Source of the DNA: a virus | Reading direction: 5' to 3' (one strand) | IMG/VR virus record: IMGVR_UViG_3300045988_038276 | DNA: 40,757 nucleotides | Shown: piece by piece, positions 1 through 40,757 of the stretch | Position numbering within the stretch: the first letter of the stretch is position 1 | How the letters are laid out: every line of letters begins with the position of its first letter | Notes under the pieces: generated by a model | Told to the model about the DNA's origin: nothing | The model's database searches: none | The model's input: the letters and a program-made list of their open reading frames with translations, nothing else | Position numbers and translations under genes: made by a program

Positions 1-141
1 AGGTCGTCCCTGATGTGCTGGTAGGTGTCCATGTCGCCCTGCTCCAGCGCCCGGTACAGAATGGCGTAATAGCGGTTCTTGTTGCCGGTATTGGAGATGT
101 TGTAGATAGCCTTTTCCATCTCATACTGGAGCGGAATGTTG
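1..141. repeat. Terminal overlap, identical to 40617-40757 (circular-contig signature)
   Basis: Read directly. Both copies start aggtcgtccctgatgtgctgg and end ctggagcggaatgttg. Confidence 0.95.
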
Positions 142-3100
142 TCGGTCTCCACCGCCGCGCTCCGGGCCAGGCCCCACATATCCCGCGTTAGGTTGGAGGC
201 CGGGATGCCGAACATCTTTGCACCGGCGGCCAGCAGTCCCTTGAGGGCGTAGGCCCCGGTCCGCTTGCCCTGGCCGTCGGCGCTCTGGATAGCCGTCTGT
301 CCGGCCTGGATAAGGTCGGACACGATCTCCATTTCCGTGCGGGACACGTCGTAGCCCTGCATGATGGACAGCGCGTCCTTCACGAAGGGGATTTGGCCCA
401 GGGGGTTCATGTTGCTGCCGACGTTGCCCTCCGTGATGGCGTTCCAGGCTTTCTCCCAGGGGGTCTCCTCGTCTCCGGTCACCCCGGTAAACGCCGTCCG
501 GAAGCGCTCCCAGTATTTTTTATCTTCGTCATCGTCGCGCATGGCGTCGATAAGGCTCTGGGCCAGAGCGTTGACCACGTTCGTCACCACCAGGGCCGTG
601 GCTGCCCGGCCCATCGTCTTGATGGCCTTGCCGCGCTTCTGGCTGTTCTGTTCGTAGCGCACTTGGTCATAGGCCCGCATCAGCAGGTTGAGGCTCATGA
701 TAGGCTCGCCCATGAAGCTGGTCGCCTGCTTCACCACCGCGTTGCTGGAACGCATGATGTTAGACCGCTGGAGCACGCCGTCTACCACCTGGGTCTGGTC
801 GATGACTTCCGCGAACAGCTTTGCCGTCTGCCGGTAGAACGCCTCGCTGCCCTTGGTGAGGCCCTGGTGTTCCCGCGCCGTGGCCCACTCGCAGGCGTTC
901 CACAGCTTGCCCCAGGTCACGGCGTCTGCCGCACCCGCAGGGGCGGAAAGGGCGTCGTTCAGCTTCCGCACGTTCGTCCGGTTGTCGAACAGCGTCTCGG
1001 TCATCTTGTAGGGGCTGGAGATGTCGAAGCCGCCCGCATCCTTCCGCATGGCGATGGGGGAGTATTGCAGGGCTTTCTTCCATCCGCTGCCCCGCGTAAC
1101 GCCTCTTGCAAGGCCCCGCGCCATGTCCTGGGGGTCCAGTACCGCCGCCGCCCGGAAGAACGCCGTGGGCTGCTGGATGACCACGCGGATGTTCGCGCCT
1201 ACGGCTGCGCCCTTGAAGCCGCCGATGGTCTTTCCGGCGATGTCCCACATGGGGCTGTCGCCGGGGGCGTTGATGCCGTTCTGGATGTCCTCCATCAGTC
1301 GGTTCCAGTATTCCTGGCTGCCAGGGCCGCCCACGCGGTCCAGCAGGCCCTTGATGCTCTTGCCGGTGGGGTTGCCCTCCTCGTCCCGGAACTGGTAGTT
1401 GAACAGGCGGTTGATGTCCTCCATCGTGCAGAGCCAGGAGGCATAGTCCGTCATGTCGGAGGCGTGGTTGGCAAAGGTGGTGAAGATGCCCGCCAGGTCC
1501 AGGGCGTTGCTCGCGTGGGGCATCGTGGTCTTTGCCATGCCGATGTTCTTAATGGAGCGGGTGTTGTTTCTGCCCTTTTCGATGTTGCTGTGCAGGCCCT
1601 CCTTGGCCGATTTGATGGGCCAGTAGTCGCTCTCGGTGAACTTCTTGTAACCGTAGGCTTCCATGCTGGCCTTGTTGCCGTAGTCGGCCAGCACGCCACG
1701 GGTCAGTCCTTGCAGGCCGTCCGCGATCTTCACCTGCTCCGGTGTCAGCGTCCCGGTGATGTTCACCAGGTCGCCCTCCGTCAGGCGGATGCTGTCCGTG
1801 CCGCGCCGGATTTGCGAGGTTTTGATCTCTGGCTGGACCACGCCGCCCTTGAGCAGGTGGTCGTGGGCCTGCTTGCGCTTCACCAGCTCGTACAGCTCCA
1901 TCACCTGGGCCGTGGAAAGGGTCAGTTTCTCGCCTCGCTCCGTGGTGAAGGTATGCGTGGTCGCCTCCAGCTTCTTCACCGTCTTGGGGTCCACGATCTT
2001 GCGGACCTCCTCGGCCACATGGTCCACCATGAGCTGCTGCTGGTCCTGCGCGTCCCGCAGCATCCGGTAGACCGCCTTGCCCGCCTCTCCGTAATGGGAG
2101 AAGAAGGTGTACGGGGTCTCCAGGTCAATGAGGGCGTGGTTGCGGGTCAGGCTGTTCTTGGCCCGGCGGCTGCTGGTCCCGATGGAGAGAGCCTGCGCCC
2201 AGTCCGCCGTCCTGGCGTACTTGGCCTTGGACAGGACTTTCCCCGCCGTGTTCACGCTGTGCTCCACGGCCTTGACCACCTGCCACACGGTTTGAAGCTG
2301 CGCCACGCTCATGTCGGCCAGCTTGGTGTCCTTCATGGCGATGACCGCATCAAAGCCGCCCTTGATGCCGTCGGCGTCGCTGCCCAGCAGGGAGGGGTCA
2401 ATGACCATATCCCCGCCCTCGGCCACGATTTTGGCATACTGCTCCTTGAGGGCGCGGAACGCCTCGGTCCGCTTGGTGGGGGTGCCGCTGCCGTCCTTCA
2501 CCCGCTTGCCGTTCTCGTCGAGGGTGTACTGGCTCTCCTGGTTGATGCTCTCCAGCATAGCGGCCACGCTTCCGCGCATGGCCTCCGGGATGTGGTGCTG
2601 GTCGCTGGGGCGGAGGAGCTTCTGGGACAGAGCGCTTGCATGGCGGGTGATTTTGGCTCGCAGCTCACGGGCCGCCCGGCGTTCCCGGCCCGCCGCGTCC
2701 TTGGCCGCATAGCGGTCTTTCAGAGCACCCATCTGCCGCTCGCGGGCCTCCCGCTCCTTGGCGATGGCGTTCTGTACCCGCTGCCGGTTCTGCTCCCGCA
2801 GTTCCGCCAGGCGGGTTGTGTACTGCTCCCGCACCTTCTGGACCTGCTCCCGGCCCTTGGCCTTGGCGTTCTCCAGCTTCAATGCCTGCCGGTCCGCAAA
2901 GGTCTTTCGCGTCTGGGGCAGGTCGAAGAAGGTCTCCATGATCTCGTTTGCTGCGCCGGTCACAGCCTGGTCCATGTAGCGGGAGAATGGGTTGTACTCG
3001 TTGATCTCGCTGATGCCGTCCAGCACTTCCACGATGTGGAGGAGCTGGTCCGTCGGATGGGTCTGTTCCTGCTCGCTGAAAAACTCCGGCCAGCGGGAGG

Positions 3101-6100
3101 AAAGCTCCTGGTACACCTGGTCGATGTTGGTGTGGCCCTCGCTGCCCAGGTTCAGCCGTCCGAACTGCCGCTTGCGGAAATCGCCATAGTCCGCGATGTC
3201 CCCGTGGTATTCCTTGCCGTAGATGATCTTGGTCGTCCGCAGGTAGTCCCGCAGGTCGCTGTACGCATCGTACATATCGCTGTCCACGGCCACCGCGTTG
3301 CTCACCAGGGTTTCCGCGATGTCCTCCGCCCGGCGACGGGCCTCGGTGTAGGTCAGCTCATCCTTGCCGTCGTAGCCGCTGGCGATGTAGTCATAGAGGC
3401 TCTGGAGGTCTCCCTGGATGTCCTTCACCGCGATGTCGGCCCCGTAGTTCTGGATAAGCTGTTTCGCGGCGGCGGTCACGGCCTTTTTGTCCGTGGTCAC
3501 GCGCTGGGTCCGCCGGGTCTGGCCCTGCCAGTAGTCCCGGCTCTCCTGGAGCTTCCCGTTTCGGCGCTGGATGGCGATATAGTCCTTCATCTGCTCCCGC
3601 AGCAGCCGGTTTTCCTCCTGCAAGGCGGCAACACTCTTGCTTTCCGTCCCGGCCTTGAGGGAGAAGCGGGCGTCGTCCACGCTGTTGATCTTGGCAAGGC
3701 GGTCCGCGTCGTCTCCGGTCTTGTATTCCAGCATCCGCACACCGGCCTGCTCCAAACCGTCCCGCAGCTTTTGGCTGCTGTCGTCAGGAATGACGGCGGC
3801 CAGCACCTCGTCAAAGCCGACGGCCCGCTGGGGCTTGGCCTCAAAGTAGCCGGTGGGCATTTCCGCCGCCGCCTGGTAGACGGCCTGGATGTCCTGGGCC
3901 GTCTGGCTGCTGATTTTGTACCCCTCCTTGGAGAAGGCCCGCATGATAGCGTCCACCGTCCTCTTTCCCTTGGACGTTTCCATCAGGATGCTGCCGATGA
4001 TGTCGCTCTCGACGAAGGAATTGTCGGAATGAGCCTTGTTTCCCTGCTTGATCTTCGTGATGATGCTGCCGATCTGGTCATCAATGGCCTGGAGCTTTGC
4101 TTCATACTCGGCCCCCTCGTCCATGCCCAGCCGCCCGCTGTCCGCCTTGATCTCCTGGATGCTGCGGTATTCCGGCGTCGCCACGGATTGCAGGGTCTTG
4201 GCGCTTGCGCCCCAGGTGTTGCCGCCGCGCTCCTCCTGGCCCTCCTTCATCGCCTTGACGATGTTCTCCAGGGTGTAGGCATAGTGGAGCTGCGAGAAGC
4301 TGCGGAGATTGCCGGAGGGGGTGTAGGGGTCCTTGCCATTGTAGATGCCCGCCTCGCCCAGCAGGCCGTCCAGCTTCCCGGCAATCCACTCCTCAACGGC
4401 GTGGTCATCCACGGCGCCGCGCAGCGCGTCAGAGGTAGCCATCCGGTCAATTTCGCCCTTGGTCGCGCCGCCGTCCTGGTACATATCCCATGCGTGGTGA
4501 ACGATGTCCTCCAGGGTGAAGATGGAAACGCCGTCCATGGAATTGTCGATGCGGGTCTGCCGTCTTTCGTTGATCTCCGCGTCGGTCCAATGCCTCTTGA
4601 CGGCCATTCTGCGGAGCATGGGTTCGCCCTGTTCCCGGTAGTAGTCCCGGAGAATGTCGCGGATGACCTCGGCATTCTCGCCCAGGGCGTCCTTCACGCT
4701 CTCGCCGGTCTCCAGGTTGGCCTCGATCTCAGCCAGCGTGTTCACGCCCAGGCGGTCAACCACCTTTTGCAGGGTGTCGTTACCGAACTTGTCCCACACC
4801 TTGTCCATCTTCACCGGCTCCAGGCTCTTGCCCTGGTCTGCCAGATAGGCCGCCCGCACCGTGTCTGTGGAGGCCAGCTTCTCCGCCAGTTCTGCCGTGC
4901 TCCTGGTGCTGGTGTCGTCGATGCCCACAGAGCGCAGGGCGGCGCTGTTCCCGAAGATGCCACCGGCCACGGAGACATCCCCGGCAAGCCGGTGTAGCTC
5001 GTGCTCCACCTGGGATGCCTTTTTGCTGTTCACGGGGTAATCTACTCGCGGAGCTGTCGGCGTCCAGGCATCGCCACCGTACACCTTGTTGGCGCGGAAT
5101 AGCTGCGGGTCGATGGTGTCCTTGCTGAACACAAGGGAGATGGGGCCGTACTTGGTGTGCCCGTCCCTGGCTTTTACAATGGCGATGGAGGGCATGGGCA
5201 GGCCGCCCAGCTTGATGGCAGCCAGGATGCTGTTCTCGTCCTTGTTATGCAGGGCCAGCAGCTTGTCCGTCTCCTCCACCGGGGTCTTGAGAGAGAATTT
5301 CGTCTCTTTCTGGTTGTCGGCCTTAAAGCGCTCGTGCAGCTCGCCCAACTCCTTGGCGTATGCGTCGAAGTCGTGGAACACATGGGCCGCAGGACCGTCC
5401 ACGAACATATCTGCTTTGCCCACCGCGATATGCCCGTACATCGTCGCGTTGAACTCGTCATAGAGGCGGGCCGGGTCTGCATTTTCCAGCGTGGTATGCT
5501 GATGCTCTGCCACATGGTTCAGCAGCACACGGGTCATCCCGTCGCTCATATTCAGCATCGTTGGCGTCCGTTCCACAAAGTCCAGGTAAGGCTTGTAGCC
5601 TACCTGCCGCATCACATGAGTGACCTCGTGGGGGGCAAACATCCCCCGATTCTTCTCCGGCAGGGTCTCCCGGAAGAAGATTTGCCCATCGGCAGAGAAC
5701 GCCGGGGTGCTGCCCTTGTTCTTGGCCCATGCCGCATCCGCCACAACAAAGCTCGGCACGCCGTAGTCCACCGCCGTCCGCTGCTCTGCGTAGGCCACGC
5801 TGCCCTTGGCCGGTTCCACCGTGTGGCCCTCCGCCCAGGAGCGCACGGGTTTGGCCCCGAAAGACGGGTTTACTCCTCCGTGTCGTCCAGAAGCAGCAGA
5901 AAGCTCTCTGCGAACTCGTCCATCTTGGCCTTTTCCTTCTCGGTCAGCGCTCTGCCCATATCCTTCTCGGCTGCCTGTGCCAGGTCTGCCGCCAGTTTCG
6001 CTTTCTTGTCCATCCTTGCCGTCCTCCTTCAAAGAATTTCTTGTTGCGGCCATTGTATCATTGCCGCCCTCTCCTTGCAAGGTCTTTGCCTGCCGGGCTG

Positions 6101-8585
6101 CCGCCTCCAAGGCTGCCGTCAGCTTCCCCTCGGCGGTCTGGGCCTTTTTCTTCTCGGCCCCAGTCAGCTTATCAATGAGGGAGCGGATAGCGTCCCGGAC
6201 CTTTTGCAGCAGCGTCCGGTCATCCCGGTGCCGCTCGATGAAGTCATCCAGCACCTTGCCGTCGTCAATGAGGCGGCCCGCATAGTCCGCCGCCACCTCG
6301 TCCATGGCCTGCTCATAGGTCAGCTCCACGCCCTGCGCGGCGTAGCTGTCGATGCGCTTCTGGATGCTGTCCTGCTCCTCCTGTGCCACGATGTCCCGGA
6401 ACGTCCGGTACTCCGTGGGGGCAAGCTCCTGCATCCGGTGGGTCATCTCGTGGCCCACAATAGCCAGTACAGGGTTTTCATTGTTCCGTTCCACCAGCAC
6501 CGTGCTGCCGCTGATCTGGGCATTGGCCGTTCCGCCGCGCACACTGTCCACGAACTGCACCCGCACGCCCAGGGCCTTGGCAACTCTGTTGACCTTGGCC
6601 GCCGTCTCGGCGGTCAGATAAACGCGGCTCTCACCGTTGGCATCCAGAATTGCGTGGCCCTGCTTGTCCTGCAACGGCCTGCCGCTCTCCACAGACTGCT
6701 TCACGAAGTCGTCATACACCAGGCCGCTGTCCGTCCCGGCCACCGGGGCATACTTGGCCGCCTGCTGCTCCCGCTGGAGGGAGAGGGCGGCGTCGTTCTG
6801 CCCGGCGGAATAGGCTGCAAAGCGCTGGGCCTGGGTCAGACTGCCGGAGTAGTCGCTGTCCACCGCCGCCATGTCTGCGCCGTTGATGCCTGCCTCGTAA
6901 TAAGAGGCGAAGCCTGCATAGTATTCGTCAGAGCGAATATTGCCGTCATAGCTGGCCGCCAGGGCCTTGGCCCCGTTTTCGCCCAGGGCGGAGGATGCGT
7001 CCCGCACGCGGCGGATGTCGTGGGCCTGCTGCGCCACCGGGCGCTGCGTGGCCGTCTGCTGCGTCTGCGGCGCGGCGGGGGTAGTTTCCTCCGTATTCAC
7101 GAAAATCTCCGTCTGTGCCCTTGCAAGGGTCTCCACGGCACTTTTCACGGCCTTGCGCTGCTGGCTCTTGGTCATGCCGTCCTGCACCACCTGGCCCGCT
7201 GCCTGCTTCAGGGCAGCCATAGCATCCTGGTCCGCCAGAATACGGTCCGCCGTCTTTCCGCTCACGCTCCCGTTCTGGCTTGCCTGTTCCGCCGCCTGGG
7301 TCAGCAGCTCATTGGCTGCCGTGGTCTGGGGGACCGCTTCTGCCTGCGGGGTTGGGGCGGTGGTCTCCTGCTGGGCGTTGGTTTCGCCCACGTTGTAGTG
7401 GTAGGTGGCCGGGGTGATAACGCCGCCCATCATACCGGAGGTCGCGCCCACAAGGAAATCATACAGAGAGTTCTCCAGCGTTTCCCCGGCGCTGGCTACG
7501 TCCCCGCCATAAATGCGGGGCATCTGCCACTCCATCCAGTCTCCGATGAACTCCTCCAGGCCCTCGCTCACCGCTCCGGCCCCGAAGGTCAGCGCACCGC
7601 CCAGCACACGCTTGCCCGCGTCCGTCTTTGCAAAGCGGTTCACGGCGGAGCGGATGCCCCGCTCCACGGCGTCGTCCAATGCGCCGCCGCCATAGGCATG
7701 GCTGAACGGCAGGGCGATATTGAACATCATCTCTGTAATTACTTCCTTTGCTGCCACGGCCCCGCCGTAAAGTCCCTGCTGCCCCAGAGTGGAGTTCGGG
7801 TTGTCCTGGCGGGCCTGCTGCGTAGCCCCGCCGAACGCACGCATGGCAAAAGCGCCCTTGCTGCCCGGCGTTCCCAGCAGGGCGTTGGCCGCTGTGTCGA
7901 GCGCTGTCTGGGTCATGGAAGCGCCTGCGTCCACCAGCACCTGGCCCACGCCGCCCAGCCCCTCCTTGGCCCGCTCAATGTCTTGGGCAGAGGACTGCTG
8001 GATGTCGTCCGCCAGCTCATAGCTGGCCTGGGTCGCTTTCTGCTGCACCTGCTCGTCCAGCACCTTTGCCATCGCGTCGTATTTCCGCTGCCAGTCGTCG
8101 ATGATGTACTGCTGGCTCTGGATGTCCCGCTCGTTCCAGCTTCCGGGCTTTTCCTTGTTTTCCGCCAGCATGGCGTCCATGTCCAGCTTGGCCCGCTCCA
8201 GGTTGTGGGAATATTCCGCCAGATACTCCCGGTTCTGCGCGTCGCGTCCGCCCTGGCCCATGGCGTAGAAGGTGCTCATGGCGTTGCTGTTGGAGGCCAG
8301 AGACCCCTTGGCCCCGCCTCGGATGGTGTCTCCCAGGCGGGAGAAGAAGCCCCGCTTCTCTGCGGGCTTTTCCGCCGTGGCCTGCGGCACGGCGGGCAGT
8401 TCGGCGTTTTCCCGTTTCAAGGTCAGCCCACCAGCCCGCCAGGTCTGCGTCCTCCCGGCGGAGGCGGTGGGCGGCGCAGTAGCCGGGGCGGTATTCGCCC
8501 CGGTCGTCTGCTTGTTCTCTTCCTGCTTTCTGCTGCCGCTGGTCCAGGTTTTCCCGGTCCCGGTCTGCTTTAAGGTCAAAGCCAT
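1..8585 (-). CDS. Giant virion/polyvalent-type protein: first 2861 codons of a 3063-codon ORF that leaves the window at base 1 and continues 40616->40010
   Basis: ATG 8583-8585 follows AAGGAGGGAGTAGATT. The minus frame (codon low coordinate 0 mod 3) was translated by eye with no stop seen, and no complete minus ORF in that frame is listed. It is absent from the track only because it lacks an in-window stop. Two HExxH motifs: HEMTH at 6438-6452 and HEVTH at 5616-5630. The plus ORFs 393-4997 and 5157-8573 are its antisense shadows. Confidence 0.8.
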   Translation of the reverse strand, partial: MALTLKQTGTGKTWTSGSRKQEENKQTTGANTAPATAPPTASAGRTQTWRAGGLTLKRENAELPAVPQATAEKPAEKRGFFSRLGDTIRGGAKGSLASNSNAMSTFYAMGQGGRDAQNREYLAEYSHNLERAKLDMDAMLAENKEKPGSWNERDIQSQQYIIDDWQRKYDAMAKVLDEQVQQKATQASYELADDIQQSSAQDIERAKEGLGGVGQVLVDAGASMTQTALDTAANALLGTPGSKGAFAMRAFGGATQQARQDNPNSTLGQQGLYGGAVAAKEVITEMMFNIALPFSHAYGGGALDDAVERGIRSAVNRFAKTDAGKRVLGGALTFGAGAVSEGLEEFIGDWMEWQMPRIYGGDVASAGETLENSLYDFLVGATSGMMGGVITPATYHYNVGETNAQQETTAPTPQAEAVPQTTAANELLTQAAEQASQNGSVSGKTADRILADQDAMAALKQAAGQVVQDGMTKSQQRKAVKSAVETLARAQTEIFVNTEETTPAAPQTQQTATQRPVAQQAHDIRRVRDASSALGENGAKALAASYDGNIRSDEYYAGFASYYEAGINGADMAAVDSDYSGSLTQAQRFAAYSAGQNDAALSLQREQQAAKYAPVAGTDSGLVYDDFVKQSVESGRPLQDKQGHAILDANGESRVYLTAETAAKVNRVAKALGVRVQFVDSVRGGTANAQISGSTVLVERNNENPVLAIVGHEMTHRMQELAPTEYRTFRDIVAQEEQDSIQKRIDSYAAQGVELTYEQAMDEVAADYAGRLIDDGKVLDDFIERHRDDRTLLQKVRDAIRSLIDKLTGAEKKKAQTAEGKLTAALEAAARQAKTLQGEGGNDTMAATRNSLKEDGKDGQESETGGRPGTGSREGYGQSADREGKGQDGRVRRELSAASGRHGGVNPSFGAKPVRSWAEGHTVEPAKGSVAYAEQRTAVDYGVPSFVVADAAWAKNKGSTPAFSADGQIFFRETLPEKNRGMFAPHEVTHVMRQVGYKPYLDFVERTPTMLNMSDGMTRVLLNHVAEHQHTTLENADPARLYDEFNATMYGHIAVGKADMFVDGPAAHVFHDFDAYAKELGELHERFKADNQKETKFSLKTPVEETDKLLALHNKDENSILAAIKLGGLPMPSIAIVKARDGHTKYGPISLVFSKDTIDPQLFRANKVYGGDAWTPTAPRVDYPVNSKKASQVEHELHRLAGDVSVAGGIFGNSAALRSVGIDDTSTRSTAELAEKLASTDTVRAAYLADQGKSLEPVKMDKVWDKFGNDTLQKVVDRLGVNTLAEIEANLETGESVKDALGENAEVIRDILRDYYREQGEPMLRRMAVKRHWTDAEINERRQTRIDNSMDGVSIFTLEDIVHHAWDMYQDGGATKGEIDRMATSDALRGAVDDHAVEEWIAGKLDGLLGEAGIYNGKDPYTPSGNLRSFSQLHYAYTLENIVKAMKEGQEERGGNTWGASAKTLQSVATPEYRSIQEIKADSGRLGMDEGAEYEAKLQAIDDQIGSIITKIKQGNKAHSDNSFVESDIIGSILMETSKGKRTVDAIMRAFSKEGYKISSQTAQDIQAVYQAAAEMPTGYFEAKPQRAVGFDEVLAAVIPDDSSQKLRDGLEQAGVRMLEYKTGDDADRLAKINSVDDARFSLKAGTESKSVAALQEENRLLREQMKDYIAIQRRNGKLQESRDYWQGQTRRTQRVTTDKKAVTAAAKQLIQNYGADIAVKDIQGDLQSLYDYIASGYDGKDELTYTEARRRAEDIAETLVSNAVAVDSDMYDAYSDLRDYLRTTKIIYGKEYHGDIADYGDFRKRQFGRLNLGSEGHTNIDQVYQELSSRWPEFFSEQEQTHPTDQLLHIVEVLDGISEINEYNPFSRYMDQAVTGAANEIMETFFDLPQTRKTFADRQALKLENAKAKGREQVQKVREQYTTRLAELREQNRQRVQNAIAKEREARERQMGALKDRYAAKDAAGRERRAARELRAKITRHASALSQKLLRPSDQHHIPEAMRGSVAAMLESINQESQYTLDENGKRVKDGSGTPTKRTEAFRALKEQYAKIVAEGGDMVIDPSLLGSDADGIKGGFDAVIAMKDTKLADMSVAQLQTVWQVVKAVEHSVNTAGKVLSKAKYARTADWAQALSIGTSSRRAKNSLTRNHALIDLETPYTFFSHYGEAGKAVYRMLRDAQDQQQLMVDHVAEEVRKIVDPKTVKKLEATTHTFTTERGEKLTLSTAQVMELYELVKRKQAHDHLLKGGVVQPEIKTSQIRRGTDSIRLTEGDLVNITGTLTPEQVKIADGLQGLTRGVLADYGNKASMEAYGYKKFTESDYWPIKSAKEGLHSNIEKGRNNTRSIKNIGMAKTTMPHASNALDLAGIFTTFANHASDMTDYASWLCTMEDINRLFNYQFRDEEGNPTGKSIKGLLDRVGGPGSQEYWNRLMEDIQNGINAPGDSPMWDIAGKTIGGFKGAAVGANIRVVIQQPTAFFRAAAVLDPQDMARGLARGVTRGSGWKKALQYSPIAMRKDAGGFDISSPYKMTETLFDNRTNVRKLNDALSAPAGAADAVTWGKLWNACEWATAREHQGLTKGSEAFYRQTAKLFAEVIDQTQVVDGVLQRSNIMRSSNAVVKQATSFMGEPIMSLNLLMRAYDQVRYEQNSQKRGKAIKTMGRAATALVVTNVVNALAQSLIDAMRDDDEDKKYWERFRTAFTGVTGDEETPWEKAWNAITEGNVGSNMNPLGQIPFVKDALSIMQGYDVSRTEMEIVSDLIQAGQTAIQSADGQGKRTGAYALKGLLAAGAKMFGIPASNLTRDMWGLARSAAVETDNIPLQYEMEKAIYNISNTGNKNRYYAILYRALEQGDMDTYQHIRDD
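5870..6013 (-). CDS. Embedded 47-codon alternative-frame ORF (MDKKAKLAADLAQAAEKDMGRALTEKEKAKMDEFAESFLLLLDDTEE)
   Basis: ATG 6011-6013 sits 8 nt after GAAGGAGGA, and the stop TAA is at 5870-5872. G/C-ending codons dominate as in the rest of the genome, whereas the giant-ORF frame turns A/T-ending and low-complexity here. Confidence 0.3.
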   Translation of the reverse strand: MDKKAKLAADLAQAAEKDMGRALTEKEKAKMDEFAESFLLLLDDTEE

Positions 8586-8599
8586 AATCTACTCCCTCC

Positions 8600-10108
8600 T
8601 TACGAAAGGTCAAAACCGAACAGCTTAAACTTACGCTTGAGCGTTGCCAGTTCGCTGTCGGTGAGGCCCGCCTGGCTGATTTCATTAAGAAGCTGTTCCA
8701 CGCTGGAATAGTTGCGCCCGTTCCAGGTGAAGATGCCCTCGTCCTGGTCCCAGTCCAGGCTCGTCTTTCCACCGCTGCCGCTGCCCTTGCCGCCCTGGTT
8801 CTTCATCCAGTCGGCGTAATACCCGGCCAGCTTTCCGGCCTGGGTGGTGTTGTACCCGGCGGACAGCAGCCAGGCGTATGCGTCGCCCTCGCTGCGGATG
8901 CCCGCCTTGTACATTCCTGCGTACACGTCCTCGCTGGCGCTTGAGCCGCCCCTCTTGCTTCCGCCGGAGCTGCCGCCTCTGGAGGACCCGCCGCCGGAGC
9001 GGGCGGATGCCTGCGCCTTGTTGTATGCGCTCTTGAGGCCCGCGATCTCCTGGTCCGTGTACCCCAGGGCCTTGTAGCCGGAGAAGTCGCCGCCCGCCGC
9101 GAGGGTCTGGGCCTTTGCCAGCGCCCGGTTGTACTCCGTCTCGTCCTTGTAGGTCTCCCGGTTGTAGGCGGTCTCGTCCTCGTAGCGCTTGTCCGCGATC
9201 TGGTCCCGGCCCACGGAATAGTTCCACTCGTTGTTGTAGCGCTCGTCGCTGATATTGTCCCGATGCACGCCGTAGTCGAAGCTCCGGTCCGTGTTGTACT
9301 GGGCCAGGAGGTCGGCGTACTTGGCGTAGTCCCCCTGCTCCAGGGCCACCAGCATTTCCAGGTTTGCCCTCTGGGTGTTGCCCTCGTCCTGGTACATGGA
9401 GTAGGCAAGCTGTTTCAGCTCCGGGATTTTATCGGCAAGCGCCCCCATGTAGTTGTCATAGGTCTGCTGCGCTGCGCTGCCCGCATAGCTGCTTGCAAGG
9501 CCGCCCGTGCGGGCGCTGACCTGCCCCAGGGTGTCCTGCATCGCCCGCTCGCCGCTGCGCGTGTAGCTCTCCTTGTACTGCTGATAGGTGGGGTCCTTCT
9601 CCGGGTCGTAGCTGAACGCCTCCCGGTTAAGGATTTGGCGGGTTAGGTCGTCGATCTGGTTCTGGTAGCGGCTGGTGTAGGTGGGGGCCGCCTCGTAGGA
9701 GAAACCGCCGCCTCCGTTTCCTCGTCCGCCGCCGCCCATCTCCAGGGGAATGTAGCGGCTGCCGTCGCTGTCGCCGGAATAGCCGTAGTTGCTGCGGATG
9801 CGCTCCACATAGTCGTGGGCGTCTGCCCAGGTCGTTTTGCCTGCCGCCGCTGCCGCCCGGACCTCCGCCGCGCTCCGCAGCTCGTCATTGGAAAAATGCT
9901 CCTGGTCATATACGCTGCCGCCGTAGCTGCCCCGGTCGCTGCCGCCGCCCACCGTGTCGGCGCTGGGCGCGGCGGCCTTGCCGGTCTTGCTTCCGGTCTT
10001 GATGGCGCTGGTGGCATAGCCGTTCTCGTTATAGCTGATGTTGTAGCCGCCCTTGGAGACGGTCTTGCCCGCCAGGTCTTTGTTCCTGGACATATCGGGT
10101 TTTGCCAT
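8600..10108 (-). CDS. Structural protein of unknown function, Gly/Ser/Tyr-rich, 502 aa
   Basis: ORF track. RBS AGAGGAGG precedes the ATG. It lies in the tail/virion module and carries repeated D-x-x-Y-N-R-like motifs. Confidence 0.6.
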   Translation of the reverse strand: MAKPDMSRNKDLAGKTVSKGGYNISYNENGYATSAIKTGSKTGKAAAPSADTVGGGSDRGSYGGSVYDQEHFSNDELRSAAEVRAAAAAGKTTWADAHDYVERIRSNYGYSGDSDGSRYIPLEMGGGGRGNGGGGFSYEAAPTYTSRYQNQIDDLTRQILNREAFSYDPEKDPTYQQYKESYTRSGERAMQDTLGQVSARTGGLASSYAGSAAQQTYDNYMGALADKIPELKQLAYSMYQDEGNTQRANLEMLVALEQGDYAKYADLLAQYNTDRSFDYGVHRDNISDERYNNEWNYSVGRDQIADKRYEDETAYNRETYKDETEYNRALAKAQTLAAGGDFSGYKALGYTDQEIAGLKSAYNKAQASARSGGGSSRGGSSGGSKRGGSSASEDVYAGMYKAGIRSEGDAYAWLLSAGYNTTQAGKLAGYYADWMKNQGGKGSGSGGKTSLDWDQDEGIFTWNGRNYSSVEQLLNEISQAGLTDSELATLKRKFKLFGFDLS

Positions 10109-10126
10109 GTCGGATTACCTCCTCTT

Positions 10127-10417
10127 TCAGTTGGTTTTCTGCTCCAGCGCCGTCACGCGGGCTGCCAGCTTGTTGTACTCGCTGCCCAGTGTGCTCACGC
10201 TCTGCTGCACCCCGGAGAGGGCGGTTTGCAGGCTGGAGACCTTGCTGTTCAGCCCCTCCACGCTGGTCTGTATGGCGGTCATGCTCTTTTGAAGCTGCCC
10301 CAGCATGAAGTCCAGATTTTCTTGCAGGTTCCTGGTGTAGTTGCACAGAGATTTTACGGTCCCGTTCACGTCGTTGCGGTCAAACGAAGGAGGGGAGCCG
10401 GGGAGGGTGGTTGCCAT
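10127..10417 (-). CDS. Small coiled-coil structural protein, 96 aa
   Basis: ORF track. RBS AAGGGGGTGA. Heptad-like sequence LQKSMTAIQTSVEGLNSKVSSLQTALSGVQQSVSTL. Confidence 0.55.
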   Translation of the reverse strand: MATTLPGSPPSFDRNDVNGTVKSLCNYTRNLQENLDFMLGQLQKSMTAIQTSVEGLNSKVSSLQTALSGVQQSVSTLGSEYNKLAARVTALEQKTN

Positions 10418-10431
10418 GCTCTGTCACCCCC

Positions 10432-12258
10432 TTAATATTCGCTGCCCAGGGCGAACTCCCGGATGATGCTCTTGACCAGGCATCCGCCCTTGCCGGACAG
10501 CCGGATGCGGAAGTTGTCGCACCGCACCGGCAGGATGGGGACTTGCAGGGTCTTGGCCCGCTCGTTGTGGGTGGAGAACACCTGTCGGAATGGCTTTCCG
10601 TCCGTGCTGATCTCCACCTTGAGCCAGGCCCCGGCCTCCAGGTCCGCCCGCAGGTACAGCTTGGAATAGCACTTGCGCCCGTGGCTCGTCTCGTCCATCT
10701 GGCACAGCGTTGCGCTCCAGTTCACCAGGCCCTCCTCGGAGTAGTCCTGCCCGGTGGTCATCAGCTTGCCCGTGGCCCCGTCCAGGAAGTAGAGCGTCCC
10801 GTCCAGATAGGCCCAGTCCAGCGCGTGGGTCGCGTCCTCCCGCAGCCAGATGGCCCGCAGCGTATCAAAGACGTACAGCTCCCAGTCGCCCTTCTCCGTC
10901 CGCATGGAGATGTAGTAGCGCTCGCCGTCCGTGCCGCCCACCGCGTCGAAGAAGCGCCGGGTCCCGAAGTTCTCCGTCAGCAGCTCCGGGGTCCCGCCGG
11001 AGTAGGCGTACACGCCGTTGCGGCCCTTGTAGAACAGCGTCTCGTTGATGACGGCCAGGGACTTCTCGCTGCCCTTCTGGATGCCGGGCACCGTGTAGGT
11101 GTAGATTTCATACTGCGCCGGATAGCTGCCCAGGACCTTGTGCAGGCAATTCTCTTTCCAGAACAGCACCGTGCTGGAGTAGGCGATGCACCCGGTGAAC
11201 TCGCCCTCCGTGCCCACGGCCACGGCGTAGCTGTCCGTGGACACCCCGTCGTAGACGTAGAAGTTGGTCGGGTCGCCCAGGGCGCTGGCGTAGATGGTCT
11301 TGCCCTCCGCGCCCCAGATGCGGTTATCGCACTCGCAGATGCACGTCAGGTCCGGCACCTTCCGCTCCAGCATCACCGTCCCGGCCTCCACGCCGGTCTT
11401 GGTGAAGATGCCCTTGGTGAAGGTCAGCTTCCGCGCCTCCAGGGAGCGGATGATGTGGCTGCCATTGTTCGCGGCGCAGGTCGTACAGCCGGAGATTTCG
11501 ATTGCGTCTCCGGCCTTGAAAAGCTCGTCGAAGCCTGGGTATTTGTGCAGCGCCGCCGTGTGCAGCAGATAGGTGATCTGGTAGGTCCCGTCGCTCTGCT
11601 TTGCGCTGCTCTGTACCACCATGTACTCCTTGGAGCTGTCGCAGTCGTATTGAATGTAATCGCCCGCCTTGAGCTTGTCCGGGGTCCCTGCGGTCCCGCC
11701 GCTCATAGTCAGCGCTCCCGTGGTCTTGTTCACGCTGGCCCCGGTGTAGGCGGTGATGGATGTGTCGGCGGCCACGCTGCCCTTGGTCTCTGCGTTTTCC
11801 GCCGCCTGGTCGATGTAGCTCTGCTCCGGCACGGTCAGGGTGTTGGTCGTGAAGGTCACGTCGCCGGGGAAGCCGGGGTATTCCGCAGCCAGCATCCCAA
11901 ACTTCTCCGCCTCCGTGTCGTAGTAGACCTTATCGGGGAAAATGACGATTTTGGTGTTGATGGTGGCAAACTGCTTTTCGCCCGCAGTCACATGGCCCAC
12001 CACCTTGCCGTCATAGAGAAAGTCGGTCCCGTCCACCACGCACAGCTTCCCCCGTGCGTACAGCCCCGTGGGGCTGGTGTAGGTCCCGGCGGTCTTGCGC
12101 CCGTCCCGCTGACTGAGGCACGGGAAGCGGGCGGAGGAGAGGCCCCAACTCTCTGCCAGTTCGCCGTCTCCGGCTCCCTGGCCGTAGTTCAGCCCGGCAA
12201 AGGCGATGATTTGCTTGCGGTTCTTGCCGGTCGCCGCCGTCATGTATGGCAGGTTCAT
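10432..12258 (-). CDS. Large tail/baseplate-like structural protein, 608 aa
   Basis: ORF track. RBS AGGAGGAGGGG. Position in the structural module. No recognisable enzymatic motif. Confidence 0.6.
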   Translation of the reverse strand: MNLPYMTAATGKNRKQIIAFAGLNYGQGAGDGELAESWGLSSARFPCLSQRDGRKTAGTYTSPTGLYARGKLCVVDGTDFLYDGKVVGHVTAGEKQFATINTKIVIFPDKVYYDTEAEKFGMLAAEYPGFPGDVTFTTNTLTVPEQSYIDQAAENAETKGSVAADTSITAYTGASVNKTTGALTMSGGTAGTPDKLKAGDYIQYDCDSSKEYMVVQSSAKQSDGTYQITYLLHTAALHKYPGFDELFKAGDAIEISGCTTCAANNGSHIIRSLEARKLTFTKGIFTKTGVEAGTVMLERKVPDLTCICECDNRIWGAEGKTIYASALGDPTNFYVYDGVSTDSYAVAVGTEGEFTGCIAYSSTVLFWKENCLHKVLGSYPAQYEIYTYTVPGIQKGSEKSLAVINETLFYKGRNGVYAYSGGTPELLTENFGTRRFFDAVGGTDGERYYISMRTEKGDWELYVFDTLRAIWLREDATHALDWAYLDGTLYFLDGATGKLMTTGQDYSEEGLVNWSATLCQMDETSHGRKCYSKLYLRADLEAGAWLKVEISTDGKPFRQVFSTHNERAKTLQVPILPVRCDNFRIRLSGKGGCLVKSIIREFALGSEY

Positions 12259-12271
12259 CTCGCCCCTCCTC

Positions 12272-12760
12272 CTAAAATAGCCCCGTCAGACCCCCGCCGC
12301 CGATGGGCAGGTGCCTGCGGTGATACTGTTTCCGCCATTCGTCCAGCGCTGCGTTGTACGCCAGGGCGGAGTTGTTGTAGTTGTCGGCCTCCCGGTTGTA
12401 GAAGTCCACCTTGCTCATAAGGTACAGGTCGTACAGCCCGTCGTAGGGGGCCTCCACCAGCAAGGGCTTGTCCCCGTCCTCCGGGAACGCCTTGGGAAAG
12501 TCCGGCAGGTCGGTCCAGCCGCACGCCGGACACAGGTTGCTGTCCATCACCCGGTCATAGGTGATTTCCGTCCCGCCGCAGGTGGGACAGACGGCGACGG
12601 GTCCCTTGGCCCCGCGCCCGCTCGTGAGCTGGTGCCGCAGGATGGTCTCCCGGTAGAGCTGTCCGTCCAGCTCCAGCAGCCACGCCGCCTTGGTCTCGTC
12701 GTCGATGGCGTCCGGCCTCGCCCGGTTCACCCGTTCGATAACTTCATTGATGCTCGGCAT
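12272..12760 (-). CDS. Structural-module protein with a CxxC...CxxC zinc-ribbon insert, about 162 aa
   Basis: The track ORF is 12272-12778. The start MPSINE at 12760 follows GAGAGGAGG. Motifs CPTCGG and CPACG are present. Confidence 0.55.
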   Translation of the reverse strand: MPSINEVIERVNRARPDAIDDETKAAWLLELDGQLYRETILRHQLTSGRGAKGPVAVCPTCGGTEITYDRVMDSNLCPACGWTDLPDFPKAFPEDGDKPLLVEAPYDGLYDLYLMSKVDFYNREADNYNNSALAYNAALDEWRKQYHRRHLPIGGGGLTGLF

Positions 12761-12829
12761 ACCGCCGCCTCCTCTCATAGAATTTGCCGGGCAGCGGCAC
12801 GCCGCCGCCCGGCTTTCTGGGTGCTTCTC

Positions 12830-13531
12830 TTACACCGCGCGGACCCACAGGCCGTTGTTCTTCACATACAGCCCGCCGTCGTTGCCCGGCACGCTCTCAA
12901 CCGTGTAGCATCCATCGCTGTCTGTGCTGTCAGATACAACGATAGAAGATTTAAGATTAAAAGCGGGGCGCGGCGCGAAGTTGGCGTAGTACACGCGGTC
13001 GCGGCTCACGGTGCCGTCGGTGTAGATGCTGCACGCGTTGCTGTCATTCGAGTACGGGGAGCGCAGGCCCCAGCCGACGGCGGTCGCCGTCTCGTCCAGA
13101 TAGGCGATGCGCTTTGCGTTGTCGGAGAAATAGCTGAACGCCTTGCCCTCCGTCTGCCAGCCGCTCACGCCCGCCTCCGTGCAGGAGAGGGCAAAGCCCT
13201 TGCGGTAGATCGTGTGCAGCGTCGCCACCTGGTTGCCCTCCGCCACCACAATGGGGACGGGGACCAGGCACTCCCGGATTTTCTCGTCCAGTTTCAGCGG
13301 CCAGATGCCGTCACAGAAGTTGTCCAGCAGGCAGCCGATATATCGGTTCTTGTAGCTGCTGTCGTAGCTGGCCTCCCATTGGCGCTCATTAAAGGTGTCC
13401 TTGCGGATAAGGGTCACGCCCGTGCCGGTGCCGTAGTGGTCATTGTCCAGCTTGATGAACTTGGTGGGCTTGCTGTTTTCCGCCAGCTTCACCAGGCTGC
13501 CGTTTGCCAGATTGGAAAGTAACTGTCCCAT
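12830..13531 (-). CDS. DGR target protein 1 (likely receptor-binding protein), variable region near the C-terminus
   Basis: ORF track. RBS AAAGGAGAA. The C-terminal sequence GWGLRSPYSNDSNACSIYTDGTVSRDRVYYANFAPRPA is encoded by VR1. Confidence 0.85.
   Translation of the reverse strand: MGQLLSNLANGSLVKLAENSKPTKFIKLDNDHYGTGTGVTLIRKDTFNERQWEASYDSSYKNRYIGCLLDNFCDGIWPLKLDEKIRECLVPVPIVVAEGNQVATLHTIYRKGFALSCTEAGVSGWQTEGKAFSYFSDNAKRIAYLDETATAVGWGLRSPYSNDSNACSIYTDGTVSRDRVYYANFAPRPAFNLKSSIVVSDSTDSDGCYTVESVPGNDGGLYVKNNGLWVRAV
12962..13082 (-). repeat. DGR variable region VR1
   Basis: A 121-nt alignment to the TR (14925-15045) has 14 mismatches. Every one is at a T of the TR on the given strand, which is an A on the coding strand. 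Confidence 0.9.
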
Positions 13532-14696
13532 ATCGTTTTGTTCTCCTTTCGTCAGGTCCGGGCCGGGCAGCGGGGATGCCCGCCGCCCGCCTGGCCTCGT
13601 CTGCGCGGTCCAGAGCCATCAACAACCTGGACCGCATTTCTCTGCGGAGCTGCTTTGTGTCGCCGTGTTTGGCGTGTGCCTCCCAGGCGGTAAAGCTCTC
13701 CATGATTTTCTCCCGCGACACCTCGCCCGCCGCGTACTGCTTCTCCCACAGCCGGATGCGTCGTTTCATCCGCTTGATGGAGGAGTAGCGCAGCTTGCTG
13801 ACCACCTGGCCCGTCCGGGTCAGATAGGTGTGGAAGCCGCAGAAGTCGATGCCGTTTTGCAAGGGGAAGATGTTGGTCTTGTCGTTCAGCTCCAGGCCCA
13901 GCTTGGCAAATTCAAGCCTTGCAAGGCGCAGAGCCTCAACCGCTGTCGCCTTATCCGGGCAGATCACATACCAGTCGTCCATATACATCCCTGCCAGCGG
14001 CAGGTGCAGCTTCTCACCCACATAGTGCATGAAGGAGCTGACGTAGAACACCGCGTAGATGTGGCTCGTCTGGTGTCCCAGGGCCAGGCCCTCGTCCACG
14101 GCGTCGATGTATCGCCACATCAGCGCCCGGATGTCCGGGTCGGGAAACCGGGGTTCCAGCGCGGCCTTGAGCCGCCGGTGGTCGATGCTCTGGAAGAAGT
14201 GGCGGATGTCGCCCTTGATGACCCAGCCCTCGGCGTAGTCCCATTCCTCCATGGGCCGGTGGGGCAGACCGGCGGCCTTGCGTGCTGCCTCGTCCGCGCC
14301 CTTCCGCCGCAGGAAATAGGTCCTCATGTGCTGTTTCAGCATCTCCAGCCCGTAATGGGTCCCCTTGCCGTACTGGGCCGCGTAGGTGTTCAGCGTGAAG
14401 CTCCGGGCCAGCTCGTCGTAGACGATGTAATCCGTGAGCGCGTGCTGCACCACCTTGTCCCGGAACGTCGGGGCCTGGATAAGCCGCTTCTTGGGTTCGT
14501 AGATATAGAACGCGTCCAGCGGGTCCGGCTGGTGCGTCCCTTGCAAAAGCGATTTTGAGAGTATCAGCAGCTCCTCGATTGCGCTGTACTCAAAGGGTGC
14601 CGTACTCTTTTTGCCCCTCTTGCACCGTCTGGCCCGGTGGTAGGCCGTCCATAGGGTGTCAAAGGAGCACAGTTCCTGATAGGTCATATCACACAT
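13440..14696 (-). CDS. DGR-type reverse transcriptase
   Basis: YMDD catalytic motif. LGHQTSH occupies the position of the DGR [IVL]GxxxSQ motif. It sits next to the TR and Avd. The likely start is MTYQEL at 14687. The 3' end overlaps the target-1 start by 92 nt. Confidence 0.9.
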   Translation of the reverse strand: MCDMTYQELCSFDTLWTAYHRARRCKRGKKSTAPFEYSAIEELLILSKSLLQGTHQPDPLDAFYIYEPKKRLIQAPTFRDKVVQHALTDYIVYDELARSFTLNTYAAQYGKGTHYGLEMLKQHMRTYFLRRKGADEAARKAAGLPHRPMEEWDYAEGWVIKGDIRHFFQSIDHRRLKAALEPRFPDPDIRALMWRYIDAVDEGLALGHQTSHIYAVFYVSSFMHYVGEKLHLPLAGMYMDDWYVICPDKATAVEALRLARLEFAKLGLELNDKTNIFPLQNGIDFCGFHTYLTRTGQVVSKLRYSSIKRMKRRIRLWEKQYAAGEVSREKIMESFTAWEAHAKHGDTKQLRREMRSRLLMALDRADEARRAAGIPAARPGPDERRTKRYGTVTFQSGKRQPGEAGGKQQAHQVHQAGQ

Positions 14697-14924
14697 CCTT
14701 GCTTGGTTTTCGGATGGTGGAGCGCAGGTCCGGCATCGCTGATAGCGGCCAGTATCTCCCTCCGCCGGAGGTGTCCGGGGCTTTCCCCGGTAGCGAGCCT
14801 GGCAGCGTCGGTGCCATGTGTTTATCCCCCGTGTTCATGTCCACGGACGACGGGATATAGCCTCCTTTGATGATGGGCCTCTGCTTTCGCCGCAAGGGCT
14901 ACTTGTACGCGGTAATTCCATCAG

Positions 14925-15045
14925 AGCGGGGCGCGGCGCGAAGTTGGCGTTGTACACGTTGTTGTTGTTCACGGTGCCGTCGGTGTTGATGTTGTACGCG
15001 TTGTTGTCATTCGAGTTCGGGGAGCGCAGGCCCCAGTTGACGGCG
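14925..15045 (-). repeat. DGR template repeat (TR)
   Basis: The coding-strand sense reads AVNWGLRSPNSNDNNAYNINTDGTVNNNNVYNANFAPRPA, with 12 AAC codons. It matches VR1 and VR2 except at adenines. About 230 nt of non-coding spacer separate it from the RT. Confidence 0.9.
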
Positions 15046-15074
15046 CGAACAGGCTATACCCCAATGAAAGGCAG

Positions 15075-15497
15075 CTATCGCCGCCGAACATCCTCTCTCG
15101 CCTGGGCAGCGCGGCTCCGGTCCTTCTCGTACCAGGCGGCGCACATATAGCGCACCGTCATCACCGCCTTGCTCCAGGTCGCGGCCTTTTGGCCGCTCAC
15201 GCCGGGGTATTGCTTGCTTTCTGCCATCCGCAGTATCTTCCGCTCCAGCTTCTTGCACGCGCAAAGGGCCTCCCGCTGCATCGCCAGCCGCTCCGCCGGT
15301 CTCTCCCGCAGGTCAATGAGGTTTGCGCCCTCAATGCACGAGCAGATGGTCTCTGCACCGTTCATCAGGGCCGTTCCGGTGGTGTAGCGGTATTTCTTGG
15401 GGATGACCTTCTCATTGGCGCAGGCGTCTGCCCTGTAAAGCCACATATCAGCCGCCTTGTTGCCCAGCTTGAAGTCATCGGTCTGTCTGTCAGTCAT
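15075..15497 (-). CDS. avd: Accessory variability determinant (Avd), four-helix-bundle family
   Basis: It lies immediately upstream of the TR. The PKKYRYTTG motif resembles Avd and 23S-rRNA-IVS four-helix-bundle proteins. The start MTDRQ at 15497 overlaps the upstream stop (ATGACTGA). Confidence 0.75.
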   Translation of the reverse strand: MTDRQTDDFKLGNKAADMWLYRADACANEKVIPKKYRYTTGTALMNGAETICSCIEGANLIDLRERPAERLAMQREALCACKKLERKILRMAESKQYPGVSGQKAATWSKAVMTVRYMCAAWYEKDRSRAAQAREDVRRR

Positions 15498-15723
15498 CGG
15501 GGCACCCTCGCTTTCGTGCTGCATCCAGCAGCTCGTCGCAGCCCTCTGCCTCCATCACCAGGTCCGGCCCCAGCCGGATGGTCACGGTCGCGCCGGTAGG
15601 GGAGCGCCCAGTCAGCACCAGACTGTCCTCCCGGCATATCCGGCATGGCTGCTCCAGCTCTGCCAGGAGGTTGGAGATCAGACAGGAAGCCTCCGCCCAG
15701 TCCTTACACGCTGCCCGCCGCAT
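15490..15723 (-). CDS. Hypothetical 77-aa protein translationally coupled to avd
   Basis: Track ORF 15490-15750. An internal Met is preferred as the start. The stop overlaps the avd ATG. Confidence 0.4.
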   Translation of the reverse strand: MRRAACKDWAEASCLISNLLAELEQPCRICREDSLVLTGRSPTGATVTIRLGPDLVMEAEGCDELLDAARKRGCPDD

Positions 15724-16159
15724 CCATGGCCTCCACGGGAGCTTCGTCAACCACGGCCTTGTCCGCGTTGTTGGCCTCCAGGGTCATCTTGAGGGTGGTA
15801 AGCTGTTCGTTGAGGCGTGCAAGGGCGCTCTGGGCGCTTTCCTTCTCGCTCTTCTCGTGGGACAGCTTGGCCTCCAGCTCCGCCACCTGGGCCGTCAGGG
15901 CGGCCACGTCGCTGTCCTCGCTGGTGCGGGTCAGTTTCAGCCCGTGGGAGACCACGCGGAAGGGGCCGGTGTAGGTCGCCGTGGTGCTGCCGTCCTCGGC
16001 CAGCACCTCAATGGGACCGGCGCAGAACGCGGCCAGAGCCTCGTCGCTGATGCCGCCGGGCAGCTCTGCCACCACGGCCTGGCGGGGGACCCCGCCGATG
16101 TTCTCCGTCACCACCGTGAAGCCCTTGTCGCTGACGGTGTGATTGCCTGCTTTAATCAT
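15704..16159 (-). CDS. Structural protein with a C-terminal coiled coil, 151 aa
   Basis: ORF track. RBS AGAGGAGGA. Confidence 0.55.
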   Translation of the reverse strand: MIKAGNHTVSDKGFTVVTENIGGVPRQAVVAELPGGISDEALAAFCAGPIEVLAEDGSTTATYTGPFRVVSHGLKLTRTSEDSDVAALTAQVAELEAKLSHEKSEKESAQSALARLNEQLTTLKMTLEANNADKAVVDEAPVEAMDAAGSV

Positions 16160-16174
16160 GTTCGTGTCCTCCTC

Positions 16175-16735
16175 TTATCCGATATTGATGTAAACGTCGC
16201 CGTTGGCCCCCAGGCTGGAGGCGGGAGCGCCGTTGCCGAAGTAGATGTTGCGGAAGCCCTTGGTGCTGCCGCTGGTGGGCGACACGCCGGACACGCCGCC
16301 GGTGAACGCGCCGCCCGTCTTGGGCATTTTCTGGTCTGCATAGGCAAAAATGTCCTGGGCTTTGCCCTTGGGGTCATAGACCGCCTTGGTCATGTCGCCG
16401 GGGTTTACAGCGTCCGCGCCCTTGGGGATGCCGAAGTCGAAGATGGGGGCAGCGTCCGGGCTTCCGGCCCGCCGCTTCACCGTGGCCGCACTTCCGGCGG
16501 CCAGCGTGGTGGTCGTCCCCACCTGGATGTTAGGGGTAGAGCCGTCAGCACCGGCGGGTCCCTGTGCGCCGGTCGCGCCGGTCGCGCCCTTGGCCCCGGT
16601 CTCACCCTGGGGTCCCTGGATGCCCTGCTCTCCCTTCGGGCCTTGAGCGCCGGTCGCACCCTGCGGGCCTCTTGCGCCCTGCACGCCCTGGGGTCCCTGC
16701 GGACCCACAACCTTGCCCAGATCAATGGTAGGCAT
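16175..16735 (-). CDS. Collagen-like (G-X-Y repeat) fibre protein, 186 aa
   Basis: About 18 uninterrupted GXY triplets ([28 protein letters not shown]...). RBS GGAAGGAGGAA. Confidence 0.75.
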
Positions 16736-16753
16736 AGATGGTTCCTCCTTCCG

Positions 16754-17770
16754 TCAGATGTTTAGGCATAGATGCCCTGCATCGTTGATGTAATAGTCCG
16801 GGGCCTCGTTGCCGGTGTAGGTACACAGCAGATGCCCCTCGTCCGTCACGCTGAAATTGACCATGCCAGCCGTCTGCACGGCCACGCCGTCGATGCCGCG
16901 CGGTCCTTGCGGCCCCTGCACGCCCTGGGGTCCTTCCGGTCCCGTGGGTCCAACCGGGCCAGCAGCGCCTTGAACGCCCTGGGGTCCCTGGATGCCTTGG
17001 ATGCCCTGGACGCCGCGCTCGCCGGTCAGTCCGCGCTCGCCCTGGATGCCCTGCTTGCCGGTCTTGCCCTGGGGTCCCTCTGCGCCCTGTTCTCCCTGGT
17101 CGCCCTTGGAGGCGATAAGCAGCCAGTGGGCACCCTCCACGCCTCCGGCCACGTCCAGCTCCGGGGCCACGCCCTTGCACGCTGCCTTGCAGATGTAGGA
17201 GCTGCCCAGCCTGCTCACCTTCTGGAGGGGCAGATAGGTCTTTGCGCTGTCATAGGCTTCCCACACCTTCACGGCCTCCTCGGCCTGTTCCAGCGCCTCG
17301 ATGGCGTTTCCCACCAGGGTGCTCACCTGGGGTACAATGCCGTCGATCTGGGTCTGGAGCTGCTGCGCCTGGGTGGGCGTCGGCTCTTTCGGCGTGGTGT
17401 AGGCGTCGTTCGGCTTCACCAGCAGATGGTCCGTCACCGTGATGGCAACGGCGGTGGGGTCGCTCTCCCGGAAGCCCTCAATGGTAAAGCTGCACCAGCC
17501 CTCCAGGGCCAGCGGCTCCGCCGGAATGGCCGTGTCGAAGGTCAGCGGGTCCTTCTTTGCCACCAGGTCCTCCACGCTGTTGTACAGCAGCACCGCCACG
17601 GGGCTTTCGCCCAGGGCGTTGCGCCAGATGATGCGCTTGGAGAACGCCTCCCAGTCATCGCTCATAACGATGTGCAGTCCGGTCACATTGGCCTCGCCCT
17701 GCACGCCCGCGTTCTTGCTGTCCTTGCGGACAAATTCGCCGGTCACGGTCACATTGATGGTCCTGTCCAT
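16754..17770 (-). CDS. Tail fibre/baseplate-upper-like protein with a collagen-like repeat, 338 aa
   Basis: GXY run GDQGEQGAEGPQGKTGKQGIQGERGLTGERG... The N-terminus resembles BppU-type fibre anchors (weak). RBS AAAGGAGG. Confidence 0.65.
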   Translation of the reverse strand: MDRTINVTVTGEFVRKDSKNAGVQGEANVTGLHIVMSDDWEAFSKRIIWRNALGESPVAVLLYNSVEDLVAKKDPLTFDTAIPAEPLALEGWCSFTIEGFRESDPTAVAITVTDHLLVKPNDAYTTPKEPTPTQAQQLQTQIDGIVPQVSTLVGNAIEALEQAEEAVKVWEAYDSAKTYLPLQKVSRLGSSYICKAACKGVAPELDVAGGVEGAHWLLIASKGDQGEQGAEGPQGKTGKQGIQGERGLTGERGVQGIQGIQGPQGVQGAAGPVGPTGPEGPQGVQGPQGPRGIDGVAVQTAGMVNFSVTDEGHLLCTYTGNEAPDYYINDAGHLCLNI

Positions 17771-17795
17771 AGGGGGTCTACCTCCTTTCTGTATG

Positions 17796-17847
17796 ATAAA
17801 AGGCGCGGCGGGGCGGAAGGGTCGGTCCCTCCATACCTCGCCGCGCC
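17796..17847 (-). terminator. Intrinsic terminator after the capsid genes
   Basis: The GC stem GGCGCGGCG...CGCCGCGCC is followed by TTTTAT on the minus strand. Confidence 0.6.
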
Positions 17848-17889
17848 GTGTCGCAGCCGCTTTTAGGGTCTCGCGGTGTGCCTGTTCAG

Positions 17890-18309
17890 TTAGATGTTGC
17901 GTGCCTTGGCCTCGGCAGCGTAGGCGCTGCTCTCACGCTCAATGAGGTTTGCGGTGGCGTTGTCCTGGGCCATGCTCTGCTCCAGGACCTCCGCCACATA
18001 GGCGGGCACCTGCACGGTCTCGCCGCGCTTGATCTGGAAGCTGCGGCCATTGACGGCCACAAAAACGTCATCCTTGTACTTGTCGTTGTCCTTGAACAGA
18101 CGGATGGGCACAAGGTCGTTCGGCTTGGGCGCGGCGGGGGCGGTCTCTTTTGCCGTCTCCAGGGTCTCCTTGGCTTTGGCCTGGGCCTCTGCCACAATGG
18201 CAGCAGCTTCCGCCTTGGCCTTGGCGATGATGTCCTCCGCCTCGGCGGCGGGGGTAGCCTGCGTGGTGGCCTGCTGCTCATTGGCAGCAGCTTCTTTCTT
18301 GGCAGCCAT
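17890..18309 (-). CDS. Head-associated protein (Ala/Glu/Lys-rich N-terminus), 139 aa
   Basis: ORF track. RBS AGGAGG. Directly downstream of the major capsid gene. Confidence 0.55.
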   Translation of the reverse strand: MAAKKEAAANEQQATTQATPAAEAEDIIAKAKAEAAAIVAEAQAKAKETLETAKETAPAAPKPNDLVPIRLFKDNDKYKDDVFVAVNGRSFQIKRGETVQVPAYVAEVLEQSMAQDNATANLIERESSAYAAEAKARNI

Positions 18310-18339
18310 AGTGTAAATACCTCCTGTTGGTCAGAATGT

Positions 18340-18369
18340 GGGGCCGCCCGCCGTAAAGCAGGCGGCCCC
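18340..18369 (-). other. GC-rich hairpin just after the capsid gene stop
   Basis: GGGGCCGCC pairs with GGCGGCCCC. No U-tract follows. Confidence 0.4.
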
Positions 18370-18374
18370 GGTGA

Positions 18375-19424
18375 TTAGCTGTTGAAGGTGGAGCAGGTCT
18401 CGATGCGGACCATGTACGCCTCCACCAGGCGCTCGGCCACCTTGGTGGCTTTCCAGCCTGCGGTGGCGCGCTGGTCCAGAGGGTCGGCAGTACCGGCAGA
18501 GCCGAGCTGCTTCACGATGTGCTGGAGACCGCCGCCGGTGATCTCGGTCACACCGTAGGCGTCCGCACCCAGAATGAGGGTGGAGTACACGTCGCGCTGG
18601 TTGGCAGTCGCCGTGCCGGTCTCACAGTTCTTGCCCGCATGGGTAAAGACCTTGGCCTCGCTGGTCTCCACGAAGCGGACGCCCTCGATGCGTCCGATCT
18701 CGCCCTCGTAGATGCCGTCGGGGTCGGAGTAGGTCTTGACGTTCACCCACTTGGGGTCACTCATAAGGTCGTAGGAGCAATCCGGGTGGATGATGCCCGC
18801 GTAGTAGCCGTTGATCTTGGGCGCGTTCATCACCTTGAGGTAACGGACAGCGCGGCGCACGGCGTCCACGGTCAGGTAGTGGTTCTCGCTGTCGGTCTTG
18901 CTGCCGCCGCACAGGTTGGCGCGGCTGTCCACCTGGCCCTCGGCGTACTGCACGTTGGTGCCGCCGTTCAGTACCTCACGGGTGATGGTGTCCAGGGTGC
19001 GGCCCGCCTGGCTGCCCAGCAGCTTGGTGGCCTGCACCAGGTTGTTGTCGATGGCGGAAAGCAGCAGCATATCGGACAGCTCGATGAAGCCGCCGTACTG
19101 CGCCACAGTCGCGGTGATGACGCCCATGTTGAGCTTCTGACCTTCGGGGGTCACACCTTCGGTCAGGGCCGTGGTGGCCTTGGGCAGGGGGTCATACTTG
19201 CGGAACTCAATGGTCTTACCGCCATTCTTGGGGATGGGGTGCTTCTGTCCGAACTGGTCATGGACCAGCAGCGGCTCCGCCATATCAATGAGATAGTCGG
19301 AGTAGAAGGTTTTCATCTCGCCGGAAAGGTCGTTCCCGGTGGTTGCGCTGGTCGTCTTGTTGATGACTGCATTAAACAGGTTCAGCACGACGGGCAGCAG
19401 AATGAATTTGCGGATGGTGTTCAT
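18375..19424 (-). CDS. Major capsid protein, N4-gp56-like HK97 fold
   Basis: Motifs KTIEFRKY, LTEGVTPEG and ITATVAQYGGFIELSD are recalled from the N4-type capsid family. It follows the scaffold gene. Confidence 0.8.
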   Translation of the reverse strand: MNTIRKFILLPVVLNLFNAVINKTTSATTGNDLSGEMKTFYSDYLIDMAEPLLVHDQFGQKHPIPKNGGKTIEFRKYDPLPKATTALTEGVTPEGQKLNMGVITATVAQYGGFIELSDMLLLSAIDNNLVQATKLLGSQAGRTLDTITREVLNGGTNVQYAEGQVDSRANLCGGSKTDSENHYLTVDAVRRAVRYLKVMNAPKINGYYAGIIHPDCSYDLMSDPKWVNVKTYSDPDGIYEGEIGRIEGVRFVETSEAKVFTHAGKNCETGTATANQRDVYSTLILGADAYGVTEITGGGLQHIVKQLGSAGTADPLDQRATAGWKATKVAERLVEAYMVRIETCSTFNS

Positions 19425-19451
19425 GTTAAAATCTCCCTTCTGGGGAGAGGC

Positions 19452-20465
19452 TTAAAACTCGATGTGCTCTCCCCGTGCAGCTCTGCGGATGATCTCCGCG
19501 CGGTCCCTCTTGGACAGCTTGGAAACGTCATCCTTCACGATAAATGCACCCTGGGAGGTCGTGCCGTTTTCCTGGGGCCTTGTGCCCTTGGCGCGGATGC
19601 CGTCCACCACCTGCTTCTCCGTGGCCTTGGCCTGCATAGCGGCCACGCCCGCCTTGATCTGGTCCATGTGGACCACTTCATAAGCGTGCTGGACGGGAAC
19701 GCCCGCCCGGAGCATGGAGAGGAACTGGGGGTTTTTGACCTCCGCGTTGAGGTCGAAGCTGGGGTACAGCCCCTTGACCTGTTCGGCCTCGCCGTACCAC
19801 TGCTGGAGCTGCTGCTGCGCCCGCTGGTCGTTCTGCCGCTGGCGCTGCTGGCGCAAAAGCGCCTCGTTCTCCCGCTGGAGCTTCTGGAACTGCTTGTACT
19901 GCTCAACGGACATCCCCGCCTCCTCGGCGGCCTCGGACCAGTATGCGTCATCGTTTTCGATGGCCTGGGACAGCTTGCCCATGTCGCCGTCGCCGATCTG
20001 GTAGCGCTGCATCAGCATATCAATGACAGGCTGATACTGGCCCACCTGCTGCTCCAGGTTTCTGGTCTCCCGGAAGCGCCGGTCGATGATGCGCTGGGTC
20101 TCCTCGGTGTAGATGTCCTTGTACTCACCGTTCACAAGGTCCTGGAAAGCCCTGCGTTTGGCCTCCAGAGTATTGGACGTGGTGCTCGCGTCCGGTTTGT
20201 TGTCGCTCCCGGCGTCGGAGGACCGCTGCTGTCCCTCCGGGTCTCCGCCCTCGCCAGCCTCCGCCGGTTTGGCCTGCTTCCCGAAGATGACATTCTGGTA
20301 TTCGCCCGATTTTCCCCGCCGGGTGGATGCGGGGGATGCCTGGGTCTCGCCCTGTGTGCCGGGTGCTCCGTCGCCAGAGGCCGCCGCCCCTGCGCCTGCT
20401 CCGCCTGCGGCACCGCCGCCGTCGAACAGGTTCAGCCGGATGTCCAGCAAATGCTTGAAGTTCAT
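19452..20465 (-). CDS. Scaffolding protein
   Basis: Start MNFKHLL at 20465 follows AAAGGAGG. The protein is acidic and helical, with Q/E/R-rich coiled coil. It lies between Prp and the capsid gene. Confidence 0.65.
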   Translation of the reverse strand: MNFKHLLDIRLNLFDGGGAAGGAGAGAAASGDGAPGTQGETQASPASTRRGKSGEYQNVIFGKQAKPAEAGEGGDPEGQQRSSDAGSDNKPDASTTSNTLEAKRRAFQDLVNGEYKDIYTEETQRIIDRRFRETRNLEQQVGQYQPVIDMLMQRYQIGDGDMGKLSQAIENDDAYWSEAAEEAGMSVEQYKQFQKLQRENEALLRQQRQRQNDQRAQQQLQQWYGEAEQVKGLYPSFDLNAEVKNPQFLSMLRAGVPVQHAYEVVHMDQIKAGVAAMQAKATEKQVVDGIRAKGTRPQENGTTSQGAFIVKDDVSKLSKRDRAEIIRRAARGEHIEF

Positions 20466-20595
20466 AGGATTGCCTCCTTTTTCGTCGCGGGTGTATCGCC
20501 CCCGTGCATCGGTCCCTGACTTCACCAGGGCAGCGGCCCGGTCCCCACCGTGACCGCCGCCCCGCATGGTGTGAAGCAGGAGGACAGTATAAGCG

Positions 20596-20626
20596 TATCA
20601 AATGCTTTTCCGCTTTTCGCCCCGAA
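20596..20626 (-). promoter_or_regulatory. Conserved promoter-like element, copy 1 (TTCGGGGCGAAAA-N11-TTTGATA)
   Basis: The same 13-mer, the same 11-nt spacing and the same TGnTA extended -10-like box occur at 25472-25502 and 39017-39047. Confidence 0.55.
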
Positions 20627-20640
20627 CTCGGAAAAAATTT

Positions 20641-20952
20641 TTATTTTTCTTCCCGGCACTCCACCTGGACCTGCTCCGGGTGGGCCTGGGCCACCTGGGC
20701 AAGGCCGATGGCGGCCATCTCAAAGGCCGCCGCCGTGCCGTCGTCCCCGTTGAAGTCGAGCTGCACATCGCCGCTCTCCATCCGCCAGGTGTAGACCTCC
20801 ACATAGCGTTCCCGCATGGCGTTGGTCACATATCCGGCCAGGGCGTAAAGGATGCCGGACACCGCCGCGCACGCCTCTACGCTGCCGGTGGCGTGGCCCT
20901 GGGCAGAGAGAATGCAGCGCTGGCCGTCCCGTTCGGCGTAAATCTGGGTCAT
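20641..20952 (-). CDS. prp: Prp-like cysteine protease (ribosomal-processing protease family)
   Basis: GHATGSVEACAAVSG matches the Prp His/Cys signature GHA...CAAVS. Start MTQIYAERDG follows GGGAGG. It lies between the portal and scaffold genes. Confidence 0.65.
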   Translation of the reverse strand: MTQIYAERDGQRCILSAQGHATGSVEACAAVSGILYALAGYVTNAMRERYVEVYTWRMESGDVQLDFNGDDGTAAAFEMAAIGLAQVAQAHPEQVQVECREEK

Positions 20953-20968
20953 AACACGTCGCCTCCCG

Positions 20969-22978
20969 TCATTCGTTGCCCATGCTGGGGGTGCTGCGCT
21001 TTGCAAGCCGCTCCCCGTAGCCGGTCATGGGATGCTGGGCCTCCATGATGCCGCTTGCAAGGCTGTCCTTCTCGCTGGAGGGCACGGGGCCTGCCGCTTG
21101 GCCTCGCTGGCCGCCGCCGGTAGGCTGCGCCGCTCCGATGCCCATGTCCTTGCCCGTGAGGGTCTGGATGATAAGGGCCATCTGGTCGAGCTGCTGGGAC
21201 ATCTGCTGGCAGATATTGAGAAGGGTCTGGCCGTTCTGCACCTGCTCCTTCACCTTGTCGATGCCCTCAAACTCCATCATTTCCAGAGCGCCCAGCGCCT
21301 CCTGCGCCCGCTCCGGGTTGAAGAAGCCCAGGCCGTACAGCTCCTTGGCCCGCTCGTTCTGTTCCATGCGGGAGAATGGGTTTTTCTTCTGGGCCTTGAT
21401 TTTCAGGTCGAAGATGGGCTTGCGGTAGAGGGGGAGGCCGTCGGAGGTCTGGCCCACTTCCTGCTCCTTGATGCCCGCGTTGTTCATGTCGATGAACTGG
21501 TAGCTGCCAGGCGTCTGGCCCGTGATGCGGAACGAGCGGGTCTCGTCGTAGAACTGCCGGATAAGCTCAATGCACATCGAATTGATTTTGACATGGGTGC
21601 GGTAGCTGGCGGAGATCATGTCCCGGCTGGCCTTGTTGCCCGCCTCCTGGAGGGCAGCGATGGCAGCGGCGGCGGTGACGCCGGACCCGGCGCTGCCGCT
21701 GTTCACGTCGCGGTTGGCCGCCGTGTCCTTCATCTCCTCGATTTTCATTTGCGCCACGGTCACATAGATGTCGTCCAGCGGGTTGGTGACAATCTCCTTG
21801 ATGCGCCTGTCGTCAAGCTCACCCTGGACGTGGACCAGGGGCTTGCTCCAGTCCAGGAACTCCTCCTCGTTGATGCCCGTGCTGTCGCTGACGAAGAAAC
21901 GCTTCTTGGTGGTCATCATGCTGTTCTCCAGAATGTTGGAGGACAGCTTGTCGATGTAGAGCTGCGGGTCCTTGCAGATGGCGACGTAGCCGAAGCCCAC
22001 CGGCGTGCCTTTTTCTGGGAACATCACATCCAGCACGACGGGGTAGAGGCCGTGGTCGTACCAGCCCGTGTCCCGGTAGTTGGGGTCGTTCTCGCTGGCA
22101 AACAGCAGGGTCTCGCCCACGAACTTGGCGTAGTGCAGCAGCGTCTTGCCGCTGGCAGAGGTCGTCTTGTAGTACCAGTCCACCACCACGCTTTTGTTGC
22201 TGGTGTCGATGGTGTCATCGTAGATATACTGCTTCACATCCACGGCCCCGCCGCTCAAATGGCCCTTGTGCTCCGGGTACTGCTGCTCCAGCAGGTCCTC
22301 GTCCACCAGGTCCACGAGAAAGAGGTTGCGGGACTTCTGGATGTCGGTCACGCCCGGCTCCCAAAACAGCTTTAGCAGGTCGATCTCCCGGATGTCCACG
22401 TCGCCCAGGCCGTTCTCCTTGGCGCTGTTCCAGAACACGCCATAGGCTGCCGTGCCGTGTTTCAGCTTCTCCCACCAGTTGTCAGAGTAGGTCTGCTCGT
22501 AGTCGTTGTACTCCAGGATGACCGGCAGCACGGAGGACAGCACCTTGGCGCTCTCCTCGTCGCTGCGCTCGCGGGGGAGGACCACCGGCTCCGGGTAGTT
22601 GTCCATGGCGTCCGCGTGCTTATTGAGAATAGCGTTGAACAGCCAGGCAGAGGACGGCTCCGGCCCTCTGTACTCCGGGTTGTCCGTGCGCTGCTTGCCC
22701 TTGCGGATGGCCTCCCAATGGCGCAGCTCCCACCATAGCTCATCCTGGACCACGCGCTCCTCCAGGCTGGCCTTGCCCTGCTTGTAGCGGGTCAGGATGC
22801 TGATTGCCTCCGCAATCTCCGCTCTGCCGATGCGCCGCTGCCCGGCGGGGGCCGTCAGCAGCATGGCCTCCATCTCCGGGTTCACGCTCTCGTCCTTCTG
22901 CACGCCGGGGACGCCCCAGCCCATCGGGGGCTTGCCCAGGGTCGCGTCCTGCTCGTTCTTCCGTCCGAAAAGTGCCAT
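20969..22978 (-). CDS. Portal protein, 669 aa
   Basis: Size, position downstream of terL, RBS AGGAGG. Confidence 0.8.
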   Translation of the reverse strand: MALFGRKNEQDATLGKPPMGWGVPGVQKDESVNPEMEAMLLTAPAGQRRIGRAEIAEAISILTRYKQGKASLEERVVQDELWWELRHWEAIRKGKQRTDNPEYRGPEPSSAWLFNAILNKHADAMDNYPEPVVLPRERSDEESAKVLSSVLPVILEYNDYEQTYSDNWWEKLKHGTAAYGVFWNSAKENGLGDVDIREIDLLKLFWEPGVTDIQKSRNLFLVDLVDEDLLEQQYPEHKGHLSGGAVDVKQYIYDDTIDTSNKSVVVDWYYKTTSASGKTLLHYAKFVGETLLFASENDPNYRDTGWYDHGLYPVVLDVMFPEKGTPVGFGYVAICKDPQLYIDKLSSNILENSMMTTKKRFFVSDSTGINEEEFLDWSKPLVHVQGELDDRRIKEIVTNPLDDIYVTVAQMKIEEMKDTAANRDVNSGSAGSGVTAAAAIAALQEAGNKASRDMISASYRTHVKINSMCIELIRQFYDETRSFRITGQTPGSYQFIDMNNAGIKEQEVGQTSDGLPLYRKPIFDLKIKAQKKNPFSRMEQNERAKELYGLGFFNPERAQEALGALEMMEFEGIDKVKEQVQNGQTLLNICQQMSQQLDQMALIIQTLTGKDMGIGAAQPTGGGQRGQAAGPVPSSEKDSLASGIMEAQHPMTGYGERLAKRSTPSMGNE

Positions 22979-22981
22979 AAA

Positions 22982-23470
22982 TCAATACCTCCTGCTGTTC
23001 GTTTTGTTTTTCTGCTGCTGTGCAAGTGTTATCCATGTGCAGTTGCCGGGGTCATAGTTTCCATTCACATTTCGCCGCTCTATGGTGAGGCTCGGCGCGT
23101 ACCCGCTTCCCAGCGCCCAATCCCGAAACGCCGCAAAGCTGGCCGCCCACTCGCTGCATACGGTGATACCCCGTCCGCCGTAGTGCGGGTAGTCACGGTA
23201 CGAGGCGTTGAAGCACCGTTCTTTCATGCCCTTCCAGATGTTGTACAGCCTTGTGCCGTATCCTCCGTGGGTTCTCATTCGCTCGGCCATGGCCTGCTTC
23301 CGCAGGCAACCGCAGCTTTTTACCTTCCCGTGGGTAAGATCGCTTGCAAGGGCGGTTGTGCTTCCTCCGCAGCGGCAACGGCATACCCACAACCGCCTGC
23401 CGTGCTTATCGGTCACGCGGTCAGCGGTCACGGTCAGTTCTCCAAATTGTTTTCCTGTCAGATCATCCAT
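22982..23470 (-). CDS. AP2-like DNA-binding protein (homing-endonuclease-associated type) inserted between terL and portal
   Basis: Motifs RLYNIWKGMKERC, YGGRGITVCSEW and IERRNVNGNYDPGNCTW. Confidence 0.5.
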   Translation of the reverse strand: MDDLTGKQFGELTVTADRVTDKHGRRLWVCRCRCGGSTTALASDLTHGKVKSCGCLRKQAMAERMRTHGGYGTRLYNIWKGMKERCFNASYRDYPHYGGRGITVCSEWAASFAAFRDWALGSGYAPSLTIERRNVNGNYDPGNCTWITLAQQQKNKTNSRRY

Positions 23471-23482
23471 TGTGTGTCCTCC

Positions 23483-24925
23483 TTAGTAGCGCCTGTAAAA
23501 ATCGTAACGGTCATACTGCTGGTCCTGTCCCAGGTCCAGCGGGTCATATACCACCAGGGCGGGGGGCTTGTTCCGCCTGGGTGCTATCGGGTTTTTCATG
23601 CAGACGTAGCGCAGCTCGTCGTAGATGTGGTCCTCGCCCTCGGTGTTGATGTCCTCCACGTTCTTCTCGTCGTAGACCAGGTTGGGGACCGTGCGGATGA
23701 AGTGCTTGCAGGTGTTGAACACATACAGCATGGGGATGCCCTCCTCGTCAAAGGCGAGGCGGTGATGCACCTGCATCTTGCCGTCGATGCGGGCGTGGTC
23801 GCCGCGCTCGAAGTACACCCGTTGCCGCTCCATCAGAGCGCCGATGCTCTCCGTGCCGTCGCTGCCCCAGATGGCCGGGTCTCCCACGCGGTTGATGCGC
23901 CGGTCCTTGAGGTTGGGGTCCTCGGCCTCGATGCGCCGTATCTCCCGCGCCACCTCGGACGGTTCCATCTTCACGCCGGTGTTTGGGGTGCCGGTGCAGC
24001 CGTAATACTCCCGGATGCGGTAGAGCCGCCGGTCCCGGTCCACGGCGTACCAGCCCACGGAGAAGGGCCTGGAGTAGCCCCAGTCCAGGCCGCACCAGAT
24101 GGCCCAGTCCTGCGGGACCTTGAAGGGGGAGATGACGTGGGTGTTGATGCGGTCCGTGTAGTGGTCGCTGTCGTTGCGCCACTCCGTGAATACCTGGCCC
24201 GCGAAGGTGTCCCAGTCGCCGTACAGCAGCGCCTTGCGCTCCTGCTCCGGCATGGAGGCCAGGCTGGTGAGGTAGTCCGGGTTGTTGGCAAGCAGTATCT
24301 TGTTGTCAAACACGGAGGACGGCACGAAGATGCGGGACTTCCAGCGCGTCTCCTCGTGGCCGTCAGGGAAGCGGACCTTGAACTGCTCCCAGATCGTTTG
24401 CATGGGCTGGGCCGCCGTGATGAAGCGCTCCTTCACCCAGCCGTGGCCCACGCCGCCGGGGTTGGCCTGCGCCCGGATGTAGCAGCGGGTCCCCGGCCCG
24501 TTGGGGCGGTTTCGGGAGAACAGGTAGCTGTACTCCTCCCAGAGAAATTGCGTCAGCTCGTCAAAGTCGATGAAGTCATAGCGCTTGCCCTGGTAGTTGG
24601 TCCGGTCCTTGGTGTACTGCATAGAGCCGAAGAAAATCTTGGCCCCGGAGGGGAAGGTCCAGACGTGCTTGCTCTCGTTAAACCTGGCCTTTTTGTAGGC
24701 CCGTCTGTAAATCTCCGTGCTGCGGTCCATCAGCTCCGTGAGCTGCGGGAAGGTCTTGCGGAGGATAAGCCCACGGTAATGCGGTATCTCCACCTGGCGC
24801 AGGGCCTCGGCCAGGGCGCAGTCCGATTTACCGCCGCCCGCTGCACCGCCGTACAGTGCCTCGTCCTCAAAGCGGGCCATGAGTGCCGCCTGGCGCGGCT
24901 GCGGTGTCCAGATGACTTTACCCAT
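23483..24925 (-). CDS. terL: Terminase large subunit
   Basis: Walker A GGAAGGGKS, followed by a DFDE acidic motif. 480 aa. Overlaps the terS stop. Confidence 0.9.
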   Translation of the reverse strand: MGKVIWTPQPRQAALMARFEDEALYGGAAGGGKSDCALAEALRQVEIPHYRGLILRKTFPQLTELMDRSTEIYRRAYKKARFNESKHVWTFPSGAKIFFGSMQYTKDRTNYQGKRYDFIDFDELTQFLWEEYSYLFSRNRPNGPGTRCYIRAQANPGGVGHGWVKERFITAAQPMQTIWEQFKVRFPDGHEETRWKSRIFVPSSVFDNKILLANNPDYLTSLASMPEQERKALLYGDWDTFAGQVFTEWRNDSDHYTDRINTHVISPFKVPQDWAIWCGLDWGYSRPFSVGWYAVDRDRRLYRIREYYGCTGTPNTGVKMEPSEVAREIRRIEAEDPNLKDRRINRVGDPAIWGSDGTESIGALMERQRVYFERGDHARIDGKMQVHHRLAFDEEGIPMLYVFNTCKHFIRTVPNLVYDEKNVEDINTEGEDHIYDELRYVCMKNPIAPRRNKPPALVVYDPLDLGQDQQYDRYDFYRRY

Positions 24926-25427
24926 CGTTTGCGCCTCCCTCCGTCGGTGGGCCTGGGTTGTCCATCACGGGGGAGAGGAGCACCACGCCGCTGCCCTCGT
25001 CCTCGTCGCCGTCCTGGGTCTCCGGCTTGTACTTCCACGTCTCCGGCTTCCGGTTGGTCAGCCAGAACATGGCGCTGGTGGGGTCCGGCGGGACCACCTT
25101 GTTGATGGTCGTGACCAACTCCACCACGTTGCCCAGCCGGTCCAGCTTTTGCTCCCGGCGGGTCTCGATGTATTCAAAGCCGCAGGCCCGCTTGAACAGG
25201 GCGGCCTCCACCTGCTCGTCCGGCACCTCGCACGCCTGCGCGAAAGCAGCCGAAAGTGCCGCGTAGCGCTCGTCCCCCTCCTGGCCCTCGTCCAGGTATT
25301 TGCGGAAGGTAGAGTAGGCGATATGGAGGTTGGCAGCGATCTCCTTTGCCGTGGCTCCGTCTTTGGCCCATTTGATGATCTTGTCCAGGTTGGGGAGGAC
25401 ATGGGTCTCGTATTTACTTTTTGCCAT
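24918..25427 (-). CDS. terS: Terminase small subunit (HTH)
   Basis: Start MAKSKYETH at 25427 lies downstream of promoter-like copy 2. Immediately upstream of terL. The HTH-like segment is GATAKEIAANLHIAYSTFRKY. Confidence 0.65.
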   Translation of the reverse strand: MAKSKYETHVLPNLDKIIKWAKDGATAKEIAANLHIAYSTFRKYLDEGQEGDERYAALSAAFAQACEVPDEQVEAALFKRACGFEYIETRREQKLDRLGNVVELVTTINKVVPPDPTSAMFWLTNRKPETWKYKPETQDGDEDEGSGVVLLSPVMDNPGPPTEGGANDG

Positions 25428-25471
25428 TCGCTCCCGCCTGCCTTTCTGAAAAATTGGCTTCTCTTTCATCG

Positions 25472-25502
25472 TAGCAAAGGCAGCTTCTTTTTTCGCCCCG
25501 AA
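25472..25502 (-). promoter_or_regulatory. Conserved promoter-like element, copy 2 (TTCGGGGCGAAAA-N11-TTTGCTA)
   Basis: See copy 1. It ends about 45 nt upstream of the terS ATG. Confidence 0.55.
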
Positions 25503-25542
25503 GGGAGGATGTTTTTTCATTCTGGTGTTCACGCGTGTGTGG

Positions 25543-25612
25543 GGGACCCTCTCACCCTCACCATCCCCCCATACCCCCCTTCCTCTCCCTCTCTCCCTGG
25601 AGCGAGGGAGAC
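25543..25612 (-). other. Polypurine G-tract island (minus strand), G-quadruplex-capable
   Basis: The minus strand reads GGGAGAGAGGGAGAGGAAGGGGGGTATGGGGGGATGGTGAGGGTGAGAGGG. It lies between the terminator and the terS promoter-like element. Confidence 0.5.
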
Positions 25613-25630
25613 CATTTTCGTGGCCTCACG

Positions 25631-25669
25631 AAAAAGATAAGAGACCCCAGGCCATAGGCCCAGGGTCTC
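25631..25669 (-). terminator. Intrinsic terminator closing the early/replication operon
   Basis: A 13-bp stem, GAGACCCTGGGCC / GGCCTGGGGTCTC with two G-U pairs, is followed by TTATCTTTTT. Confidence 0.7.
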
Positions 25670-25679
25670 CCTGGTATGC

Positions 25680-25850
25680 TTATGCTTTGCTTTTGCTGTG
25701 CTTTTCTATCGTGTAGGTGGCCCCATAGCGCCGCCGCCCACAATGGGAGCAGGTCACTTTGTGATCTACGCCGCCGCCCACGCGTTTGAGGTCGTAGCCC
25801 TCCTGGAGCATCGCGGCGCACCTGCCGCAAAGGTCCTTCGGTTCGGTCAT
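25680..25850 (-). CDS. 56-aa zinc-ribbon protein (below the ORF-track size cutoff)
   Basis: Hand translation: MTEPKDLCGRCAAMLQEGYDLKRVGGGVDHKVTCSHCGRRRYGATYTIEKHSKSKA. The ATG overlaps the upstream stop (TGATG). Confidence 0.5.
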   Translation of the reverse strand: MTEPKDLCGRCAAMLQEGYDLKRVGGGVDHKVTCSHCGRRRYGATYTIEKHSKSKA

Positions 25851-26038
25851 CAGTCGCTCACCCCCTTGAAGCTCTCCCGGACGTGGCCGCCGTTCAGCTC
25901 AAATTCCACGGTGTGGTAGTACCCCTTCGGATGGATGTACACCACGCGGCCCGCCACAGGCCGCCTCAAGCTCCGCTTGTCCTCGCCGCTGTCGGTGAAT
26001 GTCTCCGGCAGGCGCATCACCTTGTCGCCCAGCTTCAT
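25850..26038 (-). CDS. Hypothetical 62-aa protein
   Basis: Start MKLGDKV follows GGGAGGG. An ATGA overlap links it to the upstream micro-ORF. Confidence 0.5.
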   Translation of the reverse strand: MKLGDKVMRLPETFTDSGEDKRSLRRPVAGRVVYIHPKGYYHTVEFELNGGHVRESFKGVSD

Positions 26039-26166
26039 GCCTTGCCCTCCCATGCCGGGCAGGCGGTGTCCGGCTCCGTGAAGTCCGCGCAGCGTGGGCT
26101 GTCTCCGTTGAAGCATACGCCCTGGAAGTCCTCGTACCAGGCGCAGCTTCCGCAATTCTGCTTCAT
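26035..26166 (-). CDS. 43-aa Cys-rich micro-protein (below the ORF-track size cutoff)
   Basis: Hand translation: MKQNCGSCAWYEDFQGVCFNGDSPRCADFTEPDTACPAWEGKA. RBS GGGAGGAA. ATGA overlaps at both ends. Confidence 0.45.
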   Translation of the reverse strand: MKQNCGSCAWYEDFQGVCFNGDSPRCADFTEPDTACPAWEGKA

Positions 26167-26696
26167 GCCGTTTCCTCCCGTTCCATCGTCATGCGGGCCA
26201 GCAGGCTCTCATACATCCGCTTGTAGGTGTCCCGCTCCGTCTGGGCGATTACCAGGGCCATGGAGGCCGTGCCGTCCTCGGTGTCCCCGCGTACCGGCTC
26301 CGGCTCCTCCTCGTCCTCCTGGGGGCTTGCAAGGCCGTACTGGGCCAGCCCCAGGCCGGAGAGGAGGCCGAGGTCCACCTGCTCCATCTCCCGCCGGGTG
26401 CAGCGGCCAACGAAGCGCCCCACGCGGCTCTTGTCCACGGTGTACACGTTCTCGCACAGGGCCGTGCTGATCTGTTCGGTGGAGCGGATGGTGATGTGCT
26501 CCGGCAGCTCCTTCTTGGGGGAGGCGGAGCAGTAGACCACCTGGACCACGGGGCTGTTGTCGTTCAGAGCGTCGCAGCTCACGATGATGGCGGGCCGGTC
26601 CTTCATCAGCTCGTGGCCGATGGCGTTCGGTATATCTACCCAGTAAATCTCTCCGCGCCGCATAGCGTTGGCAGGGAATGTGCCTTTCTTTGCCAT
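26163..26696 (-). CDS. MazF/PemK-fold toxin domain with a roughly 60-aa acidic/helical C-terminal extension
   Basis: RGEIYWVDIPNAIGHELMKDRPAIIVS...TVDKSRV aligns by eye with EndoA/MazF (RGDVYFADL...GGVRPVLVI...TIDKQRL). The ATG at 26696 sits 7 nt after GGAGG. Confidence 0.7.
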   Translation of the reverse strand: MAKKGTFPANAMRRGEIYWVDIPNAIGHELMKDRPAIIVSCDALNDNSPVVQVVYCSASPKKELPEHITIRSTEQISTALCENVYTVDKSRVGRFVGRCTRREMEQVDLGLLSGLGLAQYGLASPQEDEEEPEPVRGDTEDGTASMALVIAQTERDTYKRMYESLLARMTMEREETA

Positions 26697-26698
26697 AA

Positions 26699-27352
26699 TC
26701 AAACCTCCGTGATAGTCAGATTGAAGCGTTCCCGCAGGAGCTTCTTTTTCATCTCGTACTGGGCCGTCTTGGTGGCCCGGCTCTTGACATCCTCCACCAC
26801 CGGCAGCCAGAACACGGCGCCGTACTTGTCCGGCGCGGTGGGGCGCTCGTAGGCGAAGTCGGCCACATAGTGGATGGCCCGGACCCGCTCGCCGGTCTCC
26901 GTGATGTAGCTTTCCTGGAGGGTGTACTGCTGCTGGAGGCGCAGGTTGCGTATCTGCCCGGCCTTGAGCATCAGCATCAGCTCGTCGTAGCGCCGAGCCT
27001 CCTTCTTGCTGTCGAAGCGGATGTTGCCCCGGCTGTCCGGCTGGTTGTGGTACTTGGGGGCCTTGGTCTTGCCCACGATGCCCAGCTTCGCCATGACCTG
27101 GCGCTGGGCCTCCGGCCCCATGCGTTGCAGGTCTGCGGCGGTCAGTCCCATCTCTCGTGCCTCCTTCCGTTTGGTGCAGCGGCGGGCCGGGCCAAAGCCC
27201 TGCCCCCGCAGAAACATCATGGGGTGCAGTAGCTTCCCGGACAGGCCGCAGAAAACTGTGTTGTCAACGACGCGCACATACTCGCACTCGTCGCAGTATT
27301 CGATTTGGCCCTCCCGCTCCAGGGCCATCTCCAGCGGGGTTTTATCCAGCAT
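26699..27352 (-). CDS. DUF1064-type (PD-(D/E)XK-like) protein with an N-terminal Cys-containing extension
   Basis: KYHNQPDSRGNIRFDSKKEARRY...YVADF...VEDVKSRATKT matches the DUF1064 pattern. An alternative start at MGLTAADLQRM is possible. Confidence 0.6.
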   Translation of the reverse strand: MLDKTPLEMALEREGQIEYCDECEYVRVVDNTVFCGLSGKLLHPMMFLRGQGFGPARRCTKRKEAREMGLTAADLQRMGPEAQRQVMAKLGIVGKTKAPKYHNQPDSRGNIRFDSKKEARRYDELMLMLKAGQIRNLRLQQQYTLQESYITETGERVRAIHYVADFAYERPTAPDKYGAVFWLPVVEDVKSRATKTAQYEMKKKLLRERFNLTITEV

Positions 27353-27366
27353 TTGCCTGCGCCTCC

Positions 27367-27705
27367 TCACTTCTTTGGCCCATAGGTGATCTCTTTCAGC
27401 TCCGGGTAGCGCTTCTCGAAGGGAATGAGAGGCTGCCGGTCCCGGATGACCTCTGCCAGCATCCGGTCCAGCTTCACTTGCCAATAGTCCGCCTCATTCC
27501 CGCCCTCCAGGGCCTCGTGGAACAGGTCGTAGGTCTTGCCCCAGGCGTCGGTCAGCCGCATGATGCGGTCATAGCCGAAGCCGAACTCCGTGTGAAGCGT
27601 CACTTGGAGGGTGTCCAGAAGAAATTGCCGGGTCAATCGCTCTGACGCTGCGGCGTATTCCCGCCGGATGGCCCGCTCACGGGCCAGATAGCCGGATTGC
27701 TTCAT
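27367..27705 (-). CDS. Hypothetical protein, 112 aa
   Basis: ORF track. Operon context with overlapping stops and starts. Confidence 0.5.
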   Translation of the reverse strand: MKQSGYLARERAIRREYAAASERLTRQFLLDTLQVTLHTEFGFGYDRIMRLTDAWGKTYDLFHEALEGGNEADYWQVKLDRMLAEVIRDRQPLIPFEKRYPELKEITYGPKK

Positions 27706-28106
27706 GCTCGCGCCTCCTCCGCTTTCAGCTTGCGCTTGCGCCGGGCGTAGGCGCTGTCGGCGGCGGCCTGTCCGGGGTGTGCCAGGCGGCGCAGGCGGGC
27801 CTTTTCCCGCAGCTCCTCCCGGTGGGCCTGCTGGTATGCCCGGTTCCGCGCCCGCTCCTTCTCCGGGTCCCGGTTCCGGTCTTTCAGCTTCCGGCGCTCC
27901 TCGGCCTTGCCGTCAAACCATCCGATGTGCTTATAGCTGGCCGCGAAGCAGCCCTCGGAGCAGAAGTATGTCGTGGCCTGCTTCTTGCCGTCCCGCTCCA
28001 CCTGACGCACCCAGGGGGTGTCCGCCGTGGTCACGATCTGCTTCCCGCAGGTGCCGCAGGTGCGAAACAGGGTCAGCCGGTTGGCTGTCTGTCGGCGCAC
28101 GCTCAT
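27702..28106 (-). CDS. Basic zinc-ribbon protein, 134 aa
   Basis: CGTCG...CSEGC, followed by an Arg/Lys-rich tail. Confidence 0.5.
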   Translation of the reverse strand: MSVRRQTANRLTLFRTCGTCGKQIVTTADTPWVRQVERDGKKQATTYFCSEGCFAASYKHIGWFDGKAEERRKLKDRNRDPEKERARNRAYQQAHREELREKARLRRLAHPGQAAADSAYARRKRKLKAEEARA

Positions 28107-28453
28107 AAGTCGGACCTCCGCTCCATCACGCCCAGGATGTACTTGCCGTCCTCGCCGCGCCGGGCGTGTATCTCGTACTTCTCCCGCATCTCCTTGACGG
28201 AGAAGAACGGGACGGCCAGCCGCCAGCCCAGAGCCGTCTCCGGGGCATCCGGGTCCACGGCCCGCTCCCCGTGCTCCAGCACCACGGCGGTGAGCACAGC
28301 GTCCACAAGGGCCTGGGTCTCCTGGTTTCCGACATCCGCCTGGGCCAGGGCCTCCCGCAGTTTCTCGTTCTCCTTGGCCGTGTCGGCCACCTTCTTGCGC
28401 CAGCGCCCCAGCTCATGCTCCAGGCGCTTGATCTTATCGACGTTTCTTTCCAT
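28103..28453 (-). CDS. Hypothetical coiled-coil protein, 116 aa
   Basis: ORF track and operon context. Confidence 0.5.
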   Translation of the reverse strand: MERNVDKIKRLEHELGRWRKKVADTAKENEKLREALAQADVGNQETQALVDAVLTAVVLEHGERAVDPDAPETALGWRLAVPFFSVKEMREKYEIHARRGEDGKYILGVMERRSDL

Positions 28454-28454
28454 G

Positions 28455-28661
28455 TCACTCCGTCCTCTCGTAGTATTTCAGCAGGTTGGCGGCCACCGTG
28501 CAGCTTTTCCAGTCCTGGAGGTTGGCGCAGTAGCGGTCCGCGTACTCGGCCAGGGCCTCCCGGTCCGGGAAGCTCATGCAGCCGCCCTCGCAGCGGACGC
28601 ACAGCCGCTCGTCCCAGCGAAAGAACGGGCACGCCCAGGTCTTGTGTGAGTAGCCAGCCAT
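28455..28661 (-). CDS. Cysteine-rich small protein (Cys-rich VLP-like), 68 aa
   Basis: Start MAGYSHKTWACPFF. The Cys pattern is C-x12-C-x2-C-x3-C...C...C. Confidence 0.4.
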   Translation of the reverse strand: MAGYSHKTWACPFFRWDERLCVRCEGGCMSFPDREALAEYADRYCANLQDWKSCTVAANLLKYYERTE

Positions 28662-28677
28662 TTGTCCGCCCCCTTGC

Positions 28678-29202
28678 TCATTCCGTGATCTGTCGCTGTC
28701 CTGCCGTGCTGCCCGGCAGGCCGATGGGGTTCTTCCGCAGCATCGTCTCATAGGTTTGCTCGAAGCGCTCCATCTCGAAGTATTTCTTGTCCGGCGGCAT
28801 GAACGCGTCGATGCCGCCCATGGCCTCGATGACCTTCTGGGTCCTGGTGGGCATCCCCTCCAGCGCCTGCTCTTTCGTCCGGCCAGCCAGCCGGGCCAGT
28901 TGCAGCTCGCTGCGGGCCATCAGGTAGGCGTTGCTGATTTCCGATTTGATCTCGTGCAGAACAGCCTCCGCCGCCTCCCGCATCTCCGCGATGGTCGGCG
29001 GGAATTTGCAGGTCTGGCACACCCGGATGACGGCCTGCTGGGCCGCCCAGAAGTCGATGTCCCGCAGGCAGGTGGTCCAGAGCGTGATGGTCGGGGCCAG
29101 CTTTGCCTTTAGGCTGTCCTTGTCCGGGGCCTTGAACATCTCCGCGTTGGGATAGGCCATCATCAGCACCGCGAAGATTTCCGTCACTTCCGCCCTGGTC
29201 AT
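28678..29202 (-). CDS. G39P-like replicative helicase loader/inhibitor
   Basis: The N-terminal sequence EVTEIFAVLMMAYPN...W...L.D...A..AV......KFPPTIAEM resembles the G39P family. It follows the replication organiser. Confidence 0.5.
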   Translation of the reverse strand: MTRAEVTEIFAVLMMAYPNAEMFKAPDKDSLKAKLAPTITLWTTCLRDIDFWAAQQAVIRVCQTCKFPPTIAEMREAAEAVLHEIKSEISNAYLMARSELQLARLAGRTKEQALEGMPTRTQKVIEAMGGIDAFMPPDKKYFEMERFEQTYETMLRKNPIGLPGSTAGQRQITE

Positions 29203-30050
29203 AGGCCGCTGAACTCGTCGTGCAGGTCTCGCAGGGCGTCCATCTTCTCGCCCGTGCTGGCCTGCTGGGGTCTGCCGCTGCGGCTGGACTGGTAGGGCTT
29301 GTCGTCCTTGAGGGCGAACACGCCTGCCCAGCAGTGGTCCTCGCTCTGGTGCAGAATGGCGATCTGGGCATCCCGGTCTCCGGGGGCCAGCTTCTCCAGT
29401 TCCGTGACCAGGCGCTTCTTGGCCTGGTCCGTCATCGGCTTTTTGATCTTGTTCCGCATCGCCTCGAAGCCTTGCAGAGCGGAAAGCAGGTCAGCGTCGC
29501 CGGAGGCGAAGTCCGCAAAGATAGTTTCCTTTGCTTTCTTTTCCTCTGCTTTGCTTTGCTTTTCTTTACTCTGCTTTGCTTTTCTTTTATTTGCATCGGT
29601 TTGCTCTGCATTTGCATTACTTGTGGATGCTCCGCTGCCGTCGTCGGCCTTGCAAGGCTGATTTTTCCAGCGTTTTTGCGCCGCCTCCCGGCGGAGGTTG
29701 GAGATGTCGTCCACCTTCCCCATGCGTCGGAGAAGGGAAGCGGAGTAAAGATACTCGCCGTCGTTCACCAAAAGCGTGCTGCCGTTTTCTGCAAACTCTG
29801 TGCAGCAGTCTGTGATGATCTGCTCCAGGCGGGATGCTTCCACCTGCATTTGCATAGCAAGTGTATTCCAGATGTACTTGTTCACGGACAGCCGGTACTC
29901 CGGCTGCTCCCGGAGTATCTCCACCAGCATGAAGTACACCCCGTACCCCTCCGCCCCGTAGACGGAGCGGAGGGCCAGGATTTTAGGGTCGTTGCGGGCG
30001 TTGCAGTCGTGGGAGAAGAAATAGGCGTCTTTCTCGTTGGTCTTGGGCAT
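29199..30050 (-). CDS. DUF4373/DnaD-like replication organiser
   Basis: YFFSHDCNARNDPKILALRSVYGAEGYGVYFMLVEIL matches the Lin1244/DUF4373 N-terminal pattern. Confidence 0.6.
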   Translation of the reverse strand: MPKTNEKDAYFFSHDCNARNDPKILALRSVYGAEGYGVYFMLVEILREQPEYRLSVNKYIWNTLAMQMQVEASRLEQIITDCCTEFAENGSTLLVNDGEYLYSASLLRRMGKVDDISNLRREAAQKRWKNQPCKADDGSGASTSNANAEQTDANKRKAKQSKEKQSKAEEKKAKETIFADFASGDADLLSALQGFEAMRNKIKKPMTDQAKKRLVTELEKLAPGDRDAQIAILHQSEDHCWAGVFALKDDKPYQSSRSGRPQQASTGEKMDALRDLHDEFSGL

Positions 30051-30062
30051 ACGGATGCCTCC

Positions 30063-31034
30063 TTACGCAAGCGCCTGCTGCCCCGTTGCATCCTCGAAGA
30101 TGCCATCGGGCAGCTCCGGCGCGGTATTGCTGCTGGGTTCAATGACCTCCCCGGTCTCCGGGTTGGCCTCTGGAAGGGCCTCTGGCGCGTTTTCGGGTGC
30201 ATCCAGGTAATTCTTGCTCCCGTCGGTGCCGATGGCCGCCTCGTCGCTTGCAAGGGCTTTCTGGAGGTCAATGGACATGATGCCCCACTTGCTGATAAGC
30301 TGGCGCAGCATCGTCTTGCAGGCCATCCCGTCGAAGTCCTTGTACCAGAAGGAGGAATACTTCCACTCGTCGCCCTTGGGGTAATTGCCCGCCACGAAGT
30401 CGGCGTAGGACACGCGGCTGTACCGGGGGTCCTGGGCCTCGCGGGCCTCCAGGTGGAACGCCTGGGAGTAGCGGTCCGCGTGGGCCAGCATCTTGTCCTT
30501 GCTCCAGTACAGCACCTTGCGGAAGCCGTTGTTCAGTTCGAAGTAGGCGTAGTAGCCCACCACGGGGCGGCTCTCCCGGTCTCCGTCGTCCTCCAGGAAC
30601 TCCAGGATGGGGCGGCGGGTGAAGCGGTCCCGGCCTCTGTACTCGCCCTCCACCACGGGAAACGCGTCGATGTCCAGGTATTGGCCGCTGCGCTCTGCAA
30701 GCTGGATGTAGCCCTTGTAGCCGAGCTGGAACTGGGCCACGGTGCCGCGCTTCTTGTCCTTGTAGGGGACCATGTAATACTGGCCGAGCTGCGGGGAGGG
30801 GGACAGGTTCAGGCTCTCACCCAGCAGGGCGGCGGTCAGCACCGTCCCGGCGTCGCACTCCTGGAGGGACGGGTTTACGGCCACGGCGGAGCTGATGGCA
30901 GCCACGAAGCGCCGGGCGCGGTCCGGGTCTCCCAGGGTGTCGTTCACGAGCTTCTGGTACATCGGCGTCTGGATAGCCACGCTGAACTTGGGCTTGCCGC
31001 CGCTGCGGCTCTGCAAAGAATTGTTCACGGCCAT
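30063..31034 (-). CDS. recT: RecT-family single-strand annealing protein
   Basis: GQYYMVPYKDKKRGTVAQFQLGYKGYIQLAERSG is RecT-like. It is adjacent to the YqaJ exonuclease and DUF1351. Confidence 0.8.
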   Translation of the reverse strand: MAVNNSLQSRSGGKPKFSVAIQTPMYQKLVNDTLGDPDRARRFVAAISSAVAVNPSLQECDAGTVLTAALLGESLNLSPSPQLGQYYMVPYKDKKRGTVAQFQLGYKGYIQLAERSGQYLDIDAFPVVEGEYRGRDRFTRRPILEFLEDDGDRESRPVVGYYAYFELNNGFRKVLYWSKDKMLAHADRYSQAFHLEAREAQDPRYSRVSYADFVAGNYPKGDEWKYSSFWYKDFDGMACKTMLRQLISKWGIMSIDLQKALASDEAAIGTDGSKNYLDAPENAPEALPEANPETGEVIEPSSNTAPELPDGIFEDATGQQALA

Positions 31035-31036
31035 GA

Positions 31037-31924
31037 TTAAATCCTCCTATACGAAATGTTCCGTTCTTTCAGCCAGCGGGAAAGCTCCGCCGCCTGGTCC
31101 CTTGTCACCTGGCACTCAAAGCGCAGCAGGTAGATGGTCTCCTCCACGGCCTCACCGCCGCCGGGTTCCCAGGTCCCGGCCTGGGCCGCATTGGCAGCGG
31201 GGTCCGGGGTCTGCTCTGCGCCCCGCGTTGCCTCTGCCTCGCGCTGTTCCTCTGCCAGGTTGGCGGCCTGGGCGGCCCGCTGGGCCTCGTATTCCCGCAG
31301 GCGCTTGGCCCGCTCCTGGAGGCGGGAGCGCTCCATCAGGGCCTCGTTCAGGTCCAGGTGCTCCAGGTACTTGATCTTAACGGCCTCGGCAAACTCGCTC
31401 TCCACGGTAGCCAGAACCTCCAGATCGGACGCGGCCTTGTCCTCCGCCGCGACGATGGCCTCCCGGACCTTCTTCATGGTCACGCTGGTGTTGTACCAGG
31501 TGTCCTGCCACAGCTTCTCAAAGGGGAGCAGCGCCCGCAGCTCGCCCACGGTCTCCTCGTAGATTTCCAGGATAGCGGCCCGCTTGTCCGCCCGGCGCTT
31601 CTCCTCGTACTCCTTGAGCTGCGCGTCGATGGCGGCGATGGGCTGGTCAATAAGGCCCACCAGCTCCTTCACCTTGGCCTCGAAGTCGGTGTACGGGGTC
31701 ATGCACTCGCGCTTGACCTCCTTGCGCTTGTTCTCCAGGGCCTCCCGCAGCTTGTTCAGCTTGGCGCGGTCCTCCTTGGCACCCTTGATGCCGTCCTCTG
31801 TTACCACCAGGCCGGTGTACAGCGCCAGGCTCTCCGCAAGCTGGCCTTTCAGCTCCTCAAAGTTGAAGTCTATCGTCTTGGGCAAAGTCTCCAGGCTGTT
31901 GCCCATCACAAATTCCATGCTCAT
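31037..31924 (-). CDS. DUF1351-family protein (RecT-associated)
   Basis: Start MSMEFVMG at 31924 follows GGAGG. The sequence IDFNFEELKGQLAESLALYTGLVVTEDGIKGAKEDRAKLNKL is DUF1351-like. Confidence 0.6.
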   Translation of the reverse strand: MSMEFVMGNSLETLPKTIDFNFEELKGQLAESLALYTGLVVTEDGIKGAKEDRAKLNKLREALENKRKEVKRECMTPYTDFEAKVKELVGLIDQPIAAIDAQLKEYEEKRRADKRAAILEIYEETVGELRALLPFEKLWQDTWYNTSVTMKKVREAIVAAEDKAASDLEVLATVESEFAEAVKIKYLEHLDLNEALMERSRLQERAKRLREYEAQRAAQAANLAEEQREAEATRGAEQTPDPAANAAQAGTWEPGGGEAVEETIYLLRFECQVTRDQAAELSRWLKERNISYRRI

Positions 31925-31937
31925 GTTGTCCTCCTGT

Positions 31938-32597
31938 TCAGATAGGCGGGAGCTTGAGGTTTGGTTTCTGCCGCTGCTCCACGCAGCGCCAGAAGGGGAC
32001 CGCCTCCCGCCGGATGATGGCGATGTCGTCCTCGGCATCCGCCCGTTCGATTTTGTAGTGCCGGGTCTCTTTCCGGTCCTCGCCCTCCGCCGTGGTATAT
32101 TTGATCTGGGCCAGCAGTTCCACGAACTGCCACCCGGCGGCAAGCATCTGCTGGCACACCTGGGCGTAATACTCCGTGGGGATGCGCCCCTTCCAATGGG
32201 TCCAGCCGGTGGAGGAGAGGATTTCCGTGGTTTTGATCTCCAGGCCGCCCAGCCGCCCGGTGGCGGTTTCCTCCAGCTCCCCGTCCGGGGTGCAGGTGAT
32301 GAAGGGCAGGTCCTGGTGTTTGATGATCTTGTAGGGGGTGAAGCTCACCCGGTATTCCGGGTGGTCCAGGGCGAAGAAGGAGCGCAGCAGCGGCTCCGCG
32401 TCGTTGCCGTAGTGCACATAGGGCTTGTCCCCGATGTCCTCCGGGATGACCAGCCCGCACTTCTCCTCCCAGAGCTGCACGTTGGTTTTCCAGGGGGAGA
32501 GGCCCAGGAGGGCGGCGGCGTCAGACGCCCCCAGCCCATCCTTGCGGGCCTCCAGCCATTCCGCCCGGTCCTTGCAGATGATGACCTGCGGTGTCAC
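31938..32597 (-). CDS. YqaJ/lambda-exonuclease-like recombination exonuclease
   Basis: EWLEARKDGLGASDAAALLGLSPWKT is the YqaJ N-terminal signature. The GTG start overlaps the upstream stop. Confidence 0.75.
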   Translation of the reverse strand: MTPQVIICKDRAEWLEARKDGLGASDAAALLGLSPWKTNVQLWEEKCGLVIPEDIGDKPYVHYGNDAEPLLRSFFALDHPEYRVSFTPYKIIKHQDLPFITCTPDGELEETATGRLGGLEIKTTEILSSTGWTHWKGRIPTEYYAQVCQQMLAAGWQFVELLAQIKYTTAEGEDRKETRHYKIERADAEDDIAIIRREAVPFWRCVEQRQKPNLKLPPI

Positions 32598-32917
32598 GGC
32601 TGGTCGGCCTCCGCCTCAATGCGCTGTTCCAACCGGAGCAGTTTCAGAATTTCCTCCTCCGTTGGGTCCCCGAAAATAAGGCAAAGCTGGTTGAGCATAA
32701 TGCCAACGTCAGCCATTTCCTCCCGGATGTCGGACACGATCTGCTCGTAGTCGCCCTGGCCGGTGAGGTAGTGGCGCAGCCACTTGGTCAGGGCCTTGGT
32801 CAGCTCGCTTAATTCCTCAATGGCGACAACACTCTGCGCCTCCTCGCCCCAGGTCTTGATTGCTCCCTCCAGGATTTTGGCCTCTCGTTCCTGGGTCATT
32901 TCCATTTCCTTGCTCAT
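32594..32917 (-). CDS. MazG-like nucleotide pyrophosphohydrolase
   Basis: The pattern EELSELTKAL...IREEMADVGIMLNQL (EExxE...ExxD) is typical of small all-alpha NTP-PPases. Confidence 0.6.
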   Translation of the reverse strand: MSKEMEMTQEREAKILEGAIKTWGEEAQSVVAIEELSELTKALTKWLRHYLTGQGDYEQIVSDIREEMADVGIMLNQLCLIFGDPTEEEILKLLRLEQRIEAEADQP

Positions 32918-33381
32918 ACTGTTTTGTCCTCCTTTTTCTTACTGCGGCTTCTTGCCGCGTATTCTGCCAGCAGCCGCTTGAGAGCTGCGTCATGCCAGCT
33001 TTGCCAGGACGAATACCCGCACACCTGGAGCAGGTCGTCCGGCAGGCTTGCCGCGAACTCGCGGCTGATGCGGTAACACTTGCGGAAGCGCCCGGTGGGC
33101 GCTGTGGGCGGCGCGGTCTCCGTCTCGCTGGCCTCGCTGCGGCTTTCTGCTGTCGGCAGCGCCCCCAGCAGGTCCAGGTCCTCCGCGTCGTAGAGTTCCG
33201 TCCTGGACGCTCCCAGGACATCCTCCAGGGTCTTGAGCTGGTCTGCCGTCGGCAGGCATACGCCCTTCTCATACCGGCTTACCATGCCCACGTCAGCCCT
33301 GGGTTCCGTTTCTTTCAGTCTGGCGGACACCTGCGGCTGGGTCAGCCCCAGCGCCATCCGCCGCTCTTGTAGTCGGTTCAT
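32914..33381 (-). CDS. XRE-family HTH regulator with a C-terminal extension
   Basis: LGLTQPQVSARL...VSRYEKG is an HTH_3 pattern. RBS GAGGAGG. The start lies 89 nt inside the dcm 3' end. Confidence 0.7.
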   Translation of the reverse strand: MNRLQERRMALGLTQPQVSARLKETEPRADVGMVSRYEKGVCLPTADQLKTLEDVLGASRTELYDAEDLDLLGALPTAESRSEASETETAPPTAPTGRFRKCYRISREFAASLPDDLLQVCGYSSWQSWHDAALKRLLAEYAARSRSKKKEDKTV

Positions 33382-34126
33382 GCTCTGCCTCCTCTATCAG
33401 TCTGATTTGTTGGAAGAAGGGGAAGAACTGGGGCGGGCACACCGCGTTTCCGAGGCATCTAACTCTGTCCATCCAGTTGGGAAGCCCATCAACCATTCGG
33501 TCCATTCCGGGTTCAGATTTCCAGTACCCCCCCCCGCCAGGTAGGCCACTTTCTGGCATAGAAGCAACGACCTGGTGGATGTCGCGTCCTTCCGCAGGTG
33601 CCGGGCCAGCCCCGCCGCGTCCATCGCCGTCGGCGTGGGCCACGATTGCAAATCGGTATCTTTGGTGCGGAGCGCCGACGCCGCGAGCTGGAACCATAAA
33701 CGCCCGTGCGGTGTAGCCTTTACTTTCCAGGTTAGAAAGCACATCGTCGAGCGCCAAATTGAGGATGTTAGCAACATTCTCTCCAATGACCCAAGTGGGC
33801 CGCAGCTCGTCGATAACTCTAAGCATCTCCGGCCAGAGGTAGCGGTCATCGCTCTTGCCTCTGCGCTGTCCGGCTTTGGAGAATGGTTGGCACGGGAAGC
33901 CGCCGGAAATAATGTCAACTGTTCGTAGTCCGGTCCGTTCACAGAAACTCTCCTTTGTCAAAGTCCGAATGTCCCGCCAGCGTGGAACGTCCGGCCAATG
34001 TTTCTCCAGGACCCTGGTGGGGTAGTCGGCCCACTCGCATTGTCCCACGGTGTGGAAGCCTGCCCACTCGGCGGCCAGGTCCAGGCCGCCGATGCCGGAA
34101 AACAGGGAAAGGTGGGTCAACTCCAT
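33293..34126 (-). CDS. dcm: DNA (cytosine-5) methyltransferase, short-TRD type
   Basis: Motifs FSGIGG (I), GFPCQPFS (IV), ENV (VI), QRYRFAIV (VIII) and LGNAV (X). See the findings for the second frame and the G9 tract. Confidence 0.8.
   Translation of the reverse strand: MELTHLSLFSGIGGLDLAAEWAGFHTVGQCEWADYPTRVLEKHWPDVPRWRDIRTLTKESFCERTGLRTVDIISGGFPCQPFSKAGQRRGKSDDRYLWPEMLRVIDELRPTWVIGENVANILNLALDDVLSNLESKGYTARAFMVPARGVGAPHQRYRFAIVAHADGDGRGGAGPAPAEGRDIHQVVASMPESGLPGGGGYWKSEPGMDRMVDGLPNWMDRVRCLGNAVCPPQFFPFFQQIRLIEEAEHEPTTRAADGAGADPAAGVRQTERNGTQG
33527..33535 (-). repeat. G9 homopolymer (C9 on the given strand) inside dcm
   Basis: It encodes GGGG (codons 197-200). It is the point where two open frames with MTase-like motifs meet. 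Confidence 0.7.
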
Positions 34127-34131
34127 ATCAG

Positions 34132-34764
34132 CTATCCCTCATACGGGCTTTCCAGGGACCAGTCCCAGGTCTGCCCGCCTTGCCATTCCGTGGTGAAGTA
34201 GTTGTGTGCGCCGTCTCCGGTGAAGTACAGGTACTCCTTCGGCAGCACCCGGCCCACGCTGCCCACGCACTCCTTCTCGGCCATCCAGCGGGCCAGCACA
34301 TCCTCCACCAGGGCCAGGATGTCCGGGTCCACCGGGTTGCTGGGGTCGTAGCCGTAGAACTGGCAGGGCTGGGTCGTGATGCCCTCCACCGTGTCGGCCC
34401 AGAAGCGGTCCCCGCTGTCGTAGCGGTTCAACACGCACCAGATCGTGGCCGCCTGTTCCGTGGTGGAGCAGCCCCGTGCCTCGCCCCACACCATCTTTAC
34501 CAGGGCTACCTTGGACGCCTCCATCGGGTCGATGGCCTCCTGGTCCTCAAACTCCAGCGTGATGGGTTCCAGCGTGGGTGTCTCCGCCGGAAGCACCGTT
34601 GCCGTCACCGGCACGGTGGCCTCTGGTGTCTCCGGCTCTTGTGGACGCCCGCTCCAGGCGAACGCCGCAGCCACGGCCAGAAGGGCCAGCGCCAGGCAGG
34701 TGGCTCTCTGCATCGCGGCCCTGCGGCGGCGCTGCTGCTGCCTCCGCCGTTCAGTCCGGGTCAT
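34132..34764 (-). CDS. SleB-family cell-wall hydrolase with an N-terminal membrane anchor
   Basis: VWGEARGCSTTEQAATIWCVLNR...QPCQFYGY matches the Hydrolase_2 (SleB) pattern. The transmembrane segment is CLALALLAVAAAFAW. The start MTRTERRR overlaps the upstream gene by 14 nt. Confidence 0.65.
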   Translation of the reverse strand: MTRTERRRQQQRRRRAAMQRATCLALALLAVAAAFAWSGRPQEPETPEATVPVTATVLPAETPTLEPITLEFEDQEAIDPMEASKVALVKMVWGEARGCSTTEQAATIWCVLNRYDSGDRFWADTVEGITTQPCQFYGYDPSNPVDPDILALVEDVLARWMAEKECVGSVGRVLPKEYLYFTGDGAHNYFTTEWQGGQTWDWSLESPYEG

Positions 34765-35401
34765 AGGTGCTTCTCCTGCGGCGGTACAGCTCGTCGATAA
34801 GGTCCGTGTCGCTGTAATCGGCCAGCGCCTTGCCCTCGTCCTCGGTCTCAACCGATACAAGGATAGAGGATTTCAGATACAAAGCGGGGCGCGGCGCGAA
34901 GTAGGCGAGGAACACGTTGAAGCGGTCCACGGTGCCGTCGGCGACGACGCTGTACGCGTAGTAGTCATTCGAGGCCGGGGAGCTGTTGGTTGTCCAGCCT
35001 GTTGCCAGCCAATAGGGCTTGGAGGTCAGCGGCAGGATGCTGCGGTGCTTGCGGTACTCGTCAATGGTCAGCGCCCGCACGACGGCCAGGGGCTTGCCGT
35101 AGTCCGTCATGCCGTCCATGGTGGTCAGGTCGATGGGCCGCTCCACTACGGCGGAGAAGATGGCCGGGTGCTTGTCCCGCAGCCAGCGCTCCACGGTTTT
35201 GGAAAGCAGGCTGCCCGCGTAGTTGTTGTGGTCCTCACGCTCGGCGTCGTCATCCTCGAACTGGCAGCACTCCGGCAGCGTGTCGGCGGCCACCGCAAAG
35301 GCGGCGTCCAGGTCGTCCTCCAGCTTCACAAACTCCACTCCGTCGAGGGTGAAGCGTTCGCCCCGACGTACCTGTGCCAGGGCCAGGTCCTTCATTTTCA
35401 T
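34751..35401 (-). CDS. DGR target protein 2 (remote paralogue of target 1)
   Basis: The C-terminal sequence SSPASNDYYAYSVVADGTVDRFNVFLAYFAPRPA is encoded by VR2. The 43-aa post-VR tail is the same length as in target 1. Confidence 0.8.
   Translation of the reverse strand: MKMKDLALAQVRRGERFTLDGVEFVKLEDDLDAAFAVAADTLPECCQFEDDDAEREDHNNYAGSLLSKTVERWLRDKHPAIFSAVVERPIDLTTMDGMTDYGKPLAVVRALTIDEYRKHRSILPLTSKPYWLATGWTTNSSPASNDYYAYSVVADGTVDRFNVFLAYFAPRPALYLKSSILVSVETEDEGKALADYSDTDLIDELYRRRRSTYDPD
34883..34983 (-). repeat. DGR variable region VR2
   Basis: 101 nt align to TR 14925-15025 with 18 mismatches, all at TR adenines. Confidence 0.9.
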
Positions 35402-35422
35402 GTCCTTGTCCTCCTCTTTGGT

Positions 35423-35686
35423 TTACTGGCCGCTCTCGGCGGTCGTGGTGGTCCGCCGGTTGCCCCGGCGGCGGATTGCCTCTTGAAACGTCCTTTGAGC
35501 CAGGCGGGGGTCATACTCCGGGCGCTGGTTCTTGTCCAGCTTGCCCGTGTCGCCTCGTCGCAGCTCCTCATAGATCGTTGCGGGGTGGCATCCGATTTTG
35601 TAGGCGATGTCCAGCACGCGGGCTTCCTCCTGGTACATCTTTGCGATTTTCTTTCGGTCCTGGAAATCCAGGTACTTGCAGGCCAT
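35423..35686 (-). CDS. Stand-alone IS30-type N-terminal HTH protein, about 87 aa
   Basis: YLDFQDRKKIAKMYQEEARVLDIAYKIGCHPATIYEELRRG parallels HLTWNDRLTIEKMLREGYSKPQIARYLGVHHSTVYDECRRG of the adjacent transposase. The start MACKY follows AAAGGGGGTG. Confidence 0.55.
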   Translation of the reverse strand: MACKYLDFQDRKKIAKMYQEEARVLDIAYKIGCHPATIYEELRRGDTGKLDKNQRPEYDPRLAQRTFQEAIRRRGNRRTTTTAESGQ

Positions 35687-35707
35687 CACGCGCACCCCCT
35701 TTCCTGG

Positions 35708-35745
35708 GAAAAAATAAAGCCCGAAGGACTGTTTCATCCTTCGGG
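35708..35745 (-). terminator. Intrinsic terminator/attenuator in the leader of the HTH - target 2 - sleB - dcm operon
   Basis: A perfect 9-bp stem, CCCGAAGGA/TCCTTCGGG, is followed by CTTTATTTTTT. It lies between a TTGACA-17-TATCGT box and the ATG at 35686. Confidence 0.55.
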
Positions 35746-35749
35746 TTTT

Positions 35750-35779
35750 ACGATAGCATTTGCGGTGCCAAATGTCAAT
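35750..35779 (-). promoter_or_regulatory. Sigma-70-like promoter (TTGACA-17 nt-TATCGT)
   Basis: Read on the minus strand. It is a paralogue of the box upstream of the transposase. Confidence 0.45.
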
Positions 35780-35818
35780 ACTAAAACCCGAATTTCTTTG
35801 AAAAATTTTTTATAGGCT

Positions 35819-36859
35819 TTATAGGCTTGCAAGAAACACGTTGAAAAGTTCCGCAGAGGTGTGCCAGTCCAGGATTAACCGTGGGTAATTATTTATCCAG
35901 TCCTGGACCCGGCGCACCTCTTTTTGTGTTACCTTACGGAAGTCCGTGCCCTTGGGGAAAAACCACCGGATAAGCTGGTTCTGCTTCTCGTTGCTGCCGC
36001 GCTCTCCGGGGGACCTGGGGTGGCAGTAGTAGACGTGGGTGCGCTTCTCTCCGGGCAGCAGACAGGAGCGCTCCATGCCCTTGCAATCTGCAAATTCGCT
36101 CCCGTTGTCCACGGTGATGCTCTTGAACACCTGGCGGAACATAGCGGTCCCCATGCGGCGCTCCAGTCGGTCCAGAACGCCCACGACGCTGGCGGCGGTG
36201 TCGTCGTGCATCTTGCGGATGATCTCGTCCCGCGTCACGCGTCCGGTGAGGACGCACAGGGCGGCCTTGGTGCCCTTCTTACCCACTACGCTGTCCATCT
36301 CCCAGTGGCCCGGCTCCTCCCGGTTGTTGATGTGCTCCGGGCGATGCTCGATGCTGTCCCCTCTGGGGGCTTTCGCTGCTTTCACGCGGTTGTAGGTCCG
36401 TTTCTGGTCGCTCTTGTAGCGCAGCTCCTTGTTGGTCAGGGGCCACAAGTCCCCGTTCTCGATGTACTTATACACAGTCTGACGGCATAATGTGCAGGAG
36501 AAGGTGGTCTCCGGCGTTTTGCCCAGCATGGAGCAGGCAGCAGACGGGGAGTACCCCTCGGAGATGGTTTTGACCAGCCACCGGGCCAGCCGGTGGTCTT
36601 TGCCTATTTTCAGAGGCTTTTCCATGTTCTTCTTGCGGTCCAGGTGGTAGTCCTTGGCGACATCGGCGGAGTAGGAGATATAGGTGGTCAGGTCGCTACG
36701 TTTCAGCTCCACCGCGCCCCTCCGGCACTCGTCGTAGACCGTGCTGTGATGCACGCCCAGATAGCGGGCGATCTGCGGCTTGCTGTACCCCTCGCGGAGC
36801 ATTTTTTCAATGGTCAATCTGTCGTTCCAGGTCAAGTGTGCGCCCTTATATCTCGGCAT
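35819..36859 (-). mobile_element. IS30-family DDE transposase gene (element ends not defined)
   Basis: N-terminal HTH. The DDE-region motifs HWEMDSV, ITVDNGSEF and ERGSNEKQNQLIRWFFPKG are IS30-like. The start MPRYKG is at 36859. Confidence 0.8.
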
Positions 36860-36899
36860 AGGAAAACCTCCATTTGCAATACTTTTGCATAGCATTTGT

Positions 36900-36932
36900 A
36901 TATCTTTAGCACACTTTTTTCGGCCATGTCAA
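36900..36932 (-). promoter_or_regulatory. Sigma-70-like promoter for the transposase (TTGACA-17 nt-TAAAGA)
   Basis: The minus strand reads TATTGACATGGCCGAAAAAAGTGTGCTAAAGA. It is similar to the 35750-35779 box. Confidence 0.4.
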
Positions 36933-36945
36933 TAGCCCCGGAAGA

Positions 36946-36978
36946 TGCAAAAATCCCCCTACTATCCGTAGGGGGATT
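36946..36978 (-). terminator. Intrinsic terminator after the XRE gene
   Basis: A perfect 11-bp stem, AATCCCCCTAC/GTAGGGGGATT, is followed by TTTTTG on the minus strand. Confidence 0.7.
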
Positions 36979-36988
36979 TCAAAATTTT

Positions 36989-37231
36989 TTATTCTTTTCC
37001 GGTCAGCCAGTCCATCGTCACGCCCAGGACCTCGGCAAAGATCATCAGCTCGTAGTCCGTCACGAAGCGGTCCCCGGTCTCTATCTTGCTGATGGCCTCC
37101 CGCTCGATGAACACGCCCTTGACCTGCATCCTCGCAGCGAGGTCCGCCTGGGAGATGCGTTTGGTCGCCCGCACCTGGTGGATGCGGTCGCCGGAGATAT
37201 TCTTTTGTCCCTCAAAATCGTAAATCTTCAC
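36989..37231 (-). CDS. XRE-family HTH regulator, 80 aa (candidate repressor)
   Basis: ISQADLAARMQVKGVFIEREAISKIETG is an HTH_3 pattern. GTG start after AAGGAGGGG. Confidence 0.7.
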   Translation of the reverse strand: MKIYDFEGQKNISGDRIHQVRATKRISQADLAARMQVKGVFIEREAISKIETGDRFVTDYELMIFAEVLGVTMDWLTGKE

Positions 37232-37280
37232 ACGCAGCCCCTCCTTGGCACCTTGACAGTACCACGGAAAAGGGCTATCT

Positions 37281-37299
37281 TTGTAATAAAGATTTACAA
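37281..37299. promoter_or_regulatory. Palindrome TTGTAA-N7-TTACAA upstream of the XRE gene (candidate operator)
   Basis: Read directly in the AT-rich gap between the endolysin stop and the XRE start. Confidence 0.35.
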
Positions 37300-37333
37300 C
37301 CTTTATCGTTTTGGTACAAAAAGTGGGAATATC

Positions 37334-38110
37334 TCACTTCACGTCCGGCAGCTTGTCCAGCATCCCGGCGGCCTCCAGCAGATTGTAGATGATCTGGGCC
37401 GTGGCCTCGCGGGTGATGGGCTTCTGCCATCCGTAGTTGCCCGCACCGTCTCCGGCGAAGATACCCTTGCGCTTGCAGTAGTCGGTAGCCTCCTTGGCCC
37501 AGGCGGAGGGGTTGTCCCCGGTGTCGGCGCAGCTCGTGAGCTGTTTGGTGTCCATAGCTTCTTCATCCTTTCCGGCCTTTGCGGCCTCCAGTCTTTTGTT
37601 GACTTCTGCGGCGATCTGGCCGTGGCGGCTGTAAAGCCAGTCACCAGGGCAGGCTTTCGCCGCAAACCAGCGGTGGACGGTCATGTTCTGCCGGTCTACC
37701 TGACCTACGAGGTTTTTATCTCCCTTCCAAAGCAGCCTGGGGATGCCGTTGCGCTGGCAGATGTCCACCAGCAGGTCAATGAGGGACTTGTAGGCCGCGT
37801 CGGAGACCGGCCACGGGTCCTTGGCAACGGTGTTCGCCACCTCGATGGTGATAGCCCGATTGTCGTTGCTGGCGGAGGAGGTACACCACGAACGGTTGGC
37901 CTCGTCCACATACAGACCGATGCGCCCATCGCTGCCGATGCCGTAGTTGCTGCTGGCCTGGCGTTCCTTGCTCTGGAACAGCTCGCCGCAGCGCTCCACG
38001 GACAGGTTCCCGGCCATACAGTGGATGGAGATGGTGTCGATGGTGTGCTTGCGCTTGCCGGAATGGTTGGGGGACAGCTTGGTGTAGCTGACCAGCGGGC
38101 TGTTACTCAT
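37334..38110 (-). CDS. Endolysin: N-acetylmuramoyl-L-alanine amidase (Amidase_2/PGRP type) with a C-terminal SLH domain
   Basis: IHCMAG...ASSNYGIGSDGRIGLYVDE...NDNRAITIEV is amidase-like. SAWAKEATDYCKRKGIFAGDGAGNYGWQKPITREATAQ is SLH-like. Confidence 0.8.
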   Translation of the reverse strand: MSNSPLVSYTKLSPNHSGKRKHTIDTISIHCMAGNLSVERCGELFQSKERQASSNYGIGSDGRIGLYVDEANRSWCTSSASNDNRAITIEVANTVAKDPWPVSDAAYKSLIDLLVDICQRNGIPRLLWKGDKNLVGQVDRQNMTVHRWFAAKACPGDWLYSRHGQIAAEVNKRLEAAKAGKDEEAMDTKQLTSCADTGDNPSAWAKEATDYCKRKGIFAGDGAGNYGWQKPITREATAQIIYNLLEAAGMLDKLPDVK

Positions 38111-38420
38111 TGCCCGCACCTTCTTTCAGAACGCCGTGGTTGAGTTCGTAGACGGCGGCCTCAATGAGCGCGTCGATGCGGTCCTCGTCCAGGGTGATGC
38201 CGTGCTCCGCCAGCCAGTTGAGGACGTAGGCTTTCTTCTCCTCGCCGCGCCCGCTGCCACGGTAGATTTGCTCCGCCGCCGTCACGGCGATTTTCACCCA
38301 GGCATTGATCTCCGCCTGCTGCTGGGCCGTGGTCCGGCTCTTGATATAGGGAATGACCACGGCGGTGATGACGGCAGCCACAAGGGCAGCCGCCGCTTCA
38401 ATGATGGTCGTAATATCCAT
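38103..38420 (-). CDS. Holin, LL-H-like
   Basis: An N-terminal transmembrane segment (IIEAAAALVAAVITAVVIPYI) and an ...AEQ...G..K...V tail. It lies immediately upstream of, and overlaps, the endolysin. Confidence 0.55.
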   Translation of the reverse strand: MDITTIIEAAAALVAAVITAVVIPYIKSRTTAQQQAEINAWVKIAVTAAEQIYRGSGRGEEKKAYVLNWLAEHGITLDEDRIDALIEAAVYELNHGVLKEGAGNE

Positions 38421-38435
38421 AATATGCTTCCTCCT

Positions 38436-38705
38436 TTAGCAATCTCGTTTGATTTTCTTCTCCGGCGCGTTGCTCTTGCCGAACACCACCCCGTCGTTGT
38501 GCTCGAAGATGTTCTCCACCACCTTGAGGACGTTCACGCCCAGGATGGTCTCGATGGCCTGCTTGGACAGGTCCACCACCGGGAACACTTGGCCCAGGCG
38601 CACCGTGGCGTACAGGGCGATAAGGTAGGACATTGTGACCCACCCCAGCGCGGCGATCTGCGTTGTCACGAACAGCCGCCGCGTGGTTGTCTTAATGTTC
38701 TTCAT
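38436..38705 (-). CDS. Membrane protein of the lysis cassette
   Basis: Start MKNIKTTT follows GGAGG. The hydrophobic segment is LFVTTQIAALGWVTMSYLIALYATV. Confidence 0.5.
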   Translation of the reverse strand: MKNIKTTTRRLFVTTQIAALGWVTMSYLIALYATVRLGQVFPVVDLSKQAIETILGVNVLKVVENIFEHNDGVVFGKSNAPEKKIKRDC

Positions 38706-38988
38706 CTCGTACCGCCTCCAGATGGTCAATGCGGTGGTGTGCGGACTTGGCGCTGGCCTCCACGGCAGCCAGACGGCCCTCCACCGCTGTGTTGGTCTTG
38801 CGCTGCTCTCGCTGTTCCGTCTTGATCTCGTCCGTGTTGGACTTGATGTACCCCAGCTCTGTCAAAACGGTGCCGAGCTGTTGGCCGCTGCTCCTGTCGT
38901 CTTTCCCCTTGTTTCGGGAGAAGGTGGCATAACTGATGACAGCACCCAGCACCGTGCATACCAGTCCCACAATGATGTTCCACTCCAT
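38692..38988 (-). CDS. XhlA-like membrane plus coiled-coil protein of the lysis cassette
   Basis: The N-terminal transmembrane segment WNIIVGLVCTVLGAVISYATF is followed by a coiled coil. The start is ambiguous (GTG at 38997 or ATG at 38988). Confidence 0.5.
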   Translation of the reverse strand: MEWNIIVGLVCTVLGAVISYATFSRNKGKDDRSSGQQLGTVLTELGYIKSNTDEIKTEQREQRKTNTAVEGRLAAVEASAKSAHHRIDHLEAVRDEEH

Positions 38989-39016
38989 TGGTATCACCTG
39001 CCTTTCCCATTGAGCA

Positions 39017-39047
39017 TATCAAAGCCCCACGTCCTTTTCGCCCCGAA
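39017..39047 (-). promoter_or_regulatory. Conserved promoter-like element, copy 3 (TTCGGGGCGAAAA-N11-TTTGATA)
   Basis: See copy 1. It ends about 20-30 nt upstream of the first lysis-cassette gene. Confidence 0.55.
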
Positions 39048-39079
39048 GCAGATAAAAATTTGAAAGAGAGGAAAACCGA

Positions 39080-39610
39080 ATGAGCTTGAAAATGGGACCC
39101 ATGTTGCTCCCAAGCTATAAGCAGGAATGGGAGAAAATAATGGCGCAACGGTATAAAGATGGAAACTTCCCTTCATCCGGCCCGGATTGTTTCGAGGCTT
39201 GGTTGAGTGAGCGGGCTTACTCGCTGCGGGATAGCTTGAACTATGCAAACGCAAAGGCTGGAAGGGTAGAGCAGGAAGCCCGCGCATATAAAAAACAGCG
39301 CAATATCGCCCTGGTCCTCTGCGTCGTTTTCTTTGCCTTAGCGCTGCTCTTTGCGTTCCGCCCGGCCCAGGCTGCGGCAGAGTTGAAAGAAACTTCGGCA
39401 GTTCCCACCTCACAGGACGATGCTATTACGTTTGCAGAATGGACCAGGAGACAGAACTGCAAGTATGTTGCCAGCGTGAACAGCGATAAATACCACCGGC
39501 TCGCTTGTGATTATGTGGACAACATCCTGGAGGAAAACATGGTCTACTATAAAACGCCCGCAGATGCGGAGCGGGACGGCAAATATGCCTGCTCCGTATG
39601 CAGGCCATGA
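39080..39610 (+). CDS. Membrane-anchored protein with a C-terminal His/Cys putative metal-binding domain (moron)
   Basis: One of only two plus-strand genes. The transmembrane segment is IALVLCVVFFALALLFAF. The tail is KYHRLACDYV...GKYACSVCRP. Local GC is lower than the rest of the genome. Confidence 0.6.
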   Translation: MSLKMGPMLLPSYKQEWEKIMAQRYKDGNFPSSGPDCFEAWLSERAYSLRDSLNYANAKAGRVEQEARAYKKQRNIALVLCVVFFALALLFAFRPAQAAAELKETSAVPTSQDDAITFAEWTRRQNCKYVASVNSDKYHRLACDYVDNILEENMVYYKTPADAERDGKYACSVCRP

Positions 39611-39622
39611 GGAGGAATAGAT

Positions 39623-39991
39623 GTGAAAAAATGTATACTATACATGAAAGTCGTGTTGTTTTTTGTCGTAGCTGTCCTGGTCTGCCTTTGTATTTCCTGG
39701 GTTGGAGATGTTTTCCGGGCGGCATCATATCTTCCTTGGTATAAACTGGTTGGTACTGCTGCGTTGTTGTTTGCGGTCGTCGCAATAGCGATATTGAGCA
39801 TTCATGCTGATAGAAATGATGCAGAGCGGAAAAAGCGGAGGATGGTAATAGAAACAGAATTTGAATGGGGCGGAGAACTGGACAAATATTTCCGTTCACG
39901 CGGGATAGACACGGACGCAGACAAGGCCGATTTTGTAGAGCGTGCGGCTACGGCGGCAGCGTTTGAAGAAAACAAGAAGGGCTGGGATTAA
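39623..39991 (+). CDS. Two-TM membrane protein (moron)
   Basis: GTG start 6 nt after GAGGAGGAA. Two hydrophobic segments. Confidence 0.55.
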   Translation: MKKCILYMKVVLFFVVAVLVCLCISWVGDVFRAASYLPWYKLVGTAALLFAVVAIAILSIHADRNDAERKKRRMVIETEFEWGGELDKYFRSRGIDTDADKADFVERAATAAAFEENKKGWD

Positions 39992-40006
39992 CTCCCGGCC
40001 CTTCTT
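39974..40006. terminator. Bidirectional hairpin between convergent genes
   Basis: AAGAAGGGC-T-GGGA / TCCC-G-GCCCTTCTT spans both stop codons (39989-39991 on plus, 40010-40012 on minus). Confidence 0.6.
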
Positions 40007-40009
40007 TCT

Positions 40010-40757
40010 TTACCATTCGCTGGTGTAGACGGTCCCCCAGAGGAAAGCCCGCTGCTCGTCGGTCAGGCCGGAGAAGTCCTCCAGCCATTCCCGCACATGG
40101 TCGCTCTTGGCCTCGCCCTTCACGGTCTTGCCGTCTGCGTCCTTGGTCCCTTCCATCTCGTTGTAGGCGGTGTGGAACAGGACGTACTCCCAGGGTTCGA
40201 TGCCCTGGGCCTCTGCGTCGTCGGCCTGGGCCATCCACTTGGTGCCGACCTCGTACTGTCCGTCGGAATGGTCCGCCAGGGCGCTCTTGTCGGCCAGATC
40301 ATAGGCCGCCTTGAGCACCTTGTCGCGGGTCTCGTCGTCCATTCCCCGGAAAATAGGGCTGCTCGTCAGGTCGTCTGCCATGCTGCGGTAGTCGCTGGCC
40401 CGCTGGTCGGAGTATGCCTGGTAGGCGCTGCTGCCCAGGTCGTCCGCGCCGAAGGTTTCCTCCTTCTCCTTGGCCGGGGCGTATTTGTCCCGGCTGCCGA
40501 TAAGGTCCCGCGCCCTCTGGGGCAGGGTGTAGTCCGGGTCCTTCTCAACGGCCTTGTTGTAGCGGCTCCGCATGGCGCTGTCGATGCTTGCGCCGTCCAC
40601 GCCCATGCTGTTCATCAGGTCGTCCCTGATGTGCTGGTAGGTGTCCATGTCGCCCTGCTCCAGCGCCCGGTACAGAATGGCGTAATAGCGGTTCTTGTTG
40701 CCGGTATTGGAGATGTTGTAGATAGCCTTTTCCATCTCATACTGGAGCGGAATGTTG
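40010..40757 (-). CDS. C-terminal end of the giant 3063-codon ORF; the last 141 nt duplicate bases 1-141
   Basis: Track ORF 40010-40735 begins at an internal Met (MEKAIYNISNTG). The same frame stays open upstream across the junction into 1-8585. Confidence 0.8.
   Translation of the reverse strand, partial: NIPLQYEMEKAIYNISNTGNKNRYYAILYRALEQGDMDTYQHIRDDLMNSMGVDGASIDSAMRSRYNKAVEKDPDYTLPQRARDLIGSRDKYAPAKEKEETFGADDLGSSAYQAYSDQRASDYRSMADDLTSSPIFRGMDDETRDKVLKAAYDLADKSALADHSDGQYEVGTKWMAQADDAEAQGIEPWEYVLFHTAYNEMEGTKDADGKTVKGEAKSDHVREWLEDFSGLTDEQRAFLWGTVYTSEW
40617..40757. repeat. Terminal overlap, identical to 1-141
   Basis: Read directly. Confidence 0.95.

Follow-up and report, generated by a model that had tools for sequence, protein, structure and literature searches.

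Polyvalent proteins were described by Iyer, Burroughs, Anand, de Souza and Aravind in 2017 (PMC5512222), who proposed autoproteolysis by MPTase domains; the same study notes that the virion RNA polymerase (vRNAP) of phage N4, which also has an HExxH domain, is reportedly packaged without being processed, and that ArdC and TraC1 are transferred as full-length proteins. The N4 enzyme, gp50, consists of an N-terminal domain, a cargo enzyme, an HExxH subdomain (C1) and a mostly alpha-helical C2 of ~1,100 aa without structural homologue (PMC13434306). The 2,811-aa polyvalent protein gp47 of phage phi24B was detected in virions by mass spectrometry, is abundant there and invisible in cryo-EM, and has been proposed as a capsid-packaged ejection protein (bioRxiv 10.64898/2026.04.10.717836). 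Cargo of the AlgoCIS Cgo1/Cgo2 type is loaded into a phage-tail-like injection particle. HExxH domains may also be non-proteolytic, as exemplified by the alpha-KG HExxH hydroxylases.

The window examined here is the whole 40,757-nt stretch of the virus record IMGVR_UViG_3300045988_038276. Bases 1-141 match the last 141 nt exactly, and the unique circle is therefore 40,616 bp; an overlap of 141 nt is what MEGAHIT usually leaves on circular contigs, and a related contig carries a k141_... name. A giant gene on the minus strand (translation table 11) runs from the ATG at 8583-8585 to base 1 and continues from 40616 to a stop at 40010-40012, codon 2862 bridging bases 2-1 and 40616. The features of the gene and its surroundings are:

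40617-40757, no strand: assembler overlap, an exact copy of bases 1-141 rather than extra sequence, marking a circular contig
1-8585, minus strand: giant ORF, codons 1-2861, ATG at 8583-8585 (exact translation, GC3 of 0.84, ribosome-binding site)
40010-40616, minus strand: giant ORF, codons 2862-3063 and stop (40010-40012), the C-terminal tail of the C-module (translation; alignment of homologue P0094 over the junction)
7038-8585, minus strand: N-terminal region, aa 1-516, rich in Ala, Gly and Gln and variable in the family (homologue coverage)
6054-7037, minus strand: Zn1, conserved zincin-like module, aa 517-844 (conservation, AF2 topology)
6027-6041, minus strand: junction motif 1, R-N-S-L-K, aa 849-853, in the linker at aa ~845-915
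5301-5825, minus strand: Zn2, cassette-type zincin-like module, aa 921-1095 (hhalign against Zn1; weak eCIS_core match)
5286-5300, minus strand: junction motif 2, K-F-S-L-K, aa 1096-1100, in coil between two confident domains
3669-5285, minus strand: PBECR5 effector cassette, aa 1101-1639 (Pfam PF18814)
3654-3668, minus strand: junction motif 3, R-F-S-L-K, aa 1640-1644, directly before the C-module, at a strain recombination breakpoint
3-3653, minus strand: C-module, aa 1645-2861, continuing in 40010-40616 to aa 3063 (cluster search, AF2)
8600-10108, minus strand: upstream partner gene, a 502-aa ORF (477-503 aa in relatives; synteny)
10432-12258, minus strand: product of 608 aa assigned to phrog_511 'internal virion protein' (synteny in 26 related loci)

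Exact circular translation yields 3,063 aa with zero in-frame stops (9,192 nt including the stop, 22.6% of the genome), which bears out the junction-wrapping frame of 3063 codons and about 23 percent of the genome proposed from the letters alone (hereafter the sequence-only reading). The frame is beyond chance, since shuffling the 8.6-kb stretch 200 times gave longest open frames of 211 codons on average and 348 at most. GC contents at the three codon positions are 0.63/0.43/0.84 in the giant gene and 0.57/0.41/0.87 in the capsid gene, and AAGGAGG lies 9 nt 5' of the giant-gene ATG. Two plus-strand ORFs (393-4997 and 5157-8573) were rejected as genes because their mirror pattern of GC by codon position identifies them as artefacts of the antisense strand in a genome of 63% GC. 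The misassembled junction that the sequence-only reading had allowed for is ruled out: P0094, which comes from other assemblies and likewise has 3,063 aa, can be aligned over its full length without a gap (96.8% identity; 119/121 residues identical at aa 2800-2920), and the gene is intact on both a 90.6-kb prophage-bearing contig (L001) and a 452-kb Oscillospiraceae genome contig (L008). The C-terminal tail encoded at 40010-40616 is present in 133 of 149 representatives.

The giant gene is the last of a structural block comprising TerL, portal, capsid, collagen-like fibres and the phrog 'internal virion protein', and lies just before the lysis genes, at the end of the structural operon where the sequence-only reading had put it; in some relatives it stands between the portal and capsid genes. 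Its partner gene is found upstream of it in 32 related loci, with a product that has no match in Pfam, NCBIfam or PDB. Pfam Phage_capsid_3/4 are the only matches of the capsid protein. Again as first read, the genes scanned include neither a tail tube nor a tape measure gene, and likewise no recognisable nozzle or adaptor. The phage, tail-tube-less and temperate, has a gut Oscillospiraceae host and is widespread as a prophage in this group.

Comparison of homologues indicates an organisation that had gone unseen, in which a conserved chassis consists of Zn1 and the ~1,400 C-terminal residues, and Zn2 and PBECR5 are exchangeable cassettes bordered by a short motif. The N-terminus is variable, aa 80-410 being common to just 10 of the 149 representatives and aa 1-415 being replaced in strain variants. 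The two HExxH motifs announced at aa 712 and 986 were found there by exact translation, and their zincin-like character holds up in mutually homologous modules, both of which have a conserved glutamate further downstream. The Zn1 motif (LAIVGHEMTHRMQE) occupies aa 712-716 (nt 6438-6452), and its H712, E713 and H716, together with E763 (nt 6297-6299), are at least 90% conserved among 50 diverged homologues. Its AF2 topology (helix, three strands, HExxH helix, then a Glu-bearing helix) agrees with the zincin core as described by Iyer et al. (PMC5512222), and the module was found in 104-125 of the 149 representatives. The Zn2 motif (FAPHEVTHVMRQ) lies at aa 986-990 (nt 5616-5630) with E1044 as putative third ligand; hhalign of Zn1 against Zn2 (E=8.6e-5) brings the HExxH and a D-E into register. 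Zn1 has zero Pfam matches and neither module attains a Pfam threshold, eCIS_core scoring 16.7 bits on Zn2 under a cut-off of 22 and up to E=4.9e-5 in relatives. These comparisons support two homologous zincin-like modules, with Zn2 related to eCIS_core/DUF4157. Foldseek and profile searches of the PDB returned neither a zincin nor any other structure, a negative weakened for Foldseek because a multidomain model of 1,200 residues served as query.

Pfam PBECR5 (PF18814) matches aa 1094-1304 (E=1e-64, 218.8 bits), and the cassette comprises a predicted BECR-fold RNase and a co-conserved extension of ~335 aa. The PBECR5 domain was defined from polyvalent proteins. The block occurs in 26-28 of the 149 representatives (Zn2 and PBECR5 in only 7-28), and phages Ab9, Carin1 and BF1-TP2 have the whole of it in their giant proteins. 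Sister strains also bear ART-PolyVal or MuF_C, and the cassettes of relatives include LPD3 and a methyltransferase. Differences between strains are concentrated at aa 800-1100, variant P0121 is without Zn2, and in P0077 an ART cassette is inserted before the C-module with a copy of RFSLK on each side. Cassettes between Zn1 and the C-module (PBECR5, ART, MuF-C) are swapped even among near-identical strains. The PBECR5 match, the ART-PolyVal and MuF_C domains of sister strains and the place in the structural block support the polyvalent-type assignment made at the outset. Of the domains proposed with it, RNAP and lytic domains were not found in this protein, LPD and metallopeptidase families have no match in Zn1 or the C-module, and ART occurs in sister strains; searches for a MuF or portal-binding domain were likewise negative. 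The ~2000 residues said to lack a nameable motif include the PBECR5 match; the C-module is without a Pfam or NCBIfam model.

The C-module (~1,400 aa) is nearly all alpha-helical (AF2 pLDDT 77, pTM 0.61) and includes a helix of ~77 residues at aa ~1915-1991 with a 48-aa indel between strains. Searching with aa 1662-2861 retrieved 4,501 clusters (50% identity) at E<=1e-3, and the best 150 of those listed are proteins of 917-4,205 aa that match within their C-terminal part. It has zero PDB matches and no solved structural relative; 80 matches in BFVD correspond to C-terminal pieces of other giant proteins of phages, which bear the names nuclease, PolyVal ART, MuF-C and LPD. Minimal family members have Zn1 fused directly to the C-module. 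Zn1 (aa ~517-844) and the alpha-helical C-module (aa 1645-3063, with a match in >4,500 clusters) make up the chassis.

The cassette borders share the consensus D-[IAV]-[RK]-[FY]-S-L-K-[DEG], situated in predicted disordered linker at the end of each cassette and in low-pLDDT coil (AF2); the linker at aa ~845-915 is disordered and strain-hypervariable (pLDDT 28-37). Ser1642 of junction motif 3 is at least 90% conserved, and a jump in identity to variants falls at aa 1630-1641. The [FY]S-L-K motif is ~6-10-fold enriched and confined to the variable region, with 293 copies observed against 51±9 in shuffles, 286 of them before or at the start of the C-module; a second, independent sample of 38 genome loci has 57 copies upstream of the C-module against 5.9 expected, and 7 inside it against 7.0. 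Motif number grows with the length of the variable region (rho 0.61), the spacings are domain-sized, and the motif is absent from all other proteins of the same phage. Its codons vary from copy to copy, which indicates that selection acts on the peptide and not on the DNA. Motif and protease are not strictly coupled, since distant members of the Lachnospiraceae type keep the Zn domain and miss the strict motif, one locus (L028) has five strict motifs and zero Zn-domain matches, and representatives average 1.7 motifs without a detected Zn1 against 2.1 with it. Neither the [FY]SLK punctuation nor the fixed chassis-plus-slot layout is mentioned in PMC5512222 or elsewhere in the searched literature.

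We favour, at a probability of about 55%, the reading that the product of the giant gene is a polyvalent protein of the phage type, a carrier that holds its cargo in a slot and is packaged, injected and processed by Zn1 at the SLK junctions. From its place among structural genes and from analogous proteins we infer that it is probably packaged in the virion and injected with the DNA. The protein would be synthesised late, alongside the structural proteins, packed inside the capsid of a phage without tail tube and expelled with the DNA into the Oscillospiraceae host. Zn1 would act as an in-cis metalloprotease, cutting at or near the SLK junctions either in the capsid or after entry and releasing effectors from the C-module, which may itself serve packaging, envelope passage or both. 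The effectors are an RNase here and, in sister strains, a MuF-C nuclease or an ADP-ribosyltransferase; their role would be to disable the defences of the host or to take control of it.

It is possible, if rather unlikely, that a polyvalent virion protein is instead delivered intact, its HExxH modules acting on host targets or in loading or refolding and FSLK being a mere domain-capping or linker element and a handy joint for cassette shuffling. The N4 vRNAP, ArdC and TraC1 offer precedents, DUF4157 is dispensable for loading in eCIS cargo, and both the strain breakpoints that fall on the motif and the distant members with a Zn domain and without the strict motif agree with such a role. However, a motif kept as peptide with differing codons argues against a recombination signal at the DNA level, and its position in disordered linkers against the capping of a fold, as do, against intact delivery as a whole, its enrichment only where cassettes occur and the family-wide conservation of the HExxH catalytic Glu and third ligand.

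We regard it as improbable that the protein is mainly a penetration device, with the C-module as a structural tail or ejection conduit in a T7 gp16-like role and the enzymatic modules as add-ons, a reading that is compatible with the carrier-with-cargo explanation. The giant genes of Carin1 and Ab9 follow small internal-virion-protein genes and a gene for a lysozyme-bearing protein, the slot of gp16 in the T7 gene order. The C-module aligns with the C-terminus of Carin1 gp32 over 564 columns (hhalign E=4.6e-5; reversed control E=0.24), a homologue fragment has at its end a sequence recognised by eye, from its motifs, as M23-like peptidase, and the fact that no nozzle, adaptor or tape-measure gene was recognised in the scanned set would fit. 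For gp47 of phi24B, a role as conduit has been put forward by those who studied it (bioRxiv 10.64898/2026.04.10.717836). Against a conduit, the C-module is without structural likeness to any solved core or ejection protein and the giant protein has no strongly hydrophobic membrane-spanning segments. A late intracellular or released toxin or anti-defence factor, never packaged and directed at competitors or at the producing cell itself, would suit a widespread prophage, a protein with no detected MuF or portal-binding domain and a packaging step that is itself inferred, but is very improbable given the conserved synteny with structural genes inside their operon, the virion association of analogous polyvalent proteins and the fact that neither a signal peptide nor a secretion domain was noticed in passing.

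Among known systems, the class of Iyer et al. (PMC5512222) shares with this locus a giant polypeptide encoded among the virion genes of a portal-terminase phage, a zincin-like HExxH (the hub domain of the class) combined with a PBECR RNase (in sister strains with ART or MuF-C), mosaic cassettes among close relatives and predicted autoproteolysis, but Zn1 and the ~1,400-aa C-module match none of its Pfam models (LPD, metallopeptidase). Cargo of eCIS (for example AlgoCIS Cgo1, Cgo2) likewise has a disordered N-terminus, an HExxH DUF4157 module and a variable effector, and Zn2-type modules of the family match Pfam eCIS_core, the giant protein itself being sub-threshold; these cargo proteins are, however, separate and small, with one effector each. 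The giant proteins of the podoviruses Cobetia phage Carin1 (gp32, 2,854 aa) and Acinetobacter phage Ab9 (2,839 aa) share the PBECR5 block (aa ~1092-1641), and the gp32 C-terminus is remotely homologous to the C-module. Their genes come after those for a nozzle or tail protein, the small internal virion proteins and the lysozyme-bearing protein; they differ in an identity of ~23% or lower, a single HExxH of another type and the lack of FSLK motifs. Both are annotated as hypothetical in GenBank. Stx phage phi24B gp47 (bioRxiv 10.64898/2026.04.10.717836) is also a polyvalent protein of a temperate podovirus, with two HExxH modules weakly detected by the Zn1 and Zn2 HMMs (i-Evalues 5e-5 and 7e-6, single sequence); unlike the giant protein, it has LPD1, LPD5 and LPD38 as accessory domains, a Gram-negative host, no detected C-module and a single YSLR without enrichment. 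Coliphage N4 gp50 (PMC13434306) lacks the FSLK motif and carries the RNAP domain that is absent here, and no sequence or profile similarity to its C1/C2 was found (HMM, hhalign E>=0.018; the N4 structure is probably missing from the PDB searched), but it is an ejected podovirus virion protein of ~3,500 aa, and its C1-C2 order is that of Zn1 and the C-module in minimal family members.

The first and last 141 nt of the window (1-141 and 40617-40757) are exactly identical, leaving a unique circle of 40,616 bp. The terminal duplication is most likely the k=141 assembler overlap of a circular contig rather than a biological terminal repeat, given that a related contig bears a k141_... name. An assembler run at k=141 usually leaves such an overlap at the ends of circular contigs. 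Translation of the circle bore out the 3063-codon ORF that the sequence-only reading had claimed across the contig junction, together with its two HExxH motifs at aa 712 and aa 986. The frame runs on the minus strand from an ATG at 8583-8585 to base 1 and then from 40616 to a stop at 40010-40012 (3,063 codons, 9,192 nt, 22.6% of the genome), with AAGGAGG 9 nt upstream of the ATG. Open frames in shuffled copies of the same DNA never exceeded 348 codons, and the GC content by codon position (0.63/0.43/0.84) agrees with that of the capsid gene. Two plus-strand ORFs antisense to the gene, 393-4997 (1,534 aa) and 5157-8573 (1,138 aa), have high GC at codon position 1 and lower GC at position 3; this mirror pattern identifies them as antisense artefacts of a 63% GC genome. 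A homologue from other assemblies, P0094, has the same length and aligns to the 3,063-aa product (hereafter the giant protein) without gaps, junction included, at 96.8% identity. The gene is also unbroken in a 90.6-kb contig (L001), where the phage is integrated beside host genes, and in a 452-kb Oscillospiraceae genome contig (L008). The wrap-around is thus genuine; the giant ORF is a real gene.

Pfam returned one significant match in the giant protein, PBECR5 (PF18814) at aa 1094-1304 (E=1e-64; 218.8 bits vs a cut-off of 25; profile positions 1-207 of 239). LPD, ART, RNAP and lytic domains had been named beforehand as possible contents; whole-protein and segment scans at E<=10 gave only PBECR5 and a weak eCIS_core match, with no LPD, ART, RNAP, lytic or MuF domain. 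No match was obtained in an NCBIfam scan or in PDB sequence searches with the single protein and with a profile, and Foldseek searches of PDB with both AF2 models (aa 462-1661 and aa 1662-2861) gave nothing at E<0.1. Among PHROGs, the protein has a full-length match of 2,782 bits to phrog_22978 (3513 positions, annotated as unknown function), in which aa 1653-2861 correspond to positions 2061-3218 and the C-terminal 248 aa to positions 3174-3434. Against 50,697 GenBank phage records, tblastn matches were confined to uncultured faecal fragments and, in three isolates, the PBECR5 block; by this measure the protein appears to have no characterised close relative among them.

A search with aa 1662-2861 across 1.84 billion cluster representatives identified 4,501 clusters, defined at 50% identity, at E<=1e-3, including 2,939 at E<=1e-30. 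In the best 150 of the 4,501 matches, the matched proteins are 917-4,205 aa long and have the corresponding module in their C-terminal part. Comparison of the whole giant protein with the best 149 representatives showed that its regions are shared unevenly.

Regions of the giant protein and their occurrence among the best 149 representatives
aa ~80-410, N-terminus: 10/149
aa ~500-830, Zn1 (zincin-like module, aa 517-844): 100-111/149 by BLAST, 125/149 by HMM
aa ~900-1095, Zn2 (second zincin-like module, aa 921-1095): 7-19/149
aa ~1100-1640, PBECR5 block: about 26-28/149
aa ~1650-3063, C-module (helical part of ~1,400 aa, aa 1645-3063): nearly all

From this uneven sharing the layout follows: Zn1 and the C-module form the chassis of the giant protein, and a slot in it accommodates cassettes in varying number. 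Minimal family members of ~2,200 aa have Zn1 joined straight to the C-module. Proteins with C-modules 80-99% identical to that of the giant protein carry as cargo PBECR5, PBECR5 with ART, ART alone, MuF_C, or nothing known to Pfam, and range from 2,453 to 3,343 aa. Mapped pairwise against such variants, the giant protein shows a step in identity at aa 1630-1641, the site of the RFSLK junction: from <=47%, or no alignable sequence, up to 74-94%. One strain variant lacks aa 929-1534, and others have aa 1-415 replaced. Cassettes are swapped at strain level, even between near-identical strains. Those of wider relatives form 24 clusters, led in size by a Zn2-like one; some of the rest resemble LPD3 or a methyltransferase, and the majority have no match.

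The junction peptide is itself recurrent, FSLK being the 4-mer repeated most often inside single proteins of the family. In its strict form, [FY]S[LIMV][KR] (extended consensus D-[IAV]-[RK]-[FY]-S-L-K-[DEG]), the motif occurs 293 times in 149 representatives vs 51 ± 9 in shuffles. Nearly all copies (286 of 293) lie ahead of or at the C-module start, 90 of them within 50 residues of it, and seven lie inside the C-module. In 38 genome loci taken as an independent set, there were 57 motifs upstream of the C-module (5.9 expected) and 7 within it (7.0 expected). The longer the variable region, the more motifs it has (rho=0.61), and the distances between them concentrate at the domain-sized values of ~170-250 and ~510-545 residues; junctions lacking the strict motif are mostly filled by relaxed variants, xS[LIR][KR]. 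The copies in the giant protein (RNSLK 849-853, KFSLK 1096-1100 and RFSLK 1640-1644) are all placed by AF2 in coil that separates folded domains and has the lowest model confidence. In a 3,239-aa strain variant, an ART-PolyVal cassette sits exactly between two RFSLK copies. A family member on a 41.9-kb contig binned with a Rikenellaceae MAG (L017) has six strict motifs past its Zn domain, at 956, 1159, 1354, 1551, 1749 and 1893, a near-regular spacing of ~145-200 aa that would delimit five cassettes of about 145-200 aa.

Three other accounts of the motif were rejected. It is not a general feature of polyvalent proteins, being absent from Carin1 gp32, N4 gp50 and a distant Lachnospiraceae branch, and largely absent from phi24B gp47. 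A prohead-protease site of general use was dismissed, since the other proteins of the phage all lack the motif. A recombination signal at the DNA level was dismissed too, since the codons differ between copies and indicate conservation at the peptide level.

H712, E713, H716 and E763 of Zn1 are each at least 90% conserved across 50 diverged homologues. They form the gluzincin signature, in which a pair of His ligands and the catalytic Glu are followed by a further Glu downstream. The counterparts in Zn2, which align with those of Zn1, are HEVTH (aa 986-990) and D-E (aa 1043-1044). In the AF2 model of aa 462-1661 (mean pLDDT 77.9, high inside domains), Zn1 comprises a helix (aa 659-672), three strands, the HExxH helix (aa 705-721), inserted helices and a helix bearing E763 (aa 757-774). 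The elements of Zn2 follow the same order, and in predicted secondary structure both modules fit the succession helix, three-strand sheet, HExxH helix and Glu helix. The two modules are homologous: hhalign aligns them at E=8.6e-5, with the strand region, HExxH and D-E in register, and iterated HMMs seeded by either end on the same domains. Zn2 scores 14.2-16.7 bits against Pfam eCIS_core/DUF4157 (PF13699), and among the aligned Zn2-type relatives the best match has E=4.9e-5. Zn2 is therefore related to this family, yet is not classed as a member since its score falls under the 22-bit gathering threshold. Cargo proteins that are loaded into eCIS particles, which resemble phage tails, have DUF4157 as their HExxH module. 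Several points weigh against a firm zincin assignment: Zn1 has no Pfam or NCBIfam match, whether in the giant protein itself or in the corresponding segments of the homologues scanned; neither Foldseek with the 1,200-aa multidomain model (no match at E<0.1) nor a profile search found a zincin in PDB; and some HExxH domains have other chemistry. Differences between P0094 and the giant protein peak at aa ~800-1100 (window ~5300-6190), at 30, 11 and 9 per 100 aa vs 0-6 elsewhere, a stretch covering the Zn2 module and the disordered Gly/Glu/Arg-rich linker that follows Zn1.

The C-module is predicted to be almost wholly helical (AF2 model from a 41-sequence alignment, pLDDT 77, pTM 0.61), with a ~77-residue helix at aa ~1915-1991. 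That segment (window ~2610-2840) is predicted as a long single helix or coiled coil, and strains differ there by an in-frame 48-aa insertion (3,123-aa vs 3,075-aa variants) that looks like a local duplication. Foldseek with aa 1662-2861 found no relative in PDB (best E 0.12) and 80 matches in BFVD at E<=1e-3, nearly every one of the best 50 being the C-terminal piece of a giant protein encoded by an uncultured phage and named for another of its domains (nuclease, MuF-C, PolyVal ART, LPD, type I restriction enzyme, acetyltransferase). By profile comparison, aa ~2087-2692 align with the C-terminus of gp32 from Cobetia phage Carin1, a cultured podovirus, over 564 columns (probability 68.5%, E=4.6e-5), vs E=0.24 for a reversed-sequence control. 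Polar residues are invariant at many positions of the module (aa 1662-2861, window 3-3653), and it has sharply defined motifs such as GNEASMxVYGYxKFTE, IQQPTA, TWGxLWNACE, QTQVVDGVLQRS and RDDDxDKxYWER; together these suggest that it may have a specific activity or interface. One homologue fragment from a faecal phage has a peptidase-M23-like C-terminus past the C-module, identified by eye from motifs, which hints at a possible role at the cell wall.

Every gene scanned in the window lies on the minus strand, in the following order.

Genes around the giant gene, in gene order
23483-24925, minus strand: TerL, first in the order
20969-22978, minus strand: portal, next after TerL
Between portal and capsid gene, minus strand: 371-aa protein, no assigned role
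18375-19424, minus strand: capsid protein, Pfam Phage_capsid_3/4
Past the capsid gene and ahead of the diversity-generating retroelement, minus strand: collagen-like fibre proteins
Past the retroelement, minus strand: 608-aa protein, phrog_511 'internal virion protein'
Between the 608-aa and 502-aa genes, minus strand: 96-aa coiled-coil protein
Directly ahead of the giant gene, minus strand: 502-aa protein, no assigned role
Past the giant gene, beyond a lower-GC stretch, minus strand: holin and amidase
35819-36895, minus strand: IS30-like DDE integrase (HTH_38 + rve), last in the order

The giant gene had been placed at the end of the structural operon of a phage without tail tube or tape measure, and both statements agree with this order: TerL, portal, capsid, fibre and phrog 'internal virion protein' genes lie upstream and lysis genes downstream, and neither a tail tube nor a tape measure was found among the genes scanned in the window. 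Synteny with the giant gene extends to the 502-aa gene in 32 related loci and the 608-aa gene in 26. Some Lachnospiraceae-type relatives have the giant gene between the portal and capsid genes. Four loci from Oscillospiraceae and uncultured Clostridia MAGs (L060, L061, L068 and L070) have the order TerL, portal, 502-aa homologue, giant gene, capsid and 608-aa homologue, with the giant gene in the slot usual for minor head or scaffold genes. The phage has an Oscillospiraceae host, and the C-module segment is 98% identical in Oscillospiraceae bacterium CM710M_45, which appears to be a cultured isolate. Prophages with the giant-protein family occur in 68 representative species genomes, nearly all of gut Clostridia (Oscillibacter, Flavonifractor, Lawsonibacter, Ruminococcaceae and Lachnospiraceae among them); Rikenellaceae and Akkermansia are the labels of two MAG records with family members.

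Other features of these loci are recorded here. The integrase is an IS30-like DDE enzyme and not a tyrosine or serine recombinase. At 22714-29372 in L001, the prophage end adjoins host mnmG/gidA, cyclase and ornithine carbamoyltransferase genes. Close relatives encode a Tad2-like (anti-Thoeris, PF11195) protein between the giant gene and holin (L001 20685-21137; L076 14163-14615); this gene is absent from the window, where the stretch at 38.4-40.0 kb (GC 54.5%) has other small ORFs with no Pfam match. A complete diversity-generating retroelement occupies 12830-15045 on the minus strand (reverse transcriptase 13440-14696, template repeat 14925-15045, variable repeat 12962-13082), the variable repeat falling within a DUF6273 gene (12830-13531). 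Both repeats span 121 nt and share 88% identity, with all mismatches in the aligned core at template A. Mismatches confined to template A are the adenine-mutagenesis signature.

The giant protein would be packed into the capsid and ejected with the DNA; we infer this from its gene position, the portal-to-capsid position in relatives, and analogy with N4 gp50 and phi24B gp47, the latter detected in virions by mass spectrometry (bioRxiv 10.64898/2026.04.10.717836). Delivery into the host along with the DNA would be expected by analogy with these two proteins. Zn1 would cleave in cis at the SLK junctions, as suggested by the conserved candidate protease, the recurrent, accessible and family-specific site, and the general proposal of MPTase autoproteolysis by Iyer et al. 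(PMC5512222). The C-module may serve in packaging or as a conduit. In a more far-reaching proposal, to which we give a probability of about three in ten, the whole family would be a self-processing 'cargo rack' in which Zn1, acting in cis, cuts at [FY]S-L-K and frees strain-specific effectors, the C-module being a new fold that acts as capsid anchor and envelope carrier. The mechanism has weak points: the distant Lachnospiraceae branch has a Zn domain without the strict motif, one locus (L028) has five motifs and no detected Zn domain, the Zn modules lack a fold match, and N4 gp50 is reported to be unprocessed (PMC5512222).

If the 'cargo rack' proposal is true, a cleavage code and a universal delivery chassis would lie behind effector injection by thousands of phages of gut Clostridia. 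Polyvalent proteins are regarded as the earliest of a phage's weapons to enter the cell, and their packaging, cutting and cut sites have been predictions since 2017. The punctuation motif makes the older autoproteolysis hypothesis precise, offering an explicit candidate cleavage motif and putative catalytic residues (H712, E713, H716 and E763) in a very large family (>4,500 clusters at 50% identity, in addition to the prophages). Such a chassis, with its cargo slot, would also lend itself naturally to the engineering of protein delivery by phages of hard-to-target gut anaerobes.

With respect to known systems, the layout resembles that of the N4 virion RNA polymerase gp50, in which an HExxH subdomain is followed by a large helical C2 without known structural relative (PMC13434306). 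An N4-like virion RNA polymerase was nonetheless rejected, as Pfam showed no RNAP family, and HMM and hhalign comparisons of Zn1 and the C-module with the gp50 CTD detected no homology (E>=0.018). A T7 gp16-type core or ejection protein was rejected in the absence of a lytic domain or a PDB fold match for aa 1662-2861. A MuF/SPP1 gp7 head-morphogenesis fusion was rejected too, as the giant protein, whole or in segments, has no Phage_Mu_F match at E<=10; MuF_C is seen as a cassette in relatives only. The analogue with the best experimental support is phi24B gp47; no homology between its sequence and the C-module could be detected. Among cultured phages, the closest relatives are Carin1 gp32 and the giant protein of Ab9, which have the PBECR5 block in common with the giant protein, Carin1 also having a remote C-module. 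It is to this remote homologue from a marine podovirus, together with the CTD layout of the N4 enzyme, that the 'cargo rack' proposal points. The giant protein is a member of the phage-type polyvalent proteins of Iyer et al. (2017), as the sequence-only reading had supposed: it combines several unrelated conflict-type domains, PBECR5 and two zincin-like modules within 3,063 aa, to which sister strains add ART-PolyVal or MuF_C, and it is encoded among virion genes in a portal-terminase phage. To this class the analysis adds the definition of a very large unannotated chassis family, the strain-level swapping of its cargo and the punctuation motif.

Follow-up and report, generated by a model that had tools for sequence, protein, structure and literature searches.

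An active diversity-generating retroelement with two targets

The 40,757-nucleotide stretch of viral DNA analyzed here (IMG/VR record IMGVR_UViG_3300045988_038276; hereafter, the window) almost certainly carries a complete and currently active diversity-generating retroelement (DGR) that resides on a 40.6-kb temperate phage of gut Oscillospiraceae and rewrites two small lectin-like proteins. The phage is common in the human gut, where at least 120 matching metagenome contigs were counted, and an Oscillospiraceae isolate in culture harbors it as a prophage. The cassette reads, in order, the accessory variability determinant (Avd), the template repeat (TR), a 228-nt structured spacer, the reverse transcriptase (RT) and a first target gene, with a second target located remotely. 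Two long plus-strand open reading frames in the window (393-4997 and 5157-8573) were considered as genes and rejected, as they have no Pfam or PHROG match and the opposite (minus) strand carries an overlapping ORF of at least 2,862 aa. An initial reading of the sequence, the first-pass annotation, had proposed a phage-borne DGR with Avd, TR, RT, two variable-repeat targets and an IMH/IMH* pair, arranged in an atypical order; the element and its parts are upheld by the analyses below, whereas the order turns out not to be unusual.

Template and variable repeats differ exclusively at adenines

The TR (14925..15045, minus strand; 121 nt, 33 adenines) lies between avd and the RT gene, a position that is the same in all relatives. 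Gap-free alignment of the TR with the first variable repeat (VR1; 12962..13082, minus strand; 121 nt), which encodes the C-terminal end of the DUF6273 domain of target 1, revealed a direct repeat with 88% identity. As claimed in the first-pass annotation, the 121-nt alignment contains 14 mismatches, and all 14 fall at adenines of the coding (minus) strand (nine A>G, three A>T and two A>C), an outcome with a chance probability of 1.1e-9 given 33 A in the 121-nt TR. The third repeat mentioned in that annotation is likewise real and corresponds to VR2 (34883..34983, minus strand; 101 nt), which matches TR positions 21-121 only and is contained in the ORF 35401..34751. Over these 101 aligned nucleotides, 18/18 mismatches map to adenines (P = 5.5e-12), and tabulation of substitutions by TR base, which had been put forward as a check, returned zero non-adenine mismatches for both VR1 and VR2. 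Both VRs are located inside ORFs, and a search of the window for a further (third) VR found none. Relatives whose RT identity is as low as 56% likewise have a remote, 5'-shortened VR2 with adenine-specific mismatches.

Read in the frame of the target, the TR contains exactly 12 AAC codons, the number previously announced, at which VR1 encodes G, Y, S, N, S, Y, S, R, D, R, Y and N. No stop codon can be reached by mutation from the TR codons, and the 12 AAC codons allow about 10^19 different peptides for VR1 and about 10^18 for VR2.

The reverse transcriptase belongs to the DGR clade

The RT gene (13440..14696, minus strand) encodes an intact YMDD and a motif 4 reading LGHQTSH, both of which the first-pass annotation had correctly noted. 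Translation probably initiates at the fourth codon, a conserved ATG at 14687: alignments with relatives begin at residue 4, and an AAGGA is found upstream. The RT matches PHROG 1423 (E = 3e-117) and Pfam RVT_1. The comparison against DGR, retron and group II enzymes suggested at first pass identified the BPP-1 enzyme bRT as the best PDB match (8ub7_A, E = 1.1e-25, full length), at least 17 orders of magnitude ahead of group II (3.9e-8) and retron-type (2e-4) RTs. On these sequence matches, the enzyme is a member of the DGR RT clade.

The [I/V/L]GxxxSQ pattern in RT domain 4 is a diagnostic signature and not a functional requirement. The window's LGHQTSH, which aligns to IGSLTSQ in bRT, departs from this signature, keeping L, G and S and replacing Q with H. 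SH is invariant among relatives whose RTs are at least 51% identical, whereas more distant relatives, Toutatis and nd4 present SQ. DiGReF (2012) lists SH among natural motif variants, and the Q187P substitution in bRT leaves adenine misincorporation unchanged. Since the functional hallmarks of a DGR are present, the SH motif does not exclude membership in this group. A promoter scan of the cassette's coding strand returned no sigma-70-like site.

Avd and the TR-RT spacer

The avd gene (15075..15524, minus strand) probably starts at 15497, where GAGGGTG is located 5 nt upstream, giving a protein of 140 aa. Avd matches PHROG 3206 ('Avd protein of DGR', E = 4.7e-32), while sequence searches against Pfam and PDB returned no match. 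Its AlphaFold2 (AF2) model (pLDDT 89.8) comprises four long helices and, in Foldseek comparisons, resembles both the IVS/S23 family structures 2gsc/2rld (TM 0.83-0.87, probability 1.0) and BPP-1 Avd (4dwl/8ub7; TM 0.66-0.68, probability 0.96-0.99), with weak E-values (0.015-0.6) of the kind usual for helical bundles. The model, together with the PHROG match, bears out the earlier description of an Avd-like gene and assigns its predicted product to the four-helix bundles of the Avd/IVS family.

The first-pass annotation had reported a 230-nt spacer between the TR and the RT gene; the spacer is present, but its length is 228 nt (14697..14924, minus strand). An RNAalifold analysis on an alignment of 12 relatives revealed a conserved structured RNA of 36 pairs, 16 of them with compensatory changes and with 96.4% of cells paired. 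The observed covariation was reached in 0/500 shuffles, and slid-alignment controls yielded 0-4 covarying pairs versus the 16 in the spacer. One helix joins the 3' end of the TR (CCCCG..CTGATGG) to the spacer segment CCATCATCAAAGGAGG. The structure is visible by comparative analysis only, the single-sequence fold being no better than shuffles (z = 0.43). At the gathering threshold, Rfam returned no match in the window or in the 12 related loci; a weak match to RT-2 (RF03077; 13.9 bits, E about 0.5) over the spacer serves as a lead only. By analogy, the spacer is presumed to be the Sp/priming part of the DGR RNA.

A GC-rich block followed by VR-specific flanks

The window contains exactly three copies of the block TTCGCGCCGCGCCCCGCT, versus 0.01 expected. 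These are the three repeat ends pointed out at first pass, where the block had been described as GC-only; the three copies are exact, but the 18-nt block is 83% G+C. In the TR, it forms the 3' end (14925-14942) and is followed by an IMH*-type flank, with the sequence running on as CTGATGGAATTACC, unrelated to the VR flank. Both VRs run on as TT(T/G)(A/T)ATCT(T/G)AAATC(T/C)TCTATC(G/C)TTGTATC, a 29-nt flank that is absent from the TR and that confirms in the sequence the AAATC(T/C)TCTATC element previously reported as IMH versus IMH*. The IMH-type flank of VR1 (12933..12961, minus strand; 29 nt) directly follows the GC block and is AT-rich (24% GC vs 62% for the genome). Its DNA is essentially invariant, third codon positions included, across 10 loci with RTs that are 20-33% different. 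The IMH-type flank of VR2 (34854..34882, minus strand) lies in the same register.

Downstream of VR1, a DNA fold predicts an imperfect hairpin (12914..12943, minus strand) with a TCTG/CAGA inner stem that begins 28 nt past the GC block, and in the same register VR2 presents the short hairpin TCGGT-TGAG-ACCGA (34842..34855, minus strand). A stem in the register of the VR1 hairpin is kept in relatives with differing sequence (TCCT/AGGA, TCCG/CGGA, CGTC/GACG), a few of the changes being compensatory; fold z-scores are not significant, and the region is coding. Judging from its sequence, the element possesses the expected directionality determinant: a GC block common to TR and VRs, then a VR-specific IMH against an IMH* in the TR.

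Two small DUF6273 proteins are the targets

Target 1 (12830..13531, minus strand; 233 aa) matches Pfam DUF6273 (E = 1.5e-33) and PHROG 9958 (E = 9.5e-45), and its ORF shares 92 nt (13440-13531) with the 3' end of the RT gene, in agreement with the overlap reported at first pass. Target 2 (34751..35401, minus strand; 216 aa; PHROG 9958, E = 1.4e-60) is a remote paralogue, separated from the TR by ~20 kb on the circular 40.6-kb genome. BLASTP aligns the two proteins with 55% identity over the VR and its flank (E = 3e-14), and both belong to DUF6273. Grouped at 90% identity, the homologues listed for target 1 form at least 120 separate clusters, which are 88-95% identical to the query. Variation among them is confined to VR-encoded residues, and 20 sampled clusters differ almost only in those residues. 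A hotspot at 13300-13399 in target 1 was considered as a further VR and rejected, being a two-state allelic patch (DGIWPLKL vs DLMWPQML).

The AF2 model of target 1 has a low pLDDT (30.7), obtained with a 21-sequence alignment, all retrievable homologues being >88% identical outside the VR, and profile searches with the targets matched PDB sequences at chance level only. The Pfam match and published models of the family suggest a lectin-like DUF6273 domain whose C-terminal part forms the diversified surface. The neighbors of target 1 are tail and fibre genes, and its most likely role is that of a receptor-binding or adhesion module; target 2 lies in an early/regulatory region.

Natural variation reveals ongoing, template-directed mutagenesis

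We compared VR sequences between many human-gut samples. VR1 carries different alleles in 47/48 near-identical metagenomic copies and, across 48 TR/VR1 pairs, 776/788 mismatches (98.5%) map to TR adenines. Among IMG/VR contigs with 91-100% identical RTs, 16/16 VR1 alleles are distinct, with variable columns at 30/33 TR adenines versus 6/88 other positions. Similarly, 18/18 VR2 alleles are distinct in near-identical sequences, with changes at TR-adenine positions on reading the alignment. The window has a private SNP in the TR flank, ACCGCGTAC instead of ACCGTGTAC, and collection scans with this flank used a degenerate base at that position.

Polymorphisms in the TR provide natural markers of information transfer. 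A C/T polymorphism in the GC block, 6 nt from the block end, is concordant in 61/62 TR/VR1 pairs, and the TR allele is also seen in VR2. At two positions where some TRs carry a variant base, VR1 carries that same base in all carriers (11/11 at position 52, 7/7 at position 38), while non-carriers are randomised. Non-adenine TR markers, including bases that replace adenines, are hence copied faithfully into the VRs. These markers show that a single TR feeds two targets 20 kb apart, that transfer extends to within 6 nt of the GC block end and that TRs without some adenines serve as real templates. Together, these between-sample comparisons demonstrate that mutagenic retrohoming is active in nature.

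The same data bear on whether the element could be a decayed, inactive relic in which the TR/VR pattern records past activity on targets no longer diversified. The deviant RT motif 4 (SH for SQ), the lack of a detected dedicated promoter and the fact that the activity evidence is drawn from between samples would fit such a relic. The RT and Avd ORFs, however, are intact, and VR1 and VR2 alleles differ across 16 full-length IMG/VR contigs in which the RT is 97-100% identical. The SH motif, moreover, is fixed in the whole sub-clade that shows VR variation, and both SH variants and bRT Q187P are compatible with adenine mutagenesis. We consider a relic very unlikely.

Two further explanations dispense with a DGR altogether, and both appear highly improbable. 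The RT could come from a different kind of retroelement or from a defence system (retron, group II intron, DRT/Abi), with the repeats being ordinary paralogous gene segments. The best NCBIfam matches, to group II intron RT (73.8 bits) and Drt3a, and weak DRT/UG matches in PADLOC point in that direction, but all NCBIfam matches fall far below the family cut-offs (15-74 bits vs 200-390) and the best PADLOC match is a generic RT model. Against this assignment also stand the full-length match to a DGR RT as the best in PDB, the adjoining Avd and the finding of neither group II intron nor retron RNA in Rfam scans; paralogy, furthermore, leaves unexplained both mismatches restricted to one base and a non-coding TR copy. 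Alternatively, reverse transcription might play no part, and VR hypervariability could stem from allelic recombination together with diversifying selection acting on a receptor-binding loop; the two-state patch in target 1 shows that ordinary allelic exchange does occur. Recombination of this kind is at odds with the 98.5% of TR/VR1 differences that map to TR adenines, with sites that become fixed in the cognate VR1 where a variant TR lost its A, and with two unlinked genes, 20 kb apart, in which variation falls at the same TR-defined positions and the GC-block allele is that of the TR.

By analogy with BPP-1, an active DGR in this phage would have avd, the TR, the spacer and the RT gene transcribed as part of a late operon. 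An RT-Avd complex would bind the structured TR-spacer RNA, and cDNA would be primed from the spacer, copying the TR with misincorporation at adenines. This cDNA would then replace the VRs, with homing directed by the GC block together with the VR-specific flank and hairpin, the latter two absent at the TR.

The template repeat is itself polymorphic

Positions polymorphic in the TR concentrate at adenines (26/33 A vs 5/88 non-A), and 33/90 natural TR copies present at least one A-site change, although some multi-site variants could be metagenome assembly chimeras. Most A-site changes are A>T, as in AAC>TAC, which limits the codon to Y/C/S/F, and this bias may reflect selection on the library. 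A tentative explanation, which we find plausible but stop just short of favoring, is that the TR is not an invariant master copy: it would lose adenines through the DGR's own activity, the altered TR would then act as template, and the element would progressively reprogram and narrow its mutational library. Adenines could be lost when mutagenised cDNA occasionally homes into the TR, or through gene conversion from a VR to the TR. A description of such self-reprogramming was not found in the papers searched.

As a DGR, the element adds little that is new, since its architecture, target family, two-target layout and RT motif variant are already documented. Its value lies in an unusually clean natural data set: gut prevalence, a prophage in a cultured isolate and natural markers make it a practical model for how DGR templates evolve and for what a second DUF6273 target outside the structural module does.

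Comparison with known systems

The avd-TR-RT-target order had been singled out at first pass as atypical, a view that the comparison with related elements does not sustain. Every related locus with both repeats, down to 44% RT identity, presents the TR, the RT gene and then a VR about 360 nt after the RT, and the same architecture is found in Toutatis, nd4 and 60 related loci. The order also falls within the avd-TR-RT arrangement published as "Architecture B1" (Wu et al.). Gene order and parts are thus normal for the clade and have already been described in related Faecalibacterium phages.

With the prototype BPP-1 DGR (mtd-avd-TR-brt), the element shares the avd-TR-spacer-RT core, the order differing only in the target site: the window's adjacent target lies downstream of the RT gene, with a 92-nt overlap, and that of BPP-1 upstream of avd. 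The window's RT is homologous to bRT over its full length, and both systems combine a four-helix-bundle Avd with adenine-specific TR-to-VR transfer, a GC-rich block common to TR and VR, a flank beyond it that is specific to the VR (IMH vs IMH*) and marker transfer reaching into the block. In the window, however, the hairpin predicted about 25 nt past the GC block, as in BPP-1, is shorter and weaker, RT motif 4 ends in SH instead of SQ, and the RT carries an insertion of about 35 aa relative to bRT between residues 125 and 160. Furthermore, the element has two targets, one of them 20 kb away, and these are small DUF6273 proteins in place of the Mtd tail-fibre tip.

The DGRs of the Faecalibacterium phages FP_Toutatis, Lelie and CP11 (Cornuault 2018; Gulyaeva 2024, PMC11792537), whose hosts are likewise gut Oscillospiraceae-type Clostridia, have a TR that is 72% identical at the DNA level. 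In FP_Toutatis, a cultured phage, Avd, TR and RT are followed by a DUF6273 target whose domain ends in the VR, and two DUF6273 targets have been published for the prophages Lelie and CP11, with VRs in a large and a small protein (PMC11792537). The window nevertheless represents a different phage: apart from the TR, the DGR region shows no collinear match. In Toutatis, the adjacent target is a 'Hoc-like' protein of 419 aa and the RT motif is LGYQTSQ, whereas the window targets are small (233 and 216 aa). The gut-virome phage nd4 also shares the Avd, TR, RT, target order and an adenine-specific VR, and over part of its length the RT gene of nd4/nd12 has about 72% DNA identity to that of the window. 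These phages have two targets, 'tentaclin' and a small, globular DUF6273-only protein modelled as C-type-lectin-like (PMC10743442). Their target 1, however, has an N-terminal DUF6273 followed by Ig-like domains, which the adjacent target in the window does not have, and the nd4 RT motif reads IGNQSSQ against the window's LGHQTSH.

A template repeat and two variable repeats

The genes of the window all lie on the minus strand, and coding orientation therefore means the reverse complement of the given sequence. A repeat finder recovered a gapless 121-nt pair of 88% identity, made up of the template repeat (TR, 14925-15045) and the first variable repeat (VR1, 12962-13082), and scanning the full window without gaps located one more copy, at 34883. 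Read in coding orientation, VR1 departs from the TR at 14 positions, and pairwise alignment places 14/14 of these at TR adenines (9 A>G, 3 A>T and 2 A>C), as the first-pass annotation had read them; with 33 A per 121 nt in the TR, the probability of this outcome by chance is 1.1e-9. The second variable repeat (VR2, 34983..34883) aligns to TR positions 21-121 only, and 18/18 of its mismatches fall at A (P = 5.5e-12). Counted in the frame of the targets, the TR holds the 12 AAC codons previously reported, and a stop is reachable by mutation from 0 TR codons; the theoretical peptide repertoire is ~10^19 for VR1 and ~10^18 for VR2. The GC-rich block that ends all three repeats, TTCGCGCCGCGCCCCGCT, occurs exactly three times in the window versus 0.01 expected, and is followed in VR1 and VR2 by a common AT-rich stretch that the TR lacks. 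The overlap between the reverse transcriptase (RT) gene and target 1 is 92 nt and the TR-RT spacer measures 228 nt (230 in the first-pass annotation). Since repeats, GC block, flank, overlap and spacer were found as stated, the initial description of the locus was accurate.

Protein components of the cassette

The accessory variability determinant gene, avd (ORF 15524..15075, minus strand), matches the PHROG family 'Avd protein of DGR' at 4.7e-32, while sequence searches of Pfam and PDB gave 0 matches. Modelled by AlphaFold2 with 39 homologues, the protein is predicted with confidence (pLDDT 89.8) to comprise four long helices; Foldseek ranks the four-helix 23S-IVS/S23-family structures 2gsc and 2rld at the top (TM 0.83-0.87), followed by the Avd of Bordetella phage BPP-1 (4dwl and 8ub7, TM 0.66-0.68), which bears out its earlier description as an Avd-like four-helix bundle. 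Gene calling on metagenomes has in some cases given this lineage Avd homologues (P0131, P0140, P0153) that exceed Avd in length and carry a DUF6273 (PF19789) match, probably reflecting read-through into the TR.

The RT (14696..13440, minus) carries the YMDD motif, and its best PDB match is the BPP-1 DGR RT (8ub7_A, 1.1e-25), which spans the full length and stands ahead of group II (3.9e-8) and retron-type (2e-4) RTs, supporting its assignment to the DGR type. Matches in NCBIfam and PADLOC were sub-threshold or to generic RTs only.

Target 1 (13531..12830, minus; 233 aa) contains a DUF6273 domain (1.5e-33), at whose C-terminal end VR1 lies. Target 2 (35401..34751, minus; 216 aa) belongs to PHROG 9958 (1.4e-60), as does target 1, to which it is 55% identical over the VR and its flank. 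Two proteins with collagen triple-helix repeats (186 and 338 aa, with Gly-X-Y runs) are encoded directly upstream of the DGR cassette (16175-17770, minus); they are presumably tail fibres, a neighbourhood compatible with a receptor-binding role for target 1.

Phage genome and host

The window holds one complete phage genome (40,616 bp, circularly permuted), and its ends overlap by 141 nt. The encoded proteins include terminase, HNH, portal and major head proteins and collagen-repeat fibre proteins, together with RecT, a DNA methyltransferase, an amidase and a DDE (rve) transposase/integrase. A giant gene on the minus strand, coding for at least 2,862 aa, crosses the circle junction and extends past the window start; ORF 40735..40010 aligns with the C-terminal portion of PHROG 22978 (3,513 positions). 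The plus-strand ORFs at 393-4997 and 5157-8573 were rejected as genes, being antisense shadows of this giant gene.

The isolate 'Oscillospiraceae bacterium CM710M_45' carries the prophage (JAWZUP010000003.1), with a 100% identical RT on a contig of 452 kb, and Flavonifractor sp. An100 has a relative at 78%. The phage is temperate, and its host belongs to the gut Oscillospiraceae. Among deposited phage genomes none is close, the best match reaching 68% identity over 45% of the structural module. Directly upstream of target 2 lies the IS30-like DDE (rve) transposase/integrase (36895..35819, minus), followed within the region 35424-36895 by a promoter-like TTGACA, a stem-loop accompanied by a run of T, and a small gene for an HTH protein (35737/35686..35424), which resembles the N-terminal HTH of the transposase itself (PHROG 11420). 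Target 2 may thus form part of a separately regulated, possibly lysogeny-expressed unit.

Activity in natural populations

In IMG/VR, 18 contigs carry a full-length RT 91-100% identical to that of the window, 16/18 at 97% or more. Across an alignment of 16 cassettes, VR1 stands out as a sharp hotspot against a background of about 2-3 variable sites per 50 nt; all VR1 alleles are distinct (16/16), and variable columns make up 30/33 of those facing a TR adenine versus 6/88 of the others. A scan with the TR 3' flank extended the comparison to 19 IMG/VR loci and at least 80 loci of human-gut metagenome contigs among the matches listed. The 48 in-register TR/VR1 pairs among these matches comprise 47 distinct VR1 alleles, with 776 mismatches at TR adenines versus 12 elsewhere, and a TR adenine is read in VR1 as A 781 times, as G 403, as T 282 and as C 91. 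For VR2, examined in 17 near-identical contigs, 18/18 sequences were distinct alleles, and the changes lie at TR-adenine positions by eye on the alignment. Clustered at 90% identity, the homologues of target 1 fall into at least 120 groups (88-95% identity), and in 20 sampled homologues the differences are almost confined to VR-encoded residues.

Taken between samples, this is strong evidence that mutagenic retrohoming is ongoing at both targets, and the DGR is real, complete and naturally active. Near-identical phages also differ in VR1 length (+3 nt in locus L012, -3 nt in L010 and -20 nt in L005), the last of these being a frameshift that may be artefactual, from assembly of a heterogeneous region. 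A second hotspot of target 1, at 13300-13399 (residues about 75-82), presents two allelic states, DGIWPLKL and DLMWPQML; this patch has no adenine specificity and is therefore not DGR-driven.

Marker transfer, VR flank and spacer RNA

The GC block (14925-14942 in the TR) harbors a C/T polymorphism at the seventh base counted from the 3' side, which leaves 6 nt to the end of the block (14931, 12968 and 34889 in TR, VR1 and VR2 of the window). TR and VR1 agree at this marker in 61/62 pairs among the matches listed, and VR2 of the same contigs carries the same allele; the window holds the rarer C allele in all three repeats. This concordance indicates that a single TR feeds both VRs and that the 3' crossover takes place within the last few bases of the block. 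The BPP-1 marker-transfer experiments of Doulatov in 2004 and Guo in 2008 reportedly had the same outcome.

The 29 nt after the VR1 GC block, TTTAATCTTAAATCTTCTATCGTTGTATC, have 24% GC versus 62% for the genome and are nearly invariant as DNA, third codon positions included, in 10 loci whose RTs are 20-33% apart; the sequence directly 3' of this flank varies freely in the same loci. A putative short hairpin starts 28 nt after the GC block in both VRs, and in relatives its register is kept and its stem sequence differs; the statistical support is weak.

The TR-RT spacer (14697-14924, minus) contains long invariant blocks and admits a consensus structure in which 36 pairs form, 16 supported by compensatory changes, and 96% of cells are paired. 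The observed covariation was reached in 0/500 shuffles, and slid controls gave 0-4 covarying pairs. One of the predicted helices joins the TR 3' end to the spacer. On these comparative grounds the spacer is a conserved structured RNA. No Rfam family covers it and no relative reaches threshold; the RT-2 RNA model (RF03077) aligns over its whole length exactly there, at a non-significant 13.9 bits. The window bears a private SNP at 14889 in the otherwise invariant TR flank (ACCGCGTAC versus ACCGTGTAC in all other copies examined), at a site predicted to be unpaired in the RNA.

The template repeat is polymorphic at adenines

Among the matches listed, 90 in-register TR copies are polymorphic at 26/33 A positions versus 5/88 non-A positions (Fisher P = 2.6e-15), and one or more A sites are altered in 33/90. 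Among the distinct A-site variants in these matches, A>T predominates (20 A>T, 7 A>G and 5 A>C). The variant alleles reappear in the VRs: among the matches listed, carriers of a variant at TR position 52 show the TR allele in VR1 in 11/11 cases (nine T, two C), versus C13/T11/A10/G4 in non-carriers, and those at position 38 do so in 7/7 cases, versus A19/G18/T3/C2. In one contig, the CTC codon of the variant TR is present in both VR1 and VR2. Variant TRs are genuine templates.

Multi-site variants (in the set of loci L064 and L103-L200) are tract-like, located for example in the 5' half of the TR in L154 and in its 3' part in L147 and L189. This pattern is compatible with VR-to-TR gene conversion or with partial homing into the TR, and such variants could stem from gene conversion, self-homing or, in low-coverage contigs, assembly chimeras. 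Our literature search found no prior description of adenine polymorphism in a TR.

Comparison with known DGRs

Where DGR RTs carry [IVL]GxxxSQ, the window's RT has LGHQTSH, as previously noted, and the alignment sets it opposite IGSLTSQ of the BPP-1 RT (bRT). At 51% RT identity or more, every relative has the S-H form, and the S-Q form is found in the 44% RT-identity clade, in the Faecalibacterium phage FP_Toutatis and in the gut-virome phage nd4. DiGReF lists SH among natural variants, the last two motif residues varying in 15/155 elements. In bRT, the Q187P substitution leaves adenine misincorporation unchanged and the first motif residue, I181, is the one that matters; its equivalent in the window's RT is Leu. 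In view of the functional evidence, the formal departure from the SQ signature is no argument against DGR membership.

The avd-TR-RT-target order, deemed atypical in the first-pass annotation, proved to be the rule in this clade. In all related loci with both repeats, the RT is preceded by the TR at a distance of ~160-350 nt and followed by the VR ~360 nt after its stop, and the TR-RT-VR order is kept down to 44% RT identity. FP_Toutatis shares it (Avd gp79, TR, RT gp81, target gp82; 15/15 mismatches at A), as does nd4 (16/17 at A). The FP_Toutatis TR (L001 5029-5181) appears in the phage's annotation as gp80, a 50-aa 'DUF6273 domain-containing protein', which is a misannotation of the non-coding TR. 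The order falls within Architecture B1 of Wu et al. 2018, whose avd-TR-RT core, with variable target position, is the commonest of 48 architectures.

The remote, 5'-shortened second VR is likewise conserved: relatives at 78%, 73% and 56% RT identity possess a VR2 of 101-105 nt about 20 kb off, with 15/15, 11/12 and 11/11 mismatches at A, respectively. DGRs with two targets, a large and a small DUF6273 protein, have been described in the Faecalibacterium prophages Lelie and CP11 (PMC11792537) and in the gut-virome phages nd4 and nd12; for the latter pair, a C-type-lectin-like model of DUF6273 has been published (PMC10743442). Gene order, SH motif and RT/target overlap, which had appeared unusual, are each the rule in the clade or already published. 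The element is a phage DGR of a well-known kind and of modest interest, with its evolving TR as the single lead worth pursuing.

Follow-up and report, generated by a model that had tools for sequence, protein, structure and literature searches.

A remote second VR in the early region of a temperate phage, served by the same TR as the VR of the DGR cassette

The genome carries one TR and two VRs, of which VR1 lies in target 1 of the DGR cassette and VR2 in target 2, a small protein gene at some distance. Taken as a whole, the observations are best explained by VR2 being an active second acceptor of a single-TR DGR, located in a stand-alone DUF6273 protein encoded in the early region of the phage, and the probability of this reading was estimated at about 85%.

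The phage genome and its DGR cassette

The window, i.e. the whole stretch of DNA that was analysed (40,757 nt; IMG/VR record IMGVR_UViG_3300045988_038276), includes the whole of a circular phage genome, 40,616 bp in length, with positions 1–141 repeated at 40617–40757. The G+C content is 62%, and the - strand holds nearly all genes. The phage, a gut phage with a circular genome of 40.6 kb, is temperate and its host is an uncultured member of the Oscillospiraceae. The host was inferred from the sequences flanking a prophage copy, for which the best match was an uncultured Oscillospiraceae MAG (89%). The search for target 2 in species-representative genomes gave no match, and when the early region was compared by megablast with GenBank phages, the sole match was one of 275 nt to an amidase.

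The genome map was built from PHROG annotation. The packaging and head genes include the small and large terminase, an HNH endonuclease, the portal and the major head protein. In the tail part two collagen-like tail-fibre genes precede the DGR cassette, and a gene for an internal virion protein is followed by one for a 3,063-aa polyvalent protein with a PBECR5 nuclease domain, the latter spanning the ends of the window. The lysis genes consist of a holin and an endolysin, and the early genes of a regulator, MazG, RecE, RecT, a replication initiator, a helicase loader and a Holliday-junction resolvase. After target 2 come the phrog_30550 gene and that of a C5 methyltransferase. The PHROG annotation of this phage gave neither a sheath nor a tape-measure gene.

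On the - strand the cassette runs in the order Avd, TR, RT and target 1, which is that of a standard DGR cassette, here situated within the structural module (Table 1). The TR contains 12 AAC codons, in the reading frame common to both targets, and the spacer between TR and RT is presumably part of the DGR RNA, as in BPP-1. The reverse transcriptase (RT) has the motif LGHQTSH where [ILV]GxxxSQ is usual. It is 46% identical to the RTs of FP_Toutatis, Lelie and Brigit, the identity across phages with published DGRs being 43–48%. Target 1 passes the Pfam threshold of DUF6273 with 116.5 bits.

Table 1. Positions of the DGR components, of both targets and of the features surrounding target 2 in the window.
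Feature	Position	Strand	Remarks
Target 1 gene	12830..13531	-	233 aa; structural module; Pfam DUF6273 1.5e-33; phrog_9958 9.5e-45
VR1	12962..13082	-	14/14 mismatches at TR adenines over 121 nt
DGR reverse transcriptase	13440..14696	-	RVT_1 match; YMDD
Spacer between TR and RT	14697..14924	-	defined by position only
TR	14925..15045	-	encodes ...SPNSNDNNAYNINTDGTVNNNNVYNANFAPRPA; three-copy repeat family
Avd accessory protein	15075..15524	-	phrog_3206 'Avd protein of DGR' 4.7e-32
phrog_30550 protein	34132..34764	-	N-terminal membrane anchor; weak SleB-type hydrolase match
Target 2 gene	34751..35401	-	216 aa; stand-alone DUF6273/phrog_9958 protein
Flank 3' of VR2	34853..34882	-	24/30 with VR1, 8/30 with TR; encodes LYLKSSILVS
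VR2	34883..34983	-	aa 140–173 of target 2; 83/101 identity to TR
G/C-only run, 14 nt, at 3' end of VR2	34884..34897	-	coding strand GCGCCGCGCCCCGC; same in TR and VR1
HTH_38 DNA-binding protein	35423..35737	-	first gene within prophage left end; directly upstream of target 2
Promoter-like site TTGACA-17-TG-TATCGT	35750..35778	-	consensus scan; straddles circle junction/attP ~35764–35767
IS30-family DDE transposase	35819..36895	-	phrog_4646 2e-128; collinear in relatives

Transfer from one TR to two VRs

In the sliding comparison of TR 14925–15025 against both strands of the window, three copies only reached the cut-off of at least 60/101 identical positions: the TR itself, the copy at 12962 (VR1, 89/101) and the copy at 34883 (VR2, 83/101). 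All 18 mismatches between VR2 and TR were found at a T of the + strand, i.e. at an A of the coding - strand, and the same was true of each of the 14 mismatches between VR1 and TR over 121 nt. The chance of mismatches falling on adenines alone is ~6e-10 for VR2, because only 31 of the 101 nucleotides of the TR are A, and ~1e-8 for VR1. The two VRs differ from each other both in the sites that have mutated and in the bases found there. The three-way comparison thereby confirmed what the first-pass annotation had reported of the repeats, namely that VR2 at 34883–34983 differs from TR 14925–15025 by 18 mismatches, all at adenines, that one TR serves two VRs located ca. 20 kb apart, and that these have been diversified independently.

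The final 20 nt are identical in TR, VR1 and VR2, and include the 14-nt run of G and C only, which forms the core of the IMH-type element. The 30 nt 3' of the repeat are alike at 24/30 positions between VR1 and VR2 while TR matches either of them at 8–9/30, in agreement with the earlier statement that the targets share an IMH-like flank. The difference is that between IMH and IMH*, with the VRs as acceptors and the TR as donor only. Hairpins 3' of the VRs, as known from BPP-1, were also searched for: small ones were present at both VRs, with energies no better than those of shuffled sequences (z = -1.4 and +0.2).

Among related phages VR2 behaves as a true second acceptor of the single-TR DGR, and as one that is still in use. 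In IMG/VR, 17 genes were 92–95% identical to target 2, and the comparison included 16 IMG/VR genes of equal length together with target 2 of this genome, altogether 17 sequences. Every one of the 17 had a VR2 sequence of its own. Variation was present at 29 of the 31 TR-adenine sites, as against two non-A sites, and nucleotide diversity was 0.176 in VR2 and 0.020 in the remainder of the gene. The variation of VR2 among the relatives was as high as that of VR1. The first-pass annotation had named an invariant VR2 beside a varying VR1 as contrary evidence, and the pattern found was thus a different one.

The target 2 locus and the RT locus were present together in ten contigs, of which eight had a TR that accounted for their VR1 as well as their VR2 by A-only changes. 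The match with the own TR held down to relatives with 51% identity in target 2 and 56% in RT. In L014/L073 the pattern was seen for VR2 alone, VR1 lying beyond the stretch compared. In L012/L044 VR2 was clean, and VR1 was out of register at its 3' end with 16 non-A mismatches; in L027/L057 VR1 was clean, and the comparison of VR2 slid past the 5' boundary, giving eight non-A mismatches. A C/T polymorphism within the G/C run was mirrored in both VRs, and likewise the TR changes present in L008, as an ongoing one-way transfer from the TR predicts. The orthologues of target 2 formed more than 100 clusters at 90% identity in the protein search, some of them with thousands of members.

It is extremely unlikely that VR2 would be a relic, i.e. 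a copy of TR or VR1 that arose a single time and has ceased to be diversified. Gulyaeva et al. found no read-level variation at either VR of Lelie in culture (PMC11792537), and apart from that a relic has its general conceivability in its favour; against it stand the 17 differing VR2 sequences, the changes of which are restricted to TR-adenine sites, and the way in which VR2 tracks the polymorphisms of the TR. The likelihood of a chance similarity, or of an assembly chimera produced by the repeats, is next to negligible. Public assemblies do include a chimeric protein (P0121) in which target 2 and target 1 are joined at the VR, but the locus was recovered from dozens of independent contigs and from a prophage within a 222-kb bacterial scaffold, and the adenine restriction alone, with the probability given above, argues against chance.

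Fold and genomic position of target 2

Target 2 matched phrog_9958 with 1.4e-60, residues 4–210 being aligned with profile positions 3–209 of 210. The match to Pfam DUF6273 (PF19789) stayed below the gathering threshold (14.0 bits vs 23.5, E = 0.046) and covered residues 132–178 only. Similarity between target 1 and target 2 was confined in BLASTP to aa 133–190, that is, to the VR and its flanks. When the VR-free N-terminal parts of the target 2 family and the target 1 family were compared with hhalign, a collinear, weak match was obtained (E = 0.0085), the power of the comparison being poor because the target 1 set has a Neff of 1.0. The two targets had earlier been called paralogues, and this holds as far as both match phrog_9958 end to end, while the BLASTP similarity extends over aa 133–190 only; since the N-terminal-only profile match is weak, the paralogy rests on the shared PHROG. 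Also the earlier descriptions of the protein were correct: both targets have FAPRPA followed by a 43-aa tail, and target 2 is acidic (pI 4.69) with no N-terminal hydrophobic stretch or signal peptide. The missing signal peptide means little in a phage protein released by lysis.

With a shallow alignment of 12 sequences AF2 produced an unusable model (pLDDT 37), whereas an alignment of 56 sequences gave a model of target 2 with pLDDT 74.9 and pTM 0.72. This model includes an N-terminal beta region, helices, a beta-hairpin (148–152/158–162) inside the VR and a C-terminal helix (198–212). The variable residues 143, 145–148, 150–155, 159–162, 164, 165 and 167 are placed on the hairpin and its flanking loops. 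Target 2 is thus modelled as a globular domain with a hypervariable beta-hairpin (~148–162; loops 143–147 and 164–167) and an amphipathic C-terminal helix, the last of which is kept across the family, Toutatis and Brigit included. In Foldseek searches the model matched DUF6273 models at 1e-7 to 7e-4 and the N-terminal DUF6273 domain of PDB 9qa6 at 7e-4. The latter, a domain of an IgA peptidase, was the one significant match in the PDB, with no Mtd, TvpA or lectin among the significant matches there, and the sequence profile search of the PDB likewise gave just this one weak match. The membership of target 2 in DUF6273 is therefore supported also by predicted fold. Clustered at 50%, the family comprised 123 representatives (E <= 1e-10), mostly stand-alone proteins of 180–260 aa.

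The gene order of the PHROG map places target 2 at the start of the early region and well away from the structural genes. The order endolysin, transposase, HTH, target 2 and phrog_30550 is collinear in at least eight relatives at 97–98% identity and in divergent ones at ~70%. In the prophage copy of the bacterial scaffold the host genes rpmG-secE-nusG-rplKAJL abut the phage just upstream of the HTH gene, so that target 2 is the second gene from the left end of the prophage. The transposase is located at the right end, where it adjoins differing host sequences, and this IS30-family enzyme acts as the integrase of the phage. Both the map and the prophage junction agree with the first-pass annotation in assigning target 2 to an early or integration region away from the structural module. 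Also the neighbours named there on the upstream side, the IS30 transposase and HTH_38, were found as described; the gene on the downstream side, the start of which overlaps the stop of target 2 by 14 nt, had been given as a SleB-like hydrolase, and its match to the SleB-type Hydrolase_2 is weak and below the Pfam cut-off.

On the - strand of 33000–38600 the sole promoter-like site was at 35778–35750. Its -35 box comes from the right end and its -10 box from the left end, and the putative promoter is complete only in the circular genome because the boxes straddle the junction. From this position it would drive HTH, then target 2 and then the early genes. Being a consensus match, the site suggests an early expression of target 2 that depends on the circle.

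The placement of the small target was similar in other phages. Gp06 of Brigit comes after cI/cro-like regulators and before the exonuclease and RecT genes, gp24 of Toutatis lies between early hypothetical genes and replication genes, and the small target gene of nd4 just before a gene annotated as DNA polymerase III; in Lelie, too, the small target has an early-region placement. The early position of the small target is thus conserved in at least four phage lineages.

Comparison with known systems and the role of target 2

Full-length homologues of target 2 with ~32% identity were found by tblastn in FP_Toutatis, Lelie, FP_Brigit, nd4 and nd12, and all five phages also carry a related RT. In Toutatis, which was re-checked, the TR matches a VR in gp82, beside the RT, and a second VR in the early gene gp24, with adenine-specific changes. 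Likewise gp06 of Brigit matches its own TR in an adenine-specific manner.

The two-target layout is already described in related Faecalibacterium and gut phages. In the survey of Wu et al. 2017, phage-associated DGRs often had an adjacent target together with a non-adjacent one in the same prophage (PMC5758913). Baykov et al. 2023 described DGRs in which a tentaclin and a small DUF6273 protein, 'tgt2', are the two targets (PMC10743442), and Egorov et al. 2024 a second VR of Toutatis in a core gene 17,480 nt from the TR (bioRxiv 10.1101/2024.10.15.618418). According to Gulyaeva et al. 2024, Lelie, CP11 and Lagaffe have two VRs each, the DUF6273 targets being 'large and small' (PMC11792537). The novelty implied by the first-pass annotation was therefore overstated, as non-adjacent prophage targets were catalogued in 2017 and small remote DUF6273 targets have been published for nd4/nd12, Toutatis, Lelie and CP11.

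Phages nd4 and nd12 resemble the present one in having one TR and two VRs with VR2 the shorter, and their tgt2 is like target 2 a small DUF6273 protein of a single domain. In tgt2 the VR, close to the 3' end, forms a hypervariable beta-hairpin with short flanking helices, and the gene is situated among early/replication genes, in these phages ~10 kb from the RT. The identity to target 2 is, however, only ~30%, both phages have a tail sheath while none was found here, and their adjacent target is a large tentaclin whereas here it is a small protein of 233 aa belonging to DUF6273 and to the PHROG of target 2. In tentaclin an N-terminal DUF6273 domain is followed by Ig-like domains and the VR is near the 5' end (Baykov 2023, PMC10743442); Ig-like domains are absent from targets 1 and 2 (233 and 216 aa), and the VR of these is near the 3' end. 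Toutatis shares with the present phage the cassette of Avd, TR, RT and target 1 and a remote VR2, 17.5 kb off, and its gp24 is a DUF6273 protein of 215 aa from the early region that shares 32% identity with target 2 across 95% of the length. The class of Toutatis, Lelie and CP11 belongs nevertheless to another phage genus with another host genus, its target 1 is a Hoc-like tentaclin, and its integrase is conventional in contrast to the IS30-family transposase here. With BPP-1 (Mtd) the common features are the adenine-specific transfer from TR to VR, Avd, a G/C-rich IMH and AAC-rich TR codons. BPP-1 has, however, a single adjacent target, the trimeric tip of a tail fibre with N-terminal anchoring domains, while the present phage has two small targets, the VR lies 43 codons before the stop and Foldseek gave no match to Mtd. 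The multi-target DGRs of Treponema denticola and of Wu et al. 2017 (PMC5758913) also have one TR and several distant VRs, but unlike here they mostly concern cellular surface proteins. What differs in the present phage is the collagen-like fibres, the lack of a sheath or tape-measure gene, the IS30-type integrase, the Oscillospiraceae host and the small adjacent target.

If the DGR works as that of BPP-1, the RNA containing the TR would be reverse transcribed by RT/Avd with misincorporation opposite A, and the cDNA would be primed at the IMH of either VR and would then replace that VR. The homing to VR2 would accordingly take place in trans, across 20 kb. Target 2 itself would be a free ligand-binding module produced from the early transcription unit. 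The position of the gene is suggestive of a function other than receptor binding, as the first-pass annotation had proposed, and there is close to an even chance that target 2 acts off the tail machinery, either within the infected cell or as a soluble factor.

Two explanations would tie target 2 to the virion. One of these regards it as an ordinary tail component recently relocated, for example through the adjacent IS30-type transposase, and it was considered very unlikely: besides the proximity of target 2 to the transposase gene nothing was seen in its favour, while the gene order is collinear in the close and the divergent relatives alike, the transposase is the phage integrase at the right end of the prophage, and the homologues of Toutatis, Brigit and nd4 are likewise found in early regions. 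A displacement of target 2 by a stray IS was rejected in view of the collinear relatives and of the place of the transposase at the prophage right end. A displaced tail gene had been the other contrary outcome named in the first-pass annotation, and as target 2 is collinear in the relatives and has an equivalent position in other phage genera, it is no one-off displaced tail gene. The other explanation, to which a real though less than even likelihood was given, is that target 2 belongs to the virion as an accessory receptor-binding protein or adhesin, with a gene outside the late operon, and docks by its C-terminal helix. A receptor-binding role is the view of the literature for tgt2 and for gp24 of Toutatis, and the phage DGR targets that have been studied experimentally are all virion-exposed binders (general knowledge; PMC10743442, bioRxiv 10.1101/2024.10.15.618418). 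It is in line with this that the paralogue target 1, with the same fold and the same TR, is situated in the structural module, and that the C-terminal helix is kept family-wide. On the other hand, the target 2 gene had an early or replication-associated location in all lineages examined and never adjoined a structural gene, and the AF2 model contains no N-terminal anchoring domain like the beta-prism of Mtd (PMC10743442). Furthermore, VR1 and VR2 were no more alike within a genome (0.20) than between genomes (0.19), and thus gave no sign of a shared ligand.

A more specific form of the non-virion role was judged rather unlikely, namely that target 2 is an early, cytoplasmic, hypervariable and antibody-like binder of a polymorphic intracellular or cell-envelope partner, expressed from a promoter that exists only in the circle and diversified by a DGR it has in common with a virion adhesin. 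Candidates for such a partner are a host defence or takeover target and components of competing phages.

As an active second acceptor, VR2 makes this phage a well-documented and very abundant further case of a DGR with two targets. The phage type is a different one, and both targets are small DUF6273 proteins. The one point in addition to the literature is that the small target lies consistently in the early region, in every lineage looked at; published work treats the small target as receptor-binding by analogy with Mtd. If target 2 is not packaged, phage DGRs would diversify something besides host attachment.

Genome form and integration

The first 141 nt of the window (1-141) are identical to the last (40617-40757), and the window is thus a complete genome of 40,616 bp, circular or terminally redundant. 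Integration of the phage appears to be carried out by an IS30-family DDE transposase and not by a tyrosine or serine integrase (window 35700-36895). The prophage ends form imperfect inverted repeats, the left being CGCAAATGCTATCGTAAAACCCGAA and the right, as reverse complement, GCCAAATGTCAATACTAAAACCCGAA; in the circular form they abut at about 35764-35767 with a spacer of 1-2 nt. The host flanks differed in all three contigs (L033 at 9560-9700, L106 and L107), so that the choice of target is loose. Gut-bacterial prophages with IS30-type transposases have been mentioned previously (bioRxiv 10.1101/214213).

The two boxes of the promoter-like site at the junction lie in opposite phage ends, and the site is thus present only in the circular genome. 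Junction promoters are known for the circles of IS30 and IS911, and the putative junction promoter of the phage resembles these. Directly after the site comes a hairpin with a T-run, and the HTH gene as annotated starts within this element.

Features located in the window and, in the last line, in a related contig
Feature	Position	Strand	Remarks
Promoter-like site	35750-35778	-	-35 box from right phage end, -10 box from left end
Hairpin and T-run	35720-35745	-
Two adjoining collagen-like (Gly-X-Y repeat) tail-fibre genes	16175-17770	-	just upstream of the DGR cassette
MazF/PemK-like toxin homologue	26163-26702	-	phrog_1936, 5.7e-52
TR of L040 (IMGVR_UViG_3300045988_030448)	2172

Other genes of the phage and the surroundings of target 2

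One ORF of 3,063 aa spans the window ends, running on the minus strand from 8585 down to 1 and then from 40616 down to 40010. The presence of a PBECR5 nuclease domain (aa 1094-1304; Pfam 1.4e-64) together with HExxH motifs assigns its predicted product to the 'polyvalent proteins', a kind thought to enter with the injected DNA. Neither a tail sheath nor a tape-measure gene was detected in the phage genome, which suggests a short-tailed virion. The gene of the MazF/PemK-like toxin homologue adjoins a Holliday-junction resolvase gene, where the early region ends.

Target 2 ends 14 nt inside the downstream phrog_30550 gene (34751-34764), and this overlap suggests translational coupling of the two genes. 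The phrog_30550 protein has an Arg-rich N-terminal segment and a membrane anchor, and its match to SleB-type hydrolases is weak. A frameshift fusion of target 2 with this protein was found in some public sequences (P0131). The segment 33393-34137, just 3' of the phrog_30550 gene, is a small variable island, absent or replaced in several relatives that are collinear elsewhere; a truncated C5 DNA methyltransferase lies inside it.

RT, template repeat and variable copies

The RT (13440-14696, minus strand) reads LGHQTSH at residues ~203-209, compared with the usual DGR RT motif [ILV]GxxxSQ. Its ORF runs ~90 nt into the beginning of target 1, and its C-terminal tail, beyond the part conserved in other phages (residues 4-353), is of low complexity.

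The presence of two VRs leads to misassemblies in short-read metagenomes: two proteins from public assemblies (P0121 and P0314) are chimeras that join the N-terminal part of target 2, through the shared VR, to target 1.

The TR of some relatives has changes at sites where the window TR has an adenine, and retains 28-30 A vs 31. In L040, paired with L008, the changed bases of the TR at former adenine sites are found in both VRs. In L045, paired with L020, VR1 carries the changed bases of the TR and VR2 differs at an adjacent adenine. The TR is thus itself subject to evolution, and its changes are passed on to the VRs.
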